Source: Clostridia bacterium (GTDB taxonomy: Bacteria > Bacillota > Clostridia > Saccharofermentanales > DTU023). Taken from it: 64,000 bases of DNA. Numbering within the stretch: position 1 is the stretch's first letter; each line of letters begins with the position of its first letter. This document shows, in pieces, positions 1-64,000 of this stretch. The translations under genes were made by a program, and so were the position numbers. The notes below the pieces were generated by a model. The model was not told where the DNA came from. It worked only from the letters and a program-made list of their open reading frames with translations, and searched no databases. The stretch covers positions 135,826 through 199,825 of the forward strand of contig JAXGOR010000003.1 in NCBI GenBank assembly GCA_040767365.1, in the 5' to 3' direction.

Positions 1-852
1 GAAGCCCTTTCCACCCTCATTCTCAACAAGCTCCGGGGCACCTTCCAGTGCGCCGCCGTCAAGGCGCCGGGCTTTGGTGACCGCAGGAAGGAAATGCTGC
101 AGGACATCGCGGTCCTGACCGGTGGGAAGGTCATTTCCTCCGATCTGGGCATGGAGCTCAAGGAAGTCGAGCTCTCCGATCTCGGCCAGGCGCGCCAGAT
201 CAAGGTCGACAAGGACAACACGGTCATCGTCGACGGGGCCGGCTCAGCTGAGGACCTGAAGGCCAGGGTCGCGGCCATCCGCGCCCAAATTGAGGAGACA
301 AGCTCCGACTTCGACCGTGAGAAGCTCCAGGAACGCCTGGCCAAGCTCTCGGGTGGCGTCGCCGTCATCAAGGTCGGCGCCGCGACAGAGGTTGAGATGA
401 AAGAGCGCAAGCTCCGGATCGAGGACGCCCTGTCAGCGACCCGCGCGGCCGTTGAGGAAGGCATCGTACCAGGTGGTGGCACTGCCTACATCGACATCCT
501 CGATGACGTTGCCGGACTTCTGGATAACCTGGACGGTGATGAGCGTACGGGCGTTTCAATCGTCCTGAGGGCACTCGAGGAGCCTGTCCGTCAGATCGCC
601 CTGAACAGCGGATTCGACGGCAGCGTCGTCTGTGAGAATGTCAAGTCCAAGGACAAGGGGGTCGGTTTCGACGTCCTGGCGGAGGAGTACACCGATATGA
701 TGGGAGCCGGTATCGTTGATCCGGCCAAGGTGACCCGCTCCGCGCTCCAGAACGCCGCTTCGATAGCCTCCATCCTGCTGACGACCGAAGCTGTTGTCGC
801 CAGCATCCCCGAGCCCGAACCGCCCATGCCTCCGGGAGGCGGCATGTATTAG
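1..852 (+). CDS. groEL: Chaperonin GroEL, 5'-truncated by window edge
   Basis: Frame 1 is open from base 1 ([26 protein letters not shown]). Contains [24 protein letters not shown] and [20 protein letters not shown]; ends GGGMY. Confidence 0.98.
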
Positions 853-876
853 GCCGTAGACGGCAATGATTGAGCC

Positions 877-912
877 AGGGGCTGTCTCCAAGCGGGACAG
901 CCCCTTTCCTTT
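877..912 (+). terminator. Probable intrinsic terminator after groEL
   Basis: AGGGGCTGTC (877-886) pairs with GACAGCCCCT (896-905), followed by TTCCTTT. Confidence 0.7.
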
Positions 913-999
913 CCGGAAGATAAGTTAAGATGGAGGGGGATTATCTTCATCCCCCAAAGCAGATGACCCTGGACCGGGTCCGACAGATCCGAGGAACTT

Positions 1000-1395
1000 A
1001 TGAAACACTGGATGACCTTGATTGCCCCCGTCTTACTGGTTCCCTTGACCATGGTGGGCTTTGGCTGGCTTCTCAAGAAGAAGGCGCCAAAAACCGTCAA
1101 CTGGCTCTTCGGTTACCGAACCGCCCGGTCCATGAAAAATGACGAGACCTGGAGATTTGCCCAAGAAAAGGTGGGCCGGCTCTGGTTGACCTGGGGGCTC
1201 ATCCTGCTGCTCTTGTCCTTGGCGCTCATGCTTATCCTGCTCGGAAAAGATGACAAGCTGGTCGAGAGGGCAGGCTTGGTTTTGACCGTGGCGCAATTAG
1301 TGGTCCTGTCACTCTCCATCATCCCCGTGGAAAGGGCCCTGAAGAAGCATTTTGACAAGGAGGGCCGACGGATTGATGGTCCGGGCACGGCCTGA
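1000..1395 (+). CDS. SdpI/YhfL-family membrane protein
   Basis: Three hydrophobic segments and the NWLFGYRTARSMKNDETWRFAQ motif typical of the SdpI family; GAGGA RBS upstream. Confidence 0.75.
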   Translation: MKHWMTLIAPVLLVPLTMVGFGWLLKKKAPKTVNWLFGYRTARSMKNDETWRFAQEKVGRLWLTWGLILLLLSLALMLILLGKDDKLVERAGLVLTVAQLVVLSLSIIPVERALKKHFDKEGRRIDGPGTA

Positions 1396-1519
1396 ACCAG
1401 GAGTCCTGTCGGATCCAAGTTGCTGGGGTTGAAGCCTGTTCCCGCTGTGGCCGGTCCCACCTGTCGTGCTATAGTGAAAAAAGATTTACGGCAAAGGGAA
1501 GGATGGCCAGGTCGAGCGT

Positions 1520-2662
1520 ATGAGGCGAGCCAAATCGGGTGAAAAGGAATCGGCCCCCCGGCTGATTGTCCTCCTGTCTGTTTGCTGGCTGATCCTCTTT
1601 GCCATCGTGGCCCTGCTTGTACTTTTATCACGTGAGCCCGGGGCCATCCAGGAATCCAAGGAGATGATCACACTGGGCAGGCCCTTCTCCCTGCGGGGGG
1701 CATCGCCCTCATCCTTTGCCAGGGTCGGGGCAAGCCTGGTCCGCATTGATGATGAGGGGATCGCCAGCCTGGATTCGGCCGGCAGGGAGCAGACCTTCAT
1801 TCCCTATCCCTACCGCCAGCCAAAGGTGATCCGTATGGGGGAGAGCCTCATGGTCGTACCGGAAAAGGGTAGCGGTTATCTGGCCATCCTGCCCGATATC
1901 TCAACCATTGAGGCCGAGGCCGACGAGACCATCCATGGGGCCGATTACTGCGACGAGCATATCCTGACCTTTGGCCCCTCAGCCAAGGGCAGGACCTCCG
2001 TCATCCTTTACGATACGGCAGGCGGCAGCTACCGGGCCGCCCTGAGCTTTGACTCCCTGGAGTGGCCGGTCCGGGTGGCATTTGTGCCGGATTGTCGGCA
2101 TTTTGATGTTCTCCTCCTCGACCTGACGGAAGGCAGGTCGGGGACCAGGCTCCTGCGCTTCGACTATGAGGGCGGGCTCCTGTCCGATAGGCGGGTATCG
2201 GAGGATGAACTCTACCCCTGGATCGCCTATCTGGAAGATCAGGAGATCCTCCTCTTCAACGAGCGCGATCTCCTGCTGGTGGATTATGGAACCGGGGCCA
2301 TGGGGGGCGTGAAGATCCCCGGTGAGCTCATCAAGGTGGAAGGGGCGGCCCAAGGCTTGGCTGTCCTGACAGGGCAGGGGGGCGAGACGGCCTTCTACCT
2401 GGTCCTGCCCGCCTCAAGGCGGCCGGATAGCTTCTTTTTTGAACCGGAAGAGGGCGGCCAGGTCGAGTGCTTTGCCTTCGCCTCGGACGGATCCTTGATC
2501 CTGGCTGCCGGCCGTCAGGAGCTTTTTATCTATGATCCTGTCTCCGGCGTCTTGGTTGCCCGACAAGGGGTAGAGTCCGGCATCCGGGAGATCCTGCCCC
2601 TGGACAGCCACAATTTCCTGCTAATTTATGACCGGGAGGCCAGGATTGCCACCGTGAGGTAA
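1520..2662 (+). CDS. Hypothetical membrane-anchored protein, probably beta-propeller-like
   Basis: One N-terminal TM helix, then repeated short beta-strand-like segments; normal codon usage; no family recognised with confidence. Confidence 0.55.
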   Translation: MRRAKSGEKESAPRLIVLLSVCWLILFAIVALLVLLSREPGAIQESKEMITLGRPFSLRGASPSSFARVGASLVRIDDEGIASLDSAGREQTFIPYPYRQPKVIRMGESLMVVPEKGSGYLAILPDISTIEAEADETIHGADYCDEHILTFGPSAKGRTSVILYDTAGGSYRAALSFDSLEWPVRVAFVPDCRHFDVLLLDLTEGRSGTRLLRFDYEGGLLSDRRVSEDELYPWIAYLEDQEILLFNERDLLLVDYGTGAMGGVKIPGELIKVEGAAQGLAVLTGQGGETAFYLVLPASRRPDSFFFEPEEGGQVECFAFASDGSLILAAGRQELFIYDPVSGVLVARQGVESGIREILPLDSHNFLLIYDREARIATVR

Positions 2663-2673
2663 GGGGGTTTGAT

Positions 2674-3928
2674 TTGAGACGACAAGACGACTTGATCATC
2701 ATCGGCGGGGGCGCGTCCGGCTTCCTGGCGGCCCTTGGCGCCAGGCTGAGTGGTTTTCAGGGCAGGGCCGTCATCATTGAAAAAGAGGAACAGGCCCTGC
2801 GCAAGGTCCTGGCCAGCGGCAACGGCCGCTGCAACCTGGTCAACATAAATCCGGCAGAGGGCCGCTTCCACGGTGAGGACCCGTCCTTTGCCCTGTCGGT
2901 CCTGAACCAGCACCCGGCCAGCAGGGTCCTGGACATCTTCAAGGAAATCGGCCTTCTGACCGTGGAGGACAGGGAGGGCCGGATCTACCCCCGCTCCTTC
3001 CAGTCCCGGTCCGTGACCACAGTCCTGGTCAAGGCCCTGGAAAGCCAGGGGGTGGAACTGCTTTTCCCCCACACTGTCACTCATCTGGACAGGATAGGTG
3101 ACCGCTACCGTGTCACCCTTGGGGGGCGGGGAAGTTGAGGGTCGCGCCGTCATAATCGCGACGGGCAGTCCGGCCGCACCGGAACTGGGTGGGGCCTCGC
3201 TCGGCTACGACCTGCTCCGGCCTTTCGGCCACCGGGTCCGGGAACCGGTTCCCGCCCTGGTCCCCCTGACAGTCCAGCCCCATCCGCTTACGCGCCTGGC
3301 GGAGGGGGTCAGGTTCAGGGGTGCCGCCAGCTTTACAGGCCAGGCCGGGGAAAGGGCCGCCTCGTCGGGCGAGTATCTCATAACCGCCTACGGCCTGTCA
3401 GGCATTGCCGGTATGGATCTTGGCCGGGCGGCGGGCAGGGCAGCCGCCCAAGCCGGCGGGTCCCGTCCGACAGTGGGAAGGCTGAGCCTGGATTTCCTGC
3501 CCGAATGGGGGCGGGAGGATATCTTCGACCTGCTCAAGAAGAGCGGGGCCGATGACTGGCGGTCGGCGCTGGCGGGCCTGGTCCCGGAAAAGGTCGGCCA
3601 GGCCGTCCTGGCAGTGTCGGGGCTGTCGGACGCCATTGCCAGCCGTGACGCGGAGGCAGGGATCCTGGCCGGGCTGGTCAAGGGACTGGACCTCCTGGTG
3701 ACGGGGACCCGCGGCTTCACCTTCGCGCATGTCGCTGCCGGAGGCGTCCTGACTGAGGGCTTTGACCGGGAGACCCTCATGTCGAGCGGCCAGCCTGGTC
3801 TTTTCGCCTGTGGTGAGCTGCTCGACGTCGATGGCGATACGGGCGGGTTCAACCTCCTTTGGGCCTTTTCTTCCGGCTTTCTGGCCGGTGGATCGGCAGC
3901 CCGTTTCCTGGAGGCGGACGGGGTTTGA
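2674..3928 (+). pseudogene. HI0933/YhiN-family NAD(P)/FAD-dependent oxidoreductase, split by one frameshift at a G6 run (3121-3126)
   Basis: ORF 2674-3138 has IIIGGGASG and KVLASGNGRCN. ORF 3098-3928 continues with IIATGS, AGGV and LFACGELLDVDGDTGGFNL. Removing one G joins them. Confidence 0.85.
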
Positions 3929-5064
3929 AGGACTTCTCCGACAGGATCCTGACCTGGTTTGACGGAGAGGCGAGGGTCCTGCCCTGGCGGGTCCCGCCAA
4001 CCCGGCCTGAAGATGGCCTGCGCCGGGATCCCTACGCTGTGGCCGTATCTGAGTTCATGCTCCAACAAACCCAGGTTGTGACGGTCCTGGCCTATTACCA
4101 GCCTTTCATGGCCCGCTTTCCCAGTTGGCAGGCGCTGGCCGATTCCCGGGAGACGGAGGTCCTGAAACTCTGGGAGGGGCTGGGCTATTACCGGCGGGCA
4201 CGCCAGCTTCGACATCTGGCGCAGACCCTTGTCGAAGATTTTGGCGGCCGGCTGCCAAAGGAGAGGGAGGCGCTATTGAAACTCCCCGGTATAGGGCCCT
4301 ACACGGCCGGCGCCCTCCTGGCCTTTGCCTACGACCTGCCGGAGCCGGCCGTTGACGGCAATGTGGTCCGCCTGATATCAAGATTTGACGCAAACCCATA
4401 TCAGCAGGGAAATCCTAAGGCGCAGCGCGAAGTCAGGGAACGGGTCCTGGAGCTCATGCCTGACCAGCGACCAGGGGATTTCAGCGAGGCCCTGATCGAG
4501 CTCGGGGCCACGGTCTGTCTCCGCCTGTCGCCAGCCTGTCAGGCCTGTCCCATAAATCATCAATGCCAGGCCTTCATTCAATCAAGGGTGGAGGAGTTTC
4601 CGGTCCGGGCGGAAAGCCTGGAAAAACCCATCTCCCAAAAGACCTACCTGCTTTACTACGATGGCCGCCGGATCTGGTGCCGGCGCCGGCCTAGGGGTTT
4701 GCTGGCAGGCCTTTACGAGTTTCCCGCCCTGGCCGGCTACTATGGTGAGGACAGGGAGGGGGAGCTGGAGAGGGCCCTGCGGGAGGCCTATGGCCTCTTT
4801 GGTCGGGAGGGGGCGGCCGGTCTGCGCTTTGTCGGCCGGCGGCGGCCGGTCTTCTCACACCGGATCTGGGAGCTGGCCCTGTGGGAATTGAGGCTTGCCT
4901 CCCCCGGCGATTCTCTTGTGGAGGACCGGCTGGACGGGGGGGAAGGGGGTTTGGTCGCTTTTTCCCCGGAAGAGCTCGCGGAGCTTCCCTTTCCGGCCTT
5001 CCTTGCCTCCTGGCGGGATGCTTTTCTTGCCGGGTTAGGGTATAAAAAAAGCCCCGAACTTTGA
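3925..5064 (+). CDS. mutY: A/G-specific adenine DNA glycosylase MutY
   Basis: LPWR, SEFMLQQTQV, WEGLGYYRRAR, HhH LPGIGPYTA, VDGNVVR and the CxxxxxxCxxCxxxxxC Fe-S motif. TTG start at 3925 overlaps the upstream stop. Confidence 0.95.
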   Translation: MKDFSDRILTWFDGEARVLPWRVPPTRPEDGLRRDPYAVAVSEFMLQQTQVVTVLAYYQPFMARFPSWQALADSRETEVLKLWEGLGYYRRARQLRHLAQTLVEDFGGRLPKEREALLKLPGIGPYTAGALLAFAYDLPEPAVDGNVVRLISRFDANPYQQGNPKAQREVRERVLELMPDQRPGDFSEALIELGATVCLRLSPACQACPINHQCQAFIQSRVEEFPVRAESLEKPISQKTYLLYYDGRRIWCRRRPRGLLAGLYEFPALAGYYGEDREGELERALREAYGLFGREGAAGLRFVGRRRPVFSHRIWELALWELRLASPGDSLVEDRLDGGEGGLVAFSPEELAELPFPAFLASWRDAFLAGLGYKKSPEL

Positions 5065-5077
5065 AGTTCGAGGCTTC
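5044..5077. terminator. Hairpin between convergent mutY and tRNA-Gln
   Basis: AAGCCCCGAACT-TTG-AAGTTCGAGGCTT with an A7 tract on the left, i.e. a U-tract for the minus-strand tRNA transcript. Confidence 0.7.
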
Positions 5078-5151
5078 TGGCTGCCGATCCAGGATTTGAA
5101 CCCGGACAAACTGAGTCAGAGTCAGGTGTGCTACCGTTACACTAATCGGCA
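5078..5151 (-). tRNA. tRNA-Gln(CTG)
   Basis: Minus strand folds as a cloverleaf: acceptor TGCCGAT/ATCGGCA, anticodon loop CT-CTG-AC, T-loop TTCAAAT, encoded CCA. Confidence 0.95.
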
Positions 5152-5173
5152 AGGTCTTAACACGACAAATGGA

Positions 5174-5203
5174 ATGATACCAGCCCCGGACGCCGCTTGT
5201 CAA
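5174..5203 (-). promoter_or_regulatory. Sigma-A-type promoter of tRNA-Gln
   Basis: TTGACA-N18-TATCAT on the minus strand, just upstream of the tRNA. Confidence 0.6.
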
Positions 5204-5300
5204 ACGACGGCATGACAGAAGGGCCCCAGACCATAAAAAGACTCTCCATATGCTAATATGGAAAAAAGATTTTGGCGCCTGGTCGACTGGAGGAACGCGT

Positions 5301-6782
5301 TTGCCCTCAAGCTTATTTTCAAAAATCGGTGAGTTTTTCAATGAGCTGCGCTACAGCCTGTCGGACGGTTTGCTGTTCCTGGGTGGTCCGCTTGATCTGG
5401 TGATCGCCCTCTTCGACATTGCGATCACGGCCCTCGTCCTGTATTTCATCCTCCTCCTCCTCCGCGATTCCAGGGCCTGGCAACTCCTTCGCGGGATCAT
5501 CCTGATTGTCATTTTCGCCCTGGCCGCGAGTGCCATCGGGCTCAATACCATCGGCTTCATGCTGAACCGGACCATCTCCATCCTGGCGATTGCCATCATC
5601 GTGATTTTCCAGCCTGAATTACGGCGGACCCTTGAGGCGGTCGGCCGCAACCGGCTGTCCTACGGCAGCTGGGATGTGTTTACGGACGGGGCCAGCGCCC
5701 ACCAGATGATCGAAGCCATTGTCAACGCCTGCGAATGGATGTCGGAGGCGGGGACAGGCGCCCTGATCATCATCGAGCGGGATACGCGGCTGGGCGAGCT
5801 GCACGAGCAGGAAAACGCCGTCCGCCTGGATGCCAATGTCACTTCAACCCTCCTGCGCCAAATCTTCTATTCGGGATCGCCGCTCCATGACGGGGCCGTG
5901 CTCATCCGGGACGGCAGGATCTCCGCCGCCCGCGTCCATGTCCCCCTGTCCGACAATTACCACCTGAGAAGGGATTTCGGCCTCCGCCACCGCGCGGCCG
6001 TGGGGGCGAGTGAGATGGGTGATGCCATCGCCGTTGTCGTCTCGGAGGAGCGGGGGGCGATAAGTGTGGCTGTCGGCGGCGTTCTTCGGATACTCAGCAA
6101 TGGGGACGCCCTGCGTACCCAGCTCCACCGCCTGCTCGGAACCATCCCCGAAGAAGACGACCGCTCCTTGCAGAACAGGCTCCGTTTGTTCCTGACAAGG
6201 CGGAAACGCAAGGAGAGGGAAGACCAGACCGGTGACCAGGTCTTGTCCACGCACGATTTCCGGGAGGAGGACCCTGCCGGGGAGCAGGACCCCCTGTCTC
6301 AGGAGGATGCCCCCGATCGGGAAGGCGACGACAAGGGCCGGAGGCGGACCCGCCAGAAGCTGCTGTGGGGACAGCGGCGGACGGGGTCACTCCTCTCACG
6401 CAAGCAGCGGATAGGCCTGGCCGTCATCGCCTTTTTCCTGGCTTTCTTCATGTGGCTTTTTGTCCAGGTCACCGTCAACCCGGTGACCGTACGGACTTTC
6501 TCCGTCCCCCTGGCCCACCATGGTGTTGATCAGGCCAGGGAAAACGGTTTTGGCATACAGGGCTATCCCGTCTCCAATGTCCAGATAACCTTGCGCGGCC
6601 GGCAGCAGGTCTTGTCCGATATCAATCCCGGCAAACTCTCGGCCTACATCGACGTTGGCGGCGTGAGCAAGTCAGGCCCGGTCCAGCTGCCAATCAGGGT
6701 CGATACCCACACACTTCTGTACACAAAAACAGAACTTCTCATCCCGGCGTCCGTGACGGTTAACGTATTTGTATTAGAATAG
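5301..6782 (+). CDS. cdaA: Diadenylate cyclase CdaA fused to a CdaR/YbbR-like C-terminal module
   Basis: 3-TM N-terminus, IIFQPELRR, DisA_N motifs LHDGA, GLRHRAA and VVSEE; then an acidic linker, a TM helix and one YbbR-like domain. TTG 5301 has GGAGG 7 nt upstream (ORF track starts at 5250). Confidence 0.9.
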   Translation: MPSSLFSKIGEFFNELRYSLSDGLLFLGGPLDLVIALFDIAITALVLYFILLLLRDSRAWQLLRGIILIVIFALAASAIGLNTIGFMLNRTISILAIAIIVIFQPELRRTLEAVGRNRLSYGSWDVFTDGASAHQMIEAIVNACEWMSEAGTGALIIIERDTRLGELHEQENAVRLDANVTSTLLRQIFYSGSPLHDGAVLIRDGRISAARVHVPLSDNYHLRRDFGLRHRAAVGASEMGDAIAVVVSEERGAISVAVGGVLRILSNGDALRTQLHRLLGTIPEEDDRSLQNRLRLFLTRRKRKEREDQTGDQVLSTHDFREEDPAGEQDPLSQEDAPDREGDDKGRRRTRQKLLWGQRRTGSLLSRKQRIGLAVIAFFLAFFMWLFVQVTVNPVTVRTFSVPLAHHGVDQARENGFGIQGYPVSNVQITLRGRQQVLSDINPGKLSAYIDVGGVSKSGPVQLPIRVDTHTLLYTKTELLIPASVTVNVFVLE

Positions 6783-6862
6783 GCCATAGCCCCTGGATGG
6801 AAGTTGCTTTTCAAGTGGAGAACCACTTTCTTCATGGGCAATCGTAATTTTAAGGTGAAGCT

Positions 6863-8230
6863 ATGACAAGACTGTTTGGAACCGATGGGGTCAGGGGTGT
6901 CGCCAATAGGGACTTAACGCCTGACCTGGCCTTTAAGCTTGGCCTGGCCGGCGCCCTTGTGCTGACGGAAGAGACGCATCATAAGCCGACCTTTGTCGTC
7001 GGGGCTGATACACGCGTATCGTGCGGTATGTTGGGCTCCGCCCTCATGGCGGGCATCACCTCGGCGGGCGCGGATGTGGTCTATGTCGATGTCATTGCGA
7101 CGCCGGGGGTCGCCTGGCTGACCCGGGAACTCAAGGCGGACGCGGGGGCTATGATTTCGGCCTCCCACAATTCTTTCGAATTCAACGGGATAAAATTCTT
7201 CTCCAATGGGGGCCTTAAATTACCGGACGCGACGGAGGACGCCATCGAGGCGGTAATGCGGGAGGGCTTCCAAACAGCTGACCGGCCGATTGGGGAGAAG
7301 GTCGGCCGGCTGATCCGCTATGACGAGGGCGCGGAAGCCTACAAGGACCACTTGCTGTCGATCGCGGACCTTGACCTTACCGGCTTGCGGCTGGTGATCG
7401 ACTGCGCCAACGGGGCCAGTTACCGGACTGCCCCCAGCTTGTTCAGAAGCCTGGGCGCTGAGGTAACGGCGCTGGGTATCGAGCCCGATGGCTTCAACAT
7501 CAACCGCGGCTGCGGTTCAACCCATGCTGCCAAGCTGGCCGCCCATGTCCTGGAGAAGAAGGCCGATCTTGGTCTGGCCTTTGATGGCGACGCCGACCGG
7601 CTGATCGCCGTTGACGACCAGGGGGAGCTGGTTGACGGTGATGTCATGCTCGCCATCCTGGCCCGTGATCTGGACAAACGGGGCAGGTTGGCCCACAAGA
7701 CAATCGTGGCGACGGTCATGAGCAATTTCGGTCTGGGACAGATGGCGGAACGCGAAGGTTTTCGCCTGGTCCGCACCCCTGTGGGCGACCGCTATGTGCT
7801 GGAGCGCATGATCCGGGACGGCCTGTCGCTTGGCGGCGAGCAGAGTGGTCATATCATCCTGCGAGAGGATTCGTCGACGGGGGATGGCCAGCTGACAGCC
7901 CTCCGGCTCCTCCGTGCCCTGCAGACGCCGGGATCGCCCGCCTCCTTGAGTGAGGCGCGCGGCCTGATCGAATTGTTCCCCCAGGTCCTGGATAGTGTCC
8001 AGGTGGAGGAGGGGAAGAAAAATGCAATCCTGGACCATGCCGAGCTTGCCGGCGCGATCAGTGAAGTTGAGGAGAAGCTCGGTTCTTTGGGCCGGGTCCT
8101 GATCCGGAAGTCCGGGACCGAGCCGGTGATCCGGATCATGATTGAAGGCCAGGATCTGGATGAGATCAGGGCCTTGTCGGACGGCCTTCGCGCCCTTATC
8201 GAGAAGCTCAACCAAGGGGCAACCGGGTAA
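6863..8230 (+). CDS. glmM: Phosphoglucosamine mutase
   Basis: LFGTDGVRG, MISASHN, FDGDADR, GGEQSGH, SGTEPVIR; canonical position after cdaA/cdaR. Confidence 0.97.
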   Translation: MTRLFGTDGVRGVANRDLTPDLAFKLGLAGALVLTEETHHKPTFVVGADTRVSCGMLGSALMAGITSAGADVVYVDVIATPGVAWLTRELKADAGAMISASHNSFEFNGIKFFSNGGLKLPDATEDAIEAVMREGFQTADRPIGEKVGRLIRYDEGAEAYKDHLLSIADLDLTGLRLVIDCANGASYRTAPSLFRSLGAEVTALGIEPDGFNINRGCGSTHAAKLAAHVLEKKADLGLAFDGDADRLIAVDDQGELVDGDVMLAILARDLDKRGRLAHKTIVATVMSNFGLGQMAEREGFRLVRTPVGDRYVLERMIRDGLSLGGEQSGHIILREDSSTGDGQLTALRLLRALQTPGSPASLSEARGLIELFPQVLDSVQVEEGKKNAILDHAELAGAISEVEEKLGSLGRVLIRKSGTEPVIRIMIEGQDLDEIRALSDGLRALIEKLNQGATG

Positions 8231-8236
8231 GAGACA

Positions 8237-9478
8237 GTGCCGGGCAGGAGGGGTAGCCGCTTTGTCTTTTTCTTGCTGATGGCCAGCATGCTCCTCCTGC
8301 TGCTGTCGGCCTTCGGAGTCACCCAAAAACCCATCCGGGGCGCCAAGCGCTTCCAACTCGGTCCGGGGACCGCGACCAGCCCCCAACCGATCCCGAGCGG
8401 GACGGAGGCGGAAAGCCAGCCTGAGGTTCAGGGGGAGGAAGGGGAGACCGGGGGATCGGAGATGGAAAGGGTACCCCTGCCCGTCACAGGCAATGAGGTT
8501 GATGACCTGCCGGTAGGCGGGGAGTCCCTTCGGGTCTGGCCCGAGGATTTGTCCATACCAAGACTGCACGAACCCGATCTCGAGGCCTATCTCGGCCAGG
8601 CAAGCGCGACCCTCCCCCTGCGGGGCATTACGGTCATCCTCGACGCTTCGAGGGGCGGGGCGGATATTGGGGCTGTCTGGGGTTCTGGCCCGGAAGCCAT
8701 CATGGAGAAAAACATCCTCCTGGACATTGCCGTGGAAGCGGAGAAGGCCCTGGCCCGGCTGGGGGCCACGGTGGTCATGACCCGGACCACGGATGAAGAA
8801 TTCTCCCTGTTCAGGACGGTTGCGAAAGCGGCCGATGTCGCCCTGATCCGCTACGGTGAGGCGGCGGAGGCGGCAGGCTACGAGCAAGACCTTGTCGACA
8901 GCCTCCGGCTTTTGATGGGCGATATCATCCGGATCAACCAGAACGGCCCCTCCACGGGCGGCCGGGGGATTTTCGGGGCCATCGGGACGCCCCCCCAGCT
9001 TCGGATCATCTACGATATCGAATCACAATACACGGATACCCTCTTCATCAACCTGGCCCTTGCCAACGAACCGGATAAACCTGAGGCCAAGGGGACGCAG
9101 GCCTATTACATGTCAGGGTCTTTCGTGAGCCAGGTCAACAATGGCTATGCCGTCGGCCAGGATGCCCAACAGCTGTCACCCAATTACGCCAATATCGACA
9201 GTGAAGGCCGCGCGCGCCTGGCCTCTCTCCTGAAGTCGGGACTTACTGCCCTGGAACCCTGGCTCCAGCCGGAGGATGGCGACACGGCCGGTATCGAAAG
9301 GGATATGGCTGTCCTCCGTCTGACCAACTTTGTGTCGGTGTCCCTGGTTCCGGGTCATTTATCCAATGAGGGTGACCGCCGGATCCTGACTTCGGACAAG
9401 GGTCGTGAAACGATCGGATCAGCGATCGCCAACGCTGTTCTACAGTATTACACGACAGCCCCGCCGGAAGCCTCCTGA
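8237..9478 (+). CDS. Membrane-anchored N-acetylmuramoyl-L-alanine amidase (Amidase_3)-like protein with degenerate active site
   Basis: N-terminal TM helix; fold hallmarks ITVILDASRGGAD, EKNILL, GATVVMTRTTD, VLR..N and GHLSN..D are present, but both Zn-His and the catalytic Glu are substituted. Confidence 0.8.
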   Translation: MPGRRGSRFVFFLLMASMLLLLLSAFGVTQKPIRGAKRFQLGPGTATSPQPIPSGTEAESQPEVQGEEGETGGSEMERVPLPVTGNEVDDLPVGGESLRVWPEDLSIPRLHEPDLEAYLGQASATLPLRGITVILDASRGGADIGAVWGSGPEAIMEKNILLDIAVEAEKALARLGATVVMTRTTDEEFSLFRTVAKAADVALIRYGEAAEAAGYEQDLVDSLRLLMGDIIRINQNGPSTGGRGIFGAIGTPPQLRIIYDIESQYTDTLFINLALANEPDKPEAKGTQAYYMSGSFVSQVNNGYAVGQDAQQLSPNYANIDSEGRARLASLLKSGLTALEPWLQPEDGDTAGIERDMAVLRLTNFVSVSLVPGHLSNEGDRRILTSDKGRETIGSAIANAVLQYYTTAPPEAS

Positions 9479-9485
9479 CCGCCGG

Positions 9486-10526
9486 CTAGGAATCTTCCGA
9501 GGGGGGATCGGACAGCCTCCTGAACCGGATGACATCCAGTTGGCCCAGGATGAGATGGCTTCCTTCCCAGCTTACTGAATTGGAGATCAGATCTTTTTCC
9601 AGCCTCTCGGCGATCGGGCGCAAGGTGATGGTGAGCACGATCTCCTTCTCCGGATCGCCCAGCCGGCCGTACCAACCCTTTGAATCCGGCACGGTCCTGC
9701 GGAAGTGCAAGATTGTTGCCCCTTGACCTCCGTGACGCTCAAGGCTCTCCAGTATGGCGTTCGCCCGGCCCCGGTCGACGACGGTGGCCAGGGCCACATA
9801 ATCCGGTTCACTTTCCAGGGGGGCCCGGGGGTCCACTTCGGCGGCCGGCTCATCCGGGCATTCGGGGGCCATATCGAGGATCCCCGCCACCCGTTCGAGC
9901 TCCAATGAAAACAGGACACCCCGACCCGGTTGGTCTGTACGCATCTCCTGGTAGATGGCGCAGTAAAGGTCCCGGGCATAGGAGGATCTGACTACAATGA
10001 GAACGATCTCCTTTTGAGGGATGATCTCAAAGTCGAAGGTTTTTTTACTGTGATCGGCTGTCCCGAGCGCCTTCAGGATGGTGGCGCCCACGGGGTGGCA
10101 GCGTCTTGCGCTATCGACCACATATTCGCCCTCCCCCTCGTTGACGACGGCCATGATCAGGACATAATCAGCCGGGGGCCGGTCAACCCTACCCTCCAAT
10201 CTTTGCAGGAAGGCGATCCCATGTTTGTCCCGCCCGATGCTGAATTTTTCGCAAAGGGCGTCCATGAGCGCGGATCCTTGAGAGCGGGGCACGGCCAGGG
10301 AAACCAGCTCGCGCCTGACGCCCGACAGGCCCAGTACGGACAGGAGGTGGCCTGGTACAGTGCCATGGGCGTAGGTATGGTAGGCCGCCAGGGCCCCCTT
10401 TTCGAGCGCGAACCGGGCCATGCTGTCAGCCTTGCCGGGATTGGAGATCACGGTCAGGAGGCAGAGCGGCTCGGTCTCCTTGTGGGAGCGCGGTTTTTCG
10501 GGAGCGGGTAAATCATTCTGGGACAT
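9486..10526 (-). CDS. Protein with three tandem PII-like domains
   Basis: Three repeats of pattern [LI]xxVVxxGxxxxxxxxxxxxGxxGAT[IL]....(K)EIVLxx. ATG 10526 has a GAGGAGG RBS and overlaps the DUF1538 stop. Confidence 0.75.
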   Translation of the reverse strand: MSQNDLPAPEKPRSHKETEPLCLLTVISNPGKADSMARFALEKGALAAYHTYAHGTVPGHLLSVLGLSGVRRELVSLAVPRSQGSALMDALCEKFSIGRDKHGIAFLQRLEGRVDRPPADYVLIMAVVNEGEGEYVVDSARRCHPVGATILKALGTADHSKKTFDFEIIPQKEIVLIVVRSSYARDLYCAIYQEMRTDQPGRGVLFSLELERVAGILDMAPECPDEPAAEVDPRAPLESEPDYVALATVVDRGRANAILESLERHGGQGATILHFRRTVPDSKGWYGRLGDPEKEIVLTITLRPIAERLEKDLISNSVSWEGSHLILGQLDVIRFRRLSDPPSEDS

Positions 10527-12066
10527 GAGGCTCCTCCTCTCTATCCTCTGTATGCAACTCGACGACAGTGACGCCTTCGTCATGGTCGTCTTCTTTTTGG
10601 CGCTTGCCGCGCCAGACGGAGATCAGGCCGAGAATCTGCAAGGTGATAAGTGGCGCCATGGCAACCAGGGCCACGACACCAAAGCCATCAAAAAGGGGAT
10701 CGGCCCCGGGAACCCCGGCCGCGATACCCTGGGTGAAGGCGAGGATGAAGGTGGCGGTCATGGGTCCGGAGGCGACACCCCCGGCGTCGAAGGCAATCCC
10801 GAGAAAGAGGTCGGGGGTGAAATAACTCATAATCATGATGAGGGTGTAGCCGGGCAGGAGCATGTGCCAGAGTTCGAGCCCCTCCGTATAGATACGGATG
10901 ACGGCCAGGGCCACGGAAAAGGCAACGCCAATCGACAGAAAGGCCAGCACTACCTTGCGCGGGATGACCCCGTCGGTCTCTTCCTCGACGGAAACGGTCA
11001 GGACTTGAACCGCCGGCTCTGCGATGACGGTCACCATGCCCAGGAAGAAGCCGGCAATAACCGTTATCAGGGGTTTGCCTCCCGCGACCAGCATGGTGCC
11101 GATCAGATGCCCGGTTGACATGAAACCGCCCATGACGCCGATGGTGAAGAGGACCAGGCCGAGATAGCAAAAGAACATGCCGATGTAGACCCGGGTTTTT
11201 TCCCGGCGCCGGAGGGAGAGGACCGTGATGTGCAGGAGGAAGAATATCAGGACCAGGGGGGCCAGACTGAAGAGGGAATCCCGGACAGCCAGCCAGGAGG
11301 ACGTCCGGAAGGGTTCAAGGAAACTCTCCGGGGCCTGCCAGCCCGAATTGGGAGGGGCCATGGCGTTGAAGTTTTTTTGGAAGGCCCCCTGGGCAAGGAC
11401 GGCCAGGATGGCGCCGGCAGAGGCCAGGCCCACGATTCCAAACTGATCCCGCGCGTCCTCCTGCTGGGCGGCCGTGACATGGGCGACTCCGGCTGCCAGG
11501 GCCAGGATGAAGGGCGTGGTGATGGCCCCGGTTGTCGCGCCCGAGGCGTCAAAGGCGAAGTCATGGAAAATTGTCCTGGCCAGCAGGGCCAGGACCAGGA
11601 TGACCCCGTAGGTCACCCAGATGATCGTCCTGTAGCGGATCTGGCGGATGATCCGCCAGAAGCCGACCATGACCAGGAGGCCGACGCCGACCGAGACAAT
11701 GATGACCATCTGCCATTTGGTTATGGCGGCGCTGGTAAGCTCCTGTACCTGGACCGCCAGGATCTGGAGGTCGGGCTCAGCGATGGAGATGAGAAAACCC
11801 AGCAGGATTCCCCCCGCGAGCAGGATGGGAAGTTTGCCGGTACCGACCAGAAAGCGGCCGCTATGGCGGCCTATCGGCGTGGCGCCCAGATCAACACCGA
11901 CGAGGAAGACGGACAGGCCGGTCAGGACCAGGAAGGCGCCGAGCAGGAACTGCCAGAACTCCTGCGTGGACAGGGGGGTCGCCAGGAAGTGCAGGACGAG
12001 TACAAAGAGGGTGACCGGCAGGACCGATGCCGCGACCTCTTTCAGTTTTTCGGTAAAGGCACCCAT
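10513..12066 (-). CDS. DUF1538-family integral membrane protein (internal duplication)
   Basis: Two homologous halves: IAEPDL/IAEPAV and AFDASGATTGAITTPFILA/AFDAGGVASGPMTATFILA; many TM segments. Confidence 0.85.
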   Translation of the reverse strand: MGAFTEKLKEVAASVLPVTLFVLVLHFLATPLSTQEFWQFLLGAFLVLTGLSVFLVGVDLGATPIGRHSGRFLVGTGKLPILLAGGILLGFLISIAEPDLQILAVQVQELTSAAITKWQMVIIVSVGVGLLVMVGFWRIIRQIRYRTIIWVTYGVILVLALLARTIFHDFAFDASGATTGAITTPFILALAAGVAHVTAAQQEDARDQFGIVGLASAGAILAVLAQGAFQKNFNAMAPPNSGWQAPESFLEPFRTSSWLAVRDSLFSLAPLVLIFFLLHITVLSLRRREKTRVYIGMFFCYLGLVLFTIGVMGGFMSTGHLIGTMLVAGGKPLITVIAGFFLGMVTVIAEPAVQVLTVSVEEETDGVIPRKVVLAFLSIGVAFSVALAVIRIYTEGLELWHMLLPGYTLIMIMSYFTPDLFLGIAFDAGGVASGPMTATFILAFTQGIAAGVPGADPLFDGFGVVALVAMAPLITLQILGLISVWRGKRQKEDDHDEGVTVVELHTEDREEEPHVPE

Positions 12067-12157
12067 AGATGCTCCTTTTGCTGAGATTCCTAACTATTCT
12101 AACGGAAAACAGGTCAATCGTCTTCTTTCGGGTCCTCTCGCCTTGCCTGGGCCTGGT

Positions 12158-12186
12158 TTGACAGAAAAGGGGCGATCCGCTACGAT
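12158..12186 (+). promoter_or_regulatory. Sigma-A-type promoter of tRNA-Thr
   Basis: TTGACA-N17-TACGAT, 9 nt before the tRNA. Confidence 0.75.
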
Positions 12187-12195
12187 TATTCCTGC

Positions 12196-12271
12196 GCCTG
12201 CGTAGCTCAGCTGGTAGAGCAGCCGCCTTGTAAGCGGCAGGTCGGGAGTTCAAATCTGTCCGCAGGCTCCA
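12196..12271 (+). tRNA. tRNA-Thr(TGT)
   Basis: 76 nt; acceptor GCCTGCG/CGCAGGC, anticodon stem GCCGC/GCGGC with loop CT-TGT-AA, T-loop TTCAAAT, CCA end. Confidence 0.93.
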
Positions 12272-12275
12272 TTTG

Positions 12276-12307
12276 ATGCTCCGGATAATCGAGTCCGGGG
12301 CATTTTT
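12276..12307 (+). terminator. Intrinsic terminator after tRNA-Thr
   Basis: ATGCTCCGGA/TCCGGGGCAT stem followed by a T run. Confidence 0.7.
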
Positions 12308-12310
12308 CCG

Positions 12311-12883
12311 TCAGGGGAGATGCAGGGCGCGCTCGCCGCCGATCAGCTTGGGCCGGTACATTAGGGAGGTCAGCCTGGCTTTGCCGATATGGGTGATGGA
12401 AAGCCTGACGGGCCGCTGGACGAACCGGACCTGCATACCGATTTCCGTATCGCCAATATCCATACCCAGGGAAGCCTCAAGCCCTTCGGCCATGACCGGC
12501 TCGTCAAACTGTTCGTAAGCCGCCACGGCGCACGCGCCACCCGCGTGGAGGGCCGGCCGCACGTTGACCTCCTCCAGGCGGTCGCGGAGCAGGATCTCAC
12601 GCTCGATCACGAGGGAGCGGTTAATATGCTCACAGCCCTGGACAGCCAGGTAGAGGCCGTGTCGGCGGACGACAGGGAGGAGGCTTGCAACAATAAGGGT
12701 GCCTATCTCCTGGTTGGATCCCTGGCCGATGGTCAAGCCGATCACTTCACTTGTGCTGCAGCCCAGCACGAAGATATCGCCGGCCCTTGTGTACCTGGCC
12801 TCCCGGATCAATTCCTCCGCCGCCCTTTCCAGGTCCCGGCGGATGGCCTGCCTGTCCAATGCTTCCGTATTCATGGTATCCAC
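12311..12883 (-). CDS. TIGR01440/YwlG-family (DUF436) protein
   Basis: FVLGCSTSEV, LAVQGCEHINRSLVIE, HAGGA, GMDIGDTEIGM and RPKLIGGERA motifs. Confidence 0.9.
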   Translation of the reverse strand: MDTMNTEALDRQAIRRDLERAAEELIREARYTRAGDIFVLGCSTSEVIGLTIGQGSNQEIGTLIVASLLPVVRRHGLYLAVQGCEHINRSLVIEREILLRDRLEEVNVRPALHAGGACAVAAYEQFDEPVMAEGLEASLGMDIGDTEIGMQVRFVQRPVRLSITHIGKARLTSLMYRPKLIGGERALHLP

Positions 12884-12893
12884 TCCTTTTCCG

Positions 12894-13541
12894 TCAAGGT
12901 TTCAGTGGGTTGGATCCGGTATCGCCCCAGAGCAGGAAGCCGATATTGCGCAAGACAAAGGAGGTGGTGATTTCCACCACCTGGGCAACCGGTTCCTTCA
13001 GGTCGGAGGCGATCCAGTGTTCGATGATGCCCCGTATGCCGCTGATTACAAAAATATAGTAGTACTCGATCAGCCGGACATCCATGTCGGATTCCAAGGT
13101 TGAGAGGCGTTGGATCAGGACGTCGTGGCCGGCTGACCAGATCTTGTCAAGGAAGGTGCTGTCAGGATTGTTGAGCAGGACGAGGCTGAGGTTACGGTTG
13201 TCGTAGATGAAGTGGAAAACTTCCTCCAGGGCCGGCATGGTCGCCACCTGATTCTCATCAAATTCGACATGGAGCAGGTTCTGCTCATCCGCCATGCTTT
13301 CATGGATGATTTGCTCGAATTGCAGGTAGATATCATTCTCCATCTTCTCAAAGAGCTCGTTGATGTTCTTGTAATGTAGATAGAAGGTCGTCCGGCTGAC
13401 ATCGGCGGCTTCTGTTACCTCGGAGATGGTGATCTCACGCAGGGGTTTTTTCAGGAGCAACTCGATCAGACCCTGCTGGAGGGCCAGGGCTGTCCGCCTG
13501 CTCCTGCGGTCGCCGCCTCTTGAGCGATAGTTGGTTGACAT
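12894..13541 (-). CDS. TetR/AcrR-family transcriptional regulator
   Basis: HTH motif ITISEVTEAADVSRTTFYLHY; divergent from the MMPL gene. Confidence 0.92.
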   Translation of the reverse strand: MSTNYRSRGGDRRSRRTALALQQGLIELLLKKPLREITISEVTEAADVSRTTFYLHYKNINELFEKMENDIYLQFEQIIHESMADEQNLLHVEFDENQVATMPALEEVFHFIYDNRNLSLVLLNNPDSTFLDKIWSAGHDVLIQRLSTLESDMDVRLIEYYYIFVISGIRGIIEHWIASDLKEPVAQVVEITTSFVLRNIGFLLWGDTGSNPLKP

Positions 13542-13624
13542 CGGGTCTCCTTCCAGAAAAAAGCCTATTTGAATTCTGAAACTTTGTGTTAATTTGTGAC
13601 AATCCTAACATAAACGCAACAGGA

Positions 13625-13699
13625 AATCGACAAGTGTCGTTTATTAGACATATGTTGAAATTCCGTTACTTGCATTCAATTTCGGCCTGCTCTTATAAT
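13625..13699 (+). promoter_or_regulatory. Candidate TetR operators plus sigma-A promoter of the MMPL operon
   Basis: CGACA-AG-TGTCG (13628-13639) and related AGACA-TA-TGTTG (13646-13657); TTGCAT (13670)-N18-TATAAT (13694). Confidence 0.55.
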
Positions 13700-13752
13700 T
13701 TTATCCTGATTGGCCGCCCTCCATGGGCGGTTACACCCTATCAGGAGAGAGT

Positions 13753-15867
13753 ATGAACAAACTGGCAGATCTCATTATACGATTCAGGGGCGCGGTCCTC
13801 GCGCTCTTTATTATGCTCAGCCTGGCCAGTGGTTTTCTGGCGACCAGGGTCAAGACCAACTTCGATATCTTTTCCTATGTCCCCAAGGAATCGCCCTCGA
13901 CCCAGGCTGTCGATACCATGATGGAGGAATTCGAGCAGGATATCCCCAATGTTGAGATCGGGGTACCGGACCTGACGGTCCCTCAGGCACTGCTTATGAA
14001 GGAGACGCTTGAAGGGCTCCCCTATGTCAAGGAAGTGCTCTGGCTGGATGACCAGGTGGACCTGGCGACCCCCCTGGACCTGCTCGACCAGAAGCTGGTA
14101 GAGGGTTTCTACAAGAACGGCATGGCCCTTTTCCACGCCACCATCGATGAAAGTGTCAGGGCCGTTGAAATCGTGGAGGAGTTGCAGGAACTCGCCGGTC
14201 CCCAGGGGGCGGTGAGGGGCCAGGTGGTCGAGGTGGCCAATATGCAACGGGGCGTGACGGTCGAGGTCACCCGGATTATCGTCATCGCCGTCCCTATTGC
14301 CCTGGTCATTCTCATGTTGGCCACCAAGTCCTGGTTTGAACCCATCCTCTTCATGGTCGTCATCTTCATCGGCATTGTCCTCAACACAGGTACAAACGCT
14401 GTCTTTCAGGATGTCTCCTTCCTCACCCAGGCCGTAGGGGCCGTCCTCCAGCTGGCCGTTTCCATGGACTATGCCATCTTCCTGCTCCATCGCTTCAGCG
14501 ATTACAGGGAGGAGGGCCATTCCATCGAGCAGGCTATGAAGCTGGCCATGGTCAAGAGCTTCACGCCCATTTCCTCCTCCGCCCTGACGACCCTCTTCGG
14601 CTTTCTGACCCTGATCTTCATGCGTTTCCGGATCGGTCCCGACCTGGGGCTGGTCCTGGCCAAGGGTATCGCCTTCAGCCTCTTCAGTGTCTTCTTCCTC
14701 CTGCCGGTCCTCACGGTCTACACCTATAAGATCATCGACAAGACCACGCATCGGTCCTTCCTGCCCAGCTTCAAGGGCTTCAGCCGGCTGGTTATCCGGA
14801 TCGGCATCCCTCTCATGATCGTGGCCGCGCTCGTCATTGTCCCCGCCTATATCGGCCAGCGTTCCAATGATTTCCTGTACGGGGCTCAAAGCTACCCCAG
14901 GGGTTCACGGGAGGCGCGTGACGTTGATCTGCTGAACCAGCAGTTCGGTGAAAATGTCCAGATGGTCCTCCTGGTCCCCAAGGGGCAGTGGCCCCAGGAG
15001 GAGGAACTGGCCAAGGACCTGCTGGACCTGCCTGAAATGAAGTCGGTGGTCGGCTATGTGAGCCAGGTCGGCACAGGGATCCCCCCTGACCTCCTGCCTG
15101 ACCGGGTCGTCTCCCAGCTGATCTCCGATCATTACAGCCGCCTAATCCTGGTCGCCGAATCGCCTGTTGAAAGCCCGGAAACCTACGAACTGGCGGACAG
15201 GATCCGGGACATGGTGGACCAGGCCTACCCTGGGGGCGATACACATCTGGCCGGCGCCAACTTTGTCCTCACGGACATGAAGACCACCGTCAACCAGGAC
15301 ATGATCATTGTCAACGGCTTGGCCATCCTGGCCATCGCCCTTGTCATCATGATCGCCTTCCGTTCGCTGGCCCTGCCTATTCTCCTGGTACTGACCATAG
15401 AATTATCGATCTGGATCAACCTGGCCATCCCTTACGTAACGGGGACCCCGCTGAACTTCATCGGCTACCTCATCATCAGTACCGTCCAGCTCGGGGCCAC
15501 GGTCGATTACGGGATCCTCATGGCCCAGCACTACCTGGATCACCGCCAGCTGCTTGGCAGGAAGGAAGCCACCCTGAAGACCATCCAGTCGGTGGCCGGC
15601 TCCATCATCCCACCCGCCCTTATCCTGTCGGCCGCCGGCTTCATCCTTTATGCCATCTCAAGTATCACCGTCGTATCGGAACTGGGCCTGGTTTTGGGCA
15701 GGGGCGCGCTGATTTCACTTGTCATGGTACTTTTCCTCCTCCCCAACCTCTTGCGGCTCTTTGACCGTTTCGTCGAAAAGACCAGCTGGAAGCTGGCCTT
15801 TATGCCTGACCGCCAAAGCTACCGTTCCAAAAGGAAGACTAAGTTGAGCGCGGAAGAGGCTGCCTGA
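13753..15867 (+). CDS. MMPL/RND-superfamily transporter
   Basis: Two repeats of TM + extracytoplasmic loop + 5 TM, with QLAVSMDYAIFLL and QLGATVDYGIL; AGGAG RBS before ATG 13753. Confidence 0.9.
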   Translation: MNKLADLIIRFRGAVLALFIMLSLASGFLATRVKTNFDIFSYVPKESPSTQAVDTMMEEFEQDIPNVEIGVPDLTVPQALLMKETLEGLPYVKEVLWLDDQVDLATPLDLLDQKLVEGFYKNGMALFHATIDESVRAVEIVEELQELAGPQGAVRGQVVEVANMQRGVTVEVTRIIVIAVPIALVILMLATKSWFEPILFMVVIFIGIVLNTGTNAVFQDVSFLTQAVGAVLQLAVSMDYAIFLLHRFSDYREEGHSIEQAMKLAMVKSFTPISSSALTTLFGFLTLIFMRFRIGPDLGLVLAKGIAFSLFSVFFLLPVLTVYTYKIIDKTTHRSFLPSFKGFSRLVIRIGIPLMIVAALVIVPAYIGQRSNDFLYGAQSYPRGSREARDVDLLNQQFGENVQMVLLVPKGQWPQEEELAKDLLDLPEMKSVVGYVSQVGTGIPPDLLPDRVVSQLISDHYSRLILVAESPVESPETYELADRIRDMVDQAYPGGDTHLAGANFVLTDMKTTVNQDMIIVNGLAILAIALVIMIAFRSLALPILLVLTIELSIWINLAIPYVTGTPLNFIGYLIISTVQLGATVDYGILMAQHYLDHRQLLGRKEATLKTIQSVAGSIIPPALILSAAGFILYAISSITVVSELGLVLGRGALISLVMVLFLLPNLLRLFDRFVEKTSWKLAFMPDRQSYRSKRKTKLSAEEAA

Positions 15868-15897
15868 ACAAAACAGATTAATCATACGAGGTAAGTC

Positions 15898-18117
15898 ATG
15901 CTTAAGAAAAGTTTGAAAAAAAGATCAATTAAAAAATGGAAGGGCGCAAGCAGGACACTGGCCGTCCTTGCCCTGACCGCTGTCTTCCTCGGCCTCCTGC
16001 CGGGGGTGGTCCAGGCGGACAAGTCAAAGGGACTGGTCCTCCTGGCGGGCAACAGTGCGGGCAAGAGAGAGGTGGTCTACGCGAAACTGGCCGCCACGGG
16101 TGATGTGGAACAAATCTACGTTGTCAACCATTTCCAGGCCTCCCGGAAGACCCAACTGATCGATTACGGCGATTATGAAAGCGTGACCCAGCTGACGGGT
16201 AAGACCCCGCCCCGGCTGGTGGGCAACAAAATTACAGTTGAAGACGCTGAAGGGCATTACTACTACCAGGGCAACCTCAAGTCCCGCGACCTCCCCTGGC
16301 ACTTTGACATCAAGTACCGCCTGGACGGCGAGGAGAAATCCCCTGAAAGCCTGTCCGGAGCCAGTGGCAGGCTGGAGATCGATCTGGGTATCTCCCGGAA
16401 CGGTTTCATCGATTCCTCCTTCATGGACCAGTACGCCCTCCAGATCAGTATCCCCATCGACCCCGACCGGGCCGTCCTCCTGGGGGCCAGTGAAGGCGCC
16501 GTGGTCTCCTACGCGGGTTCAGTCCACCAGCTGACCTATATCGTCCTGCCCGGAAGCGAGACAGTCATCGAGGTCCTGCTCGATGTCGACGACTTCGCCA
16601 TGGACCAGATCGTCCTCGCTGGCGTCCCCCTCTCCTTCGACCTGGATCTGGAGGACCTGGAATCGGAGCTTGACCCCCTCGAGGAACTGACAGATGGGAT
16701 CAGTGAACTCAACAAGGGGGCCGAGAGGCTCAACAGCGGCTACAAGGAACTGCTCAAGGGCTACCAGGCCCTGATCACGGGCAGCCAGCAACTGGCCCAG
16801 GGGGGCACCGACCTCAAGGCCGGCGGCAACCAGCTGCAGGATGGCCTGGGTGAATACGCGGCCGGGGTTTCCCAGTATGCCGGCGGCGTCAAGGACCTGT
16901 CCCAGGGCTACGGCCAATTGGATGACGGGATCAGGAAACTCCAGGGAGGAGCGCAGGAACTGCAGGCCCAGGGACAGGCCCTGGTAGCTGGTTCAGCGGC
17001 CATCCTGGACGGCCTTGATGAAATCCTGGACGGCCTGACCCAGGGAGGGGCCGGTGGCGGTCCGGAATTCCCGGTGGAGGGGCTGGGGGAACTCTTGGCA
17101 GGGGCACAAGCCTTGGGAGACGGAATCCAGCAATTCCAGTTGGGGGCAGCCGGCTTGACTAACGGATTGAATACTTGGATAGGAGAACTCCAAGATTCCA
17201 AGCAGGGGTTTGATGCTGGGGCAAGTCAGCTCCCCAGCCACGATGCTGAGGGTTGGTCAATTTATCTTGGAATTTTGGGAATTACTGACACGGTTCAAAT
17301 TGGAACCCTTGCCGGAATACTAGCCGGCTATTCAGAGCTGACCCAAGGTTATAAAGGCCTCTTGGATGCACTCTTGAACGAGCAAGAAGGCCTGCCTGTT
17401 CTGGCTGCGGGAGGCCAAGATTTAAGCAATGGGCTCGCCCAACTCCATGCTTCCTATACAGCGGGTATGGATAATCCGGAGGGCCCCGGCTTCCTGGCAG
17501 TTCTGGAGATCCTGGTCGGTCAACTCATGGGCCTGGCCGATGCGTCGGAAGCTGAGATCCAGGCCATGCTGGGAGAACTTGTCGGTGGCCTCAATGAGTT
17601 GAAGGAGGGTTACAGTGAAATTCATAAGGGTCTTGGCCTCTATGTCAACCAGGGGGTGGGCGGTCTGGCCGCGGGTCTTTCTGGTACGAAGGGGGAGCCG
17701 GGCCTTTCCGGAGCCTCCTCCCAGGTCAAGGAAGGCTTGAATGAGCTGGAGACCGGGGGGGCTGCCTTGAGTCAAGCCGGGTCCGAGCTTGGGGCTGGCA
17801 TGAAGGATCTCAATCAGGGCCTGTCCGAGTATCTGGCAGGTGTTTCGGGGCTCAAGGAGGGTCTGGTCCGCTATAGGCTGGACGGTCTGGTTCCCTATAG
17901 GGATGGCCTGGGGGAGTATGCAGATGGCATGGCCGAGCTGGGGGATCAGACCTCGGATCTGAAGGAGCAGTTTGTGGAGGCTTTGAAGGAACGGTTGGCT
18001 GATTTCACCGGTGAGGACTATGAGGTCAGATCCTTTGTATCGAATCTGAACAAGGATGTCATCAGTGTCCAGTTCGTTATGATGGCGGCTGAGATACCGC
18101 CTGTCAACGGAAAATAG
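15898..18117 (+). CDS. Secreted or anchored X-X-X-Leu-X-X-Gly heptad-repeat (YhgE/Pip-like) protein
   Basis: Signal/TM segment, KREVVYAKL..G.V..IYVVN N-domain, long LxxG heptad arrays, C-terminal SVQFVM motif. Confidence 0.8.
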   Translation: MLKKSLKKRSIKKWKGASRTLAVLALTAVFLGLLPGVVQADKSKGLVLLAGNSAGKREVVYAKLAATGDVEQIYVVNHFQASRKTQLIDYGDYESVTQLTGKTPPRLVGNKITVEDAEGHYYYQGNLKSRDLPWHFDIKYRLDGEEKSPESLSGASGRLEIDLGISRNGFIDSSFMDQYALQISIPIDPDRAVLLGASEGAVVSYAGSVHQLTYIVLPGSETVIEVLLDVDDFAMDQIVLAGVPLSFDLDLEDLESELDPLEELTDGISELNKGAERLNSGYKELLKGYQALITGSQQLAQGGTDLKAGGNQLQDGLGEYAAGVSQYAGGVKDLSQGYGQLDDGIRKLQGGAQELQAQGQALVAGSAAILDGLDEILDGLTQGGAGGGPEFPVEGLGELLAGAQALGDGIQQFQLGAAGLTNGLNTWIGELQDSKQGFDAGASQLPSHDAEGWSIYLGILGITDTVQIGTLAGILAGYSELTQGYKGLLDALLNEQEGLPVLAAGGQDLSNGLAQLHASYTAGMDNPEGPGFLAVLEILVGQLMGLADASEAEIQAMLGELVGGLNELKEGYSEIHKGLGLYVNQGVGGLAAGLSGTKGEPGLSGASSQVKEGLNELETGGAALSQAGSELGAGMKDLNQGLSEYLAGVSGLKEGLVRYRLDGLVPYRDGLGEYADGMAELGDQTSDLKEQFVEALKERLADFTGEDYEVRSFVSNLNKDVISVQFVMMAAEIPPVNGK

Positions 18118-18123
18118 AGTATT

Positions 18124-18164
18124 AAAAAAGACCGGCAGCTTTGAAGGCCTGCCGGTCTTTTTTT
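18124..18164. terminator. Bidirectional intrinsic terminator
   Basis: AAAAAAGACCGGCAG..CTGCCGGTCTTTTTTT between convergent genes. Confidence 0.9.
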
Positions 18165-18179
18165 GTTTACTCGAGACGC

Positions 18180-18809
18180 TTATTTGGTCCGTTTCAAGAC
18201 GGTCGCGTCTCCATCCTCATCAAAGAGGGTCAGGGTGTCCCCCTCCAGGGAGAAGCGCATCTCAGTCTCATCTTTCTCACCGAAGAATTCTACCGTGAGG
18301 GTGATCTTGTCACCGCTTACCTTGTATTTGGTGCTGAGCAAGTTCATCATCTCGTAGAGGCCTTTGAGTTCTTCGGGTGTATCCTTGGGCGCTTCGAAGG
18401 TCAGGGTCCCGTTACTCTTGAAGTTGAATATGAGTCCTTCTTCGTAGTCGCTCCAGCCTTCCGTGTCGACCACAGTCCATCTGCCGGCGATGCCGGACTT
18501 GCCGCCACCACCGCCCAGGATCAGTACCAGGGCGACGATCAAGACGACCGCGCCAACGGCGATACCGATGATGAGCCCCGTCTTCTTCTTTTTGGGTGGT
18601 GCCTGGGGCGGATAACCGTAACCGGTCGGTTGCTGATAGCCCTGAGGCGGGTAGGCCTGTGGGGGCGGGGGCTGGTGGGGTTGGGGGGGGGGAGCGTAGG
18701 CCGGCTGCGCAGGTTGCTGCGCTTCGGGCGCGGCCATCAATGACGCGCCACAGTTGGCGCAGAAGGTGGCGCCTTCGGCGTTGGGGGCTCCGCAGTTTTT
18801 GCAGTTCAT
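18180..18809 (-). CDS. Zinc-ribbon domain membrane protein with Pro/Gln-rich linker
   Basis: MNCKNCG..FCANCG, PQ-rich linker, KKKK + TM helix, lipocalin-like beta C-domain; GGAGG RBS before ATG 18809. Confidence 0.8.
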   Translation of the reverse strand: MNCKNCGAPNAEGATFCANCGASLMAAPEAQQPAQPAYAPPPQPHQPPPPQAYPPQGYQQPTGYGYPPQAPPKKKKTGLIIGIAVGAVVLIVALVLILGGGGGKSGIAGRWTVVDTEGWSDYEEGLIFNFKSNGTLTFEAPKDTPEELKGLYEMMNLLSTKYKVSGDKITLTVEFFGEKDETEMRFSLEGDTLTLFDEDGDATVLKRTK

Positions 18810-19238
18810 AGAATTCCTCCTGTATACGTCTCTTTGTTGGCTCTCTCGAGCCGACACGCTTGTGCGTAGCGGAAGACCGGACGCACGGGTGATAGTTTAT
18901 CGTGACCGTGACAGGCACCCCCGCCGGGGTCTGTCGTGGTAGTCACCCCTAGGGGTTCTCCTTATCGAGGAGGCGGCGGATATCCTTCAGGATATCGGTG
19001 TCCGTCTCTTGTGGCTCAACCTCTTTGGCCTCGGCCTCTTCGGCCTTTTGCCGGCGCAGTTTATTGACTGCCTTCATCACGATGAAGAGGAAGAAGGCGA
19101 CGATGAGGAAAGTGATGATCGATTGGATCAGTTGGCCATAGGTAAGGGCAACCTCCTCAGCGCCATCGCTCGCTTGTTTCAGGACAATTTTCAGGTTTGT
19201 AAAGTCAATGCCGGCGGTGAGATAACCCACCAGGGGCA

Positions 19239-19251
19239 TGAGGATATCGTT
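19239..19251. repeat. 13-bp target-site duplication, left of IS copy 1
   Basis: TGAGGATATCGTT, identical to 20977-20989. Confidence 0.95.
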
Positions 19252-20976
19252 AGATAAATGACAATGTAACCTGGACAGTGAGTCAAAAAACGTCCAGCTT
19301 AATCTGGCAAATAGAATGTCCTACTTAATCTGGCAAGAGTGACCTCTTTCGTCAACCAAAACTTTATACTGTCCCAAGAGAAGAACCAAGCTCAAGGCGG
19401 GCCTTCCCTAAGGAGGTTGCCATGAGCCACTACCAACACCTGACCCTGGAGGACAGGGTCTTAATCAAAATGAAACTGGAAGTCAGCCGACTCTTTTCGT
19501 AAGATCGCAAAAGACTTGGGTAAATCCCCCACCACCATCTCCCAGGAGATAAAAAAGCATCGGAGCCGTATCGAGAAGAATGCCTTCAATACCCGCTACA
19601 ACCCTTGTAAGCACCGATTCCACTGTCCTGCCCAACTTTTATGTGGCAGGCTCTACTGCAAGAAGAAAACCTGTGCCTCCTGCAAGGAAGGCGCTCTCCT
19701 CTTTGCCCTGACTTCGAAGAAGAATACTGCCCACGCCTGCAAAAGGCACCCTATGTCTGCCATGGCTGCAAGCAAAAGAATCGCTGTGGCCTGACCCGCT
19801 ACGAGTACATGCCCACCGTTGCTCACCATCAATACCTGGAGCTCCTGTCCGAATCCCGTCAAGGGAGGTCTTATTCGCCTGAAGAGGTCGACTCCATCCG
19901 CAAGATCGTGAAGGCAGATCTCAAGCGGGGGCTATCGCCTTACATCATCTGGGCCAACCACAAGAACGAACTGCCTTGCTCTCACCGGACCATCTACCGG
20001 CTCATCCAGGACCGAGCCCTGGCTGAAGTCTCAGGCTTTGACCTGCCCTACAAGATCCGTTACCGGCCCAGAAGAAAGAGGCGGGAGCACAAGATTGACA
20101 CGCGCTGCCGTCAGGGGAGGACCTGCCAGGACTACCTGGCCTTCATGGGGGAGGACCCCTGGCCCGTCGTCGAGATGGACACGGTCATCGGGACGGTCGG
20201 GGGCAAGGTCATCTTGTCCCTCTATTTCCAAGAGTCCTCCTTGCTCCTCTTATACTTGAGAGAACGTAATACGGCCCAGTCCGTCATCGATTGCTTTAAT
20301 CGCCTCTACGATGTCCTGGGCCGGGACAGCTTTTGTCGACTCTTCCCGGTCCTCCTCACCGACAACGGATCGGAGTTCTCCAATCCTGTTGCCATTGAGT
20401 TTGACCAAGAAGGCCAAAGGCGGACCCGGATCTACTATTGTGACCCGGGGATGCCAAACCAGAAGCCTGGAGTGGAAGGGGCCCACAAGCACTTAAGGCG
20501 CATTTTACCCAAGGGGACGTCTTTCAATGATCTGACCCAGGAAGACCTGAACCAGGTCATGGGCCATGTCAACGGTTTCCCCAGAAAAAAGCTGAATGAC
20601 CGGTCACCAACCCAGTCATTCAGCGCTACTTTCGGGAGGGACATCCTGGAACGCTTAGGCGTTCCTTGTATCGATCCTTCCCAAGTAGTTTTACGGCCCA
20701 GCGCCCTACAAAAGTAGACCGCTGATTTTCGGGAAAAAGCCCGCCTCGAACGCCGTTCTTCTCTAACGTTCCAGGCCATCCAGCTTAAAGTGTCGTAAAC
20801 GACAAATAGCTCGATGGTTCTGTTAAGCGCGCTCTTCTTTCCTGCCGTGCTCCCCATTCTACCATTTATCTTCGCTTTACGGGGTTTTTCTTGTGACTGC
20901 CAAACCCCTCGCTACAGTTTGTTTCAAGTTTTCTTGGATCCCTACTCTACTGTCCAGGTTAGCTTGTCATTTATCG
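19252..20976 (+). mobile_element. IS30-family insertion sequence, copy 1 (1725 bp)
   Basis: Imperfect ~31-bp terminal inverted repeats AGATAAATGACAATGTAACCTGGACAGTGAG / CGATAAATGACAAGCTAACCTGGACAGTAGAG; 13-bp flanking direct repeat; near-identical to 56353-58074. Confidence 0.95.
19422..20717 (+). pseudogene. IS30-family transposase with two frameshifts (+1 near 19482, -1 near 19693)
   Basis: Relative to intact copy 2, GAAGTCAGCC replaces GAAGCTGCC (giving an early TAA) and GAAGGCGCTC replaces GAAGGCTGCTC. DDE motifs EMDTV, TDNGSEF and QKPGVE are retained. Confidence 0.85.
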
Positions 20977-20989
20977 TGAGGATATCGTT
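20977..20989. repeat. 13-bp target-site duplication, right of IS copy 1
   Basis: TGAGGATATCGTT. Confidence 0.95.
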
Positions 20990-21175
20990 GACGACACTGT
21001 CGACGATGGCCTTGAAGGCCAGACCGAGTACGAAGCCTATGGCGGCATCCATGACGCTTCCGTTTGCGATGAATTCCTTGAATTCCTTGATCATAGAGCT
21101 GTCACCTCATCCAGGTTTTATAGTCCCGCTTGGTTTGTCCAAGTATAGCAAAGTAGTATTGTCAAAACGATAGCC

Positions 21176-21613
21176 TCACCGGCCCTGCGTGGAGCTCGCC
21201 CGCGCGTAGGGCTTGACGTCGTCCGGCAATTGGTCCGGTTCATAGCTGAGGGCGACCGTGAACTTGCTGTCGACCTGCTTGGCGAGCGCCTCCAGATCCT
21301 TGATGAAAGCGGACAGGGTCGCGGGGCTACCCTCCCCGGCGATCTGGAATATGCAGTCGACGTAGATATGCGAGATGTCGTAATCCTTGGCGTTCATCCC
21401 CGCCAGGAAGGCGATCAGCTGGCCGAAACCGCGGACAGGGTATTCCTTGATGTCAATGCGTCTAACTGAATGAGGTACGAGATGTTCCACTCCGTGCCCG
21501 TATTCGATAAAAACGATATTCGCATTCTTGTCAGCCGCCTCACGCTCCATCTCCTCCAGCATGAGGGGCGTCTTTCCTGAACCCTTGCCTCCGACAATCG
21601 CTTCAACGTACAT
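21176..21613 (-). CDS. Small P-loop-containing conserved clostridial protein (function unknown)
   Basis: N-terminal IVGGKGSGKT, YDISHIYVD Walker-B-like strand; GGGAGG RBS. Confidence 0.75.
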   Translation of the reverse strand: MYVEAIVGGKGSGKTPLMLEEMEREAADKNANIVFIEYGHGVEHLVPHSVRRIDIKEYPVRGFGQLIAFLAGMNAKDYDISHIYVDCIFQIAGEGSPATLSAFIKDLEALAKQVDSKFTVALSYEPDQLPDDVKPYARASSTQGR

Positions 21614-21811
21614 TCATAACCTCCCTGGACCAACCGGTCGTCGTGGCGCCGCGCGCCCACCCTGTTCATACGCCTGCCCACTGTCCGTCCGCCTCAGGCC
21701 GATCCGGGCAGGGGAGGCTTCTGTATATTCATCATACGCTATGGCGGCTGATAATTGTTACAGGATTACTATCTTTTTTCATTCAGATTTTTGAATTCCC
21801 CTGGAAGGATA

Positions 21812-21849
21812 TTGTATGTCAGCACAGAATGCGCTATTGTGTATACACA
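21812..21849 (+). promoter_or_regulatory. Candidate promoter and GntR operator of the glutamate-fermentation operon
   Basis: TTGTAT-N17-TATTGT, overlapped by the perfect palindrome TGTGTATACACA (21838-21849). Confidence 0.55.
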
Positions 21850-21868
21850 GTTGAAAGAGAGGCTGGGG

Positions 21869-22714
21869 ATGGGGATCCGTGAATTCCAGGTAGACCTTTT
21901 GAGGGATGCCTTAGAGCGTATGTGTGGCCCGGCTGCCTGTGAGTTGCCGGCTGACGTGGAGGGGGCGGTGTCGGCGGCCTTGTCATCGGAAGACAGCCTG
22001 ACTGCCCGGTTGGTACTGGAAGAGATTTTGGAAAATTATGATATCGCGGCCGATGAGGGGATCCCAATTTGCCAGGATACCGGTCTGGCCTTTGTTTTTA
22101 TGGACGTCGGCCTGGACGTCCATTTTTCTGGGGATCCTTACGCGGCCATCGATGAAGGGGTCCGGCGAGGCTACCGGAAGAATTGCCTGCGGATGTCAGT
22201 TGTCCGGGATCCCTTACGGCGGGTCAATACGGGCGACAATACGCCGGCCCTGGTCTCGACCCGGCTCGTGCCAGGCGACAGGGTGACCGTGACCCTCCTG
22301 GCCAAGGGCTTTGGCAGTGAGAACATGAGCCGGCTGGCCATGCTCCGGCCCGCCGATGGCCTGGAGGGGGTAAAGGCATTTGTCTTGGAGACCGTGCGGG
22401 AGGCGGGTCCCAATGCCTGTCCACCCCTGGTGATCGGGGTGGGTCTGGGGGGGACCTTCGACCAGGTTGCCCTGGCCGCTAAAAGGGCGCTGACCCGGAA
22501 GCTGGGAGAGGCACACGAGGATCCCTTTTATGCCGATCTTGAAAAAAATCTCCTGGAGGAAATCAATCAACTGGGTCTGGGTCCCCAGGGTATGGGCGGA
22601 CGGACGACAGCGCTTTCTGTCGCGCTTGAAGTCCTGCCCACCCACATTGCCGGCCTGCCGGTCGCCTGCAATATCAATTGCCATGTAGCGCGCCACCGGA
22701 AGGAGGTCCTGTGA
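21869..22714 (+). CDS. Class I fumarate hydratase alpha subunit (probable mesaconate hydratase)
   Basis: PICQDTG, NTGDNTPA, KGFGSEN, AGPNACPP, GPQGMGG and CNINCH motifs; operon context. Confidence 0.9.
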   Translation: MGIREFQVDLLRDALERMCGPAACELPADVEGAVSAALSSEDSLTARLVLEEILENYDIAADEGIPICQDTGLAFVFMDVGLDVHFSGDPYAAIDEGVRRGYRKNCLRMSVVRDPLRRVNTGDNTPALVSTRLVPGDRVTVTLLAKGFGSENMSRLAMLRPADGLEGVKAFVLETVREAGPNACPPLVIGVGLGGTFDQVALAAKRALTRKLGEAHEDPFYADLEKNLLEEINQLGLGPQGMGGRTTALSVALEVLPTHIAGLPVACNINCHVARHRKEVL

Positions 22715-23292
22715 TGTCAAGCAAAAGCTGGATCCCTCTTGAGGCCCCTCTGGACGAGGCCCGGGCCCGGGCCCTCCGTTCGGGTGACCGGGTCCTCCTC
22801 TCGGGGACTGTCTATACGCTCCGGGACGCCGGCCACAAGCGCTTGATAGAGGAGCTGGAGCAGGGCAGGGAGCCGCCCTTCCCTCTCCAGGATGCCGTCA
22901 TCTATTACGTGGGGCCCACACCAGCCCCTCCGGGCCGGGTGATCGGATCCGCGGGGCCGACGACCTCTTACCGGATGGATCCCTATACACCGGCCTTGAT
23001 CGAGCGTGGTCTCCGGGGCATGATCGGCAAAGGCTACCGTGACGACAAGGTCCTGGAAGCCATGAAAAAGGGAGGGGCGGTCTATTTCGCGGCGACGGGC
23101 GGAGCGGGTGCCCTGCTGTCCAAAACTATCCGGGAGGCTGAGGTGATCGCCTGGGAAGATCTGGGCACGGAAGCACTCCGGCGGCTGGTCGTCAGGGACA
23201 TGCCCCTGACGGTGGTCATAGACAGCCAGGGCAATGACCTCTACCGGGAGGGCCCCCGGGCCTGGCGGCGGTCGCAGGGATACGACAGGTAA
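22714..23292 (+). CDS. Class I fumarate hydratase beta subunit (probable mesaconate hydratase)
   Basis: RDAGHKRL, YYVGPTP, GSAGPTTSYRMD, MIGKG and GTEALRRL motifs; TGATG overlap with the alpha gene. Confidence 0.92.
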   Translation: MSSKSWIPLEAPLDEARARALRSGDRVLLSGTVYTLRDAGHKRLIEELEQGREPPFPLQDAVIYYVGPTPAPPGRVIGSAGPTTSYRMDPYTPALIERGLRGMIGKGYRDDKVLEAMKKGGAVYFAATGGAGALLSKTIREAEVIAWEDLGTEALRRLVVRDMPLTVVIDSQGNDLYREGPRAWRRSQGYDR

Positions 23293-23297
23293 GAAGG

Positions 23298-24281
23298 ATG
23301 GACAGGAAGAGCGAGCCGGTCTACAAGCAGATTGCCGACGCCCTGAGGGCCCGGATTGAATCGGGCGAGCTGGCGGCCGGGAGCCGGTTGCCCTCCCTTA
23401 GGGTCCTGGCCCAGGAAGAGGGCGTCTCTGTTGGCACGGCCCGGCATGTCTATGACCTGCTTGAGCAGGAGGGGATCATTGAGCTCCGGAGGGGACGGGG
23501 CAGTTTTGTCACCCTTCCCCTGGCCCAGCAGGATCCGGAGGGCCGCAAGGAAAGAGCGCTGCGGGCGATCGATACCATGATCGGTGAGCTCTCCTCCCTG
23601 GGTTTTTCCACCCGGGAGGCGCAGATATTCTTCGAACTCCGCCTCCGGCAGATGGAGGACTCGACCCGACCGGTCCGCCTGGCCATCGTTGCCGCCACAC
23701 CGGAGGAGCGGTCCATCCTGGGAGAGGCGCTCGAGAAACTGGAAGGGGTGGGAGTTCACCCGATCTCCTACAGCGATTTGCTCTCACAGCCGGGGAGGCT
23801 CAGGGTGGGCTTCGACCTTGTCGCCGCGCCGGCTCCCTTGATCGGGGACCTGAGGCGTCTGGTGCCGGAAGGTCTGCCCCTTATGCCGGTGGCCCTGACC
23901 GTGAGTCATGAGACGGCCTTTGCCTGCCGCCGTATACCGAAAGGATCACGTATCGGGGTCCTGACCGCGAGTGAGGGCTTCGGTCGGCTGATCCAGCGCG
24001 AGTGTATCGATCTCCTCCCCGATTCCGGCATTACCGAGTACGGGCGGTTCGGGGACCGGGACAGGACCCGGGAGTTCATCCGGAGACAGGATGTGCTCCT
24101 GATGTCGCCCAATTATTCCGATCTGGTTGAAACAGCGGAATTGAAGCTCTTCCGGGGCCGGCTCCTGGAGGGCAAGACCCTGATCCGGGTTGTATTCGAG
24201 TGCGATGAGGGCTCGCTCCTTTATCTGGGTAATGCCATTGAATTACGTTATCGCGCCTTACGCGAGTTCCTTCCGGGTTGA
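23298..24281 (+). CDS. GntR-family regulator with atypical C-terminal domain
   Basis: wHTH PVYKQIADAL..GSRLPSLRVLA..VSVGTARHVYDLLEQEG..RRGRGSFV. Confidence 0.88.
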   Translation: MDRKSEPVYKQIADALRARIESGELAAGSRLPSLRVLAQEEGVSVGTARHVYDLLEQEGIIELRRGRGSFVTLPLAQQDPEGRKERALRAIDTMIGELSSLGFSTREAQIFFELRLRQMEDSTRPVRLAIVAATPEERSILGEALEKLEGVGVHPISYSDLLSQPGRLRVGFDLVAAPAPLIGDLRRLVPEGLPLMPVALTVSHETAFACRRIPKGSRIGVLTASEGFGRLIQRECIDLLPDSGITEYGRFGDRDRTREFIRRQDVLLMSPNYSDLVETAELKLFRGRLLEGKTLIRVVFECDEGSLLYLGNAIELRYRALREFLPG

Positions 24282-24303
24282 CCGGGGGCGGGGAGGTTGA
24301 TCT

Positions 24304-24732
24304 ATGCAAGAGGCCAAGAACAGGAAACTCGTCATCGGTGTCATTGGGGCCGATGTCCATGCCGTCGGAATCCGGATCCTTGAATTCGCCTTCCGGGAGG
24401 CTGGATTCGACGTGACCAACCTGGGCGTTATGGTCAGCCAGGAGGAATTCATCGGAGCGGCCCTGGAGACCGCTGCCGATGCCATCATCGTCTCCTCGCT
24501 TTATGGACACGGCGAGCTGGACTGCCGCGGCCTCCGCGATAAATGTGATGAGGCCGGCCTGACGGATATCCTCCTCTACGTGGGCGGCAATATAGTGGTG
24601 GGCAAGCAGGATTTCAAGGACGTGAAAAAACGCTTCCACGATATGGGCTTCGACCGGGTTTTCCCTCCCGGAACCACGCCTGAGGAAGCCATCAGCCACC
24701 TGAACGAGGATCTGGGAGGCCCCCTGCCATGA
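24304..24732 (+). CDS. glmS: Glutamate (methylaspartate) mutase B12-binding subunit S
   Basis: [11 protein letters not shown] (DxHxxG), [23 protein letters not shown]. Also named mutS/mamA. Confidence 0.96.
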
Positions 24733-26129
24733 GGCCGGTTCTCCTGATCGATTTTGGCAGCACCTATACCAAGCTGGTCGCCGTGGACCTCGACCAGGCG
24801 GAGCTGCTCGGGACCGCCTCCGCTCTCACCACGGCCGACAGGGATATCGGGGATGGCTTCCAGAAAGCCTTGGCAGACCTGCATACGAGGACAGGTGTCC
24901 TGGACTATGGCTACAAATTGGCCTGCTCCTCGGCGGCAGGCGGCCTGCGCATGATGGTGTCGGGCCTGGTGCCGGAACTGACGGCAGAGGCCGCGCGCCT
25001 GGCGGCCCTGGGAGCGGGGGCCAGGATTATCCGGGTCTTCAGCCATGAATTGAGCAGGCGGGATCTGGAGGAGATCGAGGCGGCCGTGCCCGACATCTTC
25101 CTTTTGACGGGCGGGACTGACGGCGGCAACCAGGACTGTGTGACGGGCAACGCGAAGAAACTGGCCTCCCTCCCGCTTACCTTCCCCATTATCTATGCCG
25201 GCAACCGCTCTGCCCTGGACGCTTGTGAGGTTATTCTGAAGGATTTTCCGCTGACCGTCTGCCCCAATGTCATGCCGCGTTTCGGGGAGCTCAGGATTGA
25301 ACCGGTGCAAAAGGAAATAAGGGCGCTTTTCCTGTCGCGGATAGTCCAGGCCAGGGGGCTTAGCCGGACAAAAGAGCTCCTGTCGGGCATCCTCATGCCC
25401 ACCCCCTCGGCCCTCCTGGCCGCCGTGACCCTCTTGGCCGACGGGACAGGGGAGGAGCCGGGTCTGGGTGAACTGATGGCAATCGATGTGGGCGGGGCGA
25501 CGACTGACGTCTATTCAATTGGCCGGGGGGAACCGGACGACGTCAGGGTGCTTGTCAAGGGCCTTGAGGAACCCTACGCCAAGCGGACCGTGGAGGGTGA
25601 TATCGGGGTCCGCCACAGTATCCCGGGCATCCTGGAGGAGGCGGGCCTGGAAGAGATTGCCCGGGACGCCGGTCTCTCAGTGCCGGAGACGGAAGAACTG
25701 CTTGACCAGGTCTCCCAGGCTTGCGGCAGGCTTCCCCAAGGCGACCAGGACCACCTGCGGAGGCTGGACGACGCGCTCGCCGCAGGGGCCATCGAGACGG
25801 CGACCCGGCGGCATGCCGGGCAACTGGAGGAGGTCTACACGCCGACAGGCCTGGCCTATGTGCAGACAGGAAAGAACCTGAAAGGGATCCGGCGGCTGAT
25901 CCTGACCGGGGGCTGCCTGGTCCACACAGCCAGGCCCTGCCTGTTGGCCCGCCGGGCCCTCTACAGCCGGCAGCGGCCGGAGTCACTCCGGCCCTTGGAG
26001 GTGGAGCTATACCATGACAGGTCTTACATTCTGGCGACCATGGGGGTCCTGGCGGAGCGGGAGCCCGCCCTGGCTCTCCGGATCATGAAGAAGGAGCTGA
26101 CCCGGCTGGGATCCTGTCGCCGGGATTAG
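24729..26129 (+). CDS. glmL: Glutamate mutase reactivating/accessory protein L
   Basis: [46 protein letters not shown] and KRTVEGDIG; lies between the S and E genes. Confidence 0.93.
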
Positions 26130-26165
26130 GCGGGATGGGGAATTCAGACAAGAGGAGAAGAAGGG

Positions 26166-27620
26166 ATGGATGAACTGCAAAATAAAAAATGGACCCGTGA
26201 TGAGCTTGAAGGTGTCCGGGCAGAGGTGCTGACCCAGTGGCCGACGGGCAAGGAGGTCAAGCTTGATGAAGCCTTCGCCTACCACCAGCAACTGCCCGCC
26301 CACAAGATCTTCAGCCGGAAGCTCGACCAGGCGCATGAGGAGGGCAGGACCCTGATCCAACCCCGGGCCGGGGTTCCGCTCATCCAGGACATGATAGAGC
26401 TTCTGACCTACCTGCAGGATACAGGTCAGGCCGACCTCCTGCCGACCACCATCGACAGCTACACGAGGCAGAACCGTTACCAGGAGGCGGAGATCGGGAT
26501 CACTGAATCGGTCAGGACCCTCAAGGCCATGCTGAACGGGTTTCCCGCGGTCAACCATGGCGTCAGTGGTTGCCGCCAGCTGATCGACGCGCTTGATACC
26601 CCCCTGCAGATCCGCCACGGGACGCCGGATGCCCGCTTGCTGACTGAGATCGCCTACGCCGGTGGCTACACCAGTTACGAGGGGGGCGGGATCTCCTACA
26701 ATATCCCTTACGCCAAAAATGTTCCCTTGGAGACGACCCTCCGTGACTGGCAGTATATCGACCGCCTGACCGGGTTGTATGAGGAGGCCGGCTGCCCGAT
26801 CAACCGGGAGCCCTACGGCCCGCTTACGGGTACCCTGGTCCCCCCCTTCATCTCGCACAGTGTGGCCATCATTGAAAGTCTCCTGGCCGCTGAGCAGGGG
26901 GTCAAAAACATCACGGTGGGCTACGGCCAGTGCGGGAATCTTGTCCAGGACGTGGCCGCTGTCCAGGTCCTCCAAAGCCTGACCGAGGAGTACCTTCGCA
27001 AATACGGTTACGGGGACGTGCATGTGACCACGGTCCTCCATCAATGGATGGGGGGCTTTCCCCAGGAAGAGGCGCAGGCCTATGCCGTCATCTCCTGGGG
27101 GAGTGCCGTGGCGGCCCTGGCCCACGCCACCAAGGTCATCGTCAAGACCCCGCATGAGGCTGTCGGCGTGCCGACCCGGGAGGCCAACGCGGCCGGCATG
27201 CTCTGTACGCGGCAGATCATCAATATGTTGGGCGAGCAGAGCCTCAACACCTACAGCCTGAAGGATGATAAGGTCATAATCGACTCGGAGACCCGCTGTG
27301 TGCTGGACCGCTGTTTCGAACTCGGTCAGGGCGATATCGCCAAGGGTACCATCCTGGCCATCCGCTCCGGTGTCCTCGACATCCCCTTCGCGCCCAGTCG
27401 CTACAACGCGGGGAAAATGCTGCCGGCCCGGGACAACGAAGGCGCCATCCGCCTTTTTCATATCGGCAATATCCCGCTGACATCCGAGCTGGCTGATTTT
27501 CATAGGGAAAAGATTGAGGAACGGGCCAAGCATGAGAAGCGTCAGGCCTCCTTCCAGATGGTGATAGATGATGTCTACGCCATCAGCAAGGGTCGGTTGG
27601 TCGGGCGCCCCAGGTTATAA
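26166..27620 (+). CDS. glmE: Glutamate mutase subunit E
   Basis: [64 protein letters not shown]. Confidence 0.97.
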
Positions 27621-27660
27621 ATACGGTCTTTCGACCGTTGGCTATAGAAAGGAAACAATA

Positions 27661-28902
27661 GTGAAGATTGAAAAAGTCATTTGTGCCCCGGGACGGACAG
27701 GTTTTTACTTCGATGACCAGGAGGCCATCAAGTCCGGGGCAGAAAGCGATGGGAATTTCTACCTCGGCCCCGCGGTGACCCCGGGCTTTTCCCGGATCAG
27801 GCAGGCGGGCGAGGCCATTTCCCTCATGCTGATCCTGGAGGACGGCCAGCTGGCCTTTGGCGACTGTTGCGCCGTCCAATACTCGGGCGCCGGGGGGCGT
27901 GACCCCCTCTTTCTCGCCTCCGACTTCATGCCCGTCATCAGGCAGGAGCTGGCCCCCCTCCTGGAGGGCCGGGAACTCTCCTCCTTCCGGGCCCTGATGG
28001 AAGCATTTGAATCCCACCGGGACCCGGACGGTCGAAAGCTCCATACGGCCATCCGCTATGGCCTTTCCCAGGCTGTCCTTGATGCTGTCGCCCGGGCCAG
28101 CGGCCGGCTCATGTGTGAGGTGATCGCGGATGAGTACGATACAGGGATCAGCCAGACTCCCATCCCCGTTTTTGCCCAAACGGGCGATGAACGCTATGAC
28201 AACGCCGACAAGATGATCATCAAGCAGGTTGAGGTCCTGCCTCATGGCCTGATCAACAATATGGATAAACTGGGGGTGGGGGGCCAGGCCCTGGCGGATT
28301 ACCTGGGCTGGTTGCGCGACCGGGTGCTCAACTTCCGGCCAAGCGATGACTATACCCCTGTCTTCCACATCGATGTCTACGGTACGATCGGCCTCCTCTT
28401 CGGACCCGGGAATCTGGGGGCCATGGCCGCCTATCTCGAACGGCTGGCGGCAATCGCCGAGCCCTTCAAGCTCCGGATTGAGGGACCACTGGATGCCGGA
28501 TCAAGGGAGGCCCAGATCGAAGGGCTCTCCCGCCTGACCAGGGAAATTGACAGACGGGGGGTGGCCGTGGAGATCGTTGCCGATGAATGGTGCAATACCT
28601 TTGAGGATGTCCGGGCTTTTGCCGATGCAGGGGCCGGCCACATGATCCAGATCAAGACGCCCGACCTGGGCAGCCTTCACATGACGGTCGAGTCGGTCCT
28701 CTACTGTAAGGAAAAGGGCGTCAAGGCCTATCTGGGCGGCACCTGCAATGAGACCTCCCGGTCGGCGGAGATCTGTGTCCATGTGGCCATGGCGACCTGC
28801 CCTGACCAAATCCTGGCCAAGCCCGGCATGGGCGTCGATGAAGGGATTATGATTGCGCATAACGAAATGCGGCGGATCCTGGCGCTGAGGGCGGCGCGCT
28901 GA
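27661..28902 (+). CDS. mal: Methylaspartate ammonia-lyase
   Basis: FYFDDQEAIK, GDCCAVQYSGAGGRDPLF, LPHGLINN, HIDVYGTIG, VADEWCNT, GGTCNET, LAKPGMGVDEG; GTG start 27661. Confidence 0.96.
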   Translation: MKIEKVICAPGRTGFYFDDQEAIKSGAESDGNFYLGPAVTPGFSRIRQAGEAISLMLILEDGQLAFGDCCAVQYSGAGGRDPLFLASDFMPVIRQELAPLLEGRELSSFRALMEAFESHRDPDGRKLHTAIRYGLSQAVLDAVARASGRLMCEVIADEYDTGISQTPIPVFAQTGDERYDNADKMIIKQVEVLPHGLINNMDKLGVGGQALADYLGWLRDRVLNFRPSDDYTPVFHIDVYGTIGLLFGPGNLGAMAAYLERLAAIAEPFKLRIEGPLDAGSREAQIEGLSRLTREIDRRGVAVEIVADEWCNTFEDVRAFADAGAGHMIQIKTPDLGSLHMTVESVLYCKEKGVKAYLGGTCNETSRSAEICVHVAMATCPDQILAKPGMGVDEGIMIAHNEMRRILALRAAR

Positions 28903-28935
28903 TCCCCCGTGGGACGGCTCCCGGGGAGGTAGGAC

Positions 28936-29214
28936 ATGGAATTGAAGAAGAAAGCGCAGGCGGGGACCCTGGAATCAAGTGACCTCCTGGTTCTGGTTGA
29001 ACCATCCGGGAGACTTGAAATCAAGATCGAATCACCCGTGGAAAAACAATTCGGGGAGGCCATCCTGGCCACGGTCCGGGAGGTCCTGGAGGAATATGGC
29101 GTGGAGACCGGCAAAATCCGGCTGGCCGACCAGGGGGCGCTTGACTGCACCATCCGGGCCCGCCTGGCCACGGCCCTGAAGAGGGCCGGCGGGGAAGTGG
29201 GAGGTGGCGTATGA
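28936..29214 (+). CDS. citD: Citrate/citramalate lyase acyl carrier protein
   Basis: AQAGTLESSD (prosthetic-group Ser) and DQGALDCTIRARL. Confidence 0.95.
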   Translation: MELKKKAQAGTLESSDLLVLVEPSGRLEIKIESPVEKQFGEAILATVREVLEEYGVETGKIRLADQGALDCTIRARLATALKRAGGEVGGGV

Positions 29215-30107
29215 GGCGGTCCCTGCTCTTCATTCCAGGCAATCAGCCCAGCATGATCCAAAACGGTATGGTGCTTCCGGCGGATGCCCTGATCTTTGAC
29301 CTGGAGGATTCAGTCCCCCCGGGTGAAAAGGATGCCGCGCGGGACCTGGTCGCCTCCGCGCTCCGGTCCCTGGATTTCGGGCCACGCCAGCGACTTGTGC
29401 GGATCAATGAGCCGGGTTCGGTTTACTGCCGGCAGGATCTGGAGGCTGTCCTGCCGGCCGGGGTCGACAGTCTCCTGATCCCCAAGGTGTCAGGAGGGGA
29501 GATGATCCAGGCCTTTGACTCCCTCCTCCTCGAGCTTGAGGGGGCGTATGGCTTGCTGGCGGGTGGAATTTCCCTGATCGCCCTGATCGAAACGGCTCTG
29601 GGGGTCGAAAAGGCCTATGAGACAGCCCTGGCCTCACCCCGGGTCCAGGCACTGGCCTTGGGGGCCGAGGACCTGGCGGCCGATCTTGGCTGTGAACGGA
29701 CTCCGGAAGGCCTTGAAATCCTCTACAGCCGATCGAGGCTGGTGGTCGCCGCCCGGGCAGCCGATATCGAAGCGATCGACACCCCCTTTACCCAGGTCCA
29801 GGACCTGGAGGGATGCCTGGCGGACGCGCGCCTGGCCCGGAGCCTGGGTTTTACCGGAAAACTCAGTATCTCCCCCCATCACCTGGACCCGATCCATCAG
29901 GCCTATACCCCAAGCCGGGAGGAGCTGGCCTATGCCCTTGAGGTCAGGGAGGTCATGGCGAGGGAAGCCGGATCCGGGAAGGGGGCTGTCTCCCTTCGCG
30001 GCAAGATGATTGATCCGCCGGTTCTCAAGCAGGCGGACCGTATCATCGCCTGGGCGAAAGCGGCAGGCCTGGCCCTTGATAGGGAGGAGGGAGGGAAGCT
30101 TGATTAA
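29211..30107 (+). CDS. citE: Citrate/citramalate lyase beta subunit (acyl lyase)
   Basis: RRSLLFIPGN, IFDLEDSV, LIETALG, LGAEDL, AIDTPF, GFTGK and GKMIDPP. Confidence 0.93.
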   Translation: MRRSLLFIPGNQPSMIQNGMVLPADALIFDLEDSVPPGEKDAARDLVASALRSLDFGPRQRLVRINEPGSVYCRQDLEAVLPAGVDSLLIPKVSGGEMIQAFDSLLLELEGAYGLLAGGISLIALIETALGVEKAYETALASPRVQALALGAEDLAADLGCERTPEGLEILYSRSRLVVAARAADIEAIDTPFTQVQDLEGCLADARLARSLGFTGKLSISPHHLDPIHQAYTPSREELAYALEVREVMAREAGSGKGAVSLRGKMIDPPVLKQADRIIAWAKAAGLALDREEGGKLD

Positions 30108-31512
30108 GGATGATAAAGTCGTCCCCAGCCTGGAGGAGGCCATAAGGCAGTCGGGGCTGGCCCCGGGTATGACCCTGTCCTTCCACCATCATCTCCGGGA
30201 GGGTGACAGGGTGCTGAACCTGGTCCTCGCCGCCTGCAAGCGATTGGGGCTCAAGGATTTGACAGTCAATGCCTCCGCCCTCATGGCCTGCCACCGGCCG
30301 GTCCTTGACTTCATCCGTCAAGGTACGGTAGGCGGCCTGGAGTGTGACTACATGCAGGCTTCCGTCGGCCAGGCCATTTCCCGGGGCCTGCTTGACCGGC
30401 CGGTGATCTTTCGCAGCCACGGCGGCCGGCCGGCGGCGCTCCAAAGAGGGGAGGCCTCCATCCAGGTCGCCTTCATCGCGGCCTCAGCCGCCGACCGGGA
30501 GGGCAACTGCAATGGGCAGGAGGGGCCGGCGGCCTTCGGTTCCATTGGCTATGCCATGCCCGATGCCGACTATGCCGACCATGTAGTGGTTGTAACCGAC
30601 CACCTGCTTCCCACCCCGCTTGAACAGGCCTCCATTCTTGGGGACAAGGTGGACGCGGTCGTCCTCGTCGATTCCATCGGTGATCCGTCCAGGATCATGT
30701 CGGGTACGACCCGGGTGACCCGTGACCCCATCGGCCTGCTCATCGCCCGTTACGCGGCGGAGGCCCTGGTCGCCTCAGGCCTTGTCAAGGAGGGCTTCTC
30801 CTTCCAGACGGGGGCGGGGGGCATCTCCCTGGCGGTGGCCGGGTACCTGGGGGAGATCATGCGGGAAAGGGGGATCAGGGGGAGTTTCGCCTCGGGCGGG
30901 ATCACGGGCCTCCTGGTTGATCTTTTCCAGGAGGGTCTCTTCGGGGAACTTCTCGACGTCCAGTGTTTTGACCGGGACGCCGTCCGGTCCATCCAGGAGA
31001 ACGAGAGACACCGGGAAATCAGCGCCTCCACCTACGCGAGCCCGGCAGTCAAGGATGCCGTGGTCGACCGGCTGGATACCGTGATCCTCGGTGCCACCGA
31101 AATCGACACGGCCTTCAATGTCAATGTCCATACCGATTCAAACGGCCTGATCATGGGCGGCTCCGGCGGGCATAGCGATACGGCGGCCGGGGCGAAACTG
31201 GCGGTCATCGTGGCCCCCCTCATGCGGGCCAGGCTGCCCCTGATCGTCGACCGGGTCAGGACCCTGTCGACACCCGGAAAGACCATCGAATTGCTGGTCA
31301 CCCAGTTCGGCCTGGCCTGCAACCCCGGAAGCGGAAACCTGAGGGCAAGGCTGGAAGAGGCAGGCCTGCCCGTCTTCTCCATCCAGGAACTCAAGGCCAA
31401 AGCCGAATCGATCACGGGGGTGCCTGTCCGGGCTGTATCCCGGGGCCGGCCGGTCGGGGAGGTCATGGGCCGGGACGGCGACCTGCTCGACCTGATAGTG
31501 GCCGTGGAATGA
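30100..31512 (+). CDS. citF: Citrate/citramalate lyase alpha subunit (ACP transferase)
   Basis: SFHHHLREGD, RSHGGR, FSFQTGAGG, ILGATEID and GGSGGHSD; TTG start 30100. Confidence 0.94.
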   Translation: MIKDDKVVPSLEEAIRQSGLAPGMTLSFHHHLREGDRVLNLVLAACKRLGLKDLTVNASALMACHRPVLDFIRQGTVGGLECDYMQASVGQAISRGLLDRPVIFRSHGGRPAALQRGEASIQVAFIAASAADREGNCNGQEGPAAFGSIGYAMPDADYADHVVVVTDHLLPTPLEQASILGDKVDAVVLVDSIGDPSRIMSGTTRVTRDPIGLLIARYAAEALVASGLVKEGFSFQTGAGGISLAVAGYLGEIMRERGIRGSFASGGITGLLVDLFQEGLFGELLDVQCFDRDAVRSIQENERHREISASTYASPAVKDAVVDRLDTVILGATEIDTAFNVNVHTDSNGLIMGGSGGHSDTAAGAKLAVIVAPLMRARLPLIVDRVRTLSTPGKTIELLVTQFGLACNPGSGNLRARLEEAGLPVFSIQELKAKAESITGVPVRAVSRGRPVGEVMGRDGDLLDLIVAVE

Positions 31513-31538
31513 AAAACCGCCGGTGCTACCGGCGGCTT
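31512..31538 (-). terminator. Hairpin between convergent citF and SDR genes
   Basis: CCGCCGG-TGCTA-CCGGCGG with an A5 tract on the left (U-tract for the minus strand). Confidence 0.6.
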
Positions 31539-31560
31539 GGGGGAAGAGGGGGGGGTGCCG

Positions 31561-32619
31561 CTAGGATTTCGCCAGGCCATAGCGGAGGGATACCTCCGTT
31601 TTAAAGCGCTTCTGCTCGATCATGAACTGCAGGGTGTTCCGGATGGTCTCCGAAAGCGGGCGGACCGTGTAGCCGAGTTCAGCCCGGGCCTTCTCATGGG
31701 AGAAACGGTGCGGGGAACTCATGGTGAAGAGGGAATAGCGGGTGAGGACAGGGATTTTCCCTGTTTTTTTGGACCACCATTCCGAAAAGGGGGCCGCCAG
31801 CTTGGCCAACCAGAGTGGGGCCGTGCCTTTGAATCTTTTCCGGCCCGTCATCTCCGCCGCCTCATTCATGATCTCCAGCACACTGACATTGTGGCCGGTG
31901 AGATTGTAGCTTTGGCCTGTCCGGCCCGTCAGGGCGGCGGCGATCAGCCCGTCGGCCACATCATTGACGTCAACGAAGTTGTAGCTTCCCTGGATCATGG
32001 CGGGTAGTTTCCGGTCGACGAGTTTTTCGAAGAGCCGAGTGAAGTTGCCATCCAGGTAATCATTGGGTCCCAGGATGCCGGATGGCTGGACAATCACGGT
32101 GTCAAGACCCCTGCGGGCGGCATCGAGGACCAGCTGGGAGGCTTGGGCCTTGGACTTGGCGTAGTCGCCGTAGACCTGTTGGGGGTCGTAATGGTCGATC
32201 TCCACGATCTCCTGGTCGAAGTCTTCGGGCAGGGGGAGGGTGTGGATGGTTCCGCAGTATAAAAAGCGCTTGGCCTTATATTTCTCCGCCGCTTCCAGCA
32301 TATGGCGGGTTCCCCCGACATTGATATTGTAAACCCGGGGTCCGGCCTGGGCGTAGATGGTGATCAGGCTGGCCAGGTGGAGCACATAGATCTCTTTATC
32401 GTCCAAGCCCAGGAAGAGCGGCTCCAGGCTGGCCGGGTCCGTGACATCACCTGAGACGACTTCCGCCTTCAGGCCCTCCAGTGCCTTGGGACGCTCCTTC
32501 TCCAATATGAAGGCGCGGACGGCTTCGCCCCGGGTCAGTAATTTCCGGATGACCGTGTTCCCCAGGTGACCTGAAGCCCCGGTTACCAGCCAGATTCTTT
32601 CCTTGTTATTTGTCATCAT
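31561..32619 (-). CDS. Extended SDR / NAD-dependent epimerase-dehydratase family protein
   Basis: LVTGASGHLG, HLAS, NVGGT, YAKSK (YxxxK), VQPSGILGP. Confidence 0.9.
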   Translation of the reverse strand: MMTNNKERIWLVTGASGHLGNTVIRKLLTRGEAVRAFILEKERPKALEGLKAEVVSGDVTDPASLEPLFLGLDDKEIYVLHLASLITIYAQAGPRVYNINVGGTRHMLEAAEKYKAKRFLYCGTIHTLPLPEDFDQEIVEIDHYDPQQVYGDYAKSKAQASQLVLDAARRGLDTVIVQPSGILGPNDYLDGNFTRLFEKLVDRKLPAMIQGSYNFVDVNDVADGLIAAALTGRTGQSYNLTGHNVSVLEIMNEAAEMTGRKRFKGTAPLWLAKLAAPFSEWWSKKTGKIPVLTRYSLFTMSSPHRFSHEKARAELGYTVRPLSETIRNTLQFMIEQKRFKTEVSLRYGLAKS

Positions 32620-32756
32620 TCTTTCTCCGAGGCCGGCAAGATCGGGTAAAGGCCGGCGGGCATCCCCTCGAGCTTCATGTTAACAAAATAAGGCAAAAAG
32701 ATTTCTTCCTGCCTGTGAAAACTTTTAAACGACACTGTGTCATTTTAATCCTTCCA

Positions 32757-35498
32757 TCAGAGCCAGACCCGGTAGCGTCTGATGAAGAAATATTTGGCGA
32801 CCGATACCAGGACCATGTAGCCAGTGACCACCAGGCCCAGGAAGATAAAGAAGGGCCAGGTCAGCGGAGCCAGATTGAGGAGGCCGGCCAGGGGGGAGAA
32901 GGGGAGGGCGGTCAGGGTCGCGATGCCGAGGAAGGTCAGCAGCATGACGGGCAGGGAGGCGCGCGATTCGATGAAGGGGATCTTGGCAGTCCGGATCATG
33001 TGGATGACCAGGGTCTGGGTCCACATGGAGATGACCATCCAGCCTGCCTGGAAGAAGGCGATGAAGAAGGCGATCTGGGCCGGATCTGTCAGCTGGCTGA
33101 AGGGGGCGCCGACCAGGGCGGGCCCTATCAGGAAGTAGAGGACGACATAGGCCAGGATATCGAAAACAGAGGAGGTGGGGCCGATCCAAACCATGAAACG
33201 GCTGATGGAGGCCGCGTCCCAGGTCCTCGGCACCTTCAGGTAATCCAGGTCCACATTGTCCCAGGGGAGCGAAGCGCAGGAGATATCGTAGATCAGGTTC
33301 AGGATCAGGATCTGGATGGCCGTCATGGGCAGGAAGGGGAGGAAGGCGGCGGCGATCAGCATGGAGAAGACGTTCCCGAAGTTGGAGGAGGCCGTCATCT
33401 TGATGTACTTGATCATGTTGGCGTAGGTCCGCCTGCCCTCGATGATGCCCTGCTCCAGTACCATGAGATCTTTTTCCAGCAGGATGACATGGGAGGATTC
33501 CTTGGCGATGTCGACGCCGGTGTCAACCGAGATGCCGACATCGGCATCCTGCAGGGCGGTCACGTCATTGATGCCGTCCCCCATATAGCCGACACTGTGG
33601 CCATTTTGGCGGAGGAGCTTGACAATACGCGATTTCTGGAGGGGGGACAGGCGGGCCAGGACCGTGGTGCTCTCAGCCGCCCGGGTCAGTTCCCCGTCAT
33701 CCATGGCCTCTATGTCATCGCCCGTCAGGATATGCTCAACGTCCAGGCCCACCATCTGGCAGATGGCGCGGGAGACCTTCTCGTTGTCCCCGGTCAGGAC
33801 CTTGACCTCCACCCCGTGATCATGGAGGGCGGCGATGGCGGCTTTCGTCGACAGCTTGGGTGGGTCCAGGAAGGCCAGATAGCCGATCAGGACCATATCG
33901 GTCTCATCCGTCACGCTGAACATGCCCACCGGCGAGGGGTTGGTCTTCTGGGCGATCAGGAGGACCCGCAAGCCCTTTTCGTTGTACTCATCCACATCCT
34001 CCCGGACACGATGGATGACCTCTTCGTCGAGCGGCACCACCCGGGCGTCATCAATCTGGGCGTAGGCGCAGACGGCCAGCATCTCCTCCAGCGCCCCCTT
34101 GGTTATCATCTGGGTCTTGCCTGCCCTGTCCCTGACCACTACGCTCATACGGCGGCGTTCAAAGTCAAAGGGGATCTCATCGACTTTCTCGTAGCGTTCC
34201 TGAAGCCGCTCAAGCCCGTCCCCGGCCTTGTCCTCCTCCTCATGGGTCTTCTCAACAATGGCTTCATCCATGAGATTCCGGAGGCCCGTCTGGAAATAGG
34301 AATTCAGATAGGCATGCCTCAGGACACGTGGATTTTCCTTGCCGGCCAGGTCCAGATGGTACTCGAGGGCGACCCGGTCCTGGGTAATGGTGCCTGTCTT
34401 GTCCGTGCAGAGGATATCAATGGAGCCCAGGTTCTGGATGGCGTTCAGGTTCTTGATGATGACCTTCTGCTTGGACATATGGACGGCGCCCTTGGCCAGG
34501 CTGGCAGTCACGATCATGGGGAGCATCTCGGGGGTGAGGCCGACCGCCAGGGAGATGGCGAGGAGCCCTGCCTGGAGCCAGTTGCCCTTGGTCAGACCTG
34601 AGATGAGGAAGACAACGGGGACCATGACCAGCATGAAGCGGATGAGGACCGCCGAGACGTGGTTGACCCCCCGCTCAAAGGAGGTGGGCTCCGGTTTTTC
34701 CTTCAGGCTCTTGGCAATCTGTCCGAAGACCGTGTCCTGGCCTGTCGCCAGAACGATACCGGTCCCGCTGCCGGAGATGACGTTGGTCCCCATGAAGGCC
34801 AGGTTGGGGTAGTCGAGGACATGGTTGGAATCAAGGTCGGAGGCCTCGGCGTATTTCTCGGCATGGGCCGATTCGCCGGTCAGGGTGCTTTCGCTCAGGA
34901 AGAGGTCCTTGGCGGCCAGGATCCTCATATCGGCCGGTATCATATCGCCGGCGGCCAGCTGGACGATATCCCCGACCACGGCCTCCTCCATGACCCGCTC
35001 CCTTTCGCCGTCCTCCTGGCGGACGATGGCGGTCGTGTTGACGATCATGTTGGTCAATTTCTCCGCGGCGTTACCGGACCGGGTCTCCTGGATGAAGCGG
35101 AGGGCTCCTGATACCAGGACCATGGCGCTGATGAGCAGGACCGTGATGTAGCTCCTGTCCTCCGGGGCGGCGAAGGCGATATCGGTCAGGACCGAGATCG
35201 CGGCCAGGACGATCAGGATCAGGGTGAAAGGATTGATGAAGGCATTGAAGAGGCGCTCGAGGAAGGTGACTTTGTGGCCGTGGATGACGACATTGTCTCC
35301 ATAGAGGCTACGGCTTTTGATGACCTCACTTTCCCCCAGGCCCGTCAGCCGGCTATCGATTGCCTCCAATACCCCCTCAGGACCCAGGTGGGCACAGTCC
35401 AGCAGTCTTTTCTGGACGACGGCGGGTATCTCAGCGGGCCGGTTCAAGGCTGTCCGCGTCAGTTCTTCCTTTGTCCTGGCGTGTGATTCTTCTGCCAT
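32757..35498 (-). CDS. mgtA: Magnesium-translocating P-type ATPase
   Basis: [24 protein letters not shown]-like [58 protein letters not shown]. Confidence 0.95.
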
Positions 35499-35647
35499 CC
35501 ATTCGCTCCGATCATTTGTTGAATTTCATTGTACGGGAATCCGGCAGGCCCCGCAAAAACCTGGCAGGCGGGGCCTGATTGTGAGACAATGCGGTCAGGG
35601 CTTCAATAAGAAGAGGCCCGCGCGGAGGCTGTCCCGCCAGAAGGAGT

Positions 35648-36610
35648 TTGGCCATGTCCTATTCAGACCGAATGCAGCGTAACCATCTCTACAGTGTGCT
35701 CCTATCCCCCCGCGGGGCCCCCCGCATGGTTGACCAGGGCAGGCAGATCTCCCAGCAGTTCCTTTCGCCCTTTGATTCACTCATCGGCCTGATCGGCGAC
35801 AGTGGATCGGGCAAGAGCATCCTCTTGAAGGGGATGTTCCCCGGCCTTGAACTGACCAATGATGACGAGGGGGTCAACGTCCGGCCCCTGCCGCTCATGC
35901 ACCTGGATGACACGGGTTTTTTCACCCCCCATACCTACCATGTCGACATCCGTTTCGAACTGGCCTTCCACCAGGCCCACGAGCTTGCCCAGGCCATCCG
36001 CCAGGCCCTGGACCAGGGCAAGCGCGTCATTGTCGAGCATTTCGACCTGATCTATGACCAGCTGGGTATGAACGCCCATCTCCTGATCGGGATCGGCGAG
36101 GAGATCATCGTGACGCGTCCTTCCGTCTTCGGTCCTGAGCCCACCGATGTCAAGGACGTGGTCTTCAGCTCCATCAACAACCGACGCATGGCCCATACGG
36201 CCGAGGACCTGGTCGAGCATTGCCTGATCGACCGCCGGGTCTATCACTTTGAACACTTCGATGTCAGGTCAGGCTTCATCCTCTCCTTCCATGACCGGCC
36301 GGAGCTGGATCTTAGGGAGCTGGAGCAGGATGTCAAGGAGCTGATCGAACGTGATCTGCCCATCTCCTACCACGACGCGACCCATGTCCTGATCGGTGAC
36401 CAGCGCCACTACTGTACCGGACCCCGCATGCATGTCAAATCGACGGGCATGATCAAGGACTTCCAGCTCTACCAGGAGTTCCTGACCCATCCGATCACCA
36501 AGGATTCACAGATATTGGGCCTGGTCAACATCCCGTCCGATTACAGGCTGTCCGACCTGAATTCGCTTCGGCTCATGACCTTCCCCGTTCCCGAGAATCT
36601 CGAAGTCTAG
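35648..36610 (+). CDS. Uncharacterised P-loop protein with C-terminal tRNA-synthetase SAD/editing-like domain
   Basis: LIGLIGDSGSGKS (Walker A), RVIVEHFD (Walker-B-like), then HTAED and HYCTGPRMHVKSTG resembling the HxxxH/CxGxH motifs of ThrRS/AlaX editing domains. Confidence 0.75.
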   Translation: MAMSYSDRMQRNHLYSVLLSPRGAPRMVDQGRQISQQFLSPFDSLIGLIGDSGSGKSILLKGMFPGLELTNDDEGVNVRPLPLMHLDDTGFFTPHTYHVDIRFELAFHQAHELAQAIRQALDQGKRVIVEHFDLIYDQLGMNAHLLIGIGEEIIVTRPSVFGPEPTDVKDVVFSSINNRRMAHTAEDLVEHCLIDRRVYHFEHFDVRSGFILSFHDRPELDLRELEQDVKELIERDLPISYHDATHVLIGDQRHYCTGPRMHVKSTGMIKDFQLYQEFLTHPITKDSQILGLVNIPSDYRLSDLNSLRLMTFPVPENLEV

Positions 36611-36624
36611 CGAAGGGGGCCGCC

Positions 36625-38061
36625 ATGCGACCGCTCCTTGACTATGCCGCCATAGTCAGCCAACCCGTAGGCCTGGAGGAAGTTCTCGCCAGCCGTGATT
36701 CCCGCGCCCAGCGGCAGAAGGTCCTGAGGGAGAAGACCGGCTGTCCGGTCATTACCCTGTCGCTCAATCTCCCGGGGGCCATTAAGCGGACCCCCCTGTC
36801 CAGCTTTTTTTTCGATCGGGAGCTGGCTTGGCTGAAACTGATCCTGGGCCGACTGGGAGCCCTCCTTGAAGCCGAATGGATAGGGCAGGGGGTAGGGGGG
36901 GATGAGGCGGTCCTTGCCGTTAGCGGTCTTCCGGCGGAAGCCTTGAAATCCTTGACCTTGGAGCAGGAGCTGCGAAAAGAGGCCTCCCGGCTCCTTGACC
37001 TGGATGTCCAGGACCAGGCCGGGCGGCCCCTGAAAAGGGTCGGAAGAGGCCTGGCCCCCAGGACCTGCCTCCTCTGTGATCAACCCGCTGTCGTCTGTTC
37101 ATCCAGGCGTGCCCATCCGCTTGAACAGCTCACCAGGAAGGTCAATGACCTGCTTGCCGCCTACGCGGCAGGGATCTTGGCGGATGAGGTCGCCGGCCTG
37201 GCCGCGGAGGCTTCCGCCTTCGAGCTCATGGTTGCCCCCAAGCCCGGCCTGGTCACCTGTCGTGATTCCGGTTCCCATGATGACATGGACCGGTTTACCT
37301 TCATCCGCAGCCAGGCCTCACTCATTAAATACTACCGTCAGTCCTTCCTGCTCGGCTGGGAGCCGGGACCCGGTCTGGAGGAAAAAGCGGTCCGGCTCCG
37401 CCATCTGGGCCTGGAGGCGGAGGGGACCATGGAGGAGGCGACGGGCGGCGTCAATACCCATCGGGGTTGGATCTACAGCTCAGGCATCCTGCTCCTGGCG
37501 GTGGGGGAATACCTGGCCGGGGTCTTTACTCCACCCGGACCGGGGAACCTGTTTGATTTTCTGGCCTCCCGGACAGCAGGGATAGCCCGGTCGCTTGAAG
37601 AGACGGTCCTGGGGACCCCTCATTTCTACCTGCTGTCCCGGCGCTTGAATGCCTCCCCCTGTCCGGCCGGCGTCCGGGAAGAGGCCCTGGGGGGATTTCC
37701 CTCCCTCTTTGATCTGGGCCTCCCTGTCCTGCGCCGGGCCCTGGAGGCCGGTGATGACGAAAACACGGCGGGCCAGAGGACCCTCCTGGCCCTCCTGGCC
37801 AGGGTTTCCGACAGCACCCTGCAGAAAAGGGCTGGCGAGGAGGGGGCGGAGGCCATCAGGGAATTGGTCGTGGAGAGGCTGGGATCGGATCAGCTTGTGG
37901 AGGCGGCTTCCGGTCTGCCGGCCGCCGGGCTTGGTCACTTGATGGAGGAGCTGTCCGAGCGCTTTACCCGGGAAGGATTGAGCTGTGGTGGCGTCGCGGA
38001 CCTGCTCGCCGCCAGCCGATTTATGGAGCGCCTTGGCAGGTTGCTTGTTACGGATCTGTAA
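36625..38061 (+). CDS. citXG: Fused holo-ACP synthase CitX / triphosphoribosyl-dephospho-CoA synthase CitG
   Basis: CitX half: LEEVLASRDSRA, SLNLPG, RLLDLDV, RTCLLC. CitG half: PKPGLVT, GSHDDMD, TGGVNTHRG, GVREEA, SCGGVADLLA. Confidence 0.92.
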   Translation: MRPLLDYAAIVSQPVGLEEVLASRDSRAQRQKVLREKTGCPVITLSLNLPGAIKRTPLSSFFFDRELAWLKLILGRLGALLEAEWIGQGVGGDEAVLAVSGLPAEALKSLTLEQELRKEASRLLDLDVQDQAGRPLKRVGRGLAPRTCLLCDQPAVVCSSRRAHPLEQLTRKVNDLLAAYAAGILADEVAGLAAEASAFELMVAPKPGLVTCRDSGSHDDMDRFTFIRSQASLIKYYRQSFLLGWEPGPGLEEKAVRLRHLGLEAEGTMEEATGGVNTHRGWIYSSGILLLAVGEYLAGVFTPPGPGNLFDFLASRTAGIARSLEETVLGTPHFYLLSRRLNASPCPAGVREEALGGFPSLFDLGLPVLRRALEAGDDENTAGQRTLLALLARVSDSTLQKRAGEEGAEAIRELVVERLGSDQLVEAASGLPAAGLGHLMEELSERFTREGLSCGGVADLLAASRFMERLGRLLVTDL

Positions 38062-38072
38062 CAGAAATTGCG

Positions 38073-38101
38073 TTGAACCCCCGGGAAGCCGGTGCTATAA
38101 T
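38073..38101 (+). promoter_or_regulatory. Sigma-A promoter with extended -10
   Basis: TTGAAC-N17-TATAAT, with TGn immediately before the -10. Confidence 0.7.
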
Positions 38102-38152
38102 GTCGGAAAGCCGGACTTGGGTCGGGCGCGTTCAGGTATGGGAAGGTAATCA

Positions 38153-40105
38153 TTGATGTCACTGGAAAACCCTCTCGCGGGAGAAGAGCAGGATCAAACG
38201 GACCGACCGGTCAAACCTGTCAGACGTAGCCGGCCGAAGGTCAGGAAGCGCAAACGCGTCACAGCCGGTGCCAGGGGCAGGTTGCTCTTTTATGGAATTC
38301 CCGTCATTGCCCTTGTCTTGATTGTCACCCTTTTTGTTATAAAAATCGCCTCTGCCGAACAGGTTGGGGTCCCCCTTATGGACCCCGATGAACTGGAAGG
38401 GCAGGGCGGACTGATAGACCGCGACCACCCGATCCCCCTCCTGGCCGAAGACGAAGGGACAGACGGGCCCGAGATCATCGTGATACCTGAAGATGAATAT
38501 TTGATGGCGGTCGGCGAAACGGGAAGCCCGGATGATGAGGATCCGGATCCATCCCTTGCCTCGGTCGAGACCTTGACCAGGCTCTATGTCAGGGAAAAAT
38601 CGATAGCCATCCATGCCGCGGCGGAGGAGACTGCCGATGTTCTGACCAAGGCCCTCCTGAACGAATGGCTCATCCAGCTTGACACGGAGGAGGGCTGGGT
38701 ATTTGTCCGAAACGCGGCCGGTATAGAGGGTTATGTGAAGGCGGACGGCGTCAGTGAAGAGCCTGTCTTCGTACCCGTGTCGGGTGAGAGCTATTATGTC
38801 CAGAACCGTCAGGTCTACGTGCGTGAAGGTCCGGGGACCAATCATCCCATTGAGGGCTTTGGCCTGCGCGGGATGACGCTGACCGTCCTGGAGGCAGGTG
38901 AGGGCTGGTCCAGGATCAGGACGGAGCACGGCCTCACCGGTTATATGCTCAACGAGCTGTTCGGTCCGGTCAAGCCGGCCAATGAGATTACGGAGCTCGA
39001 GTGTGGCCGCTACATGTACATCGATACGGAAGAGGCCAACTTGCGTGAATCGCCCTCGACCGATGCCGAGATCATCGGCGCGGCCTTCATGGATGACCGG
39101 GTCTATCAGATATCCGACAACGGCGGCTGGTCCAAGATAAGGACAGAGGGCGGGGTCGTCTCCTATGTCTTCAATCACCTGCTCAGGGAGAAGCCACCCG
39201 CCAACCCCTTTGTAAAGACCAACCGGAGCCTTTACGTCAATACCGGATCGGTCAATGTCCGCAGCTCACCGACCACGGACGCCTCGGTCATTGAAAGAAT
39301 TGAACGGGACCAGAAGGTGACGGAACTTGAGGCCAACGATACCTGGTCGAAGGTCAAGCTGGAGAGCGGAAAGATCGGCTTTATCCGGAGCGATTTGCTG
39401 ACCCATGTCACACCGCCGCCGGCTGGCTTTGAACGGGCGACCGGGGCTGTTTACGTGACGACCGGGGCGGCCAATATCCGTTCCCAGCCCAATACCAACT
39501 GCTCGATTGTGACGGTGGTCCGCCACCGGGACAAGCTGACCAAGAAGGCGGTGGGTTCTGAGTGGACCATGATCCAGACAGGCTCCGGCCAGTCAGGCTA
39601 CATATCAAATGACCTGATCTCAAGCAAACAGCCTGCCCCGCCCGCGACCGGCGGCAGCAGCGGGGGAAGCAGCTCCGGCGGCAGTAGCTCGGGTGGATCC
39701 AACGCCGGCAACAGCAGCGGCAACGCCGACTTGAGGCAGCGGGTTGTGGATATTGCCCGATCAGCCCTGGGCACACCCTACCGGCTGAGCGGGAAGAATA
39801 TGAATGCCTTCGATTGTTCTGGCCTGGTCAAATACACCTATGAAGCCATTGGTTACAAGAATATTCCGCACGGTTCCGACCCACAGGCCAGGCAACTTGG
39901 CAGCCGGGTCTCCTTCTCAGGGCGTGATTTCTCCAACCTCCTGCCCGGAGATCTGATCTTCTTCAGCAGGGGCTATGGTTACCACCATGTCGGTATATAC
40001 ATCGGCAATAACCAGATGATCCACGCGGTCAGCGGCCGTGGTGTCGTGGTGGATAATCTTCTGACCTACCCGGTGGCATCCAGGGTCAATCGGGTCCTCA
40101 ACTGA
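38153..40105 (+). CDS. Membrane-anchored NlpC/P60 peptidoglycan endopeptidase with five SH3b domains
   Basis: TM helix, five V/L-N-x-R..W..GY SH3b repeats, Gly/Ser linker, intact FDCSGL and HHVGIYIG..MIHA. Confidence 0.92.
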   Translation: MMSLENPLAGEEQDQTDRPVKPVRRSRPKVRKRKRVTAGARGRLLFYGIPVIALVLIVTLFVIKIASAEQVGVPLMDPDELEGQGGLIDRDHPIPLLAEDEGTDGPEIIVIPEDEYLMAVGETGSPDDEDPDPSLASVETLTRLYVREKSIAIHAAAEETADVLTKALLNEWLIQLDTEEGWVFVRNAAGIEGYVKADGVSEEPVFVPVSGESYYVQNRQVYVREGPGTNHPIEGFGLRGMTLTVLEAGEGWSRIRTEHGLTGYMLNELFGPVKPANEITELECGRYMYIDTEEANLRESPSTDAEIIGAAFMDDRVYQISDNGGWSKIRTEGGVVSYVFNHLLREKPPANPFVKTNRSLYVNTGSVNVRSSPTTDASVIERIERDQKVTELEANDTWSKVKLESGKIGFIRSDLLTHVTPPPAGFERATGAVYVTTGAANIRSQPNTNCSIVTVVRHRDKLTKKAVGSEWTMIQTGSGQSGYISNDLISSKQPAPPATGGSSGGSSSGGSSSGGSNAGNSSGNADLRQRVVDIARSALGTPYRLSGKNMNAFDCSGLVKYTYEAIGYKNIPHGSDPQARQLGSRVSFSGRDFSNLLPGDLIFFSRGYGYHHVGIYIGNNQMIHAVSGRGVVVDNLLTYPVASRVNRVLN

Positions 40106-40187
40106 TCGGCAGGTAAGCTTGTGAACTGGAGATGGACGCGGCGAGCAACTGCGTCCATTTTCAAATAGAGGAGATGGACGTATCAAT

Positions 40188-41177
40188 TTGAACCGGGAGA
40201 CAAACAAGGAAAGGCCGCTGATTTCGGTCGTCATCCCCTTCCATAATGAATCGGGACAGCTTGAGAGGACGCTCCGGGCTGTGTCGGATACCCTTGTCAG
40301 CACGGGCTTGGATTACGAGCTTCTGGCGGTCGATGATGGATCCCTGGACGGGACCTGGGAAGAACTCCTGGCCCTGGCCCAAGCGGACAAGGCGATCAGG
40401 CTGATCCGCCTGTCCAGGAATTTTGGCAAGGAAGCGGCCCTTTGTGCGGGTCTGGACCAGGCAAGAGGTGACGCCGTCATCGTCATGGATGGTGACCTGC
40501 AGCACCCCCCCCGTTACCTGCCGGACATGATCGCCTCCTGGCAGGAAGGCTACCAGGTCGTGGAAGGCGTGAAGGCGGGGCGGGGGGACGAATCCTGCCT
40601 GTCACGGGCGGCGGCCGGCCTTTTTTACCGGATCTTCCGCAAGTTGTCGGGCATTCAGTTGAAGAACGCCTCTGACTTCAAGCTCCTGGACCGCCGGGTC
40701 GTCGACTACTGGAAAACAATTCCGGAAAAGGATACTTTCTTTCGGGCCCTGTCCGCCTGGATGGGCTTCCGGAGGACCAGCTTCCCCTTCGTGGTCGAGG
40801 CCAGGGCCGGGGGAAAGAGTAAATGGAGCTTCAGGAAACTGGTCCGCCTTTCCGTCAACGCGTTGACCGGCTTCTCCTCCCGTCCCTTGCTCCTGATCAA
40901 CAGTGTGGGTACTTTTTTCCTCCTGGCTTTCTTCGTCCTCTCCGTCCAAACCCTGGTCAGGTATTTCCGGGGCCGGGCGGCAACAGGCTTCACAACCGTC
41001 ATCCTGCTCCAGCTTCTGATCGGCAGTCTCATCCTGATCAGCCTGGGCCTGATAGGGATCTATATCGACAGCCTCTTTCGCGAAGTCAAGGCCCGGCCGC
41101 GTTACTTCATCTCTGAAAGTTATGGCGAGCCGCCCGTCAGGGACCAGGATCATGACCAGGGCGGTATCCGGATCTGA
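40188..41177 (+). CDS. GT2 polyprenyl-phosphate glycosyltransferase (GtrB/YkoT-like)
   Basis: ISVVIPFHNE, VDDGSLD, SRNFGKEAA, MDGDLQHPP, SDFKLLDR and two C-terminal TM helices. Confidence 0.92.
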   Translation: MNRETNKERPLISVVIPFHNESGQLERTLRAVSDTLVSTGLDYELLAVDDGSLDGTWEELLALAQADKAIRLIRLSRNFGKEAALCAGLDQARGDAVIVMDGDLQHPPRYLPDMIASWQEGYQVVEGVKAGRGDESCLSRAAAGLFYRIFRKLSGIQLKNASDFKLLDRRVVDYWKTIPEKDTFFRALSAWMGFRRTSFPFVVEARAGGKSKWSFRKLVRLSVNALTGFSSRPLLLINSVGTFFLLAFFVLSVQTLVRYFRGRAATGFTTVILLQLLIGSLILISLGLIGIYIDSLFREVKARPRYFISESYGEPPVRDQDHDQGGIRI

Positions 41178-42042
41178 AGCGCCGATCGCCCGTTTCCTCC
41201 GCGAAGCCACGGAGGCGGGGGCTGTCGACTTCCATCTGCATTCAAGCTTCTCGGACGGGGCCCAAACACCTGAAGAACTGGTGGCGGAGGCTCTGGTCAA
41301 CGGCCTGCGGGCCTTCTCACTGACAGATCATGACAGCATGGCCGGCATACCGGCTGTTCGCGAGGCCCTGAGCCTTACTCCCCAGGCTGGAAGACCTGTC
41401 TTTGTGGCGGGGGTCGAGTGCAGTGCCCGCTATCTGGACCAGGAGGTCCATCTGCTCGGCTACTTCGAGGAGGACCAGCCGGCGGACATGATGGCCTATC
41501 TTGAAAAATTGGCCGCGGACAGGGAAAGGCGCAACCGGGCCATGGTCGAAAAGCTGCGGGATCTTGGCTACGGGATCAGCTATGAGGATCTATACCGGCA
41601 CGGCCATTCGCGTACCATGGCCGGGCGGGCCCATATGGCGCTATGGTTGGTTGAGGAAGCGGGATTCGCCTCGATTGAAGAGGCCTTCCAAGAGCTTCTG
41701 AATGAGGGGCGGCCAGCCTTTGTTTACCGGGAGCGTCGTCTGGTCCCTGAGATCGTCCAGGTCATCCGGCAATCGGGCGGGGTGGTGGTCCTGGCGCACC
41801 CCCAGCAGTATGGCTGGTACAGGGCTGGGCTGGAGGCCGGGGAAGCGGCCGGCCTGGTTGCCCATTTCAAGTATTTCCGCCAGGCAGGTGTCGGCGGGAT
41901 CGAATGTTTCCACGGACAGGCGTCAGCACGGGAAGCGCGCCACCTGCGTGAGATTGCCCGCCAGCTGGATATGTTCTGTACAGCGGGTTCCGACAGCCAT
42001 GGTAGGGAGGACCAGCACGCCCCCATGTACCGTGACGGGTGA
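41152..42042 (+). CDS. PHP-domain phosphoesterase (TrpH/YciV-like)
   Basis: DFHLHSSFSDG, LTDHDS, GVECS, VHLLGY, GRAH, LAHP and GSDSHG; start uncertain (41122 or 41152). Confidence 0.9.
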   Translation: MTRAVSGSEAPIARFLREATEAGAVDFHLHSSFSDGAQTPEELVAEALVNGLRAFSLTDHDSMAGIPAVREALSLTPQAGRPVFVAGVECSARYLDQEVHLLGYFEEDQPADMMAYLEKLAADRERRNRAMVEKLRDLGYGISYEDLYRHGHSRTMAGRAHMALWLVEEAGFASIEEAFQELLNEGRPAFVYRERRLVPEIVQVIRQSGGVVVLAHPQQYGWYRAGLEAGEAAGLVAHFKYFRQAGVGGIECFHGQASAREARHLREIARQLDMFCTAGSDSHGREDQHAPMYRDG

Positions 42043-42229
42043 GGCGGCCTTGGGGACGGTCAAATTGAAGGCCGCCCAGGAGAAAAACTGAAATGAAATA
42101 GGCGAATTGTCAGCTGAATTATTCCGGTCCTGGCGTTACATTTAAGAGGGCGCGCCTTGACGCGTTGAATTATTGTAGGATAGCAGGGCCTGCCCTTGCG
42201 GGCGGCAAATCATTCAAAAGGGGTTTGGC

Positions 42230-44164
42230 ATGATCATTTATGACAAGAAGACGATCGACGAGGTGGAAGTTAAGGGCAAGCGGGTCTTGTTGCGGGCCGA
42301 GTTCAACGTTCCCCTCGACAAGAAGACCGGGGAAATTTCAGATGACCGCCGGATAAGGGCGGCCTTGCCGACGATCCGGTCCTTGGTCGACCGGGGCGCC
42401 AAGCTCATCATAGTCTCGCACCTGGGCCGGCCCAAGGGCTTTGACCCCGCCTTCTCCCTGAAACCCGTGGCTGAACGGCTGTCGGACCTGCTGGGCAAGC
42501 CGGTGACCCTGGCCGACGATGTGATCGGGAGCCCGGGCCAAGGCCTTGGCCCGGGGGAGGGTGAGCCGCTTCTTCTGGAAAATGTGCGTTTCCATAAGGA
42601 AGAGACAAAGAACGACCCGGCCTTTGCCCGTAAACTCGCCGGCCTGGCGGAGCTTTACGCCAGCGATGCCTTCGGTGTTGTCCACCGGGCGCACGCCTCC
42701 ACGGCGGGGGTCGCTTCTTTTCTGCCCGGCCTGGCCGGCTATACCATCAACCGGGAACTTGAGATGCTGGGGAGGGCCGTGAGTGATCCCAAGCGGCCGC
42801 TGACGGCTATCCTGGGAGGCTCCAAGGTATCGGACAAGATCGGCGTCATAAAGAACCTGATCAATAATGTGGACAATCTCCTGATCGGCGGCGGCATGGC
42901 CTACACCTTCCAGGCGGCCAAGGGCTGGCCGGTGGGCAGCTCGATCTGTGAAAGCGACAAGCTGGACCTGGCCCGGGAACTCATGGCCCTGGCCGAGGAA
43001 AAAGGGGTCAGGCTCCTGCTGCCTGTCGACACAACCGTTTCCGACAGGTACGCGGAGGATGCCACACCGATGATCGTCCCTTCCAACCAGATCCCCGACG
43101 ACATGATGGGTATGGGGATTGGACCGGAGACAGCCAAAAGCTATGGTGAAATCGCCGCCGCTTCCGGCACGGTCGTCTGGAACGGCCCGGTTGATGTCTT
43201 CGAATTTGAGGCCTTCAGCCGGTCAACCCAGACCGTGGCCAAGGCCATCGCAGAATCAGAGGTCATCTCCATCATCGGTGGCGGCGACTCGGCGGCCGCC
43301 GTCGAAAGGATGGGCTTCGCTGACAGGATGACCCATATCTCCACCGGGGGCGGCGCTGCCCTGGAATTTCTGGAAGGTAAGGTCCTGCCCGGCATCGATT
43401 GCCTGCTCGACCGGGATCCCCGGGCCCGGGTGGTGGCCGGTAACTGGAAGATGAACTACGGGGTTCCCGCGGAGGCGACAGCCTTCCTGGATCGATTGAA
43501 GCCTCTGGTCACCAGCGCGTCCGCCAAGCTCATTGCCGCCGTCCCCTACACGGTGCTGGAAGCCGCCCTGTCAACCTGCGCGGGATCGCCGGTCCGGGTC
43601 GCGGCCCAGGACGGCCATCCGGTCGACCAGGGCGCCTACACGGGGGAGATCTCCATGAGGATGCTGGCGGAGATGCATGTTCCCTACGTACTTATTGGCC
43701 ATTCGGAACGCCGGGCCTATAACGGGGAGACCGATGAGCTTGTGAATGCCAAGTTGAAGGCGGCGCTTGCCTGGGGGGTTCGTCCCATCGTCTGTTGCGG
43801 GGAGACCAAGGCCCAGCGGGCGGCCGGGGAGACGGAGACCCTGCTGGAAAAACAGATCAGGGCAGCCTTTGATGGCATCGGCGAAAACTCGCTTTGCCAG
43901 ATCATGGTCGCTTACGAGCCGGTCTGGGCCATCGGGACGGGCGATACGGCGACAGAGGGACAGGCTGAGGAAGCCTGCGCCTATATCCGCCGCCTGCTGG
44001 CTGACCTCTACGGTGGGGAAGCCGATTACGTCAAAATCCTTTACGGCGGTTCGATCAAGGCCGGGAACGCGGCCGGCCTCTTCGCCCAGCCGCATGTCGA
44101 TGGCGGGCTTGTCGGGGGCGCCTCGCTCCAGGCGGAGGACTTCGCCGCCATCGCCGGGGGATAA
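42230..44164 (+). CDS. pgk-tpiA: In-frame phosphoglycerate kinase / triosephosphate isomerase fusion
   Basis: PGK half: SHLGRP, LENVRF, HRAHAS, GGGDS, STGGGA. TIM half: [43 protein letters not shown]. Confidence 0.95.
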
Positions 44165-44167
44165 CTT

Positions 44168-45729
44168 ATGAGAACAGGACCCAAGGGACCGGTCGCCCTC
44201 TTGATCCTTGACGGCTGGGGCATTTCGGAAAAAGAGGAAGGCAACGCCGTCCTGGCGGCCAGGACCCCCTGCCTGGATAGTCTGTCGGAAAAATGGCCCT
44301 GCTCGGTCATCCAGACAAGCGGCAGTCATGTGGGGCTCCCGGACGGCCAGATGGGCAACTCGGAGGTGGGCCATACCAATATAGGGGCGGGGAGGGTCGT
44401 CTACCAGGACCTGCTCAGGATCAGCAAGGCGATTGAAGAAGGTAGCTTCTTTGAAAACCCGGCTCTCCTGTGGGCCATGCGCCGGGCGGCTGAGAGACAA
44501 GCCACCCTGCACCTGGCCGGTCTCCTCTCGGACGGCGGTGTCCACAGCCACCTGAACCATCTCCTGGCCCTGGTGGATATGGCCAGGGAAAACCAGATCA
44601 AGGACCTGGCCATCCACGCCTTCTTTGACGGACGGGACACCGGGCCTGAGTCGGGCGCGGGCTACCTGGAGACGCTTTTGGCCCATCTTGAAAAAGTGGG
44701 GCTCGGACGTGTCGCGACCCTGTCGGGCCGCTATTACGCCATGGATCGTGACAACCGCTGGGACCGGGTGGAGAAAGCCTACCGTGCCCTGACAGCGGAA
44801 GCTTTCGAAGGGGAGCGGGCCCTTGATCCGCTTGCCGCCGTCAGGGCCTCCTATGCCCGGGGCGTGACCGATGAATTCATTGTCCCGGTCCTGATCACGG
44901 AGCCGGACGGGAGGCCTGTCGCCCCTGTCAAGCCAGGGGACAGCTTCATCTTCTTCAACTTCAGGCCCGACCGGGCGCGTGAATTGACCCGGGCCTTCTG
45001 TGAGCCCGCTTTCGACAAATTTCCGGTCGCTCAGTCCCCCCTGGGCCTTGCCTACGTAGGCATGGCCGAATACAGCGCGGACTTTGAATCTTTTGACGAT
45101 TACCGGACCGCCTATCCACCCGAACGATTGACAGGGGTCCTGGGAGAGGTGGTGTCGGAGGCCGGTCTGACCCAGCTCCGGATTGCCGAGACGGAAAAAT
45201 ACGCCCATGTGACCTTTTTCCTCAACGGTGGCCGGGAGGAAGCCTTTGCCGGTGAGGAAAGGATCCTGGTGCCCTCGCCTGCCGTCGCCACCTATGATCT
45301 GCAACCGGAGATGAGCGCGCCGGAGGTGACGGACCGCCTGCTCGCCGCCCTGGCCGACCAGCCGCCTGACGTGATCATCCTGAACTTCGCCAATGGCGAC
45401 ATGATTGGGCACACAGGGATCTTTGACGCGGCTGTCAAGGCCCTGGAAACCGTCGACCGCTGCTTGTCCCGGATTGTTCCTGCCATCCTGGAGCGGGGCG
45501 GGGTTGCCCTGATCACCGCTGACCATGGGAACCTGGAGGAGATGGTGGAGCCGGGGCAGGGTGGCCCTTCACGGCCCATACCACCAACCCGGTCAAACTG
45601 ATCGGGGCAGGGCTGGTAAGCGGCTGCCTGAGGGACGGAAGACTGGCGGACCTGGCGCCTACCATGCTGGATATCCTGGGGCTTGAAAGGCCCGGGGAAA
45701 TGACGGGGCGGTCGCTCTGGGACCGGTAG
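44168..45729 (+). CDS. gpmI: 2,3-BPG-independent phosphoglycerate mutase, with a -1 frameshift at 45565-45567
   Basis: [32 protein letters not shown] and ADHGN in frame. After the shift the sequence reads [25 protein letters not shown]-stop at 45729. Confidence 0.92.
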
Positions 45730-45814
45730 CCACCAGGCCGGAGGGGGCCTGCCTTCGTGATATACTGATTTGGCCGGGCCTATTTCAGCGCCCACTAAAA
45801 ACAGGGAGATAAAA

Positions 45815-48800
45815 ATGCCAAAAAACAAAACTTTTGTGACGATGGATGGGAACACCGCCGCGGCCTACGCGTCATATGCCTTTACGGAAGTGGCAGGTAT
45901 TTATCCGATTACACCTTCATCCGGTATGGCGGACAGCGTTGACCAGTGGTCGCAACAGGGGCGCAAAAATGTCTTCGGCCAAAGTGTCCAGGTGATTGAG
46001 ATGCAGTCTGAGGGAGGGGCCGCCGGTCTGGTCCACGGCTCGCTTGCGACGGGGGCCTTGACGACGACCTATACGGCCTCACAGGGCCTGCTCCTTATGG
46101 TCCCCAACATGTACAAGATGGCGGGGGAACTGCTGCCGGCCGTCTTCCACGTTACCGCCCGGTCCATCGCCGGCCATGCCCTGTCGATTTTCGGTGACCA
46201 TGGTGACATCATGGCGGCCCGCCAGACGGGTTTTGCCATCCTGGCCTCACACGGGGTCCAGTCCGCCATGGACCTGGGGGTCGTGGCGCATCTGTCGGCC
46301 ATCAAGGGCAGTGTGCCCTTTGTCCATTTCTTCGACGGTTTCAGGACTTCGCATGAGATCCAGAAGGTCGAACAGCTGGACTATGCCGATCTGGCGGACC
46401 TGGTGGATATGGAGGCGGTCAATGCCTTCAGGAAGCGGGGCCTGACCCCCAACGATCCCTGCCTTCGCGGTTCGGCCCAGAATCCGGATATCTTTTTCCA
46501 GATGAAGGAGGCCCCCAATAAATACTATCTCGAGCTCCCCCAAGTGGTTGAGCACTATATGGAGGAGATAGGCAAGCTGACAGGCCGTGTCTACAAACCC
46601 TTCGTTTATTACGGCGACCCCGAGGCGGAGGAAATCATTGTCTGCATGGGATCGGTCTATGACACCATCTGTGAGACCGTTGATTACCTCAACTGCCAGG
46701 GCCGGAAAACAGGGGTGGTCCACGTCCACCTCTTCAGGCCCTTCTGCTCCGACCTCCTGCTTGAGGCCATCCCGGAGACGGTCAGGCGGATCGCTGTCCT
46801 GGACCGTTCAAAGGAGCCGGGCGCCCCGGGCGAAGCCCTCTATCTTGACGTTGTCTCAGCGGTCTCCTGCGCCGACAGGCCGGTGACCGTATCGGGCGGC
46901 CGGTACGGACTGGGTTCAAAGGATACCACCCCCTCCCAGATAAATGCCGTCTATGAGATGCTGGCCGCGGGCAATACCAAGCCTGAATTCACAATCGGCA
47001 TCACCGATGACGTGACCGACCTTTCCTTGCCCGTCACCGAATCACTCCAGGTGTCACCGGAAGGCACCTTCGCGGCCCGTTTCTGGGGACTGGGATCCGA
47101 CGGGACCGTCGGCGCCAACCAGAACTCCATCAAGATCATCGGCGACAATACGCCCATGTACGCGCAGGCCTATTTCTCCTATGATTCCAAGAAATCAGGC
47201 GGGGTGACCATATCCGATCTCCGCTTCGGCAATTCGCCTATCCGGGCCCCCTATCTGGTTGAAAAAGCCGACTTCGTCGCCTGCCACAACCAGGCTTATC
47301 TTGATAAGTACGACATGCTCAAGGTCCTGAAAAAAGGCGGTTCCTTCCTGCTCAATACGACCAGGAGCGAAGCGGAACTCGACGGATTCCTGCCGGGCCA
47401 GGTCAAACGCTATCTGGCCGAAAACGATATCAAGCTCTATATCATCGATGCCGTTGACATCGCCGAGAAGCTGGGCCTGGGGACCCGGATCAATACCATC
47501 TGCCAGGCGGCCTTCTTCAAGATCAGCGAGGTCATCCCTGTTGATGAGGCGGTCAAGCACATGAAGGAGGCCATCGCCCGTTCCTACGGTGACCAGGGCG
47601 AAGAGGTGGTCCGCATGAACAACAGTGCCGTGGACGCCGGCATCCAGCAAATCCAGCAGGTCGAAGTCCCGGCCCATTGGCGTGAGGCTGAGGACAGGCC
47701 GGTCAAGTTGCTTGAAGCGCCTGATTTCGTGCTCAACATAGCCCAGGTCATGAACCGGCAGGAGGGCGACAGCCTTCCCGTATCGGCCTTCATGGACCAT
47801 GTCGACGGCAGTCTGCCCCAGTCGACTTCACAGTATGAGAAGCGGGGTATCGCCGTCAATGTTCCCCGCTGGATTCCCGACAACTGCATCCAGTGCAACC
47901 AGTGTGCCTATGTCTGCCCCCACGCGGTCATCCGCCCCTTCCTCCTGACAGGGGAAGAAGCGGAAAACGCGCCTGACAGTTTCGAGACGGTCCAGGGCAT
48001 GCGCCCCTACGATCAGTACCGGTTCCGGATCCAGATCTCGGCGCTCGATTGCACCGGCTGTGGCTCCTGCGCCCAGGTCTGTCCCGCCAAGGAGAAGGCC
48101 CTGGTCATGGAGCCGCTCGAGGAGCATCGCCTGGAGGCCGACCACTGGGAGTTCGCCCAGACCCTGTCGAGAAAACCCAACCCCCTGAACAAGATGACCG
48201 TCAAGGGCAGCCAGTTCGAGCGGCCCCTGCTCGAGTTCTCAGGCGCCTGTGCCGGTTGTGGCGAGACGCCCTATGTCCGGCTGGCGACTCAGCTTTTCGG
48301 TGACCGGATGATGATCGCCAACGCGACGGGCTGCTCCTCCATTTGGGGAGGCTCCGCCCCCTCCATGCCCTATTGCGTCAATGAGGACGGGTTCGGCCCC
48401 TCCTGGGCCAACTCCCTCTTTGAAGACAATGCCGAGTATGGGTTGGGAATGCACCTGGGGGTCAAGCAGCTCCGTGACCGGGTAACGGACTATGTCAGGG
48501 AGCTGGCTGAAGTCAAGGATATCCCGGGAGCGCTCAGCGAATCGATAGCCAACTGGCTGGACAAAAAGGATGAGAAGGAGGGGGCGCGCGGCGTCGCCTC
48601 CCGGTTCATCCTGGATCTTGACGAGGCGGAGCTTGCCGGCGAGGCCGCGGAACTCCGTGACAGGATCCTGGAGCTCAAGGACTATCTGATGCTCCGCTCG
48701 ACCTGGATCATCGGCGGTGACGGCTGGGCTTACGATATCGGCTACGGGGGGCTGGACCATGTCCTGGCCTCCGGTGAGGACGTCAACGTCCTGGTGCTGG

Positions 48801-49354
48801 ATACGGAAGTCTATTCAAATACGGGAGGACAGGCCTCCAAGGCAACCCAGCTCGGCGCTGTCGCGCAATTCGCGGCAGGCGGCAAGGCCTTGAAGAAAAA
48901 GGACCTGGGCCTCATGGCCATGACCTACGGCTATGTCTATGTGGCCCAGATCGCCATGGGGGCCAGCCAGGCACACACCTTGCGCGCCTTGCGCGAAGCG
49001 GAAGCCTGGAATGGACCTTCAATAGTCATCGCCTATTCACCCTGCATCAACCATGGCATCCGGGGAGGCATGGCCTTGTCGCAGGAGCGTGAGAAAGACG
49101 CGGTGGAGACAGGTTACTGGCATCTCTGGCGTTACAATCCGGCCGTCCTGGCGGAGGATCCCGAAAAGAATCCCTTCAGCCTGGATTCCAAGGCGCCGAC
49201 ACGTGACTACACCGATTTCCTGAGACAGGAGGTCCGCTATACCTCCCTGTTCAAGAAGTATCCGGAAGAGGAGGTTGAAGCCATCTTCGCCCGTGCCCGC
49301 GAGGCAGCCGAGGAGCGCTACCAATCCTATCTCCGGCTGACGGACCCTAAGTAG
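45815..49354 (+). CDS. nifJ: Pyruvate:ferredoxin (flavodoxin) oxidoreductase
   Basis: YPITPSS, EMQSEGGAAG, FFDGFRTSHE, GGRYGLGSKD, two CxxCxxCxxxCP motifs, NATGCSSIWGG, GGDGWAYDIG. Confidence 0.98.
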   Translation: MPKNKTFVTMDGNTAAAYASYAFTEVAGIYPITPSSGMADSVDQWSQQGRKNVFGQSVQVIEMQSEGGAAGLVHGSLATGALTTTYTASQGLLLMVPNMYKMAGELLPAVFHVTARSIAGHALSIFGDHGDIMAARQTGFAILASHGVQSAMDLGVVAHLSAIKGSVPFVHFFDGFRTSHEIQKVEQLDYADLADLVDMEAVNAFRKRGLTPNDPCLRGSAQNPDIFFQMKEAPNKYYLELPQVVEHYMEEIGKLTGRVYKPFVYYGDPEAEEIIVCMGSVYDTICETVDYLNCQGRKTGVVHVHLFRPFCSDLLLEAIPETVRRIAVLDRSKEPGAPGEALYLDVVSAVSCADRPVTVSGGRYGLGSKDTTPSQINAVYEMLAAGNTKPEFTIGITDDVTDLSLPVTESLQVSPEGTFAARFWGLGSDGTVGANQNSIKIIGDNTPMYAQAYFSYDSKKSGGVTISDLRFGNSPIRAPYLVEKADFVACHNQAYLDKYDMLKVLKKGGSFLLNTTRSEAELDGFLPGQVKRYLAENDIKLYIIDAVDIAEKLGLGTRINTICQAAFFKISEVIPVDEAVKHMKEAIARSYGDQGEEVVRMNNSAVDAGIQQIQQVEVPAHWREAEDRPVKLLEAPDFVLNIAQVMNRQEGDSLPVSAFMDHVDGSLPQSTSQYEKRGIAVNVPRWIPDNCIQCNQCAYVCPHAVIRPFLLTGEEAENAPDSFETVQGMRPYDQYRFRIQISALDCTGCGSCAQVCPAKEKALVMEPLEEHRLEADHWEFAQTLSRKPNPLNKMTVKGSQFERPLLEFSGACAGCGETPYVRLATQLFGDRMMIANATGCSSIWGGSAPSMPYCVNEDGFGPSWANSLFEDNAEYGLGMHLGVKQLRDRVTDYVRELAEVKDIPGALSESIANWLDKKDEKEGARGVASRFILDLDEAELAGEAAELRDRILELKDYLMLRSTWIIGGDGWAYDIGYGGLDHVLASGEDVNVLVLDTEVYSNTGGQASKATQLGAVAQFAAGGKALKKKDLGLMAMTYGYVYVAQIAMGASQAHTLRALREAEAWNGPSIVIAYSPCINHGIRGGMALSQEREKDAVETGYWHLWRYNPAVLAEDPEKNPFSLDSKAPTRDYTDFLRQEVRYTSLFKKYPEEEVEAIFARAREAAEERYQSYLRLTDPK

Positions 49355-49383
49355 GCCCTGGGAAAATTTCGTTTTGAATCAGA

Positions 49384-49416
49384 TGAGGGGAGGAGGGCCC
49401 GTGGGTCCTCCCCCCT
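49384..49416 (+). terminator. GC-rich hairpin after nifJ
   Basis: GAGGGGAGGAGGGCCC-GT-GGGTCCTCCCCCCTC; no clear U-tract. Confidence 0.4.
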
Positions 49417-49521
49417 CCCAAGGACAAACGCGGCTTGGCGATTGCTGGCAAACAGGCCGCGTGATTTGTTAGTATTGTGTGTGCGACAGAGGCCAGTGTT
49501 ACCGGGAAAGAGGTGGTCAGG

Positions 49522-50541
49522 GTGCGTATAAAAGACGGGCGATCGATCATGTTCAGTGATACACCGGTGCCTGACTTGTTCATCCACGACCTCATGCCCA
49601 AACTGAGCGGAAACGCGATCAAATGCTACTTGTTTCTCAACAGCGTCTTCTACAATGGTACCCGCGACGCGACCCGGGCCGACCTGGCCGACAGGCTGGG
49701 GATTTCAGAGGAGGCGGTTGATGAAGCCCTCCTGGAGCTCCAGGGTCAGCGGCTGATCACGGTCGGCCACGACGATATCGCGATCAGTGATCTCAAGATG
49801 CTTGAATTGCAAAAACGCTACCGGCCCATCAGTTCCTCGCAGCCCAGCGAGATTGCGAAACGGGAGAACCTGAGCCAGGACCGGGAGAGGATGGTCAACC
49901 TGATTAAAATGACCTTTTTCCAGGGCATCATGACCTTTGTCTGGTATGACCAGATCGACCGCTGGTTTGAGGCCTATGGCTTCGAACCCGAAGTGGTTTA
50001 TGCCCTCTTCCAGGAGGCCGCCAACAATAACCGGCTGGACGGGCCCGGCTACGCCATGCGGATCGCCGAGGACTGGGCGGCGGCCGGAATCAAAACCTAT
50101 GACCAGCTGTCCGTCTACTACTCGCGTTTTCTGGAAAAAAACAGGCTCAAGGCCTATGTGGGCAAGAAACTGCGCCGGTCCTTGACCGAATACGACCTGA
50201 AGGACATCGACGGCTGGATCGATGAGCTCGGCTATGGCCAGGATGTGATTGATGAAGCGCTCTCCAAAACGCGGGGCGCTTCAAAACCGACCATACGCTT
50301 CGTCAGCGCTGTCCTGAAGGGTTGGTACGAGCAGGGGCTCAAGACCCTGGAAGAGGTTCGTGACTATGAGAAGGACCGGGCCGCCCGGATCGGTCGCCAG
50401 GGGAGGACCAGGGCCGGTTTCCGTGATAACCGCGACAATTTCTCCCTCCTACAGGGAAGCGGGGAGGGGGAGGAGAAGGAGTATGATACCCGCCTGCCCC
50501 GCCTTGACGGGGCGGATGCCGGGGAAGAACCCGATTCATGA
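49522..50541 (+). CDS. DnaD/DnaB-domain replication protein
   Basis: DLMPKLSGNAIKCYL N-domain and two DnaB_2 repeats (YAMRIAEDW..GIKT; FVSAVLKGW..GLKTLEEV); start uncertain (49522 or 49549). Confidence 0.85.
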   Translation: MRIKDGRSIMFSDTPVPDLFIHDLMPKLSGNAIKCYLFLNSVFYNGTRDATRADLADRLGISEEAVDEALLELQGQRLITVGHDDIAISDLKMLELQKRYRPISSSQPSEIAKRENLSQDRERMVNLIKMTFFQGIMTFVWYDQIDRWFEAYGFEPEVVYALFQEAANNNRLDGPGYAMRIAEDWAAAGIKTYDQLSVYYSRFLEKNRLKAYVGKKLRRSLTEYDLKDIDGWIDELGYGQDVIDEALSKTRGASKPTIRFVSAVLKGWYEQGLKTLEEVRDYEKDRAARIGRQGRTRAGFRDNRDNFSLLQGSGEGEEKEYDTRLPRLDGADAGEEPDS

Positions 50542-51545
50542 GGAGCCTGACCCAGAAAATCAACGATCATGTCGTCCGGATCTATGAGCGGCGCAGGCAC
50601 AGGGCCTACGCCCTGCGTGACCAGGCGGTCAGGTCCCTCTACCGGCAGTATCCTGAGCTGGAGGCCCTTGACAAGGCCCTGGTGACCGCCGGTTTTGCCA
50701 GGCTCCAGGCCCGGCTGGAGCCAGGAGGCTCCCCCTCGGACCCTGGAGCCTTCAGCGACATCGAAAGGAAACGGACCGAATTCCTGAGAGAACGGGGCAT
50801 CGAGGAGGGATACGACCTACCCCTTTATGCCTGTCGCGCCTGTCAGGATACCGGCCGGATCGCGGGTGAGTGGTGTCTTTGCCGGAGGCAGATTATCCAG
50901 AGGATCCTGCCGTCCTACCTGCCTGACAGGATGTCGGATCAGGCCATCTTCGCCAATTTCAATCTCAATCTCTTCGACAATACGCCCTCCGGCGCGAAGG
51001 ACGGCCGGACGGCCCGAGAGACCATGGCCCAAAATCTCCATATGGCCCAGCTCTACACCAGCCATTTTGACCGGGTGCGGGACCGGAACCTCTTTTTTTC
51101 GGGGCCGCCCGGGACGGGCAAAACCTTCCTTATGCAGTGCCTGGGCCACAAGCTCATGGATGAGGACCGGCCGGTCATCTATATCACGGCCCCCAACCTC
51201 TTCGACCTGATAACCCGCTATAAGCGACAGCAGGCCTCCTTCCGCCCTGATCCCGACCTACTCGAGGAAGCCGAGATGCTCTACAAGGCGCTCCATAGCT
51301 GGGACCTCCTTTTGCTGGATGACCTGGGCACCGAGCCGGCGACTCAGGACACCTACGCGCAATTCATCATGCTCCTGGATTCGAGGCAGAACCGGGGTCT
51401 TGCGACCGTGATCGCCTCCAACCTGTCCACGGCCGATTTTTCCAAACAGTACGACCGCCGCGTCGCCAGCCGCTTGAGGGGAAATTTCCTGATCTACGAG
51501 TTTCCCGGCCAGGACCTCCGCCTCCGTGAAAAGCACGGCCTTTGA
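50538..51545 (+). CDS. DnaC/DnaI-like AAA+ helicase loader
   Basis: CRACQDTG..CLC zinc motif, FSGPPGTGKT, LLLDDLGTE, IASNL, RVASRL; coupled to the DnaD-like gene. Confidence 0.88.
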   Translation: MRSLTQKINDHVVRIYERRRHRAYALRDQAVRSLYRQYPELEALDKALVTAGFARLQARLEPGGSPSDPGAFSDIERKRTEFLRERGIEEGYDLPLYACRACQDTGRIAGEWCLCRRQIIQRILPSYLPDRMSDQAIFANFNLNLFDNTPSGAKDGRTARETMAQNLHMAQLYTSHFDRVRDRNLFFSGPPGTGKTFLMQCLGHKLMDEDRPVIYITAPNLFDLITRYKRQQASFRPDPDLLEEAEMLYKALHSWDLLLLDDLGTEPATQDTYAQFIMLLDSRQNRGLATVIASNLSTADFSKQYDRRVASRLRGNFLIYEFPGQDLRLREKHGL

Positions 51546-51560
51546 TGGCAGGGGAGCGGT

Positions 51561-51956
51561 ATGCGGGTAGGGGTCGACATCGTCTCGGTCAAGCGGATCA
51601 CAGAGGTCCTGGAAGCCCAGGGCGAACGTTTCCTGGACCGGATCTTTACCCCGGGGGAGCGGACAATCTGTGGATCCGATAGCCGGCGTCTGGCCGGCCG
51701 TTTCGCGGCCAAGGAAGCCGTAGCCAAGGCATTGGGAACCGGCATCGGCCGGGAGGGCATCGCCTTTTCCGATATCGAGATCGGCCGGGATGAGCTGGGA
51801 GCGCCCCTGGTTGAGCTGCATGGGGCAGCCAGCAGGCGTTTTGACCACTTGGGCGGCCAGGGGATCACCCTCAGCCTCTCCCACGAACACGACTACGCCC
51901 TGGCCTTTTGTGTCCTCCTGACCGGAGGGACGGGGGAGGAAGCGGTTCATGGTTGA
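51561..51956 (+). CDS. acpS: Holo-ACP synthase
   Basis: GVDIV, AGRFAAKEAVAKALGTG, GAP, LSLSHE. Confidence 0.95.
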   Translation: MRVGVDIVSVKRITEVLEAQGERFLDRIFTPGERTICGSDSRRLAGRFAAKEAVAKALGTGIGREGIAFSDIEIGRDELGAPLVELHGAASRRFDHLGGQGITLSLSHEHDYALAFCVLLTGGTGEEAVHG

Positions 51957-53115
51957 TGGGAAGGGCCGGCAGGACGGGGCGTCAGGTCAGGCAGGGCCCG
52001 ACAAGATAGAGATCAGGCGCGGGATCGTCCCGGATGAGACCCCCGGGGCGGCGCCCGATACCGTCTCCGATCAAAGGGGCCGGCCAGTCTACCTGACCAA
52101 GGTCAAGCGCCGGATCCCCCCTTGGCTGATTGCCGTTACCGTATTCGCGACCCTCCTGGCCGGCCTCTTTCTGGTCGTCCCGCTCCTTGTGGAGGGAGGG
52201 CCTGACTTTGATCCCGGCCCCTCCCTGGAGGACACCCCGCCCCAGGAACCGGGGGATCTGGCCCTTCGCCAGGATCTGGCCGTGGTGAAGCTTTCATCGG
52301 CCCCCCTGCTTGCGGAACCAGACCGGAGAAGTGAGCGGATCGCCGAGGCCCTCTTCAACGAGGGGGTCACCCTCCTTGACAGCAGCGATCAGGTCTATCT
52401 TAAGGTCCGCTTGGAGGAAGGCCTCGAAGGCTACATGCGGCGTGATCATCTGTCAGCCGACAAGAGCTCCCTCCTGCCGGAAAACAAGATCGCCAAAATC
52501 CTTGTCCGGATTCCCGCCAAGCGCGTTATGAGCCACGCCAGGCTTGGTTCCTTGCTGGTTGAAGCCCCCATGGGGGCGATCTTCTATGCCGATTACCAAA
52601 ATGGTGACCTGCTCCGCGTCTGCCTGCCCGATGGGGAGACGGGTTGGATCAATAGCTCGGGAGTCCTGCTGCTCCCGCCCCTGTCACCCATCCCCGTGGA
52701 AGACAAGGCCCGCCAGCTCCTGGTCGCCACCCTCCTGGCCTTCCAGGACAGCCCCCTGGTCCCGGGCGGGGCCACCACACGGGGGATCAGCCCGGAAGGC
52801 GCCCTCTACGTCTCCGGCCTATTGAACGGATACAGGCTTTCACGGGATCCCTATGCCCTCCTCAAATCAGGAGAGGCGGTCGAAGTCCCGGATCTGGCGG
52901 CCTTGTCGGACCTGGAGGAAGCTGACGTCCTTTTCTTCCATGCCCCCTCCGATCCCGGGCGGATCCAGTCGATCGCCATCCTGGTCTCCGATGGCCAGCT
53001 CCTGATCGGTTCGCCCAACAAGCCGACCCTCCGCCTGATTGATCTAGCCTCTCCGGAAACGGCCGGGCTGGCGGAAAGGATCATGGCTGTCCGCCGCTTG
53101 ATCTCCCGGTCCTGA
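51949..53115 (+). CDS. Membrane-anchored 2xSH3b + NlpC/P60-like protein lacking the catalytic Cys/His
   Basis: TM helix, two SH3b repeats; PLVPGGATTRGISPEG aligns to PYxWGGxSxxGxDCSG, and QSIAILVSDGQLLIGS aligns to HVGIYxGxGxxIHAS. Confidence 0.75.
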   Translation: MVDGKGRQDGASGQAGPDKIEIRRGIVPDETPGAAPDTVSDQRGRPVYLTKVKRRIPPWLIAVTVFATLLAGLFLVVPLLVEGGPDFDPGPSLEDTPPQEPGDLALRQDLAVVKLSSAPLLAEPDRRSERIAEALFNEGVTLLDSSDQVYLKVRLEEGLEGYMRRDHLSADKSSLLPENKIAKILVRIPAKRVMSHARLGSLLVEAPMGAIFYADYQNGDLLRVCLPDGETGWINSSGVLLLPPLSPIPVEDKARQLLVATLLAFQDSPLVPGGATTRGISPEGALYVSGLLNGYRLSRDPYALLKSGEAVEVPDLAALSDLEEADVLFFHAPSDPGRIQSIAILVSDGQLLIGSPNKPTLRLIDLASPETAGLAERIMAVRRLISRS

Positions 53116-53177
53116 CTGTCCGGCTGGACGGATTTTCTCTGCTATAATGGGCGGCAGTATTTTCAGGTGGTATATCT

Positions 53178-53786
53178 ATGGAAAAGTCATCTTGTCAAGT
53201 GCTCTATATCGATTCCTGCATCCGGGGACCCGAATCGCGGACCCGCCGTTTGGCGGAATCCTTCCTGGAGGTCCTGGAGGAGCGCGGCGGTTTTGCGGTG
53301 GACCGGCTGACCTTGATGGAGGAGCCCCTGGTCCCCCTGACAGGTGATTTCTTCAAACAGCGTGAGCGGCTGCTGGAGGCGGGGGAGCTGGACCATCCGC
53401 GTTTCCGCTACGCGCATCAGTTCGCCGGAGCCGGACGGGTCATAGTTGCCGCCCCCTTCTGGGATTTGAGCGTACCGGCCCTCTTGAAAATCTATATTGA
53501 AAATATCAGCGTCCAGGGAATTACCTTCGACATGGACACGGTCAAAGGCCTTCTCTATGGGATCTGCCGGGCGGAAAAACTCTGTTTTCTGACCACCCGG
53601 GGTGGGGCCTATGAAGATTCCCCCCTTGAGACAGGCATCCCCTTCATGAGGAATCTGACCGCCTTCTTCGGTATCGAGGGCTTCGATTCGGTCGCCGTTG
53701 ATGCGCTCGATCTCCTGTTTGAGCCACCTGAGTCCCTTTTGGCCCGGGGTATGGAGGAGGCAAGGCAGTTGGCGCGGACCTGGTGA
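53178..53786 (+). CDS. FMN-dependent NADH-azoreductase (flavodoxin_2 family)
   Basis: LYIDSCIR..SRTRRLA, AAPFWDLSVPALLKIYIE, TTRGG. Confidence 0.88.
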   Translation: MEKSSCQVLYIDSCIRGPESRTRRLAESFLEVLEERGGFAVDRLTLMEEPLVPLTGDFFKQRERLLEAGELDHPRFRYAHQFAGAGRVIVAAPFWDLSVPALLKIYIENISVQGITFDMDTVKGLLYGICRAEKLCFLTTRGGAYEDSPLETGIPFMRNLTAFFGIEGFDSVAVDALDLLFEPPESLLARGMEEARQLARTW

Positions 53787-53800
53787 CCGGGAATGCTGTC

Positions 53801-55114
53801 TTAATCCCTAAACAAGCTTCTGAATTTATTTCGCGGTTTACCCAAGACTTCGTTTATATCAAGTGTCTTGAATAAGAAAGGCGACTTTACATATTTGACC
53901 GGCACAGGTGGGGAATACATGGTGGATTCATCCGACATTTTAGGCAGTGGGTATGCATCAAGTGTGCGGGTATAGTCTTTTTTATCAGCCTCCAAAAATA
54001 GGGCCGCTGCCTTTCCTGTTTGGGCATTTACCGCCATTCTGGTCTGTAAATCCGACTCCTTCGCCCAGCTTGGTTTATCAAGATACCAGAGGGGCAGATT
54101 GATAGAGGCATATTTGTGACGCCTGAAATCTGTCACCCAACCCAGCATCTTAACCTGATTAAGACCAAATGCGGATTTGATCATATCAGGCATATCCCGG
54201 TACAGGATTCGATAGGGTGCTGTCACCCGTTCATCATTATTCATTGGGGCAAAAATACGCACATCATCCTCTAAAAATGCCGGAGTAAAGGGCGCTGACT
54301 CCCCGTAATCCCAAGGGTTCAATTCGTTGAGCAGATAGATATCAAAAAGTGAGCACTGAGGCCTTGCCCAATTGATTCTGTCGTGATAAAAAGTGAACTT
54401 TCCCCGCTCGGTGGCCACAGTTGCTTTTACACTGATATCCTCAACCCAATAGGGCAAGCAAATTGCTTGTAGCTCTGATCTTATCCTCTTTTCGATTTCC
54501 TGCCCTTCAAAGTCGCTCCTGTTCTGGGCGACCAGGCGAAGCATTTGCTCTATGGCTTGCGTTTTAGTAACCCTGAACGGCAGCACTCGGTCATACATAT
54601 TGGGGTCATAACCAAATACTAAGTTTTCGCCATATTCGCCACTTTCAAAGAGCTCCGAGGGCATGAGTTTATTGCCACAATAGGTGCACTTGAAAATACT
54701 CTGTGTTGAAAATCCCATAATTTTGGCGCCACAATAGGGACAGTTAAAGGATCTTTCCTCTCTTTTGTCCCACTTTTCAAAGCTTCCCTTATCAAGCCCA
54801 TAAAGCAGATCGTCCAGGTTGCTGGTTCTCTGCAATATCTCGTCAGGGGAGCGCAGGTCTTTTACGGCGCTTTCGCCCATACCCACATGAGTGAGTTTTA
54901 TAAGTCCGTCGATAACCGGAATCGGACGGTGCCTGAAAATCATATCCAGCGTATACCTGAAGTCAGCAGATGCCCAAGGAGCAAAAGCTCCGCAGTAAGG
55001 GCAAATGAATCCCTCGGATTTCTGATCGAAGTAGGAGGGAGCGCCGCAACCTTCACATTTTATAGCCGTTGTATCTTGATCACGCATACTAATCTGTTCC
55101 TGATCGAAAACCAC
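53801..55114 (-). CDS. Hypothetical protein with two double zinc-ribbon modules (low GC)
   Basis: CEGCG..CPYCG and CPYCG..CTYCG; LPLWYL and AVNAQTGKAA C-terminal motifs; AT-rich codon usage. Confidence 0.75.
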   Translation of the reverse strand: MVFDQEQISMRDQDTTAIKCEGCGAPSYFDQKSEGFICPYCGAFAPWASADFRYTLDMIFRHRPIPVIDGLIKLTHVGMGESAVKDLRSPDEILQRTSNLDDLLYGLDKGSFEKWDKREERSFNCPYCGAKIMGFSTQSIFKCTYCGNKLMPSELFESGEYGENLVFGYDPNMYDRVLPFRVTKTQAIEQMLRLVAQNRSDFEGQEIEKRIRSELQAICLPYWVEDISVKATVATERGKFTFYHDRINWARPQCSLFDIYLLNELNPWDYGESAPFTPAFLEDDVRIFAPMNNDERVTAPYRILYRDMPDMIKSAFGLNQVKMLGWVTDFRRHKYASINLPLWYLDKPSWAKESDLQTRMAVNAQTGKAAALFLEADKKDYTRTLDAYPLPKMSDESTMYSPPVPVKYVKSPFLFKTLDINEVLGKPRNKFRSLFRD

Positions 55115-55584
55115 TTAATCCCCGGGACGAATTGTCACGCTTCTGTGGATTCGTCCCAATCGACAACATAAGCTAAGCTATTTGCCACAAATCTGATCGG
55201 TAGCCTGCTTCTGGTTCTTCCTCCAATGATAACCGGCGCAATATCCGAAGTATATGCTCCACACCGCCAAGCATTGCAGTTTTATTTCCGAAATTTGCGG
55301 GACAATCGCCTTGCCAGCTTACCTTGTCATTGATCTACTACTTGCAAGGTGACAGACTATATTCCAACTTGAGGGTGATGGATGAGTTTCCACAAGGTAC
55401 AGGCTTTGGGGGCTCAACCCCCCCTATGATACTATGAGTAGGACTATAAAGGATCAGGTTCAAAGCACTAAAAAGAAGCAGTTTTAACAGGTACATCGAG
55501 TAGATTTTCATTCAGTTTGAAAAATAATATAAACAAGTAAGGAAAGAATGATTGTAAATCAGGCTTACTAAAGGAGAAAGTATT

Positions 55585-56106
55585 TTGAAAAAAACAGTCT
55601 TTATCTTGTGTCTTGTCTTAGTCTTTACCCTAACCGCATGTAGTAGCGAAGCTAAGCCAAAAGAACCTGGTACCAATACAACCACCAGCCCCTTGATTGC
55701 TGAATCTGAAGCTCAAGCTGCAAAAACCTCCAGCCCTCCAGCAAGTAGCCCAGAGAATTCTGACAATGCATATCAACCGGAAAGAGCTTTACCAGAAGGT
55801 TTACCGGTTTATCCAGGTGCGGTTCTTGCCTTTGACACACAAGTATGGTCGGGGTCGGATGAAGAGACAGCTTGGATGTGGATGTATGCTGAAGCTGGGA
55901 GTCCGAAGGAGATTCTTGAATTTTTCAAAACTGAACTTGAAAAGTTGGGATTTGAAATTGAGGGGGCGTTTGCAGACGACTACGAGGTTTTTCTTCATGA
56001 CAAAACGGAGACAGTGAGTCTTGGATATTCGGCCGACGAAAGTGATGACCTGAGCCAGATTGGCTATATGATTACAGTCAACCTTGACAAGTGGGACAAT
56101 AGGTAA
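55585..56106 (+). CDS. Hypothetical lipoprotein (low GC)
   Basis: TTG start with AAGGAG RBS; MKK + hydrophobic stretch + LTAC lipobox; Ser/Pro/Thr linker; PEGLPVYPGA motif. Confidence 0.8.
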   Translation: MKKTVFILCLVLVFTLTACSSEAKPKEPGTNTTTSPLIAESEAQAAKTSSPPASSPENSDNAYQPERALPEGLPVYPGAVLAFDTQVWSGSDEETAWMWMYAEAGSPKEILEFFKTELEKLGFEIEGAFADDYEVFLHDKTETVSLGYSADESDDLSQIGYMITVNLDKWDNR

Positions 56107-56339
56107 TTCACAAAGATAAACAAAGAAAGGAAAGTCTCTCTATTCTTTGTTGACACTATATATTCCAAATTAGGGGGTGGTCACTGGACTCTCGCGTCAT
56201 GTAATGCCTGGCAAAAAGAAGTTGGCAGATATTGTGGCTAATTCTCCCGAATCGAAAATATCAAGCAGAAAAGGGGAATTATTGCACAAATTCCCGCGTA
56301 TAAGCCATATGTAGGCCTTTCAGCTATCCCCCTTGGATG

Positions 56340-56352
56340 GTATATTTGCCAG
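56340..56352. repeat. 13-bp target-site duplication, left of IS copy 2
   Basis: GTATATTTGCCAG, identical to 58075-58087. Confidence 0.95.
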
Positions 56353-58074
56353 CGATAAATGACAAGCTAACCTGGACAGTAGAGTAGAGATCCAAGAAAT
56401 CTTGAAACAAAATGTAGCAAGGGGTTTGGCAGTCATTAGAAAAACCCCGTAAAGCGAAGATAAATGGTAGAATAAGGAGCACGGCAGGAAAGAAGAGCGC
56501 GCTTAACAGAACCATCGAGCTATTTGTCGTTTACGACACTTTAAGCTGGATGGCCTGGAACGTTAGAGAAGAACACGATTCAGGGCGAGCCTTTTAGATC
56601 AGCAACTTATTTATCTAAGATGCCGGGCCGTAAAACTACTTGGGAAGGATCGATACAAGGAACGCCTAAGCGTTCCAGGATGTCCCTCCCGAAAGTAGCG
56701 CTGAATGACTGGGTGGGTGACCGGTCATTCAGCTTTTTTCTGGGGAAACCATTGATATGGCCCATGACCTGGTTCAGGTCTTCCTGGGTCAGATCATTGA
56801 AAGACGTCCCCTTGGGTAAAATGCGCCTTAAGTGCTTGTGGGCCCCTTCCACTCCAGGCTTCTGGTTTGGCATCCCCGGGTCACAATAGTAGATCCGGGT
56901 CCGCCTTTGGCCTTCTTGGCCAAACTCAATGGCAACAGGATTGGAGAACTCCGATCCGTTGTCGGTGAGGAGGACCGGGAAGAGTCGACAAAAGCTGTCC
57001 CGGCCCAGGACATCGTAGAGGCGATTAAAGCAATCGATGACGGACTGGGCCGTATTACGTTCTCTCAAGTATAAGAGGAGCAAGGAGGACTCTTGGAAAT
57101 AGAGGGACAAGATGACCTTGCCCCCGACCGTCCCGATGACCGTGTCCATCTCGACGACGGGCCAGGGGTCCTCCCCCATGAAGGCCAGGTAGTCCTGGTA
57201 GGTCCTCCCCTGACGGCAGCGCGTGTCAATCTTGTGCTCCCGCCTCTTTCTTCTGGGCCGGTAACGGATCTTGTAGGGCAGGTCAAAGCCTGAGACTTCA
57301 GCCAGGGCTCGGTCCTGGATGAGCCGGTAGATGGTCCGGTGAGAGCAAGGCAGTTCGTTCTTGTGGTTGGCCCAGATGATGTAAGGCGATAGCCCCCGCT
57401 TGAGATCTGCCTTCACGATCTTGCGGATGGAGTCGACCTCTTCAGGCGAATAAGACCTCCCTTGACGGGATTCGGACAGGAGCTCCAGGTATTGATGGTG
57501 AGCAACGGTGGGCATGTACTCGTAGCGGGTCAGGCCACAACGGTGCTTTTGTTTACAGCCATGGCAGACATAGGGTGCCTTTTGCAGGCGTGGGCAGTAT
57601 TCTTCTTCGAAGTCAGGGCAAAGAGGAGAGCAGCCTTCCTTGCAGGAGGCACAGGTTTTCTTCTTGCAGTAGAGCCTGCCACATAAAAGTTGGGCAGGAC
57701 AGTGGAATCGGTGCTTACAAGGGTTGTAGCGGGTATTGAAGGCATTCTTCTCGATACGGCTCCGATGCTTTTTTATCTCCTGGGAGATGGTGGTGGGGGA
57801 TTTACCCAAGTCTTTTGCGATCTTACGAAAAGAGTCGGCAGCTTCCAGTTTCATTTTGATTAAGACCCTGTCCTCCAGGGTCAGGTGTTGGTAGTGGCTC
57901 ATGGCAACCTCCTTAGGGAAGGCCCGCCTTGAGCTTGGTTCTTCTCTTGGGACAGTATAAAGTTTTGGTTGATGAAAGAGGTTACTCTTGCCAGATTAAG
58001 TGGGACATTCTATTTGCCAGATTAAGCTGGACATTTTTTTTGACTCACTGTCCAGCTTACATTGTCATTTATCT
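56353..58074 (-). mobile_element. IS30-family insertion sequence, copy 2 (1722 bp)
   Basis: Same terminal IRs as copy 1 in opposite orientation; its own 13-bp TSD; intact transposase. Confidence 0.96.
56607..57902 (-). CDS. IS30-family transposase (431 aa) with Cys-rich insertion
   Basis: HTH HLTLEDR..KSPTTISQEI, Cys-rich block ending PYVCHGC, DDE motifs EMDTV / TDNGSEF / QKPGVE, NGFPRKKL. Confidence 0.95.
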   Translation of the reverse strand: MSHYQHLTLEDRVLIKMKLEAADSFRKIAKDLGKSPTTISQEIKKHRSRIEKNAFNTRYNPCKHRFHCPAQLLCGRLYCKKKTCASCKEGCSPLCPDFEEEYCPRLQKAPYVCHGCKQKHRCGLTRYEYMPTVAHHQYLELLSESRQGRSYSPEEVDSIRKIVKADLKRGLSPYIIWANHKNELPCSHRTIYRLIQDRALAEVSGFDLPYKIRYRPRRKRREHKIDTRCRQGRTYQDYLAFMGEDPWPVVEMDTVIGTVGGKVILSLYFQESSLLLLYLRERNTAQSVIDCFNRLYDVLGRDSFCRLFPVLLTDNGSEFSNPVAIEFGQEGQRRTRIYYCDPGMPNQKPGVEGAHKHLRRILPKGTSFNDLTQEDLNQVMGHINGFPRKKLNDRSPTQSFSATFGRDILERLGVPCIDPSQVVLRPGILDK

Positions 58075-58087
58075 GTATATTTGCCAG
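58075..58087. repeat. 13-bp target-site duplication, right of IS copy 2
   Basis: GTATATTTGCCAG. Confidence 0.95.
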
Positions 58088-58100
58088 GCGACACGCGTGT

Positions 58101-58129
58101 TTGACAGCCGTAACCGGCTGTGCTACTAT
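58101..58129 (+). promoter_or_regulatory. Sigma-A promoter of rpmG-secE-nusG
   Basis: TTGACA-N17-TACTAT, with TGn before the -10. Confidence 0.8.
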
Positions 58130-58208
58130 ACTTCTGCTTGTCAGACGCGGGGGGTCTTTTTTTTTGCTCTGACTAAACGTCTGACTTGATTGATTGGGAG
58201 GTACCCCT

Positions 58209-58373
58209 ATGGCGAAACCTGGTGCGCGTGAACGGATTACCCTGGCTTGCTCCGAATGCAAGCAGCGGAATTATGACACCAAAAAAAATAAGATGAATAC
58301 GCCTGATAAACTGGAACTGAGCAAGTTTTGCAGGTTCTGCAACAAACATACGATCCACCGCGAAACGAAGTAG
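58209..58373 (+). CDS. rpmG: 50S ribosomal protein L33, zinc-binding type (absent from the ORF track)
   Basis: Manual translation: [54 protein letters not shown]; GGGAGG RBS. Confidence 0.97.
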
Positions 58374-58398
58374 GCGGACAACTCACGGGAGCGATGAC

Positions 58399-58785
58399 AT
58401 GGCGGGAAAAAAGAAAATGAAGACAAGGGATAGCCGCTCCAAGCGACCGGTGAAGAAAGGCAAGGCCACTTCCGGTTCACGCATAAGGAAATGGTTTACC
58501 AACATCATCACCGAATTGAAGCGGGTGATGTGGCCGGACAGGAAAAAGCTGAGACAGAGCACCATGACCGTCCTCCTCATCATCGCGATTTCAGTTGTCA
58601 TCATCCTGGTCTTTGATACCCTGATTATCTTTATCATGCGCACGACCGGGATCTATTCCACCAAGGACCAGCAGGAGGAAATCCCGTCCGAGCCGGCCTT
58701 GACTGAAAGCGGCAATAGCTGGCAGGGTGGATCCGGTCAAGTTCTGCTTGTCAGCCAGGGTGTCCGTGTTTCATTTGAGGGATAG
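58399..58785 (+). CDS. secE: Preprotein translocase subunit SecE
   Basis: IITELKRVMWP motif followed by one TM helix; position between rpmG and nusG. Confidence 0.92.
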   Translation: MAGKKKMKTRDSRSKRPVKKGKATSGSRIRKWFTNIITELKRVMWPDRKKLRQSTMTVLLIIAISVVIILVFDTLIIFIMRTTGIYSTKDQQEEIPSEPALTESGNSWQGGSGQVLLVSQGVRVSFEG

Positions 58786-58788
58786 GGC

Positions 58789-59331
58789 ATGAATGATACG
58801 TCCGACAACCAGGAGGCACTCTGGTACGTCATCCACACCTACTCCGGCTATGAGAACCGGGTGAAGGCTACGCTGGATCTCATCATCGAGAACCGTGGTC
58901 TTCAGGACATGATCCAGGAAGTTCTCGTGCCGACGGAAACGGTGATCGAGATCAAGGATGGCAAGCGCCGGAATGTCGAACGCAAAATATACCCGGGCTA
59001 TGTCCTGGTCAAGATGATCCTGACTGACGAGATCTGGTATATCGTTCGCAATACGCGTGGCGTAACGGGTTTTGTCGGCCCCTCGAGCACCAACCCGGTG
59101 CCCCTCACCGAAGATGAGCTGGGCCTCATGGGACTGGACGAGGAGTGGGAACCTGTCATGGACTATGGCATCGGCGACGATGTCCGCGTCATAAGTGGTC
59201 CGCTGGAGGGCTTTGAAGGCAGGGTGGAAGAGATCAACATGGACAAGAAGAAGGTGACCGTGCTGGTTTCCATGTTCGGGCGGGAGACACCCGTGGAACT
59301 TGAACTGACCCAGGTCATGAAACAAGATTAG
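58789..59331 (+). CDS. nusG: Transcription termination/antitermination factor NusG
   Basis: WYVIHTYSGYE, YPGYVLVKM, VRNTRGVTGFVG, KOW motif VISGPLEGFEG, MFGRETPVEL. Confidence 0.98.
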   Translation: MNDTSDNQEALWYVIHTYSGYENRVKATLDLIIENRGLQDMIQEVLVPTETVIEIKDGKRRNVERKIYPGYVLVKMILTDEIWYIVRNTRGVTGFVGPSSTNPVPLTEDELGLMGLDEEWEPVMDYGIGDDVRVISGPLEGFEGRVEEINMDKKKVTVLVSMFGRETPVELELTQVMKQD

Positions 59332-59409
59332 GCAAAAGGACAGCTCACCCGCTGTCTTGACGCATATAAACGGCCCTCTGGCCGAATAAAAGAAATGGGA
59401 GGTGGCTGA

Positions 59410-59841
59410 ATGGCAAAGCCAGTAACCGCATACGTAAAGCTTCAGATTCCTGCGGGCCAGGCAACGCCGGCGCCGCCGGTTGGACCAGCTCTTGGACAAC
59501 ACGGGCTCAATATCGCCCAGTTTGTCAGAGAATTCAATGAACAAACACAAAAGGACATCGGTCTTATCATCCCCGTCGTCATCACGGTGTACCAGGATCG
59601 TACCTACACGTTTGTCACGAAGACTCCACCGGCTGCCGTGCTCTTGAAGAAGGCCTGCAATTTGGACAAGGCGTCGGGGGAACCCGACAAGGAAAAGGTA
59701 GCGACCGTCTCCTGGTCCGAATGCAAACGCATCGCCGAGATCAAGATGGAGGACACCAATGCCGCTGACATTGAGGCCGGTGCCCGCATGGTGGCAGGTA
59801 CCGCCCGGAGCATGGGCATTGTTGTCGACTACGACAGTTAG
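59410..59841 (+). CDS. rplK: 50S ribosomal protein L11
   Basis: [32 protein letters not shown]. Confidence 0.98.
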
Positions 59842-59852
59842 GAGGGACCGGC

Positions 59853-60545
59853 ATGAAACGTGGTAAGCGCTATTTGGAAGCTGCGAAACTCGTCGATCCC
59901 CAGGAGATTTACGAACCGCAGGAGGCCATGGACCTGGTCGTGCAAGGCGCGACAGCGAAATTCGACGAGACGGTCGAGATCCATTTGAAGATGGGGGTTG
60001 ACTCACGGCGGGCGGATCAGCAGATCCGCGGTACCGTTGTACTGCCGCATGGGACGGGAAAAGAATCCCGCATTGCTGTCTTCGCGAAGGGTCCGGCCGC
60101 CGAAGAAGCCAAGGAAGCCGGGGCCGATTTTGTCGGCGCGGAGGAATTGGCCGAGAAGATCGAGAAGGAAGGTTGGCTTGACTTTGATGTCGCCATCGCG
60201 ACACCCGACATGATGGCAGTCGTCGGACGCCTGGGTCGGGTTCTCGGGCCGCGTGGGCTTATGCCCAATCCCAAGTCGGGGACAGTCACCCCGGATGTGG
60301 GGAAGGCGGTCAGTGAGGCCAAGGCCGGAAGGATCGAGTACAGGCTCGAAAAACAGAATATCATCCACTGTGCCATCGGCAAGGCATCGTTCGGGGTGGA
60401 GAAGCTCCTCGACAACTACGACGCGCTTCTGGACGCGGTTATCCGCGCCAAGCCGGCGGCCGCCAAAGGCCAGTATATACAGCGTTGTACCCTGACCAGC
60501 ACCATGGGCCCCGGTATCCGGACCGCCCCCAAGCTGTCAAAGTAG
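59853..60545 (+). CDS. rplA: 50S ribosomal protein L1
   Basis: [37 protein letters not shown]. Confidence 0.98.
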
Positions 60546-60594
60546 ACGCCGCCCGGCTACCGGCCGGGTACAAAAACAGATAGAATACCTACGA

Positions 60595-60660
60595 CGCCGA
60601 AGAAAGCAGGAATCCCGATCCAGGGATATAAACAGGTCAGGCTGTCCCGCCGAGGTGGAA
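60595..60660 (+). promoter_or_regulatory. Ribosomal protein L10 leader (autoregulatory RNA)
   Basis: CCGAAGAAAGCAGG...CCCGCCGAGG upstream of rplJ matches the L10-leader core as I recall it. Confidence 0.7.
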
Positions 60661-60733
60661 GGACGAACTTTACGCGCGCCCCTCTGCCTATCGCGGAGGG
60701 GTGTTTATATTACGAAGAAGGAGGAAGTGTCGC

Positions 60734-61369
60734 ATGCCCAGTAAGAAAAGACTGGAAATGAAAAAGAAGCAGGTCGACTCGCTTGCCAAGGAATTGGAAA
60801 ACGCCGAGTCGATTGTGATCACGGACTACAAGGGCTTGACTGTCGAGCAGGACACTGAGATGCGGGCGGAATTCCGCCGCCAGGGTCTGTCCTATAAGGT
60901 GGTCAAGAATTCGATCACGGAGCGTGCTTTTGCCAAGCTTGGCATTGAGGACCTCGGCGAGACCATGATTGGTCCGACGGCCCTGGCCTACAGCACGGAA
61001 GACGTGGTGCTGGCGCCCAGGCTTATCCGTCAGCATACCGAAAAATTCAGGAAGATGAGTATCAAGGGCGGCGTGGTAGGCAGGGAGCTTTACCCGCTTG
61101 ACAAGATTTTGGCCCTGTCGCGGATTGAATCCCGCGAGAGCCTCTATGGCCAGCTCCTGTTCATGATGATGTATCCGCTGACAGCTTTCGCGCAGGTCAC
61201 CGCGCAGATCGCGGAAAAGGCGGCGGAGGCTGGAGAAGAAGAGGAAACGGCGGCTCCAGAGGCTGAAACAGCTGAAGCGGAGCCCGCAGTCGAAGAAGAA
61301 AAAGTTGAAGAAACTGAGGGGCCTGAAGAAACCCCGATTATAAAAGAGGAGGAAACTACCAATGGATAA
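60734..61369 (+). CDS. rplJ: 50S ribosomal protein L10 with long acidic C-terminal tail
   Basis: [31 protein letters not shown]; ATG 60734 follows a GAGGAGG RBS. Confidence 0.95.
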
Positions 61370-61748
61370 CGAAAAACTTGCCGGCATTCTGGATGCCGTG
61401 AAAAATCTGACAATTCTCGAACTCAATGAGCTGGTCAAGGCCATGGAGGAAGAGTTTGGTGTCTCCGCCGCTGCCATGGCAGTCGCGGCCCCGGCAGGGG
61501 CTGGCAATAATGCCGGCGGTGCCGCGGAGGTCGAGAAGACGGAATTTGATGTCATCCTGACCAATGCGGGCCAGGCCAAGATTGCCGTCATCAAGGTCGT
61601 GCGTGAGCTCACGGGACTCGGGCTGAAGGAAGCCAAGGCCCTGGTAGATGAAGCGCCCAAGCCGATCAGGGAAAAGATCAGCAAGGACGATGCCGAAGAC
61701 GCGGCCAAGGCGCTCAGGGAGGCCGGGGCCGAGGTCGAAGTCGAGTAG
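61362..61748 (+). CDS. rplL: 50S ribosomal protein L7/L12
   Basis: [40 protein letters not shown]. Confidence 0.98.
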
Positions 61749-61822
61749 ACTGGTCGATCAGTTCATTCAAGTCCGGAGGCGGCGCCATCAATCGAGGGCG
61801 CCGTTTCCATTCCCGGGGAAAA

Positions 61823-62350
61823 TCAGAGGGCCTTCTGCCGATTCTTGAGGGGGAGGGCCTCGGCTGGCCGGGCAGCGCCTTCTTCCTGTCTGGGCCTTAC
61901 CAGATAGTGATTCTCGAACTCATGGGCAAATCGGTTGAGTCGTTTCAGGATCTGCCTGCGGGCGATGATGCCCTTGAAGGTGCCTTCACGGTCGGTTACG
62001 CAAAGGAAATTGGCGTTGACCAGGAGGCGGAGGATGTCCTCCAGGGGTGAGTCAGTGAAAACAAGGGCGACTTCCTTCTCCATGACATCCTTGACTTTTT
62101 TCACGTCCAGCTGATCCCAATGGTAGTTGTCATCGCCCAGGATACCGTTGAAGATGGCGGGCATACCGATGATACCAGCCAGGCGAGAGGAATCATCCAA
62201 GACGGGGACGGAGGTATAACCGACACTGGAGAGGAGTAACATAGCGTGCATCAGGGTGTTTTCCGTCCGGACGGTCGCGCAATGGGCCGCTTCGATCATA
62301 AGGGGATCGTCCCCCTTCAACAGAAACGGGCCGATGTGTTTTCCTATCAT
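61823..62350 (-). CDS. Tandem-CBS protein resembling the c-di-AMP receptor DarB/CbpB (YkuL)
   Basis: MIEA, NTLMHAMLLL..VGYTSVPVLD..RLAGIIG and FLCVTD..FKGIIARRQILKRLN match B. subtilis YkuL/DarB as recalled. Confidence 0.75.
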   Translation of the reverse strand: MIGKHIGPFLLKGDDPLMIEAAHCATVRTENTLMHAMLLLSSVGYTSVPVLDDSSRLAGIIGMPAIFNGILGDDNYHWDQLDVKKVKDVMEKEVALVFTDSPLEDILRLLVNANFLCVTDREGTFKGIIARRQILKRLNRFAHEFENHYLVRPRQEEGAARPAEALPLKNRQKAL

Positions 62351-62524
62351 TAAGGAACCTCCCTTTCTTGCTTCTTACAGAATACAGTAAATTAGGGCGG
62401 GAATCTCAAACAAATTGTGAACATTGTCAGATAAGCCGATCCTCCGGCCTGGTTTCAAGGGGGTGGCCGGCTTCCGACTGCTATACTGTCCCCATCCCGC
62501 GGAGGGACAAGGAAGGAATAGCCT

Positions 62525-63292
62525 ATGCGGTTCAGGGACTATATGGTGAAGGGGGCGAGACTGGCTTTTCTTTTGATTGGCCTGGCGGCCCTGGCGGTCG
62601 GCCTGGGTATGATTCTGGTCAAACGCGTTATTGTCCGGGCTTATTTTGTCGCGGCGCTGACGGCCTTCCTGTCACTGATCGCCCTCCATCTGCCTGACTA
62701 TCTCACCCACAAGGACTATTTGGTGGTGCCGGTTTTCCTGGAGATTATCTTCACCCTTTTTGTCCTCTGCTCCGTCCTCCTGGGCAGTCTCCTGAACTTC
62801 TACCAGCGCTTCCCCTGGTGGGATACCCTGCTACACTTCGTTTCCGGCGGTCTGCTGGGCATCGTTGGCCTTCTCCTTTTCATGTCACTGACCCGTAACC
62901 AGAGTACCCGGAACCTGGTTAATCCCGCCGCCATCGCCCTCTTCGCCTTCTGTTTTTCCATCACCTGCGGTGTCCTCTGGGAGGTCTATGAGTTTGTCGG
63001 CGATTCCCTGTTTGGGATGAATATGCAGCGTTGGCAGTCAGACTTGCCGGCCGGGGACCTGCTTGCCTTGAGAAAGCTTTCGAACCGCTCCAATCCCGGT
63101 TTGATAGATACCATGACTGATTTGATAGCGGGCGGGTTTGGCGCGGGCCTGTCGGTTGCCTTAAGCTTCCCCTTCATCAAGAGGAGGAGCAACTTTGAAA
63201 GAACCGGACTCACGACGGGGGATCTCTCACGCCAAATGCGGGAAGGGTCCCCGGCTGGACGCCCGGACCCCGGCTGTGATAGACTCCAGTGA
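62525..63292 (+). CDS. Hypothetical integral membrane protein (DUF2238-like)
   Basis: About six TM segments with WWDTLLHF, LWEVYEF and DTMTDL motifs. Confidence 0.7.
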   Translation: MRFRDYMVKGARLAFLLIGLAALAVGLGMILVKRVIVRAYFVAALTAFLSLIALHLPDYLTHKDYLVVPVFLEIIFTLFVLCSVLLGSLLNFYQRFPWWDTLLHFVSGGLLGIVGLLLFMSLTRNQSTRNLVNPAAIALFAFCFSITCGVLWEVYEFVGDSLFGMNMQRWQSDLPAGDLLALRKLSNRSNPGLIDTMTDLIAGGFGAGLSVALSFPFIKRRSNFERTGLTTGDLSRQMREGSPAGRPDPGCDRLQ

Positions 63293-63319
63293 GCCAGCAC
63301 AAGCGGAGGTAGCGTCTTT

Positions 63320-63514
63320 ATGGCCGACAAGAAAGACAAGGGGCTCCATGAGCCGGAAAAGGTGGATCTTCCCTGTTCATCCTGTGATCAGGAAGTGCCG
63401 GGTTGCGACGCCTGCGGTGGCAGGCGGGAGAAGGCCGGGACCTGGTGGTATATCATCGCCCTGCTCATCATCCTGATCCTGGCGCTTGTTTTTAAACGGC
63501 CGGGCGGCAGCTGA
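63320..63514 (+). CDS. Small Cys-rich membrane protein (CxxC-x6-CxxC + TM)
   Basis: GGAGG RBS, 64 aa, followed directly by a terminator. Confidence 0.6.
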   Translation: MADKKDKGLHEPEKVDLPCSSCDQEVPGCDACGGRREKAGTWWYIIALLIILILALVFKRPGGS

Positions 63515-63525
63515 GGGCTTCCCTG

Positions 63526-63549
63526 GTGACCGGTCCGGTCACTTTTTTT
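63526..63549 (+). terminator. Intrinsic terminator
   Basis: GTGACCGG-T-CCGGTCAC followed by T7. Confidence 0.75.
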
Positions 63550-63666
63550 GCCCACATTCGAATTGGATACGCGGGCTGGTCCCGGGAGTGCTAGACTATT
63601 TTAGGCAGGGATCTGCCGGGAATCCGGCGGATCCCTGCCCGAGAGTCTTAGGAGAGGGAGATCCCA

Positions 63667-64000
63667 TTGGCAATAGAATCCTTTAAAGACAGGCACATAC
63701 TTGACGGCCCCATCACTCCCGTGCTCTTCTCTGTCGCGGTCCCCCTCATGATCAATAACCTGATCAACTCCCTCTACAACCTGGCGGACGGGCTTTGGGT
63801 CGCCCAGCTTTCCCTGGTTGAGTTTGCCGCCACCAGCTTTGTCTGGCCACCCCACTATCTCTTTGTCTCACTTGGCATCGGTGTCGCCATTGCCGGAACC
63901 GCAATCATCTCGCAATTGATCGGGGCTGATGAGAAGGAGCGGGCCGAGTCCTACGCGACCCATATCTTCGTCTTCTGCCTGATCCTTGGGGTAAGCTTCT
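63667..64000 (+). CDS. MATE-family efflux transporter, 3'-truncated by window edge
   Basis: Manual translation from TTG 63667: ILDGPITPVLFSVAVPLMINNLINSLYNLADGLWVAQL..AIAGTAIISQLIGA. Confidence 0.85.
   Translation, partial: MAIESFKDRHILDGPITPVLFSVAVPLMINNLINSLYNLADGLWVAQLSLVEFAATSFVWPPHYLFVSLGIGVAIAGTAIISQLIGADEKERAESYATHIFVFCLILGVSF

What the first reader, a model, noticed from the sequence alone, without database searches (positions are those of the whole stretch)
35648..36610. P-loop plus tRNA-synthetase editing-like protein coupled to citXG: candidate unknown activator or editor of the lyase ACP
Citrate-lyase-type enzymes need an acetylated ACP thiol, normally supplied by the ATP-dependent ligase CitC. 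No citC is present in this window. Instead, 14 nt upstream of citXG is a protein with a Walker A (GDSGSGKS), a Walker-B-like strand and a C-terminal ThrRS/AlaX SAD-like module with putative metal ligands (HTAED; CTGPRMH). Such modules hydrolyse mis-acylated esters in tRNA editing. Repurposing one to load or proofread acyl groups on the CitD prosthetic group would be an undescribed activity, to my knowledge.
Basis: partly seen in the sequence, partly recalled or inferred. Interest (0 to 1): 0.75.

Follow-up and report, generated by a model that had tools for sequence, protein, structure and literature searches.

The report
Unknown helper protein of glutamate fermentation
The gene is real and encodes a widespread, uncharacterised two-domain protein (an ATPase joined to a tRNA-proofreading-type domain) that travels with the vitamin-B12 glutamate mutase pathway, not specifically with the citrate-lyase-type carrier protein, so the proposed "CitC substitute" role is unlikely.

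Summary
The ORF (best start ATG 35654, 318 aa) belongs to a conserved family (3,567 database hits; at least 568 species). The N-domain is a TsaE-like P-loop ATPase. The C-domain is homologous to the AlaX/AlaRS/ThrRS editing domain. HTAED and CTGPRMH align with AlaRS HSATH and CGGTH. It lies 14 nt upstream of a citX-citG fusion, and the window has no citC.

Across 161 related loci the constant partner is the glutamate mutase/methylaspartase cluster (glmS-glmL-glmE-mal, often mesAB). Only 36 loci carry any cit gene. Fifty-seven carry an AtuA/DUF4387 pair instead, and none carries both. Canonical citC sits in the same locus in 11 cases. Minimal arrangements exist, such as murI-glmE-X-rph and glmSLE-mal-X.

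My best guess (about 0.3) is a pathway-coupled proofreading hydrolase that removes 3-methylaspartate, the non-protein amino acid made by glutamate mutase, from mischarged tRNA. The precedent is CtdA in canavanine operons. The ATPase domain would act as a gate or binding module.

The main rival (about 0.2) is an ATP-driven accessory of glutamate mutase. ACP editing or activation gets about 0.06. Function remains unproven, and the family is a good target for experiment.

The parts
35654..36610 (+). Gene X: 318-aa two-domain protein. The mechanical ORF starts at TTG 35648; ATG 35654 is the likely start.
35638..35644 (+). Ribosome-binding site GAAGGAG, 9 nt before ATG 35654
   Evidence: read from the sequence
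35648..36127 (+). N-terminal TsaE-like P-loop ATPase domain (residues 1 to about 160)
   Evidence: Foldseek 6nak_D, 6n9a_E, 1htw; TsaE weak in 16/16 members; hhalign against E. coli TsaE
35795..35818 (+). Walker A motif GDSGSGKS (residues 50-57)
35831..35893 (+). Family signature GMFPGLELTNDDEGVNVRPLP (residues 62-82), almost invariant. Not found in TsaE. Role unknown.
   Evidence: (used as the search pattern)
35936..35953 (+). YHVDIR (residues 97-102), aligned with the TsaE motif YHFDLYR. D100 is a candidate Mg-binding Asp.
36023..36046 (+). RVIVEHFD strand (residues 126-133). E130 is invariant and Walker-B-like.
36128..36607 (+). C-terminal AlaX/AlaRS/ThrRS editing-domain-like module (residues 161-320)
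   Evidence: Foldseek 1wnu, 1tje, 1qf6, 9a7x; hhalign; tRNA_SAD weak in 10/20
36194..36208 (+). HTAED (H183...D187), aligned with the AlaRS H564-x3-H568 zinc/catalytic motif. The second His is replaced by Asp.
36413..36433 (+). CTGPRMH (C256...H262), aligned with AlaRS C666-GGT-H670 and resembling ThrRS C182-RGP-H186, with a two-residue insertion
36625..38061 (+). citX-citG fusion (holo-ACP synthase plus triphosphoribosyl-dephospho-CoA synthase), 14 nt downstream of gene X and probably co-transcribed
21755..23292 (+). mesA and mesB (two-subunit class I fumarase-type mesaconase). ORF limits; true starts may lie further in.
23298..24281 (+). GntR-family regulator of the cluster
24304..27620 (+). 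glmS (24304-24732), glmL/mutL (24729-26129) and glmE (26166-27620): coenzyme-B12 glutamate mutase and its putative reactivase
27568..28902 (+). mal, methylaspartate ammonia-lyase
28936..31512 (+). citD, citE and citF homologues, read as citramalate lyase (ACP, beta and alpha subunits)
   Evidence: the citramalate lyase reading follows PMC4682846

Best explanation
Gene X encodes an accessory quality-control protein of the methylaspartate (glutamate mutase) pathway.

The mechanism I think most likely is this. The C-terminal AlaX/AlaRS-type editing domain is a metal-assisted hydrolase. It removes L-threo-3-methylaspartate from tRNA that has been mis-esterified with it, probably tRNA-Asp/Asn or tRNA-Glu. 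3-Methylaspartate is the non-proteinogenic amino acid that glutamate mutase produces at high flux. The hydrolysis would keep the pathway intermediate out of proteins. The fused TsaE-like P-loop domain would act as an ATP-controlled binding or gating module.

Shown: the two-domain homology, the retained His/Asp/Cys/His motif, and the genomic linkage to glmE/glmS/glmL/mal irrespective of which downstream enzymes are present.

Inferred: the substrate (aminoacyl-tRNA carrying methylaspartate), the hydrolytic activity, and the role of ATP.
For: 1. The only biochemical activity known for the AlaX/AlaRS/ThrRS editing fold is deacylation of mischarged tRNA (established knowledge). The catalytic motif positions are conserved here: H183, D187, C256 and H262 align with AlaRS H564, H568, C666 and H670.
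2. The constant genomic partner is the enzyme that makes methylaspartate. Glm plus mal are present in 24 of 31 well-flanked genome loci, and Glm in 17 of 25 metagenome loci.
3. Minimal operons exist: glmSLE-mal-X, murI-glmE-X-rph, and a Carboxydothermus locus with glmSLE but no mal.
4. The linkage does not depend on the downstream chemistry. X occurs with CitDEF, with AtuA/DUF4387 or with HGD-D/BcrAD/MBL blocks.
5. There is a precedent. The standalone editing protein CtdA is encoded directly upstream of the canavanine utilisation operon and deacylates canavanyl-tRNA-Arg (PMC10018355).
6. Both domains come from tRNA-related families (TsaE, AlaX).
7. The gene is dispensable in some organisms with the pathway. 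The E. coli O157:H7 cluster lacks it, as expected for a safeguard rather than a core enzyme.
Against: 1. No known trans-editing factor carries or needs an NTPase domain, so the ATPase is unexplained.
2. The family is uniformly acidic (median pI 5.6) and shows no recognisable tRNA-binding element. AlaRS R693 has no aligned counterpart.
3. It is not known whether any aminoacyl-tRNA synthetase activates 3-methylaspartate. My one literature search listed no paper that held the term methylaspartate.
4. X's distance matrix tracks GlmE/GlmS best. This fits a physical partner of the mutase at least as well.
5. Adjacency to rph in lineage B may only mark the chromosomal site of the cluster, between murI and rph.
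6. HxxxH is changed to HxxxD and CxxxH to Cx5H, so the chemistry may have changed.
Confidence: 0.3

Rival explanations
1. ATP-driven accessory or chaperone of coenzyme-B12 glutamate mutase. The TsaE-like ATPase docks on a mutase component, either GlmE/GlmS or the ASKHA-fold GlmL, as TsaE docks on the ASKHA pair TsaB-TsaD. The editing-like domain, with its His/Asp/Cys/His site and adenosine-type pocket, helps load, release or repair the adenosylcobalamin cofactor.
For: - glm genes are the most constant neighbours.
- glmE-X adjacency occurs without mal, mes or cit genes.
- X lies directly upstream of glmS in L098 and next to glmL in Hydrogenispora.
- In the mirror-tree analysis over 43 loci, X correlates best with GlmE (r 0.78, partial 0.51) and GlmS (partial 0.33), and not with MAL (partial -0.20).
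- cobA adenosyltransferase directly follows X in 7 loci.
- P-loop NTPases that service B12 mutases are known, for example MeaB (established knowledge).
Against: - X is almost never placed among glmS-glmL-glmE. It usually sits at the far end of the cluster, after mal, DUF4387 or mesB.
- It occurs as X-mesA-mesB-gntR with no glm gene within 10 kb (L077, L081).
- The E. coli O157:H7 cluster has glmSLE and cobA but no X.
- No role for an editing-type hydrolase in B12 chemistry is known.
- The mirror-tree evidence is weak and has no significance test.
Confidence: 0.2
2. One reading: X acts on the CitD acyl carrier protein of citramalate lyase. It either acetylates the prosthetic-group thiol in place of CitC or hydrolyses wrongly attached acyl groups.
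For: - X is 14 nt upstream of citXG in the window and in all close relatives (L008-L017, L065, L001).
- X-citG stays paired even away from the rest of the cluster (L026).
- X is next to citD in mal-X-citDEF loci.
- No citC lies in the window or within 10 kb in L009-L015.
- Hydrolysis of an activated acyl group attached to an adenosine-containing carrier is chemically close to tRNA editing (inference).
Against: - citC lies in the same locus in 11 cases.
- Of 161 loci, 125 carry no cit gene within the sequence retrieved (up to 10 kb each side; many contigs are shorter). Fifty-seven have AtuA/DUF4387 instead, never together with cit genes.
- Operons exist with only glm(-mal)-X.
- X has no similarity to CitC.
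Confidence: 0.06
3. An ATP-dependent small-molecule enzyme of the late pathway. The P-loop domain phosphorylates, or otherwise uses ATP on, a C5 dicarboxylate or amino-acid derivative (methylaspartate, mesaconate, citramalate or an adenylate/ester of them) bound in the remodelled editing pocket. This would be a metabolite-repair or activation step.
For: - X usually sits at the boundary between mal and the late genes, or heads mesAB.
- Many arginines are invariant or nearly so (R22, R26, R79, R157, R179, R260; R207 at least 90%), as expected for binding carboxylates or phosphates.
- pTM 0.86 implies a fixed arrangement of the two domains.
- The motif changes (HxxxD, Cx5H) suggest altered chemistry.
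Against: - No step of the classical pathway needs ATP (established knowledge of the methylaspartate pathway).
- No precedent exists for this fold acting on free metabolites.
- X co-occurs with three non-homologous late-gene sets, which argues against one specific late reaction.
Confidence: 0.15
4. A regulatory ATPase or sensor that reports a pathway metabolite or the energy state to the GntR regulator or to an enzyme of the cluster, with the editing-like domain serving only as a ligand-binding module.
For: A GntR-family regulator is present in most lineage-A clusters, and X-mesA-mesB-gntR operons exist. TsaE itself is a switch-like ATPase rather than a metabolic enzyme (established knowledge).
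Against: Lineage-B clusters (Desulforamulus, Carboxydothermus) have X but no GntR. The catalytic-type residues of the editing motif are conserved, which a pure binding module would not require.
Confidence: 0.08

Closest known systems
AlaX trans-editing proteins and the AlaRS/ThrRS editing domain (tRNA_SAD, PF07973)
   Same: The C-domain has the same fold (Foldseek 1wnu, 1tje, 1qf6). The helix motif H-x3-(H/D), the NLPI-type strand and the C...H motif followed by (S/N)TG-x-I-x-x-F all align.
   Different: Pfam scores are below the gathering cut-off. The second His is Asp, and CxxxH is Cx5H (CTGPRMH). The domain is fused to a P-loop ATPase. The gene sits in a catabolic operon rather than with translation genes. 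The substrate is unknown.
TsaE (YjeE), the ATPase of the bacterial t6A tRNA-modification complex TsaBDE
   Same: The N-domain has the same fold (top Foldseek hits 6nak_D, 6n9a_E, 1htw). Walker A GD-x-G-x-GK(S/T) and the YH-x-D-x-(Y)R strand align. Weak PF02367 matches occur in 16 of 16 members.
   Different: Scores are far below the family cut-offs (15.8 vs 26.6 bits in Pfam; 16 vs 60.1 in TIGR00150). X has its own invariant GMFPGLELTNDDEGVNVRPLP segment after Walker A. It is fused to another domain. No tsaB or tsaD lies nearby.
CtdA, canavanyl-tRNA-Arg deacylase (B3/B4 fold)
   Same: The logic is the same. An editing-domain homologue is encoded with the operon that handles a non-proteinogenic amino acid, and it protects translation from that compound (PMC10018355).
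   Different: CtdA has an unrelated fold (PheRS B3/B4), no ATPase domain and a proven function. The function of X is only inferred.
CitC, [citrate (pro-3S)-lyase] ligase
   Same: Both are accessory genes found beside citDEF-type lyase genes, and both bind ATP.
   Different: There is no sequence or fold relationship. CitC co-occurs with X in 11 loci instead of replacing it.
MeaB/MMAA-type P-loop chaperones of B12 mutases
   Same: Both are P-loop NTPases genomically tied to an adenosylcobalamin-dependent carbon-skeleton mutase.
   Different: The P-loop lineage differs: only 1 of 16 members gives a faint MeaB match (E 0.19). MeaB proteins have no editing-like domain. No such chaperone is known for glutamate mutase.

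Membership tests
AlaX / AlaRS-ThrRS editing domain superfamily | Editing-domain fold | tested here: met
   Foldseek: AlaX 1wnu_B E 9.2e-5, probability 1.00, TMt 0.53. ThrRS editing 1tje and 1qf6, and AlaRS 9a7x, are also hit.
AlaX / AlaRS-ThrRS editing domain superfamily | HxxxH motif on the first helix | tested here: not met
   HTAED: H183 aligns with AlaRS H564, but position 187 is Asp, not His. D187 is at least 90% conserved.
AlaX / AlaRS-ThrRS editing domain superfamily | CxxxH motif | tested here: inconclusive
   C256 and H262 align with C666 and H670, but with two extra residues (CTGPRMH against CGGTH).
AlaX / AlaRS-ThrRS editing domain superfamily | Pfam tRNA_SAD (PF07973) gathering score of 24 bits | tested here: not met
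   The window protein scores 12.9 bits (E 0.11). Ten of 20 members match weakly, best E 8.8e-5. No PDB hit by profile HMM.
AlaX / AlaRS-ThrRS editing domain superfamily | Hydrolysis of mischarged aminoacyl-tRNA | not testable with these tools
   Needs a deacylation assay.
TsaE (PF02367 / TIGR00150) | TsaE fold with Walker A GxxGxGK(T/S) | tested here: met
   Foldseek 6nak_D E 2.4e-5, TMt 0.56. GDSGSGKS aligns with GDLGAGKT.
TsaE (PF02367 / TIGR00150) | Curated family score cut-offs | tested here: not met
   PF02367: 15.8 bits against 26.6. TIGR00150: 16 bits against 60.1.
TsaE (PF02367 / TIGR00150) | Works with TsaB and TsaD in t6A synthesis | not tested
   No tsaB or tsaD was seen in the annotated neighbourhoods. 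Genomes were not searched.
CitC citrate-lyase ligase | Sequence homology to CitC (cytidylyltransferase-like ligase domain) | tested here: not met
   No CitC-type family in the Pfam or NCBIfam scans of X. tblastn with two CitC queries does not hit X.
CitC citrate-lyase ligase | Functional analogue: complementary distribution with citC | tested here: not met
   citC and X lie in the same locus in 11 loci.
ABC-transporter ATPase (some database names say 'lantibiotic ABC transporter') | ABC signature LSGGQ and a full ABC_tran domain | tested here: not met
   No LSGGQ-like motif. ABC_tran matches only the Walker A stretch, residues 44-64, E 0.012.
Methylaspartate-pathway gene cluster (accessory member) | Conserved co-localisation with glmS/glmL/glmE/mal across phyla | tested here: met
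   24 of 31 and 17 of 25 well-flanked loci carry glm genes. Hosts include Clostridia, Peptococcaceae-type Bacillota, Spirochaetes and Anaerolineae.

The most novel reading that the evidence does not exclude
The tRNA-editing fold has been taken off tRNA altogether. Driven by a TsaE-like ATPase, it services an enzyme or cofactor of the glutamate mutase pathway. That could mean adenosylcobalamin handling on GlmE/GlmS, or removal of wrong acyl groups from a carrier thiol. Either would be the first non-tRNA function for this domain family and the first dedicated P-loop helper of glutamate mutase.
Probability: 0.3. Interest if true: 0.85.

Novelty: new variant of a known kind. Interest (0 to 1): 0.6.

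Why it matters
Glutamate fermentation through methylaspartate is a textbook B12 pathway, worked out decades ago. Its clusters in hundreds of anaerobe species nevertheless carry a conserved protein with no assigned function and an architecture not described before, a TsaE-like ATPase fused to an AlaX-like editing domain.

If it is a deacylase for methylaspartyl-tRNA, it would be a second case after CtdA of a catabolic operon bringing its own translational safeguard. It would also be the first editing factor coupled to an NTPase.

If it serves glutamate mutase, it fills the gap left by the absence of a MeaB-like helper for this enzyme.

Either way, public names for the family, which include "lantibiotic ABC transporter", "TsaE" and [quoted passage not shown], do not state a function, and some are misleading.

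The survey also exposed a mutually exclusive pair of gene sets: CitDEF(+XG/C) against AtuA(DUF1446)/DUF4387. This bears on the unsolved fate of citramalate in E. coli O157:H7.

Tried and rejected
- Pfam and NCBIfam scans of the whole protein gave nothing above cut-offs. BtrH_N (18 bits) and TsaE (16 bits) were the only weak hits.
- phmmer of the protein and a C-domain profile against PDB sequences gave only a weak ABC-ATPase Walker A match and chance EF-1beta hits. The AlaX relation shows only by fold comparison and hhalign.
- hhalign of the C-domain against the E. coli ThrRS editing domain failed in global mode. AlaRS worked.
- Rfam over the whole window found no riboswitch or leader near the gene. 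The terminator-like hairpin at 35565-35577 on the minus strand remains unexplained.
- I looked for a Rosetta-stone fusion. The only long hits, P0225 (577 aa) and P0150, look like assembly or gene-call chimeras.
- E. coli O157:H7 hypothetical ECs_0767 has the same length and lies upstream of glmS, but it is not a homologue.
- Full-text searches for DUF4387, DUF1446, the NCBI family name and glutamate mutase accessory proteins returned no functional study of this family.
- I prepared 45 paired X+GlmL sequences for a linked-chain complex prediction but did not submit them. The tool reports no interface measure and does not accept sequences that are neither window proteins nor proteins returned by the search for homologous proteins.
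- I considered and rejected the idea that the loci of lineage B with no glm gene in view show a pathway-independent role. L105 shows mal-hgdD-bcrAD-mesAB only 6-9 kb upstream, separated from X by inserted genes.
- Adenosyltransferase role rejected: cobA is a separate gene next to X in 7 loci.
Full report
**1. What is at the coordinates**

The ORF 35648-36610 (+) is real. The mechanical start is TTG 35648. The likely start is ATG 35654, preceded by GAAGGAG at 35638-35644. This gives a 318-aa protein beginning MSYSDRMQ. Homologues are 317-318 aa and begin the same way. The 318-aa product is also the gene call on three public contigs, each with citXG directly downstream. Its stop codon ends at 36610. 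The next gene starts at 36625, a 14-nt gap, and is a CitX-CitG fusion (PF03802 plus PF01874).

Upstream on the same strand lies a complete methylaspartate-pathway cluster:
- mesA and mesB (21755-23292)
- a GntR regulator (23298-24281)
- glmS (24304-24732), glmL/mutL (24729-26129) and glmE (26166-27620)
- mal (27568-28902)
- citD, citE and citF (28936-31512), read as citramalate lyase following PMC4682846

Two minus-strand genes separate this block from gene X: an SDR epimerase (31561-32619) and a P-type ATPase (32757-35498). tblastn finds no citC in the 64-kb window, either with E. coli CitC or with a CitC taken from a sister lineage.

**2. The protein and its family**

The family is large but compact. 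It has 3,567 database proteins at E<=1e-3, with many still 58-62% identical. It collapses to only 265 clusters at 50% identity, mostly fragments. It is found in at least 568 species genomes. Hosts include Saccharofermentanales/Mageeibacillus-type MAGs (81-90% identical to the window protein), Oscillospiraceae, Peptostreptococcaceae, Anaerovoracaceae, Christensenellales, Anaerolineae, Treponema and Sphaerochaeta. Cultured carriers include Desulforamulus reducens, D. ruminis, Desulfotomaculum nigrificans, Carboxydothermus ferrireducens, Hydrogenispora ethanolica, Petroclostridium sp. X23 and Feifania hominis. Database names vary: [quoted passage not shown], "lantibiotic ABC transporter", "TsaE" and "hypothetical".

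In 119 sequences the invariant residues include G53, G55, K56 and S57 (Walker A), the segment G62-F-P-G...N71-D-D-x-G-V-N-x-R-P-L-P82, H95, T96, H98, D100, E130-H-F, R157-P, F161-G-P, R179, G209-F, D243, C256, P259, R260 and G291. H183, E186, D187, H203, D205, R207, H246, H254 and H262 are at least 90% conserved.

**3. Domain assignment**

Curated HMM libraries give nothing above their cut-offs. An AlphaFold model built from the 119-sequence alignment is confident (pLDDT 87.8, pTM 0.86).

Foldseek against the PDB splits the model into two halves:
- The N-half matches TsaE/YjeE (6nak_D E 2.4e-5, 6n9a_E, 1htw; TMt about 0.56).
- The C-half matches AlaX (1wnu E 9.2e-5, TMt 0.53), the ThrRS editing domain (1tje, 1qf6) and AlaRS (9a7x).

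Sequence-level support is weak but consistent:
- PF02367 TsaE is matched by 16 of 16 N-domains (best E 0.0015).
- PF07973 tRNA_SAD is matched by 10 of 20 C-domains (best E 8.8e-5).
- hhalign of the N-domain profile against E. coli TsaE scores 20.8, while 20 shuffles reach at most 6.7. GDSGSGKS aligns with GDLGAGKT, and YHVDIR with YHFDLYR.
- hhalign of the C-domain profile against the E. coli AlaRS editing domain scores 23.8, while shuffles reach at most 5.7. MAHTAEDL aligns with LNHSATHL, so H183 matches H564 and D187 matches H568. DLPISY aligns with NLPIET. HYCTGPRMHVKSTGMIKDF aligns with ELCGG--THASRTGDIGLF, so C256 matches C666 and H262 matches H670.

Two caveats apply: the second His is Asp, and the Cys-His spacing is longer than in AlaRS. 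The protein has no ABC signature motif, and the family is acidic (median pI 5.6).

**4. Genomic context: the decisive evidence**

I collected two samples of loci. The first is 80 species-genome loci nearest the window protein (lineage A). The second is 80 metagenome loci seeded with the Carboxydothermus-type branch (lineage B). I added 14 loci with precomputed Pfam annotation. All loci were labelled by tblastn with reference proteins.

*(a) The pathway cluster is the constant partner.* Glm plus mal are present in 24 of 31 lineage-A loci with at least 8 kb on both sides. Glm is present in 17 of 25 lineage-B loci with at least 5 kb.

*(b) The immediate neighbours vary.* Upstream they are DUF4387 (25 + 14 loci), mal (16 + 7), mesA/mesB (0 + 9), glmE (0 + 6), an MBL-fold gene and citC. 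Downstream they are mesA (13 + 3), citX/citG (10), citD (5 + 3), rph (0 + 25), glmS (2) and cobA (7).

*(c) Only 36 of 161 loci carry any cit gene.* Fifty-seven carry an AtuA(DUF1446)/DUF4387 pair right after mal, and no locus carries both.

*(d) citC shares a locus with X in 11 cases.* Examples are mal-X-citD-citE-citF-citC-citG in Saccharofermentanales MAGs whose X is 70% identical to the window protein (L018, L021, L022), citC-X (L052), and mal-X-citDEF-citC-mesAB (L145, L146, L173).

*(e) Minimal arrangements exist.*
- A dicarboxylate transporter followed by glmS-glmL-glmE-mal-X and nothing else (L097).
- gerM-murI-glmE-X-rph-rdgB (L161).
- Carboxydothermus ferrireducens: murI-glmS-glmL-glmE-HGD-D-BcrAD-MBL-X-rph, without mal.
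- X-mesA-mesB-gntR with no glm gene within 10 kb (L077, L081).

*(f) The rph adjacency in lineage B.* X is typically the last gene before rph-rdgB. The cluster lies between murI and rph, a housekeeping array I know from Bacillus (my own knowledge). Loci that seemed to lack the cluster (L102 type) have mal-hgdD-bcrAD-mesAB 6-9 kb upstream, separated from X by inserted genes.

*(g) Not every organism with the pathway has X.* The E. coli O157:H7 Sakai cluster (glmSLE-mal-DUF1446-DUF4387-gltP-fumD-cobA) has no X.

*(h) Mirror-tree comparison.* Over 43 loci, X's distance matrix tracks GlmE best (r 0.78, partial 0.51), then GlmS (partial 0.33), GlmL (0.15) and MAL (-0.20). This is weak evidence and has no significance test.

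**5.

The premise was "no citC, so this protein takes its place". It fails at the family level, because citC and X are co-operonic in sister lineages and most X genes have no cit gene nearby.

The idea is not excluded for the window's own lineage. There X-citXG is a conserved pair and no citC lies within 10 kb (L009-L015). It is nonetheless an unlikely primary function. I give it about 0.06.

**6. Most likely mechanism**

The partner common to nearly all contexts is the enzyme that makes L-threo-3-methylaspartate. The C-domain belongs to a superfamily whose only known activity is hydrolysis of mischarged aminoacyl-tRNA, and its catalytic motif positions are conserved.

A close precedent exists. 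CtdA is a standalone editing-domain protein encoded directly upstream of the canavanine utilisation operon. It deacylates canavanyl-tRNA-Arg and protects the proteome (PMC10018355).

I therefore favour, at about 0.3, a pathway-coupled proofreading hydrolase for methylaspartyl-tRNA, with the TsaE-like ATPase acting as a gate or binding module.
- Shown: the homology, the motif conservation and the genomic linkage.
- Inferred: the substrate, the hydrolysis and the role of ATP.
- Weak points: no editing factor is known to use an NTPase. The protein is acidic. Nobody has shown that a synthetase accepts methylaspartate.

Rival explanations:
- An ATP-driven helper of glutamate mutase (0.2). It is supported by glmE-X pairs, the mirror-tree result, the Hydrogenispora X-glmL adjacency and the analogy of TsaE docking on ASKHA proteins.
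- An ATP-dependent small-molecule step (0.15).
- A regulatory switch (0.08).
- The ACP model (0.06).

The remaining probability is for something not yet imagined.

**7. Novelty and value**

I found no functional study of the family. The TsaE-like plus AlaX-like architecture is not covered by any curated family model. I know of no report of it in a B12-pathway operon (my own knowledge).

I rate it a new variant of known kinds, with real experimental interest (0.6). The specific hypothesis that prompted the finding is probably wrong.

The by-product may be as useful as the main finding. The strict either/or between CitDEF(+XG/C) and AtuA/DUF4387 after mal points to a candidate non-homologous route for citramalate. 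This is exactly the step that Kronen and Berg could not account for in E. coli O157:H7 (PMC4682846).

Noticed in passing
L053:8225-9923, L088:5934-7618 (E. coli O157:H7 ECs_0760/ECs_0759), and 57 of the 161 loci: An AtuA/DUF1446 (PF07287) plus DUF4387 (PF14330) gene pair follows mal in 57 loci. It never shares a locus with any cit gene (36 loci). This makes it a candidate non-homologous substitute for citramalate lyase CitDEF and its CitXG/CitC helpers. It bears on the unknown fate of (S)-citramalate in E. coli O157:H7 (PMC4682846).
   Followed up: partly
L089:7289-9986 and L090:7533-10004: In Desulforamulus reducens and Carboxydothermus ferrireducens the glm cluster continues with an HGD-D-like protein (PF06050), a BcrAD/BadFG-type activator (PF01869) and an MBL-fold protein before gene X. 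Carboxydothermus has no mal in the locus. This is an undescribed late branch of the pathway.
   Followed up: no
lineage-B loci, e.g. L161:2952-7497, L102:9962-12352: Gene X is immediately followed by rph (RNase PH) and rdgB in 25 metagenome loci. The whole glm cluster sits between murI and rph. It is unclear whether this is only an insertion site or a functional link to tRNA processing.
   Followed up: partly
L031:10933-11466 and six similar loci: A CobA/BtuR-type corrinoid adenosyltransferase gene directly follows gene X. E. coli O157:H7 also has cobA in its cluster.
   Followed up: partly
L092:10001-12421: In Hydrogenispora ethanolica glmL is not between glmS and glmE. It lies directly after gene X (gntR-glmS-glmE-mal-atuA-DUF4387-X-glmL).
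   Followed up: no
window 36625-38061: citX and citG are fused into one 478-aa ORF. Some relatives have citG alone after gene X (L002, L026).
   Followed up: partly
window 42230-44164: A single 644-aa ORF that appears to join phosphoglycerate kinase (N-part) to triosephosphate isomerase (C-part), that is, a pgk-tpi fusion. This was read from the translation only.
   Followed up: no
window 35565-35577 (minus strand): A terminator-like hairpin followed by a T-run lies just upstream of the start of the minus-strand P-type ATPase gene, in the 149-nt gap it shares with gene X. It could be a leader or attenuator. No Rfam family matches it.
   Followed up: partly
window 38153-40105: The gene after citXG encodes a protein with several SH3 repeats and an NlpC/P60 domain (a cell-wall hydrolase). 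The same gene follows citXG on public contig L180, so this gene order is fixed in the lineage.
   Followed up: no
window 15898-18117, 18141-18743, 19641-20717: Three sizeable plus-strand ORFs (739, 200 and 358 aa) upstream of the cluster have no Pfam match.
   Followed up: no
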